Source of the DNA: an uncultured Fibrobacterota bacterium
GTDB lineage: Bacteria; Fibrobacterota; Fibrobacteria; Fibrobacterales; Fibrobacteraceae
Direction of reading: 5' to 3'
NCBI GenBank assembly: GCA_903876665.1
Contig: CAIRAY010000133.1
Span: 7,742-39,741 of the forward strand
Length of the DNA: 32,000 bases
Positions within the stretch are counted from its first letter, which is position 1. Every line of letters begins with the position of its first letter. The translations under genes and the position numbers were made by a program. Below are positions 1-32,000 of the stretch, piece by piece. Under the pieces are notes generated by a model. It saw only the letters and a list, made by a program, of their open reading frames with translations. It was not told the origin of the DNA and ran no database searches.

Positions 1-1
1 C

Positions 2-1279
2 GATCTGCAAACCTATCCGTACATTACCCTGGGCCGTCAAGTGTGGATGGCAAAAAATCTGAACTTCGACACCTTGGATGGGACCGGGAGCTGGTGCTAT
101 GAAAACCAGGCTTCAAACTGCAATCTATATGGGCGCCTTTATAATTGGAGCACATCTCTTGCGCTCCCTGCAAGCTGCAACAGTACGGCATGCTCAGCAA
201 GCATTCAAAGTCCCCATCGGGGCCTCTGCCCCTCGGGCTGGCATGTTCCCTCGGATGAAGAATGGAAGACGATGGAGGTATTCGCAGGAATGAGCCAAGC
301 ACAGGCTGATTCGACTGGATACCGGGGAACCGACCAAGGGACAATGCTTAAGGCCAATAGTAGCCTATGGTCAACCAATACGGGGTCCGATTCCTTCGGG
401 TTTTCTGCTCTACCTGGTGGTCTCCGGAGCGCTACCGATTCTTTTGCATTCGAAGGGACCTTCGCCCAGTGGTGGACCGCGACCGAAGCGGGTGCTAGCC
501 TCGGACAGCGTAGATATATTTACGCGGACCTCCCTACGATCCATAGGCAAAACTTGAACAAGTACGGAGGAAACTCCCTACGCTGTATCCGGGATACACT
601 CTTTGAAAATTGGAGCCAGTTCCTGAATCCAACCCTGACCTATGATTCCTTGGTCGACGGACGCGATGGGCAGGAATATGCCACAATCTGGATCGCAAGT
701 CAGCACTGGATGGCCCAGAACCTGAATTTCGGCCTGATGATTACGCCGACTGCAGGCCAGCGGGTGGATTCCCAAACTGAAAAGTACTGTGCAGGTGACT
801 CGGCCCAAAACTGCAGCGAAGGGCTGGGGGGACTCTACCAGTGGGCCGAAGCCATGGCTCTCCCATCGACGTGCAATAACATCAGCTGTGCGGACTCCAT
901 TCAGGCCGTCCACCAAGGAATCTGTCCTGCCGGATGGCGCATTCCCTCCCCAGCGGATTGGGATTCGCTGACCGCCCACACCGGTGGTAGTGCTTCTTCC
1001 GGAGCCCAACTCAAGTCCAATTCCACAGGCTATGCGGCTTGGAATTCCATCGCTTTCAACTCAGGGAATCCTCATGGGTTCTCAATCGTACCCGTTGGAG
1101 ACATTAGCGGGGTCAGTCCAGCTATAGAGTATAAGGGGACAGGCGCCATGTTCTGGCTTTCTGCAGAAAATTTGACATGGGGTTATGAGCGTCGTTTCAT
1201 GTCAAGCCTTTCTTCTGTCCAGGCCAATCAAGGCAACAACAAGATTCGGGCATACAACATCCGATGTATTGAAAATTGA
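2..1279 (+). CDS. FISUMP (Fibrobacter succinogenes major paralogous) domain protein, two tandem domains, 5'-truncated by window edge
   Basis: The frame is open upstream of the listed GTG at 41 to the window edge (..DLQTYPYITLGRQVWMAKNLNF). Two copies of WMA(K/Q)NLNF ... LY.W..A..LP..CN...C..SIQ..H.G.CP.GW..PS...W ... N.LRCI. Stop at 1277-1279. Confidence 0.85.
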   Translation, partial: DLQTYPYITLGRQVWMAKNLNFDTLDGTGSWCYENQASNCNLYGRLYNWSTSLALPASCNSTACSASIQSPHRGLCPSGWHVPSDEEWKTMEVFAGMSQAQADSTGYRGTDQGTMLKANSSLWSTNTGSDSFGFSALPGGLRSATDSFAFEGTFAQWWTATEAGASLGQRRYIYADLPTIHRQNLNKYGGNSLRCIRDTLFENWSQFLNPTLTYDSLVDGRDGQEYATIWIASQHWMAQNLNFGLMITPTAGQRVDSQTEKYCAGDSAQNCSEGLGGLYQWAEAMALPSTCNNISCADSIQAVHQGICPAGWRIPSPADWDSLTAHTGGSASSGAQLKSNSTGYAAWNSIAFNSGNPHGFSIVPVGDISGVSPAIEYKGTGAMFWLSAENLTWGYERRFMSSLSSVQANQGNNKIRAYNIRCIEN

Positions 1280-1289
1280 AGGGTTTCGT

Positions 1290-2912
1290 TTAAATCCCTC
1301 CCGAAACTTTGAGGGACAAGTCTCCACCGAACCAGTTGATTCCCTTCAAATCACGATGTTCGCGAACCCATCCTTCCAGGTCGATTTTCCAATGAGAACC
1401 TAAGGACCGTCGGATTAATGCACCCGCTCCACCCGCTCCGCCCACATGATCTTCTTCCATAGCAAACAAAACGCCTACCTGTGGGCCCATTTGAAACGAC
1501 CCCTTGGACCAGGAAATATCAAGGCGCGAATCACCGGCAAAGAAAGTATGGTCACGCGCTTCAGCCGTTAATCGATAACCCCACAAATACAACGGACTCT
1601 GCCTTCTTTGATCAAGCTGGGCAACCCATTGCCAATGGGCGCTTCCTTTTTCTGCCCCATATTTGTCACCCAATGCATAGACAAATTGAGTTTGTCCGAG
1701 TGTAGAGAATCCCTGTGCTTTCCTGGTTATCCGCAGGTATGAAATGAATAAATCCCCAAGTTCCGTGTCTGCATTTTCTCCCCTCCACTGGAACCCTGTT
1801 GCGGCATCAAGCTTGGTTCCAAGCAAAAATTCCCCCTGATAGCCAAGCAGACCCCCTGCAAATGCACCTGGAGAAGCCAGTGGATTTGAGATATCCAAAC
1901 TCCGGTCCAAGGTCTGGGTTGCGACCTGATAACGACTTGCGGTCCACTCAATGGAGGAGCCGCCCATTCCTCCCAGAGCCTCCAATGATATTCCTACGGG
2001 AGAAACCCATTGGGCACTAAACTGGGTGCGGTCACGACCTTGGATTTCGTTTTTTTGGTTCTGGTATCCTGCAAGGATTCCCGTGGATACTCCAAACCGG
2101 AAGGCTCGGTTAGGGCGAAAAATAATCTGAGCAGGTGCGGCGATTGCATCAAGGGAAGATTGGCCGTTTGACACCCGTCTTCCGTAATCCAATTCGAAAG
2201 AATAGGAAAGTTGTTCCAATGGGGGTTCTGGAATTTTTGGGGCAGATAGGGAAGAATGTGTTTGTTTTGCTTTCCCGTAGCGATGCCCTTGTCCCCACTT
2301 GGAATCCTGTAGTGCCAAGTTTGCATGGGCACCCACCCACCATAAAGTGTCTCCTTCAATTTTTGAATCCTCCAGCGTGGTGTTGGATGTCCCTTGAAGC
2401 CTCAGCACAAAAGAACTTCCTGCAAAACTGCAGTCATCAAATTGTAGGACTCCTGCTTCGGCCCAAACGTGATTGCCCACGCCCGAGAAATTTATTTTCA
2501 AGGCCGAAAGTTGCCCCCCTCTCAGATGAACTCCTACCGAATGATTCACCACCAGCTGTGTCTCATACATGAGGACCTGGGCTCCCTCCTGTAAAAGAAT
2601 TCCTTGGCTCATATTCTTTAGCCGGGCTCCCAAAAAAAGAGCCACTCCACCTCTTTCCACCTGAATTCCTTGACCTCCGTCCCATTGTGAAGTCATTCCA
2701 GAATCATTGGACATCAGCAAAACCCCATGGACACTCATGCCGGCATTTGGCGCAAGGACGATGGATGTCCCTCCATGAATTCGAAGAGTGTCACTTGCAG
2801 GGACGGTATAAATCGAATCCAAGCGAATCGCGCCACTCCAGTGCATGGTCGTTGCAAAGGTCAATTGGGCTAGACAGAGGCCCAGGCATATAGCGAAGGA
2901 ATGAAAGCTCAT
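1290..2912 (-). CDS. Secreted hypothetical protein: predicted N-terminal right-handed beta-helix-like region and C-terminal beta-barrel-like region
   Basis: Signal peptide MSFHSFAICLGLCLAQLTFA; N-half has repeated short strands (IQVERGGVALFLGARLKNMSQGILLQEGAQVLMYETQLVVNHSVGVHLRGG). C-half has alternating amphipathic/aromatic strands. Start overlaps the upstream gene's stop (ATGA at 2909-2912), with AGGGGG upstream. Confidence 0.6.
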   Translation of the reverse strand: MSFHSFAICLGLCLAQLTFATTMHWSGAIRLDSIYTVPASDTLRIHGGTSIVLAPNAGMSVHGVLLMSNDSGMTSQWDGGQGIQVERGGVALFLGARLKNMSQGILLQEGAQVLMYETQLVVNHSVGVHLRGGQLSALKINFSGVGNHVWAEAGVLQFDDCSFAGSSFVLRLQGTSNTTLEDSKIEGDTLWWVGAHANLALQDSKWGQGHRYGKAKQTHSSLSAPKIPEPPLEQLSYSFELDYGRRVSNGQSSLDAIAAPAQIIFRPNRAFRFGVSTGILAGYQNQKNEIQGRDRTQFSAQWVSPVGISLEALGGMGGSSIEWTASRYQVATQTLDRSLDISNPLASPGAFAGGLLGYQGEFLLGTKLDAATGFQWRGENADTELGDLFISYLRITRKAQGFSTLGQTQFVYALGDKYGAEKGSAHWQWVAQLDQRRQSPLYLWGYRLTAEARDHTFFAGDSRLDISWSKGSFQMGPQVGVLFAMEEDHVGGAGGAGALIRRSLGSHWKIDLEGWVREHRDLKGINWFGGDLSLKVSGGI

Positions 2913-3643
2913 GGTACCCCCTGAATCTGAATATGCAAAGTGCCCTTTTCTAAGGAAAAAGCAGGAGGGACTTCGGTGGCGGGGGGAGGTATGATTATAC
3001 TAGGAGTCGGCAAATCAGGCACGGGCAATGAGTTGTTTTGATTGGCCGATGAGACTCGATCAGCACTAAAATTTGTGGGAGCAGGTACAGTCGTTGCTTC
3101 AAGGACTTGCAGCTTTTGTCCTGGCTTTAATAAAATCCCACTCCCTTTTCCCTGGGTGGGGTTCACTTGTAGAGAGCCCTCCTCAAGTTCGATAATGCTG
3201 GATCCCGTAATTTCATCCACTGAAATTCTAAAGCGAGTGCCCTCTGCGCCAGCCACTGCAACCGGAGTCCTCACTTGAAAACGCCCCTTGGAATCTTTTT
3301 GTTTGACATCGAAGTCAAATTCTCCCCAGCGTGCAATCGTCTTCTTTCCATTCTTTTTCATTTCAGCAAGCACCAGTACCGAATTGGGTCCCATTTGCGC
3401 TCGACTCCCAGAATTAAATCGCACGACAAGTTCAGCCCGATCAAAGGTTTTTAGGCTGTCTCCTTCGACGACGTGGCTACCAAAATCCAGGCGTCGACAA
3501 TCCACGTTGGCTGCACAAGCATCAGCATGGTTTCGCACGGATACAATGGTTCCATTTTCCTCTTGAGCAAAAAGGAGGTGGGTAAGAACCCCAATAAGCA
3601 TGAGAGTCCTGAGCAGGGGAGAATGATTGTAAAGCGGTTTCAT
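2909..3643 (-). CDS. FecR-domain secreted protein
   Basis: GTIVSVRN...L..GSHVVEGDSLKT...AELVVRFNSGSRAQMGPNSVLVL...RWGEFDFDV...F.VRTPVAVAGAEGTRFRISVD...SIIELEEGSLQV is FecR-like. ATG at 3643 (MKPLYNHSP...) is preceded by AGGAG; the ORF can be extended to a GTG at 3679. Confidence 0.8.
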   Translation of the reverse strand: MKPLYNHSPLLRTLMLIGVLTHLLFAQEENGTIVSVRNHADACAANVDCRRLDFGSHVVEGDSLKTFDRAELVVRFNSGSRAQMGPNSVLVLAEMKKNGKKTIARWGEFDFDVKQKDSKGRFQVRTPVAVAGAEGTRFRISVDEITGSSIIELEEGSLQVNPTQGKGSGILLKPGQKLQVLEATTVPAPTNFSADRVSSANQNNSLPVPDLPTPSIIIPPPATEVPPAFSLEKGTLHIQIQGVP

Positions 3644-3675
3644 GAATACTCCTACGAAGGATAGTGTACCAATTC

Positions 3676-5949
3676 TCACGTTGGATTACGAGTGGTTAAC
3701 CACTTCGATAGCTCCTCATGATCCGCTTCCGGCATCCCTTCAAAACGTACCCGGATAGTCCATGGGGGCTGGCCATCGCTCACTTCCAGGATGTGGCTTT
3801 TCAGTTTTTCCATAACGATTCCATTGGGTAACTCAATGGAAATTTCAATGGAATCACCTGTTTTTGCCAAAATCATTGTGTTGCAGTATAATCCCCCGAG
3901 ACTGATGTTTGCAAGGACTGATTCGGAGTCGACTCCATTAGGGCAAAAAATCCTTGCAGGCCAACTGACATTATGGCGCATGGAGCCACGCCGGTCATTG
4001 CCTTCTAAGGACAGGAGGCCTGTTATGGAGTAGACACGAACAGGTTTAGCCTTTCCCTTTACTGCAAGCTCTTTGGAATGCCCGACAATGACCTTTTTTA
4101 CAATCTCCCGATAGGTAGAACTACTCACCAAAATTTCACCAGGTCCAGCAAGGGAACAAAGGCGCGCTCCCAAGTTGACATTGTCTCCAATCAGAGTAAA
4201 ATCCATGTATTGTTCCGAACCAATATTTCCCATGATCACAGGCCCCGTATTGATTCCAATTCCGATCTGAATATCGGGTTTCCCTTGTTCCGCCCATTTG
4301 ATTCGCAAAGTGGAGAGTGCTTCCTGCATTTCCATGGCTGTTTTGACTGCGCGCCATGCATGTTCCTCAGGATAGACGGGTGCTCCATAGTAAGCCATGA
4401 TTTCGTCGCCAACAAACTTATCGATAATTCCGTGATTGGAAAAAACGATAGGAGTCATTAGCGCCAAGTATTCATTGAGTTGTTCAACCACCTCAGTGGC
4501 CTCGTGGGTTTCTGAAATGCTGGTGAAGCCACGGATGTCAGAAAATAGAACGGTAACTTGCTCTTTTCGCCCACCCACCTTGGTCAGTTCTGGTTTCTCC
4601 AATAGCTGGTTCATGACTTCCTGGGTCACATATTTAGCAAACATGCCCTGGACCTTTTTCTTGATCACGCGTTCTTGGGCATATCTCGAAACATTATGCC
4701 ACACGAGCAAACCGATCCCAAGCAGGGTTGGCAAAAATATGGGTAAATGATAATGAAATACTATAAAGACAAACTGTGTCGTTAATAGATAAAGAGTTAA
4801 AAAGAGTAGGACTCCAACTTGCCAGCCAAGGGTGTCCCGATAGAGTAAAAGAGAGACCACGATCACTAAGGCGAGTATAAGCAACCAGTGTTGCAACCCA
4901 GAGAGAACTCGAATATAATTTCCCGAAAGTAATGTTTGCAATACGGCCATGTGCAGGCCAATGGCGGGATGGCGACTTTGCAAGGGTGTATTCACAAAAT
5001 CCGTCGAGTTCTGCCCTACGCGCCCTATCAGCAGAATTTTACCACGCAAATGCTTTAAAGAATCCATAGGAAGCAGGGGTTCAAGCCCTTCCATGACTTG
5101 CTTGTAGCTGAGGATAATTTCTCTGAAGGAATAGTGAGGCAGCGTCTCGTAGCGACCCGGCCAGTTCAAAATTAAATTTCCATTCCCATCGAGAGGAACG
5201 TTTTTCCCATTAGGCAGGCTCAGCTGATAGGAATCCATGGTAAGATCCTTGGCCTGCAAATGCATCAAGCGCAACCAAATTGACATTCCCAATTGGGGGA
5301 ACAAAAATTGATTGCATTCCAAGAATGGAGGGGTGCGTCGAATGACGCCATCAGGATCTTCAAAAATATTTACAAAACCCATGCCGGCAGAGGCCAAATC
5401 CAGTCCTTCCAAGGGTTCGGTAAGCAATCCCCGCATTTTGAGGTCGGGCCGAATGACCCCATTCGCGCGAACCTGATTGAGACCATACCCATGCTTGAGA
5501 ACCCCTTGGAAAGGGGAGTTGGGTAGCGTTACTGCATCCTCATAGGGTGAAAAGCGAAGAGGAAAATGGGTAAACCCAGCCTCCTGACTCATTTGCAATA
5601 AAAACTGATCCGAGTTCGACTCATTCGCTCCCACAAAGGAAACATCATACAAAAGAGCCTGAACACCGAGTTGACTTGCTGCATCAATGAACATTCCGTG
5701 TACTTGCCGCGGAAATGGCCAGGAACCAAACTCCTGCATGGCATCGTCGGCGATATCCACGATAATCAAAGAGGAATCGGTAGGAACATCTCCACGCAGT
5801 TGGAAGCGAAAATCAAGGAGTTTGTTTTCTGTGGTTGTTTGCCAACCCAATGCGATCACCAGGGCTGCTCCCACCACGGCCAATAGAGGCGGAAAGAACA
5901 CGCTAAGCTGGAAAAGCCACTTACGCTGTTTTTTAGTTGTTAGTTCCAT
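3676..5949 (-). CDS. CHASE2 domain - class III adenylate/guanylate cyclase - PilZ domain membrane protein
   Basis: N-terminal TM followed by a CHASE2-like extracellular region (DSSLIIVDIADDAMQEFGSWPFPRQVHGMFIDAASQLGVQALLYDVSF), then three TM helices. Cyclase core VTVLFSDIRGFTSISE...IIDKFVGDEIMAYYGAP...DFTLIGDNVNLGARLCS. C-terminal PilZ with RGSMR and NISLGG. ATG at 5949; a TTG at 5958 is an alternative start. Confidence 0.88.
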   Translation of the reverse strand: MELTTKKQRKWLFQLSVFFPPLLAVVGAALVIALGWQTTTENKLLDFRFQLRGDVPTDSSLIIVDIADDAMQEFGSWPFPRQVHGMFIDAASQLGVQALLYDVSFVGANESNSDQFLLQMSQEAGFTHFPLRFSPYEDAVTLPNSPFQGVLKHGYGLNQVRANGVIRPDLKMRGLLTEPLEGLDLASAGMGFVNIFEDPDGVIRRTPPFLECNQFLFPQLGMSIWLRLMHLQAKDLTMDSYQLSLPNGKNVPLDGNGNLILNWPGRYETLPHYSFREIILSYKQVMEGLEPLLPMDSLKHLRGKILLIGRVGQNSTDFVNTPLQSRHPAIGLHMAVLQTLLSGNYIRVLSGLQHWLLILALVIVVSLLLYRDTLGWQVGVLLFLTLYLLTTQFVFIVFHYHLPIFLPTLLGIGLLVWHNVSRYAQERVIKKKVQGMFAKYVTQEVMNQLLEKPELTKVGGRKEQVTVLFSDIRGFTSISETHEATEVVEQLNEYLALMTPIVFSNHGIIDKFVGDEIMAYYGAPVYPEEHAWRAVKTAMEMQEALSTLRIKWAEQGKPDIQIGIGINTGPVIMGNIGSEQYMDFTLIGDNVNLGARLCSLAGPGEILVSSSTYREIVKKVIVGHSKELAVKGKAKPVRVYSITGLLSLEGNDRRGSMRHNVSWPARIFCPNGVDSESVLANISLGGLYCNTMILAKTGDSIEISIELPNGIVMEKLKSHILEVSDGQPPWTIRVRFEGMPEADHEELSKWLTTRNPT

Positions 5950-6160
5950 AAATCTCAATCATGCGTGGATAGTCGTTAGAAAATACATTTTCTTGAAAAT
6001 AGTCGAACCAGTCCTGAAAGAATTTGGAAAGCCGAATTTACCTGGCCAAACAATGGGCCGTTAAGCAAAATGCCATGTAAATGGGAAAAATATGTGTTGT
6101 GTGTATTTCCCAAGAAGGAAGGGGGAACGTTTGCCGTAGTGTGGTTTCTTTCTCTTTCCA

Positions 6161-8479
6161 TCAATGCGGACTTCGTCCCAGCAAATCATAATGGCTTGTA
6201 GTACCTGCCCCAGAAAGTCCTTGTGGCGTTGTCTTGATGTTCACGGGGGCCTGGGTGTCGGTGAGGCTCAGCAGAACCGTGCGTCCAGCGTCGCGCCCCG
6301 TAGGAAAGGTCACGGCGATGGTGCTGCCCTGACTAGTCGCGTTCCAGTTGACGCCTGCGCCGGAGAGGTGCAAGTTGGTCTCGATGGTTGCCGAGTTTGC
6401 AAGGTGGGTGGGGTCCGCCACGGCAAGCTGCAGGGATGCTCCATTGTGGATAGCTATGAGAGTTAATCCTTTGCTCGCTTTGTAGATGGTTCCATCCGCC
6501 AGGGTTACGCTATCGGCAGAAAAGAAAACGCTACCCAGCCAATTTTGGCTTGTGACTTCGATGGATTGTACTTGGGCGGTGTTCTTGCGGATGGCAAAGG
6601 GTGCTGAATGGGTCCAGGTGGTAAAGGCTGTGCGGTCTAGGCCGGGCACAACGGCGTAGGCAAAACCTTTGCTCGTGCCTGCGGTACCGTGGTCGAACAT
6701 GGCAGAGAATACGGTCTTGGTAATTGGGGTGGCCGAGGCGCTGGTGCTTGTCAATTGCCAGGAGCCTGTGCGACTGCGCACTACCACTTCCATGCTCGCA
6801 GGGGTAGGGAACCAATAGCCGATGGTATCGTGCCAGAGCCACTGGATATCGGTGGCGGAGAGAGAATCTGTGAAGGCTGATGCCACAGAGGTTCCACGTT
6901 GCATCCAAACTTGTCCGGTAAGGAGTTGTTGGTCCACCGTGGTGCCGACCTTTTTAGTCTTGCTGTAATTGAATCCGGCCCCTAAAAAGACCGCAAAGCC
7001 ATTCACGAAGAATCCCGACTTTTTGCCGGTGATTCCCGAGACCGCATGATCATAGCCTACCGCAGAGGTTGGCCCGGAGGAGGCCCCGCCCGCATAGACG
7101 GTGTTGCCCATGTTGTTCTGCTTGCCTCCTGGCATTTGGGTGAAAATGGGGAAGGTATCCACCTGGTCTACGGTCAGGCCCGGCAGGCGAGCCCAATTCA
7201 TTACCGGGAAAATATTTGGATCCATTGCGCGAATATGGATCCAGTGGACCCCGTATGGTAAGAACCAACCCCGCAAATTTTCGCCATTCATCTGCTCGGT
7301 GCCAATATTGCGGTTGCTGACCGTGCGCCAGGCGATGTTGAACTTGGCCCCGTGGTAGGTGGAGTAGTCGCTGTTCCAAAATATCTTGGCCGCCTTGCTT
7401 GCCCAGGGCCATGCCCCGCCTCCTAGGTAGGTGTAGGCTTCTGCCAATTCGGCTTGCCGGTATCCACTGAAGGAGACGGCCTGCCAAGTATTGGCCAAAG
7501 TCTTTGCCGTGCCTGCACCGTGAGTGGTGTTGCGGGCGATCTCGCGCCCAAACACATGAGCATCGTAGCGACCTGCGAAGGTGGTGAAGGCGTGGCCATC
7601 GATCAGCTCGTCCACCAGCATTTGTTTGTCTCCCGCGGTCCAGCCAAAGGAGAGCCCTTCGGCAATGGCAAGCCAGTCGGCTTCTGAGGCCAGGAAGGAG
7701 GTGCCATAGCCACCGTTGTAGATCACTCCGTGCTGATTGAAGGCGCGGTCGCGCAATATGCCATCCACGGAGTCCACTTCGTTGCCTTCAGCGCGAAACA
7801 GGCGCATGGTGGAATCAATCACGGTGGGGTTATTTTGAATGGCGGATTTGTAGATGAGGCCTTCGCCTTCCCAAAACAGGTTTGCGCCCGTAGTCAGCTG
7901 CCCGGTGTAGGCTGGCCAATGGTTCAAGAGGGTAGGCACCATGCGGTTGGACCAACGGACCAAGGTCGTGTCAGGTAAAATGCCCCGCAATAGGAGCAGG
8001 GTCTTGCCATAAGGAATGGCTTCGCCGATGTCGTTGTGGAACCAGTTCGCGCTGAAGATGGGGCATGGGGGAGCAGCGCTCTTGAGGGTCACGCGGTCTA
8101 TGCAGGTAGCAAGGGTAGAGTAGCGGTAGCTGATGTAGAATTCAAAACCCAGCTTGATGCGGTCCAGCAGGTTGAACCCATTCCATGTGGTGCGCCCAAT
8201 GGTTGCGAGCTTCGCAAAGGCCTGTAAGCGGTTGATGTGGTTGACCGGTTGCCAGTTGTTGCGGGCAGTGTCCTTGTAGTTGATGTCGGTCCAAGAGCCG
8301 TTGGCCTGTTGTGATAAAAGCCAGGTGTGCACCGAGACGCTATCGACCGTTCCTTCGGTGGCCATGAGGTGCTGGTATTGGCGTGCCACTAGGGTGTCTA
8401 CTTCCCAAGACAAGGCTGCGGACCATGTCTGCGCAATGAGGACGGATAACACACAAACAGAAAAAAATCTCCAGCCCAT
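6161..8479 (-). CDS. Secreted polysaccharide lyase, PL8-like (hyaluronate/chondroitin AC/xanthan lyase superfamily)
   Basis: Signal peptide, then PL8-like motifs: NWFHNDIGEAIPYGKTLLLLRG, TGANLFWEGEGLIYKSA, VDGILRDRAFNQHGVIYNGGYGTSFL, NGENLRGWFLPYGVHWIH, and a C-terminal beta-sandwich region. Confidence 0.85.
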   Translation of the reverse strand: MGWRFFSVCVLSVLIAQTWSAALSWEVDTLVARQYQHLMATEGTVDSVSVHTWLLSQQANGSWTDINYKDTARNNWQPVNHINRLQAFAKLATIGRTTWNGFNLLDRIKLGFEFYISYRYSTLATCIDRVTLKSAAPPCPIFSANWFHNDIGEAIPYGKTLLLLRGILPDTTLVRWSNRMVPTLLNHWPAYTGQLTTGANLFWEGEGLIYKSAIQNNPTVIDSTMRLFRAEGNEVDSVDGILRDRAFNQHGVIYNGGYGTSFLASEADWLAIAEGLSFGWTAGDKQMLVDELIDGHAFTTFAGRYDAHVFGREIARNTTHGAGTAKTLANTWQAVSFSGYRQAELAEAYTYLGGGAWPWASKAAKIFWNSDYSTYHGAKFNIAWRTVSNRNIGTEQMNGENLRGWFLPYGVHWIHIRAMDPNIFPVMNWARLPGLTVDQVDTFPIFTQMPGGKQNNMGNTVYAGGASSGPTSAVGYDHAVSGITGKKSGFFVNGFAVFLGAGFNYSKTKKVGTTVDQQLLTGQVWMQRGTSVASAFTDSLSATDIQWLWHDTIGYWFPTPASMEVVVRSRTGSWQLTSTSASATPITKTVFSAMFDHGTAGTSKGFAYAVVPGLDRTAFTTWTHSAPFAIRKNTAQVQSIEVTSQNWLGSVFFSADSVTLADGTIYKASKGLTLIAIHNGASLQLAVADPTHLANSATIETNLHLSGAGVNWNATSQGSTIAVTFPTGRDAGRTVLLSLTDTQAPVNIKTTPQGLSGAGTTSHYDLLGRSPH

Positions 8480-8597
8480 AGGGACCCCGCTTCAAACAAA
8501 GCCAATCCATAAAGTATATCTAAAGGGGGGTGGGGCGGAAATGATTTCCGGGCACCCCGGTTCAAAACAATGGACAACGGGTCATATATGTCCCCGC

Positions 8598-8693
8598 GAA
8601 GACGAGGATCTAGGGCTGGGAGTCCCAGACCCTCGTCTTCACTTCGTTCGCGAGGGTGACGAGAGGGTCCGATTGCCGTGCCGGGCATGACAA
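8598..8693. repeat. REP/BIME-like intergenic palindromic element
   Basis: Perfect 10-bp inverted repeat GAAGACGAGG (8598-8607) / CCTCGTCTTC (8631-8640) enclosing CTGGGA-G-TCCCAG (8616-8628), then GCCGTGCCGGGCATGACAA (8675-8693). The reverse complement of that last 19-mer recurs at 31861-31879. Confidence 0.7.
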
Positions 8694-8765
8694 TCACATA
8701 AGGATGACATGCACAAAATATTGTCCTCGGCGACCGTTTGCTCCTGCAAAGCGAAGCCTCCCCAT

Positions 8766-9164
8766 TTAAGCGGTGGGAACTTCGGGCGCCTGGAATCCGT
8801 ATTTTTTTGACAGCTCGGTGAGTTTCTGTGCCAAAATGGCCTTTTGCACAGGTTTAAAAATGTATGCCTGCACGCCCGCCTGAACTGCTGCGACAATGTT
8901 CTTCTTGTCGCCTTCCGAGGTCTGGAGAACGAAGGGGATCTTCTCGAATTTTGGGGTCGCCCGCACATAGCGCAGGAACTCAAGGCCTGTTTCTCCGGGC
9001 ATGTTGAAATCCGAAATGATCAGGTCGAACATTTTTCCCTGCATCAAATTGCGGGCCTCGCTGACATTGTTCGCCTCAGTAATTTGTTTGTAACCGAGGC
9101 CACGCAACGCTTCAACAGTCATGAACCGAACCATTTTGGAATCGTCAGCGATTAGAATTTCCAT
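8766..9164 (-). CDS. cheY: Single-domain CheY-like response regulator
   Basis: MEILIADDSKMVRFM...FDLIISDFNMPGETGLEFL...FVLQTSEGD...AYIFKPV. Canonical D-D, D, T/S and K receiver residues. Confidence 0.88.
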   Translation of the reverse strand: MEILIADDSKMVRFMTVEALRGLGYKQITEANNVSEARNLMQGKMFDLIISDFNMPGETGLEFLRYVRATPKFEKIPFVLQTSEGDKKNIVAAVQAGVQAYIFKPVQKAILAQKLTELSKKYGFQAPEVPTA

Positions 9165-10030
9165 GAAAGTACCTCGTTAGAAGGGTGTGGTTGTGGAGCT
9201 TGATAGTAAAAACTTTTGCCATGGGTCCTTTGCAGAAACTCTACATTGGTGCCGTACATGCTCTCGGATGATCCCAGAAACAGCATTCCTGCGGGCTCAA
9301 GGATTTTGCGAAGTTGTAGAAGAACGGCGGTCTTCTGCTCGGGAGAAAAATAGATGATCATGTTGCGACAAAAAATGATATCGAACCTTCCCATTTCCAT
9401 GATGGGTCGGGAAAGGTTTACATGCTGAAATGTAACTCGCTTGCGCAGGGATTCCGCAAGGGTCCATTGGTCACCATTTTTGGAAAAATAGCGTTCCCGA
9501 TCTTCGATGGGGAGGTTATGGCCAATCTCCATATCGGTATAACGACCTTGCCGGGCCCGTTCCAATGCGCGGGTAGAAATGTCAATACCGGTAATGGAAA
9601 AATCCTCTGCGGTCCATTCCGGATTCGAGGATTGCCAGTTACTGATGCTCATCGCAAGGGTGTATGGTTCTTGTCCATAACTACACCCAGCGGATAAAAT
9701 TCGAATGCAAGGGGACTTGTGTGTTCTTTTCGCAACCTTTTGCAAGGCCAATGCAGGCAGGATTTGTTCAACCAGGGTCTGAAAATGGAAGGGGTCCCGG
9801 TAAAATCCGCTTTCATGAGTCGTCATAGCCTCAATGGTGGAGCGGATCAGGGATTCCCGGCCTCCGGTGAGCAAGACTAAGAAATCAGAGAAGGAGCCAC
9901 AGCCTTCTTTTTGCAGGAGTTCTCCGAGTCGGGTGGAGAATAAATATTGCTTGGCCTCGGGCACGTCGATACCCGTTTCGCGCAGGAGGAATTTGCGTAG
10001 CAGTTGGAATTCATTTTCGGAGAGTTGCAT
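9152..10030 (-). CDS. cheR: CheR-family chemoreceptor protein-glutamate methyltransferase
   Basis: TTHESGFYRDPFHFQTLVEQILP...IRILSAGCSYGQEPYTLAM...ITGIDISTRALERARQGRYT...FDIIFCRNMIIYFSPEQKTAVLLQLRKILEPAGMLFLGSSESM. Start overlaps the cheB stop (TAATG). Confidence 0.93.
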   Translation of the reverse strand: MQLSENEFQLLRKFLLRETGIDVPEAKQYLFSTRLGELLQKEGCGSFSDFLVLLTGGRESLIRSTIEAMTTHESGFYRDPFHFQTLVEQILPALALQKVAKRTHKSPCIRILSAGCSYGQEPYTLAMSISNWQSSNPEWTAEDFSITGIDISTRALERARQGRYTDMEIGHNLPIEDRERYFSKNGDQWTLAESLRKRVTFQHVNLSRPIMEMGRFDIIFCRNMIIYFSPEQKTAVLLQLRKILEPAGMLFLGSSESMYGTNVEFLQRTHGKSFYYQAPQPHPSNEVLSWKF

Positions 10031-11079
10031 TAGCCACCTCCCACAAGTTCGTATATGCGATTTGCTATGTCACCTAATGGAACGATTTCATCGGCAATGC
10101 CTGCCCGCACAACGCTTCCGGGCATTCCCCAAACCACGGAACTTTGTTCGTCTTGCACCATCACCGCGCCACCGGATTTTTTAATCTCGATTGCGCCATT
10201 AGTTCCATCGCTCCCCATGCCGGTGAGCACAATGGCCAGGGTCCGGCTCCCCAATACCGGGCATGCTGAACGGAACAGAACGTTGACCGAGGGTCTGCAG
10301 CCATTGTCAGGGGGAGCATCGTTGAGCACCAGGCGAGGCAAGTTTTCGGGGCTGCGCTCCAGTGTGCAATGACGGCCTCCCGGAGCCAGATAGACCCGTC
10401 CTGGCTGAAGAGGCTCACCGTCCTGCGCTTCGCTGACGCGAATGGGACATTTACGATCCAATGCTGCCGCCATGGCCCCGGTAAATTCTTTGGGCATGTG
10501 CAGGACAATCACAATGGGAATGCGGGTAGAAGGGTGGAGGCCTGAAAGTAGTGTTACCAAGGCTTCCGGGCCTCCTGTGGAAACCCCAATCAGAATGGCA
10601 TCAAATTTGGATTCGCCCTTCAGTCGTGGAACAGGTGCCGGGGCAATGTTTGCTTTGGGCCGACTGATTTGCGCCAAGCGGGAGTATTGTTTTATGGAGC
10701 AACAACGAATTTTGGAGAGCAAAAGATTGGATACGGTATGGCTGGTTTCCAACCCAGGGACAACATCAAATGCTCCCACAGCGAGGGCATCGACAATTCG
10801 CTTGGCCCCAGTCGGTTCTTTGCTTTCCGATATGAGGATGATTCCGGCGTGGGATGAAATCTTCCGCGCCTGCACGGTGAATTCCACCAAATCCTGGCGA
10901 TCTTCGAGGAGCACAATGTCAGGGGAAAGTGTGCGCACCAGGTCAAGCCCGGTTTTCATTTCCTTGGCGGTTCCCACGATTTCCATATCCTGGGTGGCCT
11001 GGACGATCCCTTGAACAGATGGACCTTCGGTTGCCGAATTTTTGCTTACGAAAATAATGCGAATTCGGTCCTGATTCAT
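10030..11079 (-). CDS. cheB: CheB-family methylesterase/deamidase with degenerate receiver domain
   Basis: Methylesterase domain: AILIGVSTGGPEALVTLLSGL, IVIVLHMPKEFTGAMA, VYLAPGGRHCTL, TLAIVLTGMGSDGTNGAIEIK. The N-terminal region is REC-sized but lacks canonical phosphorylation residues. Confidence 0.92.
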   Translation of the reverse strand: MNQDRIRIIFVSKNSATEGPSVQGIVQATQDMEIVGTAKEMKTGLDLVRTLSPDIVLLEDRQDLVEFTVQARKISSHAGIILISESKEPTGAKRIVDALAVGAFDVVPGLETSHTVSNLLLSKIRCCSIKQYSRLAQISRPKANIAPAPVPRLKGESKFDAILIGVSTGGPEALVTLLSGLHPSTRIPIVIVLHMPKEFTGAMAAALDRKCPIRVSEAQDGEPLQPGRVYLAPGGRHCTLERSPENLPRLVLNDAPPDNGCRPSVNVLFRSACPVLGSRTLAIVLTGMGSDGTNGAIEIKKSGGAVMVQDEQSSVVWGMPGSVVRAGIADEIVPLGDIANRIYELVGGG

Positions 11080-11561
11080 GCAGTTGCTCCGAGGATTGCG
11101 CCAGCATTGAGGATTACTAGCGGGAGAGGGTCCAATCGAACCACACCTTCGACATAAGAACGGTATTGGGCCAATAGGTGAGAGGGGGCATCCTCAATAC
11201 GGGAAGGCTCAACCGTCACAATGTCCCCTACGGAACCCACAAGGAATCCGACGGGAATCGAACCCAAATAATCGAGGTCGAAATTTGGAGTATAGTCGGA
11301 AACAGCTTCGATCTCACTTGTGGTTTTGAGAATGATGATTTGGGAGTCGTCGGTGATCTGTTGTTCGGAGCCTCCCAGGCTTACCCGGAGGTCTAGTACC
11401 ACCACGACCTGGCCGCGAATGTTGACAACCCCGCTCACATCCCCGACTTTCAATGGCACGGGAGTAATGTGGACCGCAGGGGTAATTTCTTTTACTAGGC
11501 GGATGTCGAATCCGAAGAGTCCACCGGGTACTTGAAAAGAGACGAATTGTTGATGTTTCAT
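11076..11561 (-). CDS. cheW: CheW-like coupling protein
   Basis: MKHQQFVSFQVPGGLFGFDIRLVKEITPAVHITPVP...VSGVVNIRGQVVVVLDLRVSLGG. True start likely ATG 11561 (ORF track extends to 11636). ATGA overlaps with both neighbours (11558-11561 and 11076-11079). Confidence 0.9.
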   Translation of the reverse strand: MKHQQFVSFQVPGGLFGFDIRLVKEITPAVHITPVPLKVGDVSGVVNIRGQVVVVLDLRVSLGGSEQQITDDSQIIILKTTSEIEAVSDYTPNFDLDYLGSIPVGFLVGSVGDIVTVEPSRIEDAPSHLLAQYRSYVEGVVRLDPLPLVILNAGAILGATA

Positions 11562-14500
11562 GGTGAAAATTCCCGAACCCGCGCCAAAAGGGACTTCACA
11601 GCTTCGCCTAGCATAGGTAAGTTGCTTTTGGTACAAAAGTCGTCGAACCCTGCGTCCAGGGTGCGTGGCCGCATGATTTTTTCGTCCATGGCTGAAATCC
11701 CTAATAGCGGAATATGACTGAAGGCTTCGCTGGATTTAAGGTGCCGCGCCAAATCGAGCCCGTCCATGACTGGCATTTCAATGTCGCTGACCACGCAACT
11801 CACTTCGGTGTTGCGAATGATCTCCAGTGCCTCTTTGCCATTGTTTGCCGTGAGAACCTCGAGGCCGATTCCCCGCAGGTAGGATGTGACAAGGGCCCGA
11901 TAGAGGAAAGAGTCCTCAGCAAGAATGATTCGATTCGCTGCGGCATTGGGCATGTCCAACGAAGACATCCAGCCAGGTTCCACGATTTCAACCAGGGCGC
12001 AAAGGTCCAAAAGGGTAGTCGCGAACCCATTCACAATCTGAGAACCAATGATGGCAGCCTGGTCCGTGGAATGGATCAAATTGGCGTTTTCGACTTCCAC
12101 GATGCCAATGATACTGGAAGCCGCGATCCCCACAGGCTGGCCGATTTTGGGGATAATGACATGCAGGAATTCGTGGTCGTAGAGGGAGGATATGCCCGTG
12201 ATGGCTTGTTCGATGCGAACAAGGGGAATCAGGGAATTTCTGAAGCAAAGGAACTCACGCCCTCGAGCAATTTGGATTTCCTGAATCCGGATCTCATCTA
12301 CCCGCATCAGCAAGCTCAAGGGCACGGCAAATCGTTCTACTCCGTTAGTAAACACCAACATCTTTTGCTGTTCATCCTGGTTGGCAAGGACTTTGGTAGT
12401 CTGGGTTTCGGTCTTTTCGCAGCGGATTCCCCCGGTGCGGGCCAGCTCGGAAACATCTAGAATGAAGGAGGTGGTGCCATCTCCCAGAACCGTTACGCCC
12501 GCATATACCTTGCTCGCCTTGAGCTTGTCATGCAGAGGTTTGACAACGATTTCCTCTGTATCCACAATTCGCTCCACGCATAGGCCAAAGGTGTCGCTTC
12601 CGACGCGCAGCACGATGATGTAGAGGGCATTTTCCAATGCCACCCGCCGATCACGGATTTCTGCCCGCTTCCCGGTGTCGAATTCGCCTCCTTTTTGTCG
12701 GCGATCGGGAGCTTCCTCGCGACGATCCGCCACAATATCTCCGGAAATCGGATCAACGTAGGAGCGAGGGATGTTGAGAACCTTGGAAAGCCGGATAAGG
12801 GGAAGCATGTTTCCCCGGAGCCAATAGACTTCGCTCTCATCGATTTTCTGGATGCATTGGTATACCTCGTCTCCATGCAACCACACCACTTCGATGACAT
12901 TCACCTGGGGAACGGCAAAACACTGTTCCTCTACGGCGAGGATGATGGCTGGAATAATGGCAAGGGTCAGAGGGAGCTGAATGGATATGGTAGATCCGAA
13001 CCCGACCACGGAGGTGATTTCGACGATTCCACCCAATTTTTGTAAGGAGGCCCGGACCACATCCATCCCCACGCCACGTCCTGAAACTTCGGTGATCTGT
13101 TTTGCGGTGGAAAACCCGGGCAGGAATATGAGATTGAGGGCTTCGCGGTCCGAGAGGTCTTCCACCTGGGTTGGGGTCATTAAGCCTTTTTCAACTACGG
13201 CGGCCCGGATTTTTTTGGGATCGATTCCTTTCCCATCATCGGAAACCTGGATATTGACCAAGCCTGCTTGATGCTGGGCTACGAGCGAGATATGACCGAC
13301 AGCGGATTTACCACCCACTCTTCGCTCTTCGGGGGATTCGATTCCGTGATCTACCGCATTACGCACAAGATGCATCAAGGGCTCAACCATGCCATCGACG
13401 ATGCTTTTGTCCAGTTCCACATCGGATCCGCTGATGGTCAGTTCCATCTCTTTGCCCAGGCTGCGACTCAGGTCCCGAATCACCCGGGTAAACCGTCCAA
13501 ATACGCTTCCGATTGCCTGCATGCGGGTTCGCATGACGATGCGCTGGATGTCGGAGGTCACCACATTGAGGCGTTGGTTTACTGCAGAAATTTCGCGGGT
13601 ATTTCCGCTTGACTGCAACTGGGCCGAGCGGTTGCGGACCACAACCAGCTCCCCAGCAAGGTTCATGAGTTTGTCTGCAATTTCCACCGAAATGCGGACG
13701 GTTTGTTCCTGGGAGCGCGAGGCGGGCACCTGCTCCCGGGAAGTTGCAGGGACGGGTGGTTGTGGATTCGCCGTGACTTGGACTTTGGGTACTTCGATGG
13801 GTGGAGGCGCGCTTTCCGCCGGAGCGGGAAATTCTTCCGGCGTGTAATGAACAAAGGACAGCGGCTCGATTTGCAGCCCAGGAAACAGAAGGTCGGGATC
13901 ATCGATCATGGTGGCGAGAAGAAATGAGCAATCGGAAAAGGAAGGGGGAGCTGCAGTGAATGCGCTTGCTTCGGGTTTTGAATCCAGCAGGATTCCGAGG
14001 GATCCAATGGATTCATAGAGTGCAACAGGAGTGGCGGAGCTGCGGGAACATTCCTTATGGGGGTCTAGCAGGATTTCAAAAATATGCAAGCCTTGACTCT
14101 TGGCTTCGCTGGTGTCGTATTTTCGCAAATCAAAAATGGTGGCCGGCACCGCTTTGACGGGATTGGATTGGGGTGATGCGGACTGGGTGGGCTGTTGCGC
14201 AATCCTTTGCAGGTGCTGGAGGATTTGATCCACATCTCCAAGAACGCCCTTTCCGGATAAAATTCCACTTTTTAGCTTGTCCATTCCCTCAAGCAAAGTC
14301 TGGGTGATTTCGGAATTGGGCAAAAGGGTACCGTCTCGGAGCAGACCAGCTACGCTCTCCATGGCGTGGGCGAATTCCTTGACACGGTCGAAGTCCACGC
14401 AGGCTGCACCCCCCTTGATGGTGTGCAGAGCTCGGAACAGGCGGTTCACGGTCTCCTTGTCTTCCCCTGCGCCTTCTTCCAGGGCAAGGATATCCTCCTC

Positions 14501-14563
14501 GGCAGTCACCAGGTGTTCCTGTGCCTCGGTGATAAATTCCTTGATTAAATTGGCGAGATTCAT
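11558..14563 (-). CDS. cheA: CheA hybrid histidine kinase: Hpt - dimerisation/HATPase - two CheW-like domains - C-terminal REC
   Basis: Hpt: LFRALHTIKGGAACV. Kinase: LVVVRNRSAQLQ, MEPLMHLVRNAVDHGIESPEER, DDGKGIDP, GRGVGMDVVR. First CheW-like domain ends ...FILDVSELART; a second follows (MLVFTNGVERFAVPLSLLMRVDEI). REC: RIILAEDSFLYRALVTSYL...SCVVSDIEMPVMDGLDLARHL. Confidence 0.93.
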   Translation of the reverse strand: MNLANLIKEFITEAQEHLVTAEEDILALEEGAGEDKETVNRLFRALHTIKGGAACVDFDRVKEFAHAMESVAGLLRDGTLLPNSEITQTLLEGMDKLKSGILSGKGVLGDVDQILQHLQRIAQQPTQSASPQSNPVKAVPATIFDLRKYDTSEAKSQGLHIFEILLDPHKECSRSSATPVALYESIGSLGILLDSKPEASAFTAAPPSFSDCSFLLATMIDDPDLLFPGLQIEPLSFVHYTPEEFPAPAESAPPPIEVPKVQVTANPQPPVPATSREQVPASRSQEQTVRISVEIADKLMNLAGELVVVRNRSAQLQSSGNTREISAVNQRLNVVTSDIQRIVMRTRMQAIGSVFGRFTRVIRDLSRSLGKEMELTISGSDVELDKSIVDGMVEPLMHLVRNAVDHGIESPEERRVGGKSAVGHISLVAQHQAGLVNIQVSDDGKGIDPKKIRAAVVEKGLMTPTQVEDLSDREALNLIFLPGFSTAKQITEVSGRGVGMDVVRASLQKLGGIVEITSVVGFGSTISIQLPLTLAIIPAIILAVEEQCFAVPQVNVIEVVWLHGDEVYQCIQKIDESEVYWLRGNMLPLIRLSKVLNIPRSYVDPISGDIVADRREEAPDRRQKGGEFDTGKRAEIRDRRVALENALYIIVLRVGSDTFGLCVERIVDTEEIVVKPLHDKLKASKVYAGVTVLGDGTTSFILDVSELARTGGIRCEKTETQTTKVLANQDEQQKMLVFTNGVERFAVPLSLLMRVDEIRIQEIQIARGREFLCFRNSLIPLVRIEQAITGISSLYDHEFLHVIIPKIGQPVGIAASSIIGIVEVENANLIHSTDQAAIIGSQIVNGFATTLLDLCALVEIVEPGWMSSLDMPNAAANRIILAEDSFLYRALVTSYLRGIGLEVLTANNGKEALEIIRNTEVSCVVSDIEMPVMDGLDLARHLKSSEAFSHIPLLGISAMDEKIMRPRTLDAGFDDFCTKSNLPMLGEAVKSLLARVREFSP

Positions 14564-14580
14564 TCCTTCTCCGCCAAGAT

Positions 14581-16515
14581 TCAGGCAATAATTTTTAGGA
14601 CATCATTCAGCTTCTCGACATCGCTGGAGACCTGGTTAAGCGAGTTGAACATGTCTTGTATGTCTTCCGTGAAGGTCATGGCGGCGGTTTTGGATTGGTG
14701 CATGATTTCGGCTGTAGTCTCCGCCATGGAAAGGGTGCCGGAAATTCTTTCGTTCACATCCCCAATGGCCATTGCCGTACCTGCAATATTTTTCGCAACC
14801 ACATTGGCGCCTTGGGCGATTTCGTTGATGTTGTGCGAAACCTGCTTGGAGGCGTGGGCGGTTTCGGCAATCTGCCGAGCGATGGCACCTGAGCCGGTAG
14901 AGGCTTCGGAGATGTTGCTCGAAATATAGTTGGTGGCCAAGGTTTGTTTCTCCACCATATCCGAAATGACTTTCTGCAGGTGGTTGATGGTATCAATGAT
15001 GGACGAAATCAAGGCAATGGCGGAAACAGCCTTTTGAGTGTCGCCCTGAATTTTTTCGATCCGGGCCGTAATGTCTTCGGTCGCGGTTGCCGTTTGTTTG
15101 GCCAGCTCCTTCACTTCGTTTGCCACCACGGCGAAACCTCGGCCTGCGTCGCCGGCACTTGCCGCTTCGATGGCCGCGTTGAGGGCAAGCAGATTGGTTT
15201 GCTTGGCGATGACCTGGATTACGCTGGTCACTTTGCCGATTTCGTTGGCGCTTTTGCCGAGCATGCCCATGATTTCAGAAGTTTCCTTGGCTGCTACGGA
15301 AGCATTCCCTGCCACGGTGGTGCCTTCACGGGCATTTTGGGCTACGCTGTTGATTGCAGTCGAGAGGTCTTTTACTGCATTGTCCACAATGCGGAAATTG
15401 CTGGACATTTGTTCGGCGGTGGCGGCCACGGAAATCATGGTGGTGCTAATTTCTTCCGAGGTGCTCGCCACGGTATTGATGTTGGTAGAAATCTCTTCCG
15501 CTGCTGTAGCCACGGTGGAGATGGAGGAAGCCATTTTCTCGGAAGATGCCGTTAGGTCCTTGGTATAGTCCTCAAGAATTTTAATGGCCTCAATGCCGGA
15601 GCTAGTCTGAACATCATTTTCCAGAATGGTGTTTGCCATCTTTTCGGCTAAGGATTTCTGCTTGTCTGTCGAGGATCCAATGGCCTTGGCGCAGGTGGCG
15701 ATTTGTTGTTGCGTTTTGTCAATAAGCTGATTGAAAGCCACAAACAGTTCCCCTAACTCGTCTTGCGAGGTGACGGCAAGGTGCTTGGTTCCCGTTTCGC
15801 CATTGTTTTGGGTCACCAGGTTTTGTACATGGAGAATTGACTTTCGCAGAGGAACGGTGATGCTGATTCCAATGCGGTAGGAGAGAGCGAGGAGTCCGAG
15901 CAGGACCAGTATTCCAAAGCCAATTAGGCCCCGCAGAAAGTTTGCGATCATCTGGTTTGCGCTGGCTTCGGAAGCCTGATTGAGCTGGTTGGCCTGGATG
16001 ACGACCTGGTCAATGGCCGCCCGGTGGGCCTTGTATTGTGGCTTCAAAGACTTTTGCAAAACTTCCTGTGCCTGGGGGTAGTTCTTGGCTGCCAGAGCAG
16101 GTAGGAATTCCCTTTTCACGACAGCATAAAACTCCATGGCCGGTTCATAGGCCTTGTCCGTCATGGTCTCTTTTAATTGCCCATCTGGCAAGGCCCGTTG
16201 CCAAAACTTATTGCGGGTTTTGTATTCGGATTCCAGGCCTTGAAGTTTGTCCTTGAGGGCCTGGGATTCACGCGGATCCCGTTCATCCGCCAGCTGTTCG
16301 ACGGTCAGGTAGGACTCGATGATATATTCTGGTGGAGGGAGGATGTCGGCAATTAGGTCTTTTCCATTGACGATTTGTTGGTAAAGATCGCCGTTGATAC
16401 GCAGGGTCATGATTGTTTTGTAGGAGGCAAGGCCGAAAATGAGCAGTGCCGCCAGAGAAAAGGCCACAATTGCAGAAATTTTCCGGGTAATGCTTAAGCG
16501 GTTGAGAATAGCCAT
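14581..16515 (-). CDS. Methyl-accepting chemotaxis protein (two TMs, small periplasmic helical sensor, HAMP, signalling hairpin)
   Basis: [28 protein letters not shown]..., hairpin tip [41 protein letters not shown]. Likely ATG at 16515 (ORF track extends to 16584). Confidence 0.93.
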
Positions 16516-16631
16516 GAGTGTTTCCTGTTTTCGGAATGATCTTTGAGGTGCGGGTATTCTACCACCAAAGCGGTTCAAAGTCAAGAGAATGGCCTGGGCG
16601 GGCTAGTAATACTGATGTTATCTTTGAAGGC

Positions 16632-17633
16632 ATGAAGAAAGTATCCCTCACTGGCATCAAACCTACCGGCACTCCCCATCTTGGAAATTACCTCGGCGCG
16701 ATCCGGCCGGCCCTAGAACTGGCCCAGACTTACCAGCCTTTTTACTTCATTGCCGATTACCACGCGCTGACTTTGACGGCGATGCATAATGCTCCCGCCC
16801 TTCGGGAGTCCATTTATCAGGTCGCCGCGACTTGGCTTGCCCTGGGTCTGAATCCTGAGGAAGCCTGCTTCTACAAGCAAAGCGATATTCCCGAAATTTT
16901 TGAATTGAATTGGATCTTGAGCTGCTTCACTCCCAAGGGCTTTATGAATCGCGCCCATTCCTACAAGGATAAGGTGGCCAAGAATGTCGCCGATGGTCTG
17001 GATTCCGATGAAAACATCAATATGGGTCTTTTTGGATACCCCTGTCTGATGGATGCAGATATTTTGATGTTCAAGTCCCATGTGATCCCAGTGGGCAAGG
17101 ACCAGAAGCAACATATCGAATTTGCCCGTGATGTGGCGCATCGTTTCAATAATCATTACGGCAAAGACCTGTTTGTTATTCCGGAACCCATGATCCGCGA
17201 AGAAACCGATGTGATCCCCGGACTCGATGGTCGAAAAATGAGCAAGTCCTACGGAAACACCATCGAAATTTTCCTGGAGCCCAAAGCCCTGAAAAAGAAG
17301 ATTGGGTCCATTGTCACCAATTCCCAAGGCGTAGAGGAACCCAAGGACCCAGACACATGCAATGTGTTCAAGCTCTTCAAATTATTCGCGACTGCCGACC
17401 AAAGCGCTGACCTTGCTGCCCGCTACCGTGCTGGTGGACTAGGGTGGGGGCACGCCAAGGCGGAGCTCCATGGAGTCTTGGAGTCCACGTTTTCCGAGGC
17501 CCGTGCCCGCTATAACGTCCTGATGGCCGATACCGCCCTAATCGACAAAATCCTCGCCTACGGAGCGGCCAAAGCACGCCCCGTCGCCAAGACGCTCATT
17601 GAGGAAATCCGCGAAACCATTGGAATTCCATAG
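16632..17633 (+). CDS. trpS: Tryptophanyl-tRNA synthetase
   Basis: MKKVSLTGIKPTGTPHLGNYLGAIRPAL...FIADYHALT..., KDQKQHIEFARDVAHRFN, DGRKMSKSYGNTIEIFL (KMSKS). ATG at 16632. Confidence 0.93.
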   Translation: MKKVSLTGIKPTGTPHLGNYLGAIRPALELAQTYQPFYFIADYHALTLTAMHNAPALRESIYQVAATWLALGLNPEEACFYKQSDIPEIFELNWILSCFTPKGFMNRAHSYKDKVAKNVADGLDSDENINMGLFGYPCLMDADILMFKSHVIPVGKDQKQHIEFARDVAHRFNNHYGKDLFVIPEPMIREETDVIPGLDGRKMSKSYGNTIEIFLEPKALKKKIGSIVTNSQGVEEPKDPDTCNVFKLFKLFATADQSADLAARYRAGGLGWGHAKAELHGVLESTFSEARARYNVLMADTALIDKILAYGAAKARPVAKTLIEEIRETIGIP

Positions 17634-17655
17634 GGGATGACCCTAGGAAAAACAA

Positions 17656-17690
17656 AAAAATAGCCCCGTTTTGGGGTTGTTTTTCTGCTT
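17656..17690. terminator. Intrinsic (possibly bidirectional) terminator downstream of trpS
   Basis: AAAAATAGCCCC (17656-17667) pairs with GGGGTTGTTTTT (17673-17684, including G-T wobbles) and is followed by a T-rich run. Confidence 0.75.
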
Positions 17691-17706
17691 TTGCATGCCC
17701 GCCTGT

Positions 17707-17816
17707 CTTTGTCATGCCCAATTGCTTTGTCATGCCCGGCAGGGGCATCACCGCACCATTCAGCAATACTCTGTGATATGAGCCTGCCCCCGGAACAGGG
17801 GGTGCCGGGCATGACA
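17707..17816. repeat. REP-like element: two direct copies of CTTTGTCATGCCC plus 14-bp perfect inverted repeat
   Basis: CTTTGTCATGCCC at 17707-17719 and 17725-17737. TGTCATGCCCGGCA (17728-17741) is inverted at 17803-17816 (TGCCGGGCATGACA), with internal CCCCC/GGGGG. Confidence 0.75.
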
Positions 17817-17985
17817 CATTTTATGCATCCCAATTTTCATATTTTGGGCCCCGTTTGCATTTTCAAGCATTTCCCCTGGGGCAAAAACCGATATCCTTGC
17901 AATCTTCGGGAAAATTGGGTATCTTGAGTGAAACGCTATTTTTAGCGGAAGTGATTCACTTTTCACAAGATAGGCGGTCTTTGCT

Positions 17986-19851
17986 TTGAAATTGCTTTCA
18001 ATTTTCCTTGCAGTTTTACTTGGGCTTTCGAGTCTGGGATTTGGCCAAGAGTCTGAAAAGGAACGCCGTTCCCGGCAATTCTCAGCTTATTATGAGTCAT
18101 TGGTAAACCAGTCGCTTACGCGGTATTACCATAACACCTCGTTCATGGTGGATGCCCGGGTGATCCTTGCCGAGCAATCCCAGGCGCTACCGGATTCCCT
18201 CGCCGCTGCCGTGGAGCCCGCAATTGAGCCTCCATCCCAAGCGGAATCTAACAACGAGTTCCGCAATCCCGATGGGCTCGAAGCCCTTCCTGGCCTTCCG
18301 GTGATGCCCGAACAAATGCGCACCGGCGGAAAACCCTTGTTCAATCTGGAGCCCGCCAAGGCCCGTTCCCCCGCTCCCAACCCAGTGACCCGCACGGAAC
18401 TTGGAATTGAGTACATCGACATTACGGTTCTGGTGGATACCGTGTACTCTCCGGAAGATGTGGAGTTCATCATGGAGCTTGTGGGCATGGTATCCAAATT
18501 GGATGATGCCCGTGGCGACCGGGTTTTTGTCCGTAAGAAGGTATTTCCTCGGATGTCCCGGGAGCTGGAATCCGAACACCGGGTCCGCAATGACAGCATG
18601 CCCCATCCTGTCGATACGGTTCATCTGGATTCACTTGCGGAGAAATCCCATCCTTGGAATGCCTATTGGGAGCAATTGCCCTCCTTGCTTCCCCTCTTGC
18701 TGATTCTGGTTTTTTTGACCGTGATTGTCGCTGTCGTGGTCCGGGGTTTGCGTAGCGCACAAATTCCACCCGAGCTGATCAAGCACCTGGAAACCTCGCG
18801 AATGCCCGTGATTCCTCCTGTGGTGGAACCGTCCAAGCCCATGCCACAAGCCCCCGAAGCTTTGGATCAGGCCAAGTTTGACACACAACGTACCGCCTGT
18901 TTGAATGCGCTCATCGGCGACCCGGTGGGTGGAGCCATGTTGCTCAAAAACTGGATTGAGGCCGACCGTTCTAAAGGCCTGAGCGACACTGCGGTATTCA
19001 TTGAATCCCTGGACACCAAGGTTCTGGAAATTCTCAAACCCCACTTCCAGCCCCAGGATCTGAAGGGCTTGCATTTGCAGATGGACGTGCAGACCATGCC
19101 TTCCCTCGAAGACCGCACCAGTCTTCTCCTTACCTTCCACAAGGAATTGCGCAATCTCCGGTCACGAAGCACGGACGGAACTATCGCCGATATTTTTGGT
19201 TTCCTTCATCAGCTTTCCACGCCTCAGCTCATGCACATTCTAAAAGACGAACCTGTGGGGATTGTGGGACTTGCCTTGGCGCAAATCCCGGGCGAGCGTG
19301 CAGGCCTAATTCTGCAACAAATGGAGCCCGACTTCCGCACCCAGGTTTTGGTGGCCATGGGTCAAATCGACACCATCCCCGTGCAAGCCTACAAAGAAGT
19401 CGCTAATCGCCTATCCCGCAAGGCTCTTGAGGTGGGGAACATGCGTTTTGTTGCTGCGGATGGCGTACAAACTGTTCTCGATATTGTTCAGGGTCTGGGC
19501 CTGGTGGAACAGGTGGAATACCTGCGTTCTATCGCCGAGCGCGACTTGAATTTGGCCGGTCGCCTGCGTCGGTTCTATGCCCTGTTTGAGGAAATTCCCT
19601 ATTTGCCCGAGCCCATTTTGGTCAAGGTTCTCAATACTTTCGAGCGGGAACAGCTCGTTTCATCCCTGGTGGGAACCGAGGCGGATTTCCGTGAAAAACT
19701 CTTGATGTCCATGCCTCAGAGATTCCGCATGGCTGTTGATTCGGGCCTGGAAAGCAAAATGGATCAGAGCCCTCTGGAAACCGAAAGAGCCCGCAAGCTT
19801 TTGCTTGGGCTTATCCGTCAAGAATTGCAGGCCGCAGGAGGTCGCACATGA
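17986..19851 (+). CDS. FliF(C-terminal)-FliG fusion-like motor protein: signal peptide, periplasmic FliF RBM3/collar-like region, one TM, cytoplasmic FliG N/M/C-like domains
   Basis: Signal peptide MKLLSIFLAVLLGLSSLGFG; FliF-like IEYIDITVLVDTVYSPEDVEFIMELVGMVSKLDDARGDRVFVRKKVF; TM LLPLLLILVFLTVIVAVVVRGL; FliF tail-like IGDPVGGAMLLKNWI. FliG_N-like AVFIESLDTKVLEILKPHFQPQDLKGLHLQMD...LLLTFHKEL, FliG_M-like QLMHILKDEPVGIVGLALAQIPGERAGLILQQMEPDFRTQVLVAMGQIDTIPVQAYKEVANRL, and FliG_C-like LRRFYALFEEIPYLPEPILVKVLNTFEREQLVSSLVGTEADFREKLLMSMPQRFRMAVDSGL. Confidence 0.78.
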   Translation: MKLLSIFLAVLLGLSSLGFGQESEKERRSRQFSAYYESLVNQSLTRYYHNTSFMVDARVILAEQSQALPDSLAAAVEPAIEPPSQAESNNEFRNPDGLEALPGLPVMPEQMRTGGKPLFNLEPAKARSPAPNPVTRTELGIEYIDITVLVDTVYSPEDVEFIMELVGMVSKLDDARGDRVFVRKKVFPRMSRELESEHRVRNDSMPHPVDTVHLDSLAEKSHPWNAYWEQLPSLLPLLLILVFLTVIVAVVVRGLRSAQIPPELIKHLETSRMPVIPPVVEPSKPMPQAPEALDQAKFDTQRTACLNALIGDPVGGAMLLKNWIEADRSKGLSDTAVFIESLDTKVLEILKPHFQPQDLKGLHLQMDVQTMPSLEDRTSLLLTFHKELRNLRSRSTDGTIADIFGFLHQLSTPQLMHILKDEPVGIVGLALAQIPGERAGLILQQMEPDFRTQVLVAMGQIDTIPVQAYKEVANRLSRKALEVGNMRFVAADGVQTVLDIVQGLGLVEQVEYLRSIAERDLNLAGRLRRFYALFEEIPYLPEPILVKVLNTFEREQLVSSLVGTEADFREKLLMSMPQRFRMAVDSGLESKMDQSPLETERARKLLLGLIRQELQAAGGRT

Positions 19852-20972
19852 AGCGCTTGATTATTGCCCTTGCTCTTTTATGCGCCTGGCCCTCGTTTGC
19901 GGAAGACCTGAAGGCTCCGGCTTCCTCCAAAGAAAAGCAAAAAGTTCTTTTCTACGAAGACATGTACGGAAGCCGTACCGGCATCAAGCAATTCTATGAC
20001 ATCCTGAGTCAGATGCAGCGCGCCATCGGCGATCTTCCTCCCGACATCCAGCGCCTCGCCATGTACAATCTGCGTGTGGACCGCGATGACTTTACCCCGG
20101 GGATGATGAAGTTTTTTCAAGGAAAAATCGAAGAAACCTTTATCAAATATGGCCGCCGTCAGATCGTTGCCGCACCCGAATTGCGCTCCACTCGCATTGT
20201 TTCCACCGATACCTCCTTTGTCCTTTCCAATACCTTGCCTACCCAGAATGACCTGTGGAAAATTGGAGAAGCCTTGCGCCTGGACGGATTCATCGAAGGC
20301 AATTTAACCCGCAGCGAAATGGGGGATATTATGTTGAGCCTGAAGGTATTCCGCCACAAAAGCGCCGAGGTGGTGTGGTCGGGAAGCTTTGTCTCTGGGC
20401 CCAATGAGGATAAATACTATTTCCCCCTTATGGATATTGGAACTCGACTTTCCTTTGGCTATTGGCCGGTTTCAAAATACACGGATGAAACCGAAACTAT
20501 TCGGGAGCCGACCCTCAAATTGGACATGTACCAATACGCGGTGGAATTTACCGTGAGTGAAGCCGCAAATAGCAACCGGAGACTTTACTTGGGCGCAGCT
20601 GCTGGGCTAAGTTTTCTTTTCCCGGTGGCCGATAATCCCCGGGATTCCGTGGTGGGTGACTTGCCTTCGAACTGGGTGGGCATTGCTGGGGCCGATTTGG
20701 TGTATGTATTTGTTGCCAAAGAGAATTTTGACGATGGGTATTGGCTTGGGGCCTATTTAGGAATGCGGGTGTATTTCCCACAAAAATTGATCATCATCCG
20801 TCATGGCTACTCCAGTCGAATTTCTCGCCACTTCATTCTTTCCGCAGGGTTGCAATTCATGCCACTTCTCGATCAGCTGATTGCAAGCAAGTCTCTATTG
20901 TCCACTACGGGTGATTACGAGCTTAAACTGCAGAACCCTACCTATGAAGTGAGTATTCAGTATGCCTACTAA
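19848..20972 (+). CDS. Predicted outer-membrane/periplasmic protein in the motor operon; N-half loosely FlgO/CsgG-like, C-half beta-barrel-like
   Basis: Signal peptide MKRLIIALALLCAWPSFA; IGEALRLDGFIEGNLTRSEMGDIMLSLKVFRHKSAEVVWSGSF resembles the FlgO/CsgG core. Amphipathic C-terminal strands end in aromatic ...YEVSIQYAY. ATGA overlap with the upstream gene. Confidence 0.5.
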   Translation: MKRLIIALALLCAWPSFAEDLKAPASSKEKQKVLFYEDMYGSRTGIKQFYDILSQMQRAIGDLPPDIQRLAMYNLRVDRDDFTPGMMKFFQGKIEETFIKYGRRQIVAAPELRSTRIVSTDTSFVLSNTLPTQNDLWKIGEALRLDGFIEGNLTRSEMGDIMLSLKVFRHKSAEVVWSGSFVSGPNEDKYYFPLMDIGTRLSFGYWPVSKYTDETETIREPTLKLDMYQYAVEFTVSEAANSNRRLYLGAAAGLSFLFPVADNPRDSVVGDLPSNWVGIAGADLVYVFVAKENFDDGYWLGAYLGMRVYFPQKLIIIRHGYSSRISRHFILSAGLQFMPLLDQLIASKSLLSTTGDYELKLQNPTYEVSIQYAY

Positions 20973-21747
20973 TCCTTTTTGGTTGCCACGGATCCTGGGC
21001 CTAAGCATGGTCTGCGCTTTGGTGGCTTGCTCCAGCAATCCTCCCCAGGAAGAGGGCTACTTGCCTGGTTCCGCATCGGATGATTCCGCTGGCTGGGCCC
21101 AAACTCCGATCCGTCCCGTACAAAAGCAGAGACCCGTTTCGGGGATCACCATGACGTACCACAATGATGCGTCGACATTGCAGATGACGATTGACCCATA
21201 CGATGAAAATTTGAACATCGAAATGAAACGGAGTCCGCACACCCAAGAGGTGGCTGTTCCTGAAAAACCGCGCCGGGATACGGTCTTCATGATGTCCCCG
21301 CAAGCAGCCTCGGCTCCTACAAATGTATCGGTACAAGCTCCTCCGACTTCCGTGAATGTGCAATTACAGCTTCCTCCAGAGCGTCGGGATTCCTCCAAGG
21401 CGGTTCCAGCGATTGATACTGCCGGGCTCGGCCAAAAGCAGCTGGACCTGCTCAAATCCAAGGAGAAGGAATGGGCAGATGCGACCGATGAGGTGATCAC
21501 CAATATTCGTCTGGCCCAAGAATACTTCTACAAACAGGACTATTCCTCTGCGCTTCGTCTGGTAAAGATCGCAGAAGAAAAGCGCCCTACCGCCGAGGGA
21601 TATGCCCTGCGGGGAAGCATCATGTATATGTTGCGGGATAACGGCGCGGCCCGTTTTTACTGGAGCCAGGCTCTAACGCTCAATCCTAATCTTCCCGATG
21701 TAATCCAAGCGCTTTCCAAGCTGGATCAGACGAAGGAAGGTCGCTAA
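20962..21747 (+). CDS. Lipoprotein with C-terminal TPR-like repeats
   Basis: Lipobox in ILGLSMVCALVACSSNPP; C-terminal NIRLAQEYFYKQDYSSALRLVKIAEEKRPTAEGYALRGSIMYMLRDNGAARFYWSQALTLNPNLPDVIQALSKL is TPR-like. 11-bp overlap with the upstream CDS. Confidence 0.65.
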   Translation: MPTNPFWLPRILGLSMVCALVACSSNPPQEEGYLPGSASDDSAGWAQTPIRPVQKQRPVSGITMTYHNDASTLQMTIDPYDENLNIEMKRSPHTQEVAVPEKPRRDTVFMMSPQAASAPTNVSVQAPPTSVNVQLQLPPERRDSSKAVPAIDTAGLGQKQLDLLKSKEKEWADATDEVITNIRLAQEYFYKQDYSSALRLVKIAEEKRPTAEGYALRGSIMYMLRDNGAARFYWSQALTLNPNLPDVIQALSKLDQTKEGR

Positions 21748-22562
21748 TGCCTCTTTCACTGTCCACTCTTGCCGGAGTGATTTTTGGAACCATTGTGGTG
21801 ATCTGGGGTATTTCCACTGCAACCACCAACACGAGGGCCTTTCTGGATCTGGGAAGTTTTTTGATTGTGGTGGGTGGAACGTTGACCTCGACATTTATCG
21901 GGTTCCGGGCCCGCTACATTTTTAAGGCGTTGCTCGCTCTTCCGCTGATTTTTCTGCGTCAGCGCATTAATCCAGAAAGCCTGCGTGATGATATTCGTAA
22001 GGTCATTGATTGGAATAAGCGAATTCAGGAAGGTGGGGCAAAGGCTCTGGATGTTTTGGCGACGGATTCGAAAGAGTCGGATTTTGTGCGTTACGTATTT
22101 GGCCTGGTCGCAACGGGATACAAGGAACATGAGGTCGAAGCATTTTCTACCACACAGATTGAGGAAGAATATTTCCGTGGCCTTCAGCAGCCCAATATTC
22201 TAGCCTACATGGCTGCTGCCGCCCCGGCTTTTGGAATGCTCGGTACTTTGATCGGTCTGATTGCGATGTTGGATAAATTGGATGATCCATCCAAGATGGG
22301 ACCCGGCCTTGCTCTCGCCCTGATTACCACCCTCTACGGAGTGATCGCTGCCCGCTTTGTCTTTTTACCTGCATCTACCAAGGTAAAGCAGATTTATGGC
22401 ATTCAGCGTTTTCGCAACTATTTGCTTCTCGAGGGGGTGGGCCTAATCATGCAGAAGCGGTCGGCCCTGTACATTCAAGATCGGTTAAACTCTTTTATGG
22501 ATACCAAGTATCGACTTTCGGTGCTGGATGAGAAGACCAGCCAAGCCAGCAAGTCCAAGTAG
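21747..22562 (+). CDS. motA: MotA-like stator protein
   Basis: FLDLGSFLIVVGGTLTSTFIGF; ILAYMAAAAPAFGMLGTLIGLIAMLDKLDDPSKMGPGLALALITTLYGVIAARFVFLP. TAATG junction with the upstream CDS. Confidence 0.9.
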   Translation: MPLSLSTLAGVIFGTIVVIWGISTATTNTRAFLDLGSFLIVVGGTLTSTFIGFRARYIFKALLALPLIFLRQRINPESLRDDIRKVIDWNKRIQEGGAKALDVLATDSKESDFVRYVFGLVATGYKEHEVEAFSTTQIEEEYFRGLQQPNILAYMAAAAPAFGMLGTLIGLIAMLDKLDDPSKMGPGLALALITTLYGVIAARFVFLPASTKVKQIYGIQRFRNYLLLEGVGLIMQKRSALYIQDRLNSFMDTKYRLSVLDEKTSQASKSK

Positions 22563-22568
22563 GTCTCC

Positions 22569-23249
22569 ATGTCTCTTAAGAGTCAACCCAATCGCTACCG
22601 CAATGATGAAGGATATGATTCTGCGGGCATGGATGAATGGCTGGGAACCTATTCCGATATGGTTACTCTGCTTCTCGCCTTCTTTGTTTTGATGATGGGA
22701 ATTTCGAAGGTGGAACCCGCATTGTGGGAATCCATGAAATCAGGTCTTCGTTCCGAAATTTCTGGCCAGGAAAAAGTAAAAACACCCCTCGCTGAAATTA
22801 AGCATGACTTGGATTCTCTTCTCTCGGTGGAGCAAGCCCAGAACCTGGTAAAAATTGAAATGACCCAAGAAGGGATTGTGATGAAATTTGCCAGTTCCGC
22901 CTTTTATCAGGCGGGAAGCGCCGAGGTCGGAGCCCAAGCCAAAGGGATCATGGATCGGGTTGTTGTTGCGATGAAGAATATCGATTATTACCCGTTTCAA
23001 ATTGATATTGAAGGGCACACGGACAATGTCCCCATACATACCGAACGATATCCCTCCAATTGGGAACTTTCCGTGTCTCGGGCAACCAACATCGTGAAGT
23101 ACATGCTCGCCCAAGGGGTTGCCCCCGATCGTCTCAAGGCGGCTGGTTACGCGGATACCAAGCCAATTCTCCCCAACCTCGATTCATTGGGGAAGGGAAT
23201 CGACTCCAATCAGGCCCAGAATCGGCGCATTGTCGTCCGTATTCATTGA
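22569..23249 (+). CDS. motB: MotB-like stator protein with OmpA-type peptidoglycan-binding domain
   Basis: WLGTYSDMVTLLLAFFVLMMGIS (plug/TM with the channel Asp), then FQIDIEGHTDNVPIHTERYPSNWELSVSRATNIVKYML...RLKAAGYADTKPI...QAQNRRIVVRI. Confidence 0.92.
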   Translation: MSLKSQPNRYRNDEGYDSAGMDEWLGTYSDMVTLLLAFFVLMMGISKVEPALWESMKSGLRSEISGQEKVKTPLAEIKHDLDSLLSVEQAQNLVKIEMTQEGIVMKFASSAFYQAGSAEVGAQAKGIMDRVVVAMKNIDYYPFQIDIEGHTDNVPIHTERYPSNWELSVSRATNIVKYMLAQGVAPDRLKAAGYADTKPILPNLDSLGKGIDSNQAQNRRIVVRIH

Positions 23250-23260
23250 TTTTAAACGCC

Positions 23261-23977
23261 ATGCCCAGCCAATACAGCGAGCTTCATGGCGTTCATATTC
23301 GGAAGACCATCGAGAAATTGTGTCGTCGCATTCACGAGCGTTTTCCTGGGTCCGGACTGGGTGGAGTTGCTGCGGAGCTGGAGCAGGTTTCTGCGGAAAA
23401 TGAACGAGTGGTGAGCCAATTACAAAAGCCGATTTGGTGGCTGCGAGTGCTCACCGTGATTGCGATTGGCTCCTTGGTTAGCTTGTTTTCTTGGGTCGCC
23501 TTTCGGTTGGCAACCCTTGCGCTTACGGGTGCAGCGACTCTTTCCGACGTTCTGCAGGGCATGGATGCGGGCATCAATGAAGTCGTCTTTCTTACTTTGG
23601 CAATAGCCTTCCTGGTGTCTTTGGAGAATCGTATCAAGCGTGGCAAGGCCTTGCGCATCCTGCATAAATTGCGGAGCATTGCGCATGTGGTGGATATGCA
23701 CCAACTTACCAAGGATCCAGAATATCTATTATATCCCGAGGCTCCTTTGGCCAATTCTCCGGAGCGCTTGTTGGACCGACATCAATTGGTCCGCTACTTG
23801 GATTACTGTTCCGAATTGCTTTCCTTGACCGCAAAACTTGCCGCATTGCACGGGCAGTCCATGCAGGATGCCCAGGTGCTAGAAACGGTCAATGATTTGG
23901 AAAGCCTTGCTTCGGATCTCTCCCGCAAGGTTTGGCAGAAGATCTCCATCTTGAGATCCTCCGGCGATGGAAATTAA
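23261..23977 (+). CDS. Conserved-looking membrane protein, last gene of the motor operon
   Basis: ATG at 23261 (MPSQYSELHGVHIRKTIEKL...), 12 nt after the motB stop; the ORF track's earlier start at 23060 lies inside motB. Two predicted TMs (WWLRVLTVIAIGSLVSLFSWVAF; VVFLTLAIAFLVSL). Unknown function. Confidence 0.7.
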   Translation: MPSQYSELHGVHIRKTIEKLCRRIHERFPGSGLGGVAAELEQVSAENERVVSQLQKPIWWLRVLTVIAIGSLVSLFSWVAFRLATLALTGAATLSDVLQGMDAGINEVVFLTLAIAFLVSLENRIKRGKALRILHKLRSIAHVVDMHQLTKDPEYLLYPEAPLANSPERLLDRHQLVRYLDYCSELLSLTAKLAALHGQSMQDAQVLETVNDLESLASDLSRKVWQKISILRSSGDGN

Positions 23978-23980
23978 CGA

Positions 23981-25075
23981 TTAGACATTGAAGAGGAAGT
24001 GAACGATGTCGCCGTCTTGGACGACATATTCCTTGCCTTCGGTGCGCATGACTCCGGCTTCTTTGGCACCGCCCCAGGATCCGTATTTGCGGAAGTCCGC
24101 AAAGGCGACCGTTTCCATGCGGATGAAGCCCCGCTCGAAGTCCGTGTGGATCACGCCGGCGCAGGCAGGAGCCTTCCAGCCCTTATGGAATGTCCAGGCG
24201 CGAACTTCTTTTTCACCGGCAGTGAAATAAGTCTGCAAGCCCAGAATGTTATAGCCGGTGCGTACCACTGTGTCGAGTCCACTCTCCGGCAGTCCGAGTT
24301 CCTTGAGGAATTCAGCCTTGTCGGCGGGTTCCATGGTGGAAAGCTCTTCTTCGATTTTTCCGCTGATGACAACGACCTGGGAGCCTTGGGCGTCGGCAAA
24401 CTTTTTAAGGGTATCCACATAGGCGTTGCCAGTGAGAATGTCTTCTTCTTTGACATTGGCGCAATAAAACAGAGGCTTGGCGGTGAGGAGAGCGAGCTCC
24501 TTGATGAGCTCCAGGCCCACATCGCCGGCGTCGATTTTGCGGGCGGGAACGCCTTTGCCGAGTTCTTCGACGATGTATTCCAATGCGTCAAGGCGGGCCT
24601 TGGCATCTTTGACACCTACGCGGGCATTTTTTGCTTCGGCAGGGCGACGCTTCTCCACGCTGTCTAGGTCCTTGAGAATCAACTCCGTCTCAATGATCTC
24701 CACATCGCGCAGGGGGTCGGTGGAACCATGAACGTGGATGATGTTTTCATCGTCGAAGCATCGCACCACTTCCATGATGGCTTCGCATTCGCGGATGTGG
24801 GTGAGGAATTGGTTGCCCAGGCCTTCGCCTTTGGATGCACCCTTTACCAGACCAGCGATGTCAACAAATTGGGTGACGGCCGGGAGGATTTGGCGAGGCT
24901 TGTGGACTTTGGCGAGCTCATCAAGGCGGCCATCCGGAACATTAACCATGCCCACATTGGGGTCGATGGTGCAAAATGGGTAATTGGCGGCTTCGGCGCC
25001 GGCATTGGTGATTGCATTGAAGATGGTGGATTTGCCCACATTGGGGAGACCGACAATACCGCACTTGAAACCCAT
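23981..25075 (-). CDS. ychF: YchF/OLA1-type redox-regulated/ribosome-associated ATPase
   Basis: MGFKCGIVGLPNVGKSTIFNAITNAGAEAANYPFCTIDPNVGMVNVPD...DIAGLVKGASKGEGLGNQFLTHIRE...TFHKGWKAPACAGVIHTDFERGFIRMET...GKEYVVQDGDIVHFLFNV. ATG at 25075. Confidence 0.95.
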   Translation of the reverse strand: MGFKCGIVGLPNVGKSTIFNAITNAGAEAANYPFCTIDPNVGMVNVPDGRLDELAKVHKPRQILPAVTQFVDIAGLVKGASKGEGLGNQFLTHIRECEAIMEVVRCFDDENIIHVHGSTDPLRDVEIIETELILKDLDSVEKRRPAEAKNARVGVKDAKARLDALEYIVEELGKGVPARKIDAGDVGLELIKELALLTAKPLFYCANVKEEDILTGNAYVDTLKKFADAQGSQVVVISGKIEEELSTMEPADKAEFLKELGLPESGLDTVVRTGYNILGLQTYFTAGEKEVRAWTFHKGWKAPACAGVIHTDFERGFIRMETVAFADFRKYGSWGGAKEAGVMRTEGKEYVVQDGDIVHFLFNV

Positions 25076-25193
25076 AGAAACCTCACAAATTTTGAAGTCC
25101 AAATGTAGAAAATGCAACCGAGTCCCTGCGATGCCTCGTATTTCTGACATTATGATGGAAAATCTAGGGCGAATGAATGATTAGATTTCCCCC

Positions 25194-25991
25194 ATGAAGT
25201 CTTTAGCAGCCCTTTTCCTGACCTTAATGCTGTTTGCTGGTTGCTCCAAGCATCCCGAACCTGGAGTAGAGCCTTCCCGGGGCGAAGCCGCGCCTTGTGA
25301 CGGGTGCGCTCAAGGTGGGGACCCCAAGCTCACCGTGGTGGATTCTTCCATTTGGATGGAAACGGTTCCCGGGTTTTCCCTAGGCCAAATTTCACGTCCC
25401 CTGGGTGTTTTGCCTTTTATCCAGGTGGAGGCAATCTCTCCCCCAAAGTGCAAGTTCTGCCAGGCTTTTAGCGGGGAAGGGGTTGAGTTTGATTTTGGCT
25501 CGGCCCAGGACAGCCTTCTTTCCGCAGTGGATTCCACCCTGCAGCCTTCCTTGCTCATGCCTGGATTGCAGGTTCCCGAACGGGATTCGGTTTTGTTTCC
25601 CCTACTGCTCGATTCGATTGCGGCACTCCCCTTTGTCGAGGGGAAAGCGTTATCTGACTTTGGCCCCTGGGAAGAACGGGGAAACCAGACCACGGAAATG
25701 CTACGGAATATTCCGCCCTCCTTGAGGACCAAGCTCTCTCAGCTCGCTACCCGGTATGGAGTGAATTCCCTGGTTATGCCCGTGAGGTGTCGAGTGGAAA
25801 TGGATCCCGGTGCCGGGGAAGAGGGTGGCTATACTTTCCAGATTCTCTGGATGCTATTTGACGCGAAGAAGAGTCAGTTTAGCATGATTGTGCACGCCAA
25901 ACTGACGATCGAGACCCAAGGCGACGCCCCTCCTGATCGAGGTTGGAGTCACCCATTCATGGTCTGGCTTGGAAAGAACCTAGCCCAATAG
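25194..25991 (+). CDS. Hypothetical lipoprotein
   Basis: Lipobox MKSLAALFLTLMLFAGCSKHPEP; no recognised domain. Convergent with the next gene with only 3 nt between stops. Confidence 0.65.
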   Translation: MKSLAALFLTLMLFAGCSKHPEPGVEPSRGEAAPCDGCAQGGDPKLTVVDSSIWMETVPGFSLGQISRPLGVLPFIQVEAISPPKCKFCQAFSGEGVEFDFGSAQDSLLSAVDSTLQPSLLMPGLQVPERDSVLFPLLLDSIAALPFVEGKALSDFGPWEERGNQTTEMLRNIPPSLRTKLSQLATRYGVNSLVMPVRCRVEMDPGAGEEGGYTFQILWMLFDAKKSQFSMIVHAKLTIETQGDAPPDRGWSHPFMVWLGKNLAQ

Positions 25992-25994
25992 GGC

Positions 25995-28900
25995 CTATTT
26001 TCTTTCCAGCAAAATCATGGGTGTCGTGGCGTCCAAAATGGATTCCCATTCCCTGCGGATTCCCTCATATTCCGATGCGTCCGCGTAAACCGACAGAGTT
26101 TCCCAGCGCATGCTGCTCGAGCTGTTCTGGGTTGTTGGCTTCTGGTCCAGCTGGATGTAATTCAGAGCATCCAACCCTTGGGATGCTTGCTTCAGTGAAA
26201 TCCCGAAACGATCTGGTCCACGGACCTTGAGGCTCCAGGAGAAGGTGGTTTCGTGGGGTAAGCGCAAGGGGTGATGGCGTTTGGTGATTTTGGGTAAACG
26301 CATGAAGCTTCTCTCCCAAATATTCGGGAACGCCCCTTGAATCCGGTCGGGACTCTGCCCAAAGTAATGAGCGGAAGTAAAGGTGACAATGAGGACCAGC
26401 GGTTTTGCAAATTCCTGCACGTTCTCTACTTTTAGGCTATTGATGGTGGCGTCAGGAATGGCTTGTTCGAGCCAGTTTGCGAGATAGCGGGTCCGTTCCT
26501 TTTGATCGCGGGAAATCATTTGTGCGCGCATGGCCGAGCCAAATTTGCCAAATAGAGTCAAGCTATCACGAAATTCGGCTTTTCCGGTGGAGTCGATGTA
26601 GAGGCTATGAGCGATGAAGGCTTGGTGTTCCTGGTCTTTTTCGAGAACCGGAGTCACGGAAATTTGAGAAGAATCCCCGTTGATGATTAGCGAAACCTTG
26701 CCTTCCAGATCTAGCGCAATGGGTCTGCGCGCTCCAGCCTTGTCGGTAGGATCTAGCCAAAGATCAGGCCAGTTTTTGCCTGCAGGCACATAGAGGACCA
26801 TGTGGTTGAACTGTTGTATGGTGGGTAAGGCCTCCGAGCCTGGTTCCTCCAAATTGACCAAGGCCATGCGGGACTTGATTCCAATGGTTTCCAGCATTTC
26901 CTTGAGGAGGAGGGACTGATCCTTGCAGTCGCCCTGGCGTTCGTTCAGGGTTGCCAGGGAAAGACTTGGAATCAAGGAATGCCCGCCAAAGGCGATGTCG
27001 CGATAGCGGATGTTTTCGCGCACCCAATCCGCCATGCGGAATATGGTCTCTTGATCGAGGGCGCGGCTACCACGTACTTCAAAGGCCTTTTCCCGTACCG
27101 GAATACTGGATTTAAACTGGTGCTGGATCATGTTCTGGTAATCCCGTCCCACCTGTTCCCAGCTCTGTTTTCCGGCGATCAGGACTCCCGCCCCGAAATC
27201 CCGGTAAACGGGCATAAATACTTCCTTGCGAATGACCACGGGAGCATCCACCGTCCATTCGATTCCACCCGGAACAGCCATTCTTTCAATGGGGCCGTAT
27301 TCTTCGGTAACGATGCTCGAGGTGTCGGTCAGCAGACGCAGAATGTCTTTGCCCACGGGAATGTCCTGTGAAGCCATGTGATGGGTGAAAGGAATCACCC
27401 CGGTATTTTCAATGCTGGTGCGGGAGACTTGAAAATAGATGAAGTCCCCGGGCTTGAGGTCGGTGAGGGGAAGGTGTGCCATTTGGGCATCGCTACCCGA
27501 TCCAGCCTCATTGAGGTAGGTGATGTATGCCTCTTTCACCGACCAGCGGGTTTTGAGCTTCCAACTGGAATCATAGACTTCAAGCGCATTCACAAATATG
27601 CGGTCGAATCCAGGGAGGAATGTGTAGGTAAATTCCTGGAAGAGGCCTGCGCCCCGCGGATCCAAAATCTCGATGAGGGCTTGCTGGGTACGGATCCAGG
27701 ACGCATTCTTGTTGGTCTTGAGAGCCTCTTCCTGCCAGTGGACCACGGCGGGAAATTCCTCGGCCCGGGCGGAATCGACGAGTCCCGCCTTCAATTCATC
27801 CTTCAGGTTACGGGGGCGGGAAACCACGGGTTCAATGGTGGCTTGCAAGGCCCGGATGTCCGCTTTTCCCAGAAACGCCTTGGTCGCGGAAAGGAAACTT
27901 TTCGCATCTTCATCGTCTGGCTTCAGTTCCAAAGCCTTATGCAGGGTGTTCTCTGCCATGCGGAATTGTTTCAAATGGAACTGGGTCTTCCCGCGGGCAT
28001 TCCAAACTTCAAAATTGTTGCTGACTTTGGGAAGTAATTCATCGGAGATGGCCAATGCCTCCTGATGTCTCCCCAAGAATGTGAGCGCATCGATTATGGC
28101 AAGTCCAATATCTTTGTTCAGAGTGAAACGACGTTTTACCGAATAAAGAAGATCCACCGCCTCTGAGTATTGATCGAGGCCCATCAAGGTTTTTGCGACA
28201 TATACGCCAAGCCGTGCCGAGGGTTGCTTGCGGTAAAGACCTTGCACGATCTCCAAGGATTGGGTGCGTTGGCCGATACCCCAAAGGGCGTCCGAGGTGT
28301 TGATCACCAGCTCGGGATCATGTGGGCTATATTGGAGTGCCATCTCATAGTATTGTAGAGCCCGATTGTAATCATGCAGCGATTCGTACATTTCGCCCAG
28401 AATCGCAAGCAGCTTTCCGCTCTTTTTGATCAAGTCGATTTGGGATAGGAAATGGTCTGTTCCCGGGCCGAATAAATTCCTCATTTGGTAAACAAATCCA
28501 CAATTGATCAAATACAAGGGTTCGGAAGGATCCATGTGGTTTGCTTTTTCAAAATAGGACAATGCGACCAGAGGCTGATCTTCGGCTAGGCGCAACAAGC
28601 CGACTTGATTTACGATGCGTGCGTTGAATTGTTGCAGGCGGGCCTGCTGGGGGAGACCTCCGGCCGGAACGGGCTCCAGCTTGAGACCATCAAGGGCGCG
28701 GTCAATCGCTTTGCGGTATCCACCGGCCAAAGAATTTTGGGTCCAGGTCGCGATCAGGATTCCGCGCCCATTTTCGTAAAAGAATCGTCCCCGATAAAAG
28801 AAGTCATAGCCACTGATCAGGCGGACGCTTTGGAAATCCTGGGTGAATACGTCCCCACTGCCTTTTTTTGTGGTTTCGAGATCGGGCGAGTCCGGGTCGA

Positions 28901-29786
28901 GTCCCAGGCGAACCATGAATACCCGGAAAAGGTCCCGGCTGGATACTTCCCCAGGGTCGACAACGGCGCCATATACGAACAGGGAGATTTCTTCGGAGGC
29001 GTTGGTGAGGGTCAAATCAGGATCGGAATTGATGGCCTCAAGACTTGTCCAGCGGTGCCAAAGGGTGTCTGGGCTTGTCCAGCGGTAACCCAGGGTCGAG
29101 GACTGGTAATTCTGCATGCGCTCCGGACTGACCGCAGGTCCTTTGGCTTTGAGGAGGTTCTGGTCGATTTGCAAGCCCGCAAAAAAGTTTTGGAATAGTC
29201 TGCGGAATTCTGTCCGGTCTCGGACCTGGTCTGCCCCACTGAGCGCTAAGGTAAAAACCTGGTTGCCGGCAAGGGCGGACAAGCCAACGGATTGAACGGG
29301 CTGGCCATCTTTTTCGCTGGCGCTTTCCCATCCCATCCCAGAAAGTTGGCCCTGGTCCATGGGCCTCAATTCTGAATAATGGATTTTCAGACTCCCGCTT
29401 TCGCGGCTTTGAATTTCAGCCTGGGCGCGGTCGGCAACCTGGGCGGCTTCATCGGGGGAGACCTCGTCCGAGGAGAGGACGGCGCGCAGCCCGGATTTGG
29501 GGTCGAAAAATTCCAGGGCCGCCAAAGGGTTGCTGGGATCGCTGACGAGGACCCATTCGGGGCCAGGAGCCACAAAGCGAAAGCCAGATCTTTGCAGATC
29601 GAGTGTTACCCCCGTGCCTTGGTCGAGAACCTGCTCCGCGGCAGTTGGAATCTCGCTCGGGGAGGTCTTGGGGGCTGCCCGTGAGGTTGTTTCGGTAGCC
29701 TTGGAGGGTTCCGCTGTGGCAGAGGGGTGCTGGGAGCAACCTAGGGCCAGGAGGAGGGGGAGCAATGCGCAAGTCTGGTTTCTCAT
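25995..29786 (-). CDS. Large TPR lipoprotein with DUF3857/transglutaminase-like region
   Basis: Lipobox MRNQTCALLPLLLALGCSQ. Multiple TPR-like helices (ALSYFEKANHMDPSEPLYLINCG, ALQYYEMALQYSPHDPELVINT, AENTLHKALELKPDDEDAKSFL). Transglutaminase-like ADWVRENIRYRD...LNERQGDCKDQSLLLKEMLETIGI...FNHMVLYV...WLDPTD. Confidence 0.8.
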   Translation of the reverse strand: MRNQTCALLPLLLALGCSQHPSATAEPSKATETTSRAAPKTSPSEIPTAAEQVLDQGTGVTLDLQRSGFRFVAPGPEWVLVSDPSNPLAALEFFDPKSGLRAVLSSDEVSPDEAAQVADRAQAEIQSRESGSLKIHYSELRPMDQGQLSGMGWESASEKDGQPVQSVGLSALAGNQVFTLALSGADQVRDRTEFRRLFQNFFAGLQIDQNLLKAKGPAVSPERMQNYQSSTLGYRWTSPDTLWHRWTSLEAINSDPDLTLTNASEEISLFVYGAVVDPGEVSSRDLFRVFMVRLGLDPDSPDLETTKKGSGDVFTQDFQSVRLISGYDFFYRGRFFYENGRGILIATWTQNSLAGGYRKAIDRALDGLKLEPVPAGGLPQQARLQQFNARIVNQVGLLRLAEDQPLVALSYFEKANHMDPSEPLYLINCGFVYQMRNLFGPGTDHFLSQIDLIKKSGKLLAILGEMYESLHDYNRALQYYEMALQYSPHDPELVINTSDALWGIGQRTQSLEIVQGLYRKQPSARLGVYVAKTLMGLDQYSEAVDLLYSVKRRFTLNKDIGLAIIDALTFLGRHQEALAISDELLPKVSNNFEVWNARGKTQFHLKQFRMAENTLHKALELKPDDEDAKSFLSATKAFLGKADIRALQATIEPVVSRPRNLKDELKAGLVDSARAEEFPAVVHWQEEALKTNKNASWIRTQQALIEILDPRGAGLFQEFTYTFLPGFDRIFVNALEVYDSSWKLKTRWSVKEAYITYLNEAGSGSDAQMAHLPLTDLKPGDFIYFQVSRTSIENTGVIPFTHHMASQDIPVGKDILRLLTDTSSIVTEEYGPIERMAVPGGIEWTVDAPVVIRKEVFMPVYRDFGAGVLIAGKQSWEQVGRDYQNMIQHQFKSSIPVREKAFEVRGSRALDQETIFRMADWVRENIRYRDIAFGGHSLIPSLSLATLNERQGDCKDQSLLLKEMLETIGIKSRMALVNLEEPGSEALPTIQQFNHMVLYVPAGKNWPDLWLDPTDKAGARRPIALDLEGKVSLIINGDSSQISVTPVLEKDQEHQAFIAHSLYIDSTGKAEFRDSLTLFGKFGSAMRAQMISRDQKERTRYLANWLEQAIPDATINSLKVENVQEFAKPLVLIVTFTSAHYFGQSPDRIQGAFPNIWERSFMRLPKITKRHHPLRLPHETTFSWSLKVRGPDRFGISLKQASQGLDALNYIQLDQKPTTQNSSSSMRWETLSVYADASEYEGIRREWESILDATTPMILLERK

Positions 29787-29862
29787 TCTATCAACCTACA
29801 GAAACCCTTGCCATACATGGGAAAGGGGAGGGGAATTTTACATTATTTTACCGCATCCATGA

Positions 29863-30945
<1,083 letters not shown>

Positions 30946-30973
30946 TTCGTGACCTGATTCATTCAGAATCTTT

Positions 30974-31008
30974 GGGCCCTGCTCTTCGGAGCGGGGTCCT
31001 TTTCTTTT
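30974..31008 (+). terminator. Intrinsic terminator downstream of gapA
   Basis: GGGCCCTGCTC-TTCG-GAGCGGGGTCC (11-bp stem with wobble pairs, UUCG loop) followed by TTTTCTTTT. Confidence 0.85.
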
Positions 31009-31129
31009 GGGACTACAAAAGCTAAAGGCGAGTATATATTTCTTCTACTGGGTCCAACTTTCCCAGAATTTCCTTGAAACTGACTCCTGGTTTGCGCATA
31101 ATCAAATCAGACACACCCTAGGAGGCTGT

Positions 31130-31810
31130 ATGCTGGGCTTAAATACAAGCAAACAAAAGAAGAATGGCGGGTTTACCTTGATCGAAATGATTGGGGTGCT
31201 TGCGATCATCGCCATTCTGGTGGCTGCAGTCGCTCCGCGGATTTTTGAAGCGATCGAGGATTCCAAGGTGACCAGCGCTTCGACAATGGCCAAGTCCGTC
31301 CAGGTGGCCTGCACCAAATATTATGCCGATATGGGCACTCTGAATCCAATTTTAGATGTGAGCGCAGCCACTCCCGCTTTTGGGAATTCGGATGGGTCCG
31401 CCCTTGCCGGGTCCTTGGCAGGAACGCTTACGCACACAAGGGATCCAGCGACTCAGAATGCGGGTTCCTGGCCAAGATTCCGTGGCCAGTATCTTGAGGC
31501 ATTCAATAATGCCGACGCTCCTTTGGGGACCGAAATGCGTTTAGCGGCAGTGGTGGCGGCAGCCCAGGGTGCAACCACCGCTGGAACAGAAACAAATTTT
31601 GACTTGACCGGGGATGGCAATGATGATCTTGTAACTCCAGCGACGGTGGTTTCCCTTGTATTCAATGGAGTCAGCGCCCGTGAATGGGAAAAACTGGATG
31701 CCATTATTGATGCTGCAGGCCTTGAAGGGAAAAATGAGACTCAGCGGGCGACTCAGGGTCGGGTCAAGTATAATGCTGGAACGGTCCGCATTTACATAGG
31801 TCACAAATAA
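31130..31810 (+). CDS. Type IV pilin-like/pseudopilin protein with prepilin-type N-terminal motif
   Basis: MLGLNTSKQKKNGGFTLIEMIGVLAIIAILVAAVAPRIFEAIEDSKVTSA: class III signal peptide G|FTLIE plus hydrophobic helix. AGGAG upstream of ATG 31130. Confidence 0.82.
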   Translation: MLGLNTSKQKKNGGFTLIEMIGVLAIIAILVAAVAPRIFEAIEDSKVTSASTMAKSVQVACTKYYADMGTLNPILDVSAATPAFGNSDGSALAGSLAGTLTHTRDPATQNAGSWPRFRGQYLEAFNNADAPLGTEMRLAAVVAAAQGATTAGTETNFDLTGDGNDDLVTPATVVSLVFNGVSAREWEKLDAIIDAAGLEGKNETQRATQGRVKYNAGTVRIYIGHK

Positions 31811-31860
31811 AATACATCAATCGTTTAGGGTGGTTTGTTGTTCTTGCCATGCCGTTGTTG

Positions 31861-31994
31861 TTGTCATGCCCGGCACGGCCGATGTGCTGCCAGTTACGGT
31901 TACTGGCAGCTATGCAAAGCTTGGCCACTTTTGGCTTCGCCAATTTCCACACAGTGGATATGTGCCTGTAACCGCTGAAGCGGAACAGGCATAT
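31861..31994. repeat. REP-like palindromic intergenic region at window end
   Basis: TTGTCATGCCCGGCACGGC (31861-31879) is identical to the reverse complement of 8675-8693. It is followed by GCTGCCAGT-tacggtt-ACTGGCAGC and by a bipartite hairpin GCCTGT-aa-CCGCT-ga-AGCGG-a-ACAGGC (31964-31990). Confidence 0.65.
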
Positions 31995-32000
31995 CAAGTC

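Follow-up and report, generated by a model that had tools for sequence, protein, structure and literature searches.

We confirm that six genes, rotor and stator genes among them, run along the plus strand at positions 17986-23977 of the window, the 32-kb stretch of DNA analysed here. All six open reading frames lie where the sequence-only reading had placed them, and the junctions, re-measured at each boundary, match it as well: genes 1 and 2 share an ATGA overlap (19848/19851), genes 2 and 3 overlap by 11 nt (20962/20972) and genes 3 and 4 by 1 nt within a TAATG (21747), while gaps of 6 nt (22562/22569) and 11 nt (23249/23261) separate gene 4 from gene 5 and gene 5 from gene 6. The six had been taken as one unit. 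This holds for genes 1 to 5, which are conserved together, but not for gene 6 (23261..23977, +; 238 aa), a lineage-specific two-TM protein with homologues only in very close relatives, missing at all other loci. Judged by gene content across these loci, the conserved module is genes 1 to 5, with gene 6 outside it; gene 6 is probably co-transcribed with them. Its preferred start is the ATG at 23261, also chosen by an independent gene caller, rather than the disfavoured upstream TTG at 23060.

The trpS terminator (17656-17684) sets the gene 1 leader apart from the upstream gene. This leader (17688..17816, +) carries CTTTGTCATGCCC three times as direct repeats, at 17688, 17707 and 17725 with a spacing of 18-19 nt, and an inverted copy at 17803-17816; the repeats are a candidate binding array for a regulator. 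Elsewhere the window holds a PL8 polysaccharide lyase, ~9.5 kb upstream of the cassette, and a chemosensory (che) operon, so that some form of motility may persist in its lineage. As had been claimed for the surroundings, no further flagellar family is found among the ORFs of at least 150 aa across the window.

A FliF–FliG fusion and a flagellar-type stator pair

Gene 1 (17986..19851, +; 621 aa), the proposed rotor, encodes a natural FliF(RBM3)–FliG fusion. Its product starts with a signal peptide or first TM helix (residues 1-20; 17986..18045, +), followed by a periplasmic domain like the RBM3 ring-building motif of FliF (residues 24-188; 18055..18549, +), with the topology α-β-(insertion 62-140)-β-α-β and closed by an RGDRV...FP sequence that matches the C-terminal end of Pfam PF08345. 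The insertion, Pro-rich and modelled at low confidence, occupies the position of the β-collar in FliF and contains an invariant LPGLPxxP motif (18286..18309, +), a possible point of contact with partners in the periplasm or outer membrane. Beyond TM2 (residues 231-255; 18676..18750, +) come a helical FliG_N-like domain (residues ~290-400; 18853..19185, +), a Pfam FliG_M domain (residues 414-485; 19225..19440, +; E 4e-10) and a Pfam FliG_C domain with the torque helix (residues 515-612; 19528..19821, +; E 5.5e-11). PF14842, in the FliG_N-like region, is matched by 27 of the 39 family members.

Structural similarity had been set beforehand as the test of whether this protein is a FliF/FliG chimera, and the match to both parents is good. 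The AF2 model (pLDDT 82) aligns with full-length FliG structures over 315-325 columns (Foldseek E 5e-9 to 1e-7), and its periplasmic part with FliF RBM3/S-ring chains at a probability of ~1.0 and TM ~0.5, with a weak E of ~0.1. By sequence, FliG in the PDB is matched at E 4e-12, or 8e-30 with a family profile. Pfam PF08345 (FliF C-terminal) is found at E≤0.01 in 17 of 39 family members, in four of them above Pfam's own threshold, and the window protein itself falls below that model. The architecture recurs in at least 257 clusters (50% identity, E≤1e-30), most of the best 150 matches aligning at full length. Gene 1 is thus confirmed as a real FliF–FliG fusion, consisting of a signal/TM helix, a periplasmic RBM3-like domain, TM2 and a complete, cytoplasmic FliG (N, M and C). 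The FliM-binding motif EHPQ(R) has been lost, KDEPVG standing in its place with the Glu alone kept. R579, the equivalent of E. coli R281, is invariant among Fibrobacterota and Balneolaceae copies, and six further lineages have R (four), K (one) or T (one) there; the equivalents of E. coli D288/D289 are S586/G587 in the window copy.

Gene 4 (21747..22562, +; 271 aa) encodes a flagellar-type, MotA/PomA-like stator A subunit with four TM helices, and gene 5 (22569..23249, +; 226 aa) a MotB-type B subunit with a MotB plug and an OmpA-like peptidoglycan-binding domain. Gene 4 matches MotA_ExbB (E 1.8e-21) and finds PomA as its best PDB match (E 5e-27 over its full length), and among NCBIfam models the stator scores E 1e-34 to 1e-36 for MotP/PomA as against 6e-4 for TolQ. 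P160 and P208 of gene 4 (equivalent to E. coli P173/P222) and the channel Asp30 of gene 5 are each invariant in 57/57 family sequences. The earlier description of a MotAB pair with intact-looking motifs is borne out by these features; on this sequence evidence, the pair is a MotA/MotB of flagellar type whose ion path, plug and peptidoglycan anchor are intact. The full-length PomA match, the far stronger MotP/PomA than TolQ scores and the MotB plug mark the stator as flagellar and not of the Tol/Exb/Zor type, and searches for ZorA, ZorC and ZorD returned no matches. The MotA position equivalent to E98, canonical partner of the FliG R281 position, is acidic in 15/16 Fibrobacterota and in L069, L072 and L075. 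The window lacks the canonical MotA R90/FliG D289 charge pair (Q94/G587). The pair seems to covary between Fibrobacterota and Balneolaceae, but this comes down to one evolutionary event, and L069 and L072 break the pattern.

Envelope partners, distribution and carriers

Genes 2 and 3 had been read as envelope parts, and both carry the features expected of such proteins. Gene 2 (19848..20972, +; 374 aa) encodes a secreted protein with a signal peptide, an N-terminal α/β domain (~43-183) of TolB-N/LpoB/PelC-like fold (AF2/Foldseek) and a C-terminal OmpA/OmpW-like β-barrel (~196-373; AF2). The N-terminal domain matches TolB-N and the C-terminal domain of LpoB at Foldseek E 5e-6 to 2e-5 and TM 0.7, and the protein resembles PelC (PDB 9h80). 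A C-terminal aromatic residue is present in 57/59 family sequences, F in 56 and Y in the window copy. Gene 3 (20962..21747, +; 261 aa) encodes a lipoprotein with the lipobox LVAC, a TPR domain at the C-terminus and a long linker rich in Pro and Ser.

The order gene 1-gene 2-gene 3-MotA-MotB is strict in ~60 GTDB species of Fibrobacterota and Balneolaceae. Elusimicrobia, KSB1 and Gammaproteobacteria MAGs and one unassigned metagenome contig likewise contain all five families; the five-gene unit spans at least five phylum-level lineages. Synteny, suggested as a check across Fibrobacterota, holds there for genes 1 to 5, but the cassette is not specific to that phylum, being commonest in Balneolaceae. 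Gene order is the same in lineages with only 23-30% identity, and the genes are under purifying selection (dN 0.2-0.5, dS saturated). A minority of species carry the cassette.

No flagellar gene lies within ±10 kb of the cassette at any locus, and in more than 70 loci none adjoins it. One carrier, Gracilimonas tropica DSM 19535 (L039), is described as non-motile (PMC4642740) and is reported, in a published KEGG-based statement, to be without flagellar assembly genes (PMC9909488), in agreement with the idea that the cassette occurs in bacteria without a flagellum. Nothing supports gliding or surface motility, the output first suggested: descriptions of cultured carriers call them non-motile, and there is no report of gliding in Balneolaeota (PMC5167729).

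A possible ion-driven machine of the envelope

The composition first proposed for the cassette stands: a FliF/FliG chimera resembling a rotor, together with MotAB and envelope proteins, and with other flagellar parts absent nearby. The interpretation of the cassette as a compact, envelope-spanning motor driven by MotAB is partly supported. On balance, though only somewhat beyond even chances, we favour the reading that genes 1-5 specify an ion-driven rotor–stator machine that is complete in itself, made from core parts of the flagellar motor and working without a flagellum. Gene 1 would oligomerise into an inner-membrane ring, as the RBM3 of FliF does; MotA5B2 units anchored in the peptidoglycan and driven by ion flow would push against the torque helix of FliG_C and so turn the ring, a FliM/FliN switch not being engaged. 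On its periplasmic side, where the invariant LPGLPxxP loops lie, the ring would engage the TPR lipoprotein, the barrel protein or both, and torque or cyclic force would thereby pass to the outer membrane or cell wall. Candidate outputs are the movement or handling of surface polymers or proteins, or envelope maintenance. Engineered FliF–FliG fusions give motors that are still functional or ring-forming (PMC4768692, PMC11481574; PDB 8z4d). In the searchable literature we found no description of the five-gene module, and the cassette looks like an undescribed ion-driven envelope machine.

The same genes could instead supply an additional rotor and stator to a conventional flagellum whose genes lie elsewhere in the genome, comparable to the spirochaete FliG paralogues or the dual stators of Vibrio, Shewanella and Bacillus, with genes 2 and 3 as stator scaffolds like FlgT/MotXY or the TPR proteins PflA/PflB. 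Every recognisable domain is flagellar, and TolB-N-like and TPR proteins scaffold the stators of Vibrio and Campylobacter motors. The che operon in the window, the flagella considered ancestral in Fibrobacterota outside Fibrobacteraceae (PMC4704652) and the flagellated Balneola vulgaris (PMC5167729) point the same way. We nevertheless regard it as unlikely, given the presence of the cassette in the non-motile G. tropica, its distance from flagellar genes at all loci and the lost EHPQR motif; moreover gene 1 brings its own FliF-like membrane ring domain, which would compete with a true MS ring instead of joining one. Envelope maintenance of a Tol-Pal-like or LpoB/CpoB-like kind, in which MotAB would energise a FliG/FliF adaptor anchored in the membrane and acting on the gene 2 barrel and the TPR protein, tethering the outer membrane or coordinating with peptidoglycan synthesis and moving nothing on the surface, agrees with the TolB-N and LpoB matches of gene 2, the CpoB-like TPR of gene 3, the Pal-like OmpA domain of MotB and the non-motile carriers, and tol-pal loci are reported to be hard to identify in Bacteroidetes (PMC12204202). 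It is unlikely all the same, since the cassette has neither a TolA-/TonB-like periplasm-spanning transducer nor a β-propeller, its stator is flagellar (plug-bearing and PomA-like) and not TolQR, and its restriction to a minority of species speaks against essential housekeeping.

Directly after the cassette in a Gammaproteobacteria MAG lie Wza-like, Wzc-like and Wzy genes, which would suit a motor that aids the export or spread of a surface polysaccharide or coat (cf. Myxococcus Nfs/Glt with AglRQS) or powers a gliding apparatus not yet recognised, as would the likeness of gene 2 to PelC, a TPR and barrel combination recalling PelB, and the PL8 lyase in the window. This linkage is confined to that one locus, however, and is not seen at ~60 others; the gene 2 barrel is small, and so too narrow for a polymer channel, and the lack of reported gliding in Balneolaeota also counts against this reading, which we consider very unlikely. 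That the cassette is a decaying, functionless remnant of a lost flagellum is scarcely credible: leftover genes are common after flagellar loss (PMC12199754, PMC9909488), but here five intact, overlapping ORFs keep an identical order between highly diverged lineages, no variation is seen in catalytic and structural residues, dN falls far short of dS, and two partners that are not flagellar (genes 2 and 3) are co-inherited without exception. Conservation effectively refutes it.

Comparison with known systems

With the flagellar motor core the cassette shares the FliG N, M and C domains, the TM2/C-terminal region of FliF and its RBM3 fold, interrupted by an insertion where the β-collar would be, a MotA of the PomA/MotP kind whose cytoplasmic domain is homologous, the plug, channel Asp and OmpA-like domain of MotB, and the R281-equivalent Arg on the torque helix. 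It differs in having FliF and FliG as one polypeptide, without RBM1 and RBM2, with a Pro-rich LPGLPxxP loop replacing the β-collar, without EHPQR and, in the window copy, without D288/D289. FliM/FliN, export gate, rod, hook, filament and P/L rings are all missing from it, an outer-membrane barrel protein and a TPR lipoprotein accompany it in every case, and non-motile bacteria are among its carriers.

Tol-Pal with CpoB, and LpoB, have in common with it a 5:2-type motor, a TPR protein, the TolB-N/LpoB-like fold and a peptidoglycan binder resembling OmpA; the cassette, however, has no TolA, β-propeller or Pal lipoprotein, its stator is of flagellar type, and it includes a FliG/FliF ring protein. 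GldLM/PorLM of type IX secretion and gliding is likewise an ion-driven inner-membrane motor, found in the same superphylum (FCB) and without a flagellum, that does mechanical work across the periplasm on outer-membrane-associated lipoprotein and barrel components. GldL and GldM, though, are not of the MotA/MotB type with plug and PGB domain; since force is passed on by the periplasmic GldM dimer, a FliG-like rotor ring is absent, and the NCBIfam scan gave no match to Gld families. The Myxococcus Agl–Glt/Nfs systems also bring together a MotAB/TolQR-like motor, TPR proteins, lipoproteins and outer-membrane β-barrels, and serve in gliding or in the handling of spore-coat polysaccharide, but their stator is TolQR-like, without plug or OmpA domain, and they have no known FliG/FliF homologue.

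Fused FliF–FliG proteins, engineered or spontaneous, still form rings in Salmonella and Vibrio and support rotation in Salmonella (PDB 8z4d/8z4g; PMC11481574, PMC10941966), although these are laboratory constructs with full-length FliF inside a complete flagellum. The nearest natural precedent is the short fusion of Chlamydiaceae, in which a shortened FliF (two TM helices, periplasmic RBM-type domains) is joined to a cytoplasmic FliG-like domain in a non-flagellated host (PMC4768692). At ~330 aa, against ~620 aa for gene 1 with its complete FliG and co-encoded MotAB, it has an RBM2-like domain and one further RBM, and a FliG_M-like region only, without the torque-generating FliG_C. MotAB is absent from Chlamydia, whose fusion has been proposed to be linked to the injectisome (PMC4768692).

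Layout of the cassette and its leader

The sequence-only reading of this DNA had proposed an operon of six nearly fused genes on the plus strand, and its six open reading frames and their junctions match the window sequence exactly. Genes 1 to 5, which we refer to as the cassette, occupy positions 17986-19851, 19848-20972, 20962-21747, 21747-22562 and 22569-23249. Gene 6 (23261-23977) starts 11 nt after the MotB gene, gene 5, and encodes a protein of 238 aa that has two TM helices and belongs to no known family. Formally, the open reading frame of gene 6 reaches back to a TTG at 23060, but the start chosen by an independent gene caller on an identical contig is the ATG at 23261. The convergent gene ychF has its end 3 nt past gene 6.

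On the other side, the cassette is separated from its upstream gene by a terminator-like hairpin after trpS (17656-17684) and a 350-nt leader. Within this leader (17688-17816), CTTTGTCATGCCC is present as three direct repeats with a spacing of 18-19 nt, and a perfect 14-nt inverted copy (TGTCATGCCCGGCA / TGCCGGGCATGACA) lies 61 nt downstream of the direct repeats. Judged from its sequence, this arrangement looks like a candidate binding array for a regulator. A sigma-70 scan found no promoter upstream of gene 1, and a sigma-54 promoter picked out by eye in the leader was rejected because its GG/GC spacing is short by one nucleotide.

Domains of the FliF–FliG fusion

In the gene 1 protein, residues 414-485 match FliG_M (Pfam PF14841, E 4e-10) and residues 515-612 match FliG_C (Pfam PF01706, E 5.5e-11). 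Its best solved relatives are the FliG proteins of Aquifex, Thermotoga, Helicobacter and Salmonella, with E values against PDB FliG of 4e-12 for the single sequence and 8e-30 for a profile of the 39-member gene 1 family. An AF2 model built on the alignment of this family (mean pLDDT 82) consists of an N-terminal helix (residues 1-20), a periplasmic domain (24-188) with the order α-β-insertion-β-α-β, in which the insertion spans residues 62-140, and a long TM helix at about 223-257, followed by a cytoplasmic part (290-617) that is helical throughout. Using Foldseek against the PDB, the cytoplasmic part aligned over 315-325 columns to full-length FliG (3hjl, 8umx_B and 8wiw_3; E 5e-9 to 3e-8). 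From this alignment we conclude that a FliG_N-like domain is also present. The protein scores 62.4 bits against the FliG equivalog TIGR00207, below the cut-off of 226.7, and its FliG part is fused to a membrane domain, unlike the soluble FliG that is encoded with fliF, fliM, fliN and export genes. The FliM-binding EHPQ(R) motif of FliG_M is replaced by KDEPVG in gene 1, with only the Glu (E422) conserved family-wide, which argues against a FliM/FliN switch.

The periplasmic part of the protein is short, at only about 210 aa, and both TM1 and TM2 are present. Foldseek against the PDB matches this part to the RBM3/S-ring of FliF (chains 8zdt_A, 6sd1_A, 7d84_A and 8ftf_A) with a probability of about 1.0, a target TM of about 0.5 and a weak E of about 0.1. 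Sequence comparison is in agreement with this structural match: PF08345 (FliF C-terminal) is matched at E<=0.01 by 17 of the 39 family members, its cut-off (23.8 bits) being surpassed by four of the 39, while the window's own protein lies under Pfam's reporting threshold for PF08345. The match covers the β-α-β half of the domain, up to the conserved RGDxV...FP end. PF01514 (RBM1/RBM2, SctJ-homology) was matched by none of the 39 members. In FliF, the β-collar insertion holds the rod; the insertion of gene 1, between β1 and β2, is at what we take to be the site of the β-collar in FliF RBM3. It is shorter than the β-collar insertion, Pro-rich and modelled at pLDDT <50, and its loop carries an invariant LPGLPxxP motif.

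Taking the Pfam, PDB, AF2/Foldseek and PF08345 results together, we therefore conclude that gene 1 encodes a FliF–FliG fusion with the architecture TM1, RBM3-like domain, TM2, FliG N-M-C. When the N-terminal 290 residues were used as the query for unfused FliF-like relatives none was returned, compared with 52 proteins for the full-length query; we treat this empty result as a product of the word-index prefilter and not of biology. Among natural proteins, the chlamydial FliF–FliG fusion comes closest: a protein of about 330 aa with an RBM2-like domain, a FliG_M-like tail only, and no stator (PMC4768692). Compared by description, the gene 1 protein is about double that length (621 aa), and has an RBM3-like domain, FliG N, M and C, and adjacent MotAB.

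Stator, envelope proteins and the rotor–stator interface

Gene 4 encodes a MotA with four TM helices and a homologous cytoplasmic domain. Over its entire length it aligned with PomA and the MotA proteins of Clostridium and Bacillus (E 5e-27 to 2e-17), the match to PomA 8bri (E 5e-27) running across residues 4-261. The NCBIfam models for MotP, PomA and MotA are matched at about E 1e-36 to 1e-25 (MotP 3e-36), whereas TolQ (E 5.7e-4) and ExbB (0.036) score far more weakly. The gene 5 protein combines one TM helix with a MotB plug (PF13677, E 6e-13) and an OmpA-like peptidoglycan-binding domain (PF00691, E 1e-14). Both proteins score below the cut-offs of the NCBIfam flagellar stator equivalogs, the best values being 124.9 bits against 394 for MotA and 155.6 against 283 for MotB. 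P160 and P208 of MotA (E. coli P173 and P222) are invariant in 57/57 orthologues, as is D30 of MotB (E. coli D32, the channel Asp).

At the rotor–stator interface, the equivalent of FliG R281 is R579 in the torque helix, which is invariant in the Fibrobacterota and Balneolaceae copies. Its canonical partner position in MotA, D102 (equivalent to E98), is acidic in 15/16 Fibrobacterota and in three of four further lineages, and is variable in Balneolaceae. The equivalents of E. coli K264 and R297 are not retained in gene 1. The second canonical pair, MotA R90/FliG D289, is K/R (41/41) with Glu (41/41) in Balneolaceae and Q with G in Fibrobacterota; the window has Q94 and G587, and Gly is found at the latter position in 17 of 22 Fibrobacterota sequences. 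Four further lineages break this charge covariation between MotA94 and FliG587, and we therefore set it aside as firm evidence. We regard it as a weak hint from sequence, because it represents one evolutionary contrast only and is contradicted by the Elusimicrobia locus L069 (T with DE) and the Gammaproteobacteria locus L072 (R with AA). Five residues before the R90-equivalent position, W89 of the MotA cytoplasmic domain is invariant in the 57/57 Fibrobacterota and Balneolaceae orthologues; among the four further lineages it is kept only in L072, the residue being A in L069 and L070 and L in L075.

Gene 2 matched no Pfam family. In the AF2 model of its protein (pLDDT 80), an N-terminal α/β domain resembles TolB-N, the LpoB C-domain (TM 0.7), GNA1162 and PelC, and a C-terminal barrel resembles OmpA-TM, OprG, OmpW and Ail. 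Members of the gene 2 family have signal peptides, and their final residue is Phe in 56/59 sequences. The gene 3 protein has a lipobox, LVAC, followed by a long low-complexity linker and then a C-terminal TPR.

Tol-Pal and ExbBD-TonB, which pair a TolQ/ExbB-type A subunit with a TolA/TonB transducer, were rejected on the TolQ/ExbB against MotP profile scores; the TolB of Tol-Pal has a β-propeller, whereas gene 2 has the TolB-N-like domain alone, fused to a barrel. The Zorya anti-phage system, characterised by a ZorA with a long cytoplasmic tail together with ZorC/ZorD or ZorE, was rejected, given that PADLOC returned only generic ZorB (MotB-like) matches for gene 5 and none for the other genes. 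The GldLM/PorLM motor of the T9SS was also rejected: no GldL, GldM, GldK or GldN family is among the NCBIfam or Pfam matches of genes 1-6 at E<=0.1.

Distribution and relation to flagella

Scanning one genome for each GTDB species by pattern detected 63 cassette loci, and tblastn with the window proteins revealed that the order gene 1, gene 2, gene 3, MotA, MotB is constant in every locus that is long enough. About 20 of the 63 loci are Fibrobacterota MAGs, and Balneolaceae (Balneola, Gracilimonas, several closed chromosomes) contribute the large majority; the cultured strains G. tropica DSM 19535 and Balneola sp. EhC07 are among the carriers. The gene order of the window is also found in an Elusimicrobia MAG, a KSB1 MAG and an unassigned contig. 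A Gammaproteobacteria MAG has all five families in a different order, its gene 2 and gene 3 homologues being confirmed by profile searches. Of the six-gene unit first proposed, then, genes 1 to 5 hold together across Fibrobacterota and beyond, while gene 6, present only in near-identical contigs, does not belong to it and is a lineage-specific add-on.

An exhaustive profile search with gene 1 against 1.84 billion cluster representatives returned at least 257 proteins at E<=1e-30. The best 150 of these are mostly 580-740 aa long and match over their full length, and relatives that are named at all are called only 'FliG C-terminal domain-containing protein' or 'hypothetical'. Clustering 1,862 flanking ORFs from 65 loci revealed no sixth conserved partner, only clade-level synteny with housekeeping genes, and no flagellar genes turned up, either in the window or in the ±10 kb around >70 loci. 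Between the window and relatives of 64-76% identity, dN is 0.2-0.5 and dS is saturated. Given the constant order, the wide spread, the housekeeping flanks and the relation of dN to dS, we conclude that the cassette is an old, selected, self-contained five-gene module.

Some loci have neighbours of their own. In the divergent L073 and L074, the gene 1 homologue (724-777 aa) is flanked by TPR/Sel1 proteins, and MotAB is not visible on either contig; the L074 contig covers the flanks and the L073 contig is truncated. Directly upstream of the gene 1 homologue in L069 (5641-9773) are a CHASE2 Ser/Thr kinase, a PP2C phosphatase and an FHA-domain protein. A CHASE2 protein, combined with cyclase and PilZ domains (3676-5958), is encoded in the window as well, some 12 kb upstream of the cassette.

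The published description of G. tropica DSM 19535 calls it non-motile and counts 17 COG-N genes only (PMC4642740), and a comparative study reports flagellar-assembly genes to be absent in this strain, Balneola and other genera (PMC9909488), its supplement giving KO numbers only, without per-genome presence. Balneola vulgaris is flagellated (PMC5167729). Fibrobacteraceae are reported to be without flagella and chemotaxis, and other Fibrobacterota to have both (PMC4704652). Thus the module occurs irrespective of flagellation, and its carriers include at least one organism in culture that has no flagella.

A complete chemosensory operon lies 1.4 kb from the cassette on the minus strand (9152-16584); chemotaxis is reported to be absent from the best-known family of this phylum. 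The operon encodes an MCP (14581-16584), a CheA-CheW-REC hybrid (11558-14563), in which CheA has additional CheW and receiver domains, and, within the same interval and strand, CheW, CheB and CheR. At the other loci, no che operon adjoins the cassette.

A possible motor and its output

Starting from the parts and topology of the cassette, which the comparisons establish, we infer ring formation, drive and outer-membrane coupling as follows. The gene 1 protein would form an inner-membrane ring via its RBM3-like domain, and MotAB units anchored to peptidoglycan would drive its FliG_C ring. Its periplasmic ring, with the conserved LPGLP loops, would engage the TPR lipoprotein and/or the barrel protein. 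Engineered covalent FliF–FliG fusions in Salmonella and Vibrio are compatible with ring formation and rotation (PMC4768692, PMC11481574).

The hints on what such a motor would do point different ways. By analogy, the TolB-N/LpoB/CpoB-like parts suggest envelope maintenance, while the PelC-like and TPR parts, along with one locus that adjoins Wza/Wzc/Wzy, suggest polymer export. Stators are scaffolded by the TolB-N-like FlgT in Vibrio and by the TPR proteins PflA/PflB in Campylobacter, so that genes 2 and 3 could, on this analogy, be scaffolds rather than outputs. Gliding, offered as an example in the sequence-only reading, found no support.

The locus adjoining Wza/Wzc/Wzy is L072 (JAOUHV010000005.1, 5191-18819), where the order is Sel1/SPOR protein, MotA, MotB, gene-2-like, TPR, gene-1-like. 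Next to these come a BBP2 barrel, a Poly_export/SLBB protein that is Wza-like, a protein of the Wzz/GNVR tyrosine-kinase type and Wzy_C, with nothing in between; these following genes are an exopolysaccharide export cluster. Near the cassette in the window, the minus strand (25995-29786) encodes a protein that is about 1260 aa long and carries TPR, DUF3857 and transglutaminase-core domains. Such a protein also lies directly after MotB in L001 (15221-18982), a relative at 34% identity, and this recurrence was seen only in the lineages of the window and L001.

When it is asked what use half a motor would be, the textbook example is the flagellar motor, and the cassette is a widely conserved 'half motor': rotor ring and stator only, fused and simplified, with outer-membrane proteins replacing the rod. 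We found no description of it in a full-text search of the literature. According to a 2025 survey, 11% of non-motile species have rotor proteins but no filament; the survey raises the question of another function for these proteins and leaves their role open (PMC12199754). It is possible, but on balance doubtful in our judgement, that the cassette represents a rotary machine of a distinct kind or is related to the pre-flagellar motor. We are equally tentative in proposing a free-standing rotary nanomachine, in which a FliF-RBM3/FliG ring, coupled to outer-membrane proteins, is spun by MotAB without a secretion apparatus or filament.

As to origin, the cassette could be a surviving relative of a pre-flagellar 'proto-motor', a rotor and stator to which the type III export gate and axial parts had yet to be added, or else a motor that underwent secondary simplification and took on a new function in the envelope. 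If either origin is true, the ion-driven rotary machines would gain a new class alongside the flagellum, the T9SS/gliding motor and ATP synthase, and if the FliG and MotA of the cassette branch outside the flagellar clades, this would bear directly on the origin of the flagellum. If the cassette rotates, then the torque of FliG–MotAB can serve a function other than swimming, and a minimal five-protein system becomes available for studies of torque generation and ring assembly. The existence of a cultured, sequenced carrier, Gracilimonas tropica DSM 19535, makes the question testable.

Elsewhere in the window, a protein with a Fib_succ_major domain (41-1279) supports a Fibrobacterota origin. 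The window also encodes a PL8 polysaccharide lyase (6161-8479) and, at 31007-31810, a protein whose N-terminus has a methylation motif like that of type IV pilins.

Follow-up and report, generated by a model that had tools for sequence, protein, structure and literature searches.

The window (the whole stretch of 32,000 nucleotides that was analyzed) encodes a single polypeptide in which, as supported by sequence profiles, structure prediction and fold searches, the C-terminal third of FliF is joined head-to-tail to a complete FliG. The gene (17986..19851, + strand; the ORF coordinates are exact) has a TTG start and encodes 621 residues. According to the original prediction, a truncated FliF, without RBM1 and RBM2 and reduced to one RBM, one transmembrane (TM) helix and the tail, is fused in this protein to a full FliG. 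The same three kinds of evidence bear this out: similarity to FliF at the N-terminus and to FliG at the C-terminus, the two points singled out in advance as decisive, were both found. Related loci were collected with a full-length family alignment. The fusion architecture recurs in 52 word-index matches and about 600 representative clusters, far beyond chance. The homologues retrieved for E. coli FliF were all enterobacterial, with at least 85% identity, and therefore unusable for a diverse FliF profile; comparison with E. coli FliF was instead made by single-sequence hhalign and by local HMM tests with shuffled controls.

Domain architecture of the fusion protein

The N-terminus of the protein (MK / LLSIFLAVLLGL / SSLGFG|Q) contains a hydrophobic segment with an h-region of about 12–15 residues and small residues at −1/−3, and the equivalent of FliF TM2 lies at residues 231–253. 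Across the family, a basic n-region is followed by an uncharged h-region (median 15 residues) and an AQ/AxA-type end. An h-region of this median length is too short for a TM helix, and the segment was read as a probable Sec-type signal peptide (aa 1–20, MKLLSIFLAVLLGLSSLGFG|Q; 17986..18045, + strand) in place of FliF TM1. Such a replacement had been proposed from the window sequence; it is seen in the hydropathy and in the n/h/c pattern of the family, and cleavage is plausible on these grounds.

The probable signal peptide is followed by a periplasmic domain resembling RBM3, the ring-building domain of FliF (aa 24–188; 18055..18549, + strand). In the AF2 model, residues 24–184 adopt an α-β-[insert]-β-α-β fold with pLDDT >90 in the core; the elements are α1 (24–45), β1 (53–61), the insert (62–132), β2 (141–150), α2 (156–169), an RGD motif (176–178) and β3 (179–184). 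The string DITVLVDT...RGDRVFV lies within this domain. The best 13 Foldseek matches in the PDB are all FliF RBM3/S-ring structures, with a modest E-value to FliF RBM3 (about 3e-3). Alignment to E. coli FliF with hhalign gave E = 1.1e-5 over FliF residues 372–435, and Pfam PF08345 matches 17 of 42 homologues at E<0.01, with the gathering cut-off (23.8 bits) passed by four of the six that were individually rescanned (model positions 71–147). All of these agree with the single RBM-like domain, containing the quoted string, that had been claimed. For the window protein alone, no FliF (PF08345) match was found in Pfam at E≤1, and when RBM3 was put to an HMM test with controls, its 10.0 bits barely exceeded the best shuffle (9.2). 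Against PDB chains, a profile of the N-terminal alignment gave no FliF match by sequence alone, and the full-length family profile reached FliF 449–558 only at E = 0.35. The link to RBM3 thus rests on family-level profiles, hhalign, Pfam matches of homologues and the Foldseek comparison of the predicted structure, and on that footing it holds. The dN/dS ratio of the RBM core is 0.037.

No trace of RBM1 or RBM2 (PF01514, YscJ_FliF) was detected in the window protein, in the 42 homologues or in 10 variants, and a local profile scored −2.2 bits against the corresponding region of E. coli FliF (46–225). The collar-like region of the original prediction did not hold up as a β-collar. At the position of the FliF β-collar, the protein has a variable insert (aa 62–132; 18169..18381, + strand; family median 46 aa), which is mostly non-regular and of low confidence in both models, with segments of pLDDT <50 and without long β-hairpins. 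The insert does carry a LPGLPxxP motif (aa 101–108; 18286-18309, + strand) whose columns L101, P102, G103, P105 and P108 are invariant in the family. Equating this motif with the FliF collar motif GVPGALSNQP is unsupported, as the Pfam and HMM alignments begin downstream of it.

A single TM helix, the equivalent of FliF TM2, is found at residues 231–253 (18676..18744, + strand; hydropathy peak 3.3, AF2 helix 224–257), in keeping with the one TM expected. It is followed by basic residues, with an N-out/C-in orientation, and there is a weak co-linear match to the TM2-tail region of FliF. Residues 290–328 (18853..18969, + strand) correspond to the C-terminal FliG-binding helices of FliF, DPVGGAMLLKNWIEADR matching DPRVVALVIRQWINNDHE of the E. 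coli protein, and R302, G311, P313 and W323 are invariant or nearly so across the family. The tail alone scored 13.8 bits to E. coli FliF 535–552, a value reached by none of 2000 shuffles. When an artificial concatenate of the E. coli FliF tail and FliG-N was searched with the family profile, one unbroken alignment was obtained over the junction (34.6 bits; 35.3 bits for the whole sequence), and 0 of 2000 shuffles reached 11. The claim that a FliF-tail-like segment continues straight into FliG is strongly upheld by this test.

The FliG half begins with an N-terminal-like domain (aa 331–400; 18976..19185, + strand), which is recognized by its profile score (18.3 bits versus E. coli FliG 6–73, reached by 0 of 2000 shuffles), by helices of pLDDT >90 and by Foldseek; the Pfam FliG_N matches are cross-matches that lie over the M region. 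The middle domain (aa 404–490; 19195..19455, + strand; PF14841, 4e-10) and the C-terminal domain (aa 493–617; 19462..19836, + strand; PF01706, 5.5e-11) score 40.2 and 43.1 bits, respectively, versus Pfam cut-offs of 25 and 23.3, and both domains exceed their thresholds in 42 of 42 members. The region aligns to E. coli FliG 110–319 with a probability of 98.6% in hhalign, and full-length FliG structures are the top Foldseek matches, with alignments spanning 311–324 columns. A full N/M/C array, as anticipated, is therefore present. The dN/dS ratio is about 0.04 for FliG_M and 0.042 for FliG_C.

The FliG half also departs from its flagellar counterpart. The EHPQR motif, which binds FliM, is degenerate (KDEPVG in the window, K-[DE]-E-[SP]-x-[EG] in the family), with only E422 conserved. 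In the torque helix (aa 577–593; 19714-19764, + strand), R579, the equivalent of E. coli R281, is conserved in 62 of 63 sequences, and an acidic residue occurs at 587 in 42/65 and at 589 in 48/65, the window having G587 and E589. Equivalents of E. coli K264 and R297 are not conserved; altogether, three of the five classical torque-helix charges (K264, R281, D288, D289 and R297 in E. coli FliG) are not. The score for the NCBIfam FliG equivalog TIGR00207 is 62.4 bits, short of the cut-off of 226.7.

The operon and its distribution

The fusion gene is the first of five. A terminator-like hairpin with a T-run after trpS (17656..17694, + strand; a 13-pair stem, then a T-rich tail) marks the upstream limit of the cassette transcription unit. 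The fusion gene is followed on the + strand by g2 (19848..20972), which encodes a 374-aa secreted protein and whose start overlaps the fusion-gene stop (ATGA); by g3 (20962..21747), for a 261-aa lipoprotein with the lipobox LVAC|S and C-terminal TPR repeats; by MotA (21747..22562), a flagellar-type MotA/PomA stator subunit of 271 aa; and by MotB (22569..23249), a stator subunit of 226 aa. The cassette genes in the window overlap or abut one another, and all five have dN/dS values of 0.05–0.14, which are strong sequence evidence for purifying selection. This five-gene operon with a MotA/MotB stator had escaped the original prediction. It is this setting, with its outer-membrane-barrel-like and TPR partners, its stator, its spread over four phyla and its lack of links to other flagellar genes, that gives the fusion its meaning.

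Both stator subunits have the expected features of the flagellar type, with a full cytoplasmic domain, channel prolines, TM Asp, plug and OmpA-like domain. MotA matches PomA over its full length (4.9e-27) and the MotP/PomA models of NCBIfam at 1e-34 to 1e-36, versus 5.7e-4 for TolQ, and P160 and P208 in its channel are invariant prolines. MotB has Asp30 in its TM helix (58/58), a conserved plug segment and an OmpA-like peptidoglycan-binding domain. All NCBIfam equivalog cut-offs are missed by the pair, indicating a divergent subfamily. Residues 587 of FliG and 97 of MotA covary (E-R in 37 loci, G/S-G in 15), and the clade of the window is without this charge pair. In the g2 protein (dN/dS 0.098), a periplasmic N-domain with conserved sequence (PPEL...E.VWS.SF) is joined to a C-terminal half that ends in an aromatic residue and, judged from its sequence, looks like an outer-membrane β-barrel. 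The Pfam hints are weak (OMP_b-brl matches, and a FlgO match at E = 0.05 in one homologue), and no relative of g2 was detected among solved structures.

The cassette occurs in Fibrobacterota, Balneolaceae, Elusimicrobia and KSB1, and of about 60 loci with sufficient flanking sequence, virtually all preserve the order fusion-g2-TPR-MotA-MotB. In 67 other cassette loci (1.03 Mb), no FliF/H/I/E or Che homologues were found, and flagellar export and basal-body genes were absent both from these loci and from the window. In the window, a full Che cluster adjoins the cassette, and the host itself could be flagellated; since the 67 other loci show no linked Che gene, a functional tie between cassette and Che cluster was discarded. 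The cassette is also present in Gracilimonas tropica DSM 19535, a bacterium described as non-motile (PMC5167729) and reported to be without flagellar-assembly genes (PMC9909488). Among distant variants, a LysM peptidoglycan-binding domain is found on the “rotor” protein, with the OmpA domain kept on MotB; LysM is confined to these variants and absent from the window’s clade. An RBM-TM variant without FliG or MotAB also exists, and the TPR partner accompanies this FliG-less form.

A putative MotAB-driven rotor and its alternatives

With flagellar-type MotAB in the operon and export and filament genes absent, the system looks like a stripped-down, flagellum-independent motor. The fusion protein probably supplies the rotor of a five-gene system that is complete in itself, a FliG/S-ring rotor driven by MotAB and lacking an export gate, a rod and a switch. 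It had been proposed to form a simplified MS/C ring or some other oligomer; such a ring, its rotation and its output are what we infer.

In such a motor, the signal peptide would route the RBM3-like domain into the periplasm and presumably be cleaved, while the single TM, by its predicted topology, would keep the FliF-tail/FliG part in the cytoplasm. By homology, the RBM3 domains would be expected to oligomerize into a membrane ring, as in the flagellar S-ring, and the FliG carried by each subunit would form a built-in 1:1 torque ring. Stator units of the MotA5B2 type would be anchored to peptidoglycan through the OmpA-like domain of MotB; ions would pass through the Asp30/plug channel, and force on the torque helix of FliG_C would turn the ring, an activity suggested by residue conservation. 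As RBM1 and RBM2 are missing, there would be no housing for an export gate, and the degenerate FliM-binding motif implies that there would be no switch complex. Rod, hook and filament are absent as well. Such a motor would turn in one direction and would not act in secretion. In the periplasm, the invariant LPGLPxxP loops of the ring might speculatively engage the co-conserved TPR lipoprotein and outer-membrane-barrel-like protein, and through such engagement the motor could be linked to the outer membrane or to the cell surface. Only tentatively, and at rather less than even odds, may the cassette be regarded as an envelope machine unrecognized before, a flagellar-type rotor-stator that acts on a TPR lipoprotein and an outer-membrane protein and has neither a type III export apparatus nor a rod, hook, filament or switch.

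Several observations run against a motor. Three of five torque-helix charges are unconserved and the 587/97 pair is absent in the window’s clade, an RBM-TM variant exists without FliG/MotAB, and the host of the window has a Che cluster. LysM on the variant “rotor”, together with OmpA on MotB, is hard to square with free rotation.

The fusion, alone or as a static ring, might instead be a non-rotating force transducer that relays the work of MotAB through its periplasmic RBM to the TPR lipoprotein and the outer-membrane protein, in analogy to ExbBD-TonB or TolQRA-Pal, which energize outer-membrane processes. The partners, which resemble an outer-membrane barrel and a lipoprotein, would suit such a role, as would the partial conservation of the torque-helix charges. 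In the LysM variants, the RBM protein would be tethered to the peptidoglycan to which MotB also binds, and the pairing of RBM-TM with TPR in the form without FliG/MotAB suggests an independent role for the periplasmic module. However, LysM lies only in distant variants, outside the window’s clade, and the stator is of flagellar type, with a plug and a large cytoplasmic domain, rather than of the ExbB/TolQ type. Furthermore, the RBM core, FliG_M and FliG_C (dN/dS about 0.04) rank with the fusion’s most constrained regions, and to our knowledge an array of FliG N/M/C with a ring-building RBM3 forms a rotating ring in every case. A force transducer is considered unlikely.

A very improbable alternative is that the fusion is the real MS-ring/FliG of an ordinary, though unusual, flagellum of the host. 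Flagella are ancestral in Fibrobacteres (PMC4704652), the full Che cluster adjoins in the window, and engineered FliF-FliG fusions work in Salmonella, as cited in PMC4768692. Against these stand the absence of RBM1/RBM2, which face the export gate in FliF, the loss of EHPQR and the lack of any linked flagellar gene in 68 loci; moreover, neither of the partners, g2 or g3, is a flagellar protein, and the cassette occurs in a non-motile species reported without flagellar-assembly genes. A decaying, functionless remnant of a lost flagellum is effectively refuted. Fibrobacteraceae and Balneolaceae are presumed to have had flagellated ancestors and to retain broken flagellar pathways (PMC9909488, PMC4704652), but the low dN/dS of all five genes (0.05–0.14), the invariant catalytic residues, the synteny fixed over four phyla with two non-flagellar partner genes included, and the spread over about 600 representative clusters are not those of decay. 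Membership in Zorya-like anti-phage defence, which also uses a MotAB-type stator, was rejected as scarcely credible: MotB matches ZorB models (2.8e-17), a generic similarity expected of any MotB homologue, but PADLOC gave no match for the fusion protein, g2, g3 or MotA, neither ZorA nor an effector (ZorE, or ZorC/D-like nuclease/helicase genes) was found in the cassette, and its chromosomal synteny is stable across phyla, not patchy like that of defence islands.

Comparison with known systems and significance

The putative rotor shares with Salmonella and E. coli FliF the RBM3 β-α-β unit, an RGD..V..F motif shortly before TM2 and the C-terminal FliG-binding helices (D-P-x-x-V/x-A-x-x-I/L-x-x-W-I), and with FliG the domain order N, M, C and the torque-helix arginine (E. 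coli R281). The partner stator, with its plug, Asp and OmpA-like domain, is of the MotA/PomA-MotB type found in flagella. In contrast to FliF, a probable signal peptide stands in for TM1, and RBM1, RBM2 and a true β-collar are absent; in contrast to FliG, EHPQR is lost and the TIGR00207 cut-off is missed. Unlike flagellar fliF and fliG, the gene is unlinked to fliE/H/I/PQR or axial genes and shares its operon with genes for a TPR lipoprotein and a protein resembling an outer-membrane barrel. The junction is equivalent to a join between the end of FliF and about residue 5 of FliG, which matches laboratory fusions; engineered Salmonella FliF-FliG fusions, both full-length and deletion forms, are cited in PMC4768692 and PMC6079021.

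The closest precedent is the FliF-FliG fusion of Chlamydiaceae, which is built differently (Bergeron 2016, PeerJ 4:e1718, PMC4768692). Both are natural single polypeptides of a shortened FliF and FliG-like sequence, and the chlamydial hosts are regarded as non-flagellated. The chlamydial protein, about 330 aa long, has two TMs together with an RBM2-like (SctJ-like) domain and another RBM-like region, and its FliG part is limited to an M-like region; it was discussed with regard to the injectisome, no MotAB operon was described, and it was proposed to be possibly ancestral or recruited to another machine (PMC4768692). By that published description, the present fusion differs in having RBM3 as its sole RBM, a single TM, the tail of FliF, the full set of three FliG domains and a MotAB operon.

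In diderm envelopes, 5:2 ion-driven inner-membrane motors of the MotA/ExbB family are co-encoded with proteins reaching the outer membrane in ExbBD-TonB, TolQR-TolA-Pal, GldLM and ZorAB, as they are in the cassette, and the FCB-group phyla in which the cassette occurs also use GldLM (type IX secretion/gliding). Unlike those systems, the cassette has a flagellar-type stator (plug, OmpA-like anchor, PomA-like cytoplasmic domain) and a FliG-bearing ring protein, of which they have none. In complex flagellar motors, TPR-type periplasmic proteins and outer-membrane-associated (lipo)proteins are encoded with, or act on, MotAB/PomAB stators. The presence of TPR and outer-membrane-associated proteins beside MotAB in the cassette recalls Vibrio MotX/MotY/FlgO/FlgP/FlgT and the Campylobacter PflA/PflB/FlgP scaffolds, a lead only: g2 and g3 have no significant sequence match to these accessory families, and the resemblance is architectural.

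No published description of the cassette was found in a literature search whose coverage of subscription journals was thin. Automated annotation calls the fusion genes “flagellar motor switch protein FliG”, and under this label genomes are mis-scored as bearing flagellar remnants.

The way in which a MotAB-type ion motor was brought to power a FliG ring is an open and long-standing question in the flagellar motor’s origin, where the FliG ring sits on the basal body of a secretion system. Here, the rotor-stator part appears alone, comprising RBM3, a covalent FliF-FliG interface, a complete FliG and flagellar-type MotAB. It has neither a housing for an export gate nor an axial structure or a switch, and strong purifying selection acts on it in four or more phyla. 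Should its FliG and MotAB fall outside the flagellar clades in a phylogeny, the cassette could be a surviving relative of a pre-flagellar “rotor + stator” module; should they fall inside, the motor would have been exapted after flagellar loss. As a minimal natural rotor, in which one gene supplies MS-ring and FliG ring at a fixed 1:1 ratio, it could serve structural and synthetic work. If the rotor reading is true, the cassette would represent a novel type of rotary device among bacteria, occurring in the cultivable Gracilimonas tropica and Balneola sp., hosts in which the assembly and turning of a FliG ring on an S-ring alone, and the non-filament work of a flagellar-type motor in a diderm envelope, could be tested.

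Architecture of the FliF-FliG fusion

The fusion gene (17986-19851, + strand) comprises 621 codons from a TTG start. In Pfam, FliG_M matches residues 414-485 (4e-10) and FliG_C residues 515-612 (5.5e-11), both exceeding their gathering scores, and no FliF model is among the matches of this protein at E<=1; the NCBIfam FliG equivalog, whose cut-off is 226.7 bits, gives only 62. The hydropathy profile contains two hydrophobic segments, at residues 1-20 and 231-253. The reading frame, the FliG-like C-terminal half and both hydrophobic segments are genuine. A word-index search retrieved 52 homologues of ∼580-630 aa, mainly from Fibrobacterota metagenomes, Elusimicrobia and KSB1, which can be aligned over their entire length (alignment A1) on one common plan. 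A signal peptide precedes a helix (YYE..L.RYY) and a strand (TFLV.AKV); next come the variable insert with its invariant LPGLPxxP, a second strand (ILVDT), a further helix and the RGDRV strand, and after these the TM helix, a Pro-rich linker, a helical region and FliG M/C. With the N-terminal part alone (alignment A2), a HMMER search at full sensitivity returned ∼600 representative clusters at E<=1e-3, 191 of them at <=1e-10; the majority of the matches are ∼600-690 aa long.

The original prediction of a FliF-like N-terminal half with a single RBM, most of FliF being missing, is upheld by profile and structural comparisons. PF08345 (YscJ_FliF_C) was found in 17 of 42 family members scanned singly and passed the gathering cut-off in four of six rescanned individually, always at model positions ∼71-147, on the ILVDT...RGDRV block. 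Alignment of the family profile to E. coli FliF by hhalign produced a single match (E=1.1e-5, probability 82%) between query residues 139-193 and FliF 372-435, the beta-alpha-beta of RBM3 immediately N-terminal of TM2, with the motif RGD-x-(L/V)-x-V...F in common. The periplasmic profile reached a marginal 10.0 bits on E. coli FliF 226-445 (best of 2000 shuffles, 9.2), again on the RBM3b segment, and -2.2 bits against RBM1/RBM2; PF01514 was absent from every family member and variant scanned. AlphaFold2, run with the family alignment, modelled the full-length protein at a mean pLDDT of 81.5 and the N-terminal construct at 77.3. A helix (24-45) and a strand (53-61) are predicted, then a stretch of low confidence (62-132), and beyond it strand 141-150, helix 156-169 and a further strand at 179-184. 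The predicted fold is the alpha-beta-beta-alpha-beta ring-building motif, with the insert at the exact position of the FliF RBM3 collar. When the N-terminal model was compared with the PDB by Foldseek, the top 13 matches were FliF RBM3/S-ring structures (E 3e-3 to 1e-2, probability 0.90-1.00), with a compact core of ∼50 residues aligned at 1.1-1.4 Å and 18-24% identity; for the full-length model, FliF ring structures rank directly below the FliG matches. The collar-like region that had also been proposed was rejected as a collar, since the insert is of low confidence in both models and short (71 aa in the window protein against a family median of 46 aa).

A profile of family residues 1-400 reaches the extreme C terminus of E. 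coli FliF (residue 552 of 552), and its next positions align from E. coli FliG residue 6. Against an artificial concatenate of FliF 481-552 and FliG 1-105, a profile of residues 286-402 aligned in one unbroken stretch of 34.6 bits (E=8e-13 when a single sequence is searched), four residues being inserted at the seam; in 2000 shuffled controls the score never exceeded 10.8 bits. Taken alone, the FliF tail scored 13.8 bits and FliG_N 19.3 bits overall (18.3 in the best stretch), values equalled by 0/2000 shuffles in either case. The window sequence DPVGGAMLLKNWIEADR (312-328) is equivalent to FliF DPRVVALVIRQWINNDHE, the helix that binds FliG_N in established FliF-FliG complexes, and from G331 on the protein matches FliG from its residue 6. 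Since tail and FliG_N align without a break, the gene is a seamless fusion of the 3' end of fliF to the 5' end of fliG. This junction, predicted as a FliF-like tail running straight into FliG, is by sequence comparison the clearest result of the analysis. Laboratory FliF-FliG fusions, to which the window protein is equivalent in its junction, are still functional in Salmonella according to work cited in PMC4768692 and PMC6079021.

The remainder is a FliG-like N/M/C array, as anticipated. hhalign pairs residues 407-618 with E. coli FliG 110-319 (98.6% probability), and the best fold matches of the full-length model are full-length FliG structures (311-324 aligned columns in Foldseek). Among the 65 family members examined, the Arg that corresponds to E. 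coli R281 in the torque helix is kept as R579 in 62 of 63, and acidic residues occupy position 587 in 42/65 and position 589 in 48/65; the equivalents of K264 and R297 are unconserved. The EHPQR motif for FliM binding has been reduced to one conserved Glu in the family columns, so that a FliM/FliN switch complex would probably not bind. Domain order, topology signals and homology to RBM3, to TM2 and the tail, and to FliG N/M/C are established by these comparisons.

The five-gene cassette and its stator

Downstream of the fusion lie g2 (19848-20972, +; a secreted protein of 374 aa), g3 (20962-21747, +; a TPR lipoprotein of 261 aa), MotA (21747-22562, +) and MotB (22569-23249, +), with all five reading frames overlapping or abutting. 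A terminator-like hairpin 3' of trpS forms the upstream boundary. The order is identical in an Elusimicrobia-like contig, a 1.36-Mb Fibrobacter-like contig, a KSB1 genome and a Balneolaceae-like contig, and recurs in essentially all of 63 loci from species-representative genomes, including many Balneolaceae, Gracilimonas tropica DSM 19535 and Balneola sp. EhC07; synteny with the two envelope proteins is fixed. g2 has a signal peptide, a conserved N-domain and a C-terminal half with weak OMP beta-barrel matches, whose last residue is aromatic (Phe or another) in almost every homologue; a sequence search found no relative among solved structures. g3 carries a lipobox and C-terminal TPRs. No curated Pfam or NCBIfam family covers the fusion, g2 or g3. 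Two nearby ORFs (23246-23977, +, 243 aa; 25194-25991, +, 265 aa) also fall in no Pfam or NCBIfam family, and the former, 3' of motB, has a counterpart after motB in no other locus.

The stator is of flagellar type, with its ion-path residues intact as judged by alignment. MotA matches PomA and MotA structures over its full length (4.9e-27) and the NCBIfam MotP/PomA/MotA models at 1e-34 to 1e-36, versus 5.7e-4 for TolQ; its prolines P160 and P208, equivalent to E. coli P173 and P222, never vary. MotB matches the NCBIfam MotD/MotS/MotB models, retains Asp30 in YSDMxTLLLAFF (compare E. coli YADFMTAMMAFF) in 58/58 sequences and has a conserved plug segment. FliG position 587 (nt 19744-19746) and MotA position 97 (nt 22035-22037) covary, as Glu-Arg in 37 loci and Gly/Ser-Gly in 15, with two exceptions. 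The pattern fits a charge pair at a putative rotor-stator interface; it may be phylogenetic, since it follows the Balneolaceae/Fibrobacterota split. PADLOC detected in the cassette generic ZorB similarity only, with no ZorA and no effectors.

Purifying selection is apparent throughout. Median dN/dS (Nei-Gojobori, 22-52 moderately diverged pairs per gene) is 0.116 for the fusion gene, 0.098 for g2, 0.139 for g3, 0.086 for MotA and 0.052 for MotB; within the fusion it is 0.037 for the RBM core, 0.044 for FliG_M, 0.042 for FliG_C, 0.146 for the FliF tail plus FliG_N and 0.22 for the TM/linker.

Genomic surroundings and hosts

The window holds a complete chemosensory cluster (8766-16584, −) of CheY (8766-9164), CheR, CheB, CheW, CheA (11558-14563, −; 1001 aa with Hpt, kinase, CheW-like and receiver domains) and MCP (14581-16584, −). 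No Che, FliF, FliH, FliI or FliE homologue occurs in 67 other loci (1.03 Mb), and the adjoining Che genes were therefore rejected as part of the cassette. According to PMC4704652, flagella are an ancestral trait of Fibrobacteres that Fibrobacteraceae lost along with chemotaxis genes. The closest species-representative homologue of the fusion (64% identity) is labelled Fibrobacteraceae. Given the full Che cluster, the window host cannot be called non-flagellated; it may come from another lineage, or the published chemotaxis loss may not generalise. Gracilimonas tropica is described as non-motile (PMC5167729) and as being without flagellar-assembly genes (PMC9909488), yet possesses the cassette, and the system is therefore independent of the flagellum.

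A Fib_succ_major domain protein (41-1279, an ORF without an upstream stop inside the window), a PL8-family polysaccharide lyase (6161-8479) and a type IV pilin-like protein whose N terminus bears a methylation motif (31007-31810) fit a Fibrobacterota host that degrades polymers and carries pili. A 760-aa CHASE2-adenylate/guanylate cyclase-PilZ fusion (3676-5958, −) is an unusual combination of a cyclase with a c-di-GMP-type receptor. After it come a FecR-domain protein (2909-3679, −) and a 540-aa protein that resembles a beta-helix (1290-2912, −). A HAMP-cyclase lies 2 kb from the cassette in locus L068. In the Elusimicrobia-like locus L001 (5641-9773), a CHASE2-Ser/Thr kinase, a PP2C phosphatase and an FHA protein with a YscD-cytoplasmic-like domain stand directly upstream on the same strand and could provide phospho-regulatory input; FHA/YscD-like domains also form the cytoplasmic part of the injectisome ring protein SctD. 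A TPR-DUF3857-transglutaminase-core protein (1263 aa, 25995-29786, −) has a homologue (1253 aa) directly 3' of motB in Fibrobacter-like L002 (15221-18982) and may be a lineage-specific neighbour of the cassette in Fibrobacterota.

A putative rotary machine

It is close to certain that the fusion and the five-gene system are correctly identified. If the parts behave as their homologues are known to, RBM3 would build a ring, each subunit would contribute one FliG, and peptidoglycan-anchored MotAB units would turn the ring. With RBM1/2, FliM/N and axial proteins missing, it would house no export gate, would not switch and would drive no filament. More speculatively, a periplasmic face bearing the invariant LPGLPxxP loops may engage the TPR lipoprotein and the outer-membrane protein and so deliver work to the outer membrane. 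That the system works as an autonomous MotAB-driven rotor is somewhat more likely than not.

The fusion might instead be a static or force-transmitting coupler, a reading kept alive by distant RBM-TM relatives with an N-terminal LysM domain (P0254, P0256, P0227 and P0271). One, at L069 (6666-8891), retains the FliG fusion and is followed by MotA and an OmpA-type MotB, with g2 absent, such that 'rotor' and stator would both bind peptidoglycan. Another, at L070 (3633-4601), is a complete LysM-RBM-TM protein of 322 aa with a 160-aa TPR partner and neither FliG nor MotAB. Such variants suggest that the RBM-protein/TPR pair is the conserved periplasmic core. At both L069 and L070 an unannotated protein of ∼970-995 aa precedes the variant. 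A decaying relic is excluded by the low dN/dS across all five genes.

Among published proteins, the closest precedent is the FliF-FliG fusion of Chlamydiaceae, which has an RBM2-like and a second RBM-like region, two TMs and a FliG_M-like part only (PMC4768692). Compared by its published description, it differs from the window protein in every architectural feature, and no stator operon is described for it, whereas the window fusion is operonic with MotAB. A 2025 survey of MotAB and non-flagellar relatives (PMC12505986) gave no match to Fibrobacter, Bacteroidota, Balneol- or non-flagellated that would indicate the cassette, and no description of the cassette was found in the literature searched, in which subscription journals are poorly covered. 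Public sources name fusion homologues 'flagellar motor switch protein FliG' or 'FliG C-terminal domain-containing protein'. Given such names, pathway-based surveys may count the cassette as a flagellar-assembly remnant, of which the 'incomplete route' noted in Balneolaceae (PMC9909488) may be one example. Tentatively, and at a little under even chances, the cassette may constitute a distinct, undescribed rotary envelope machine.
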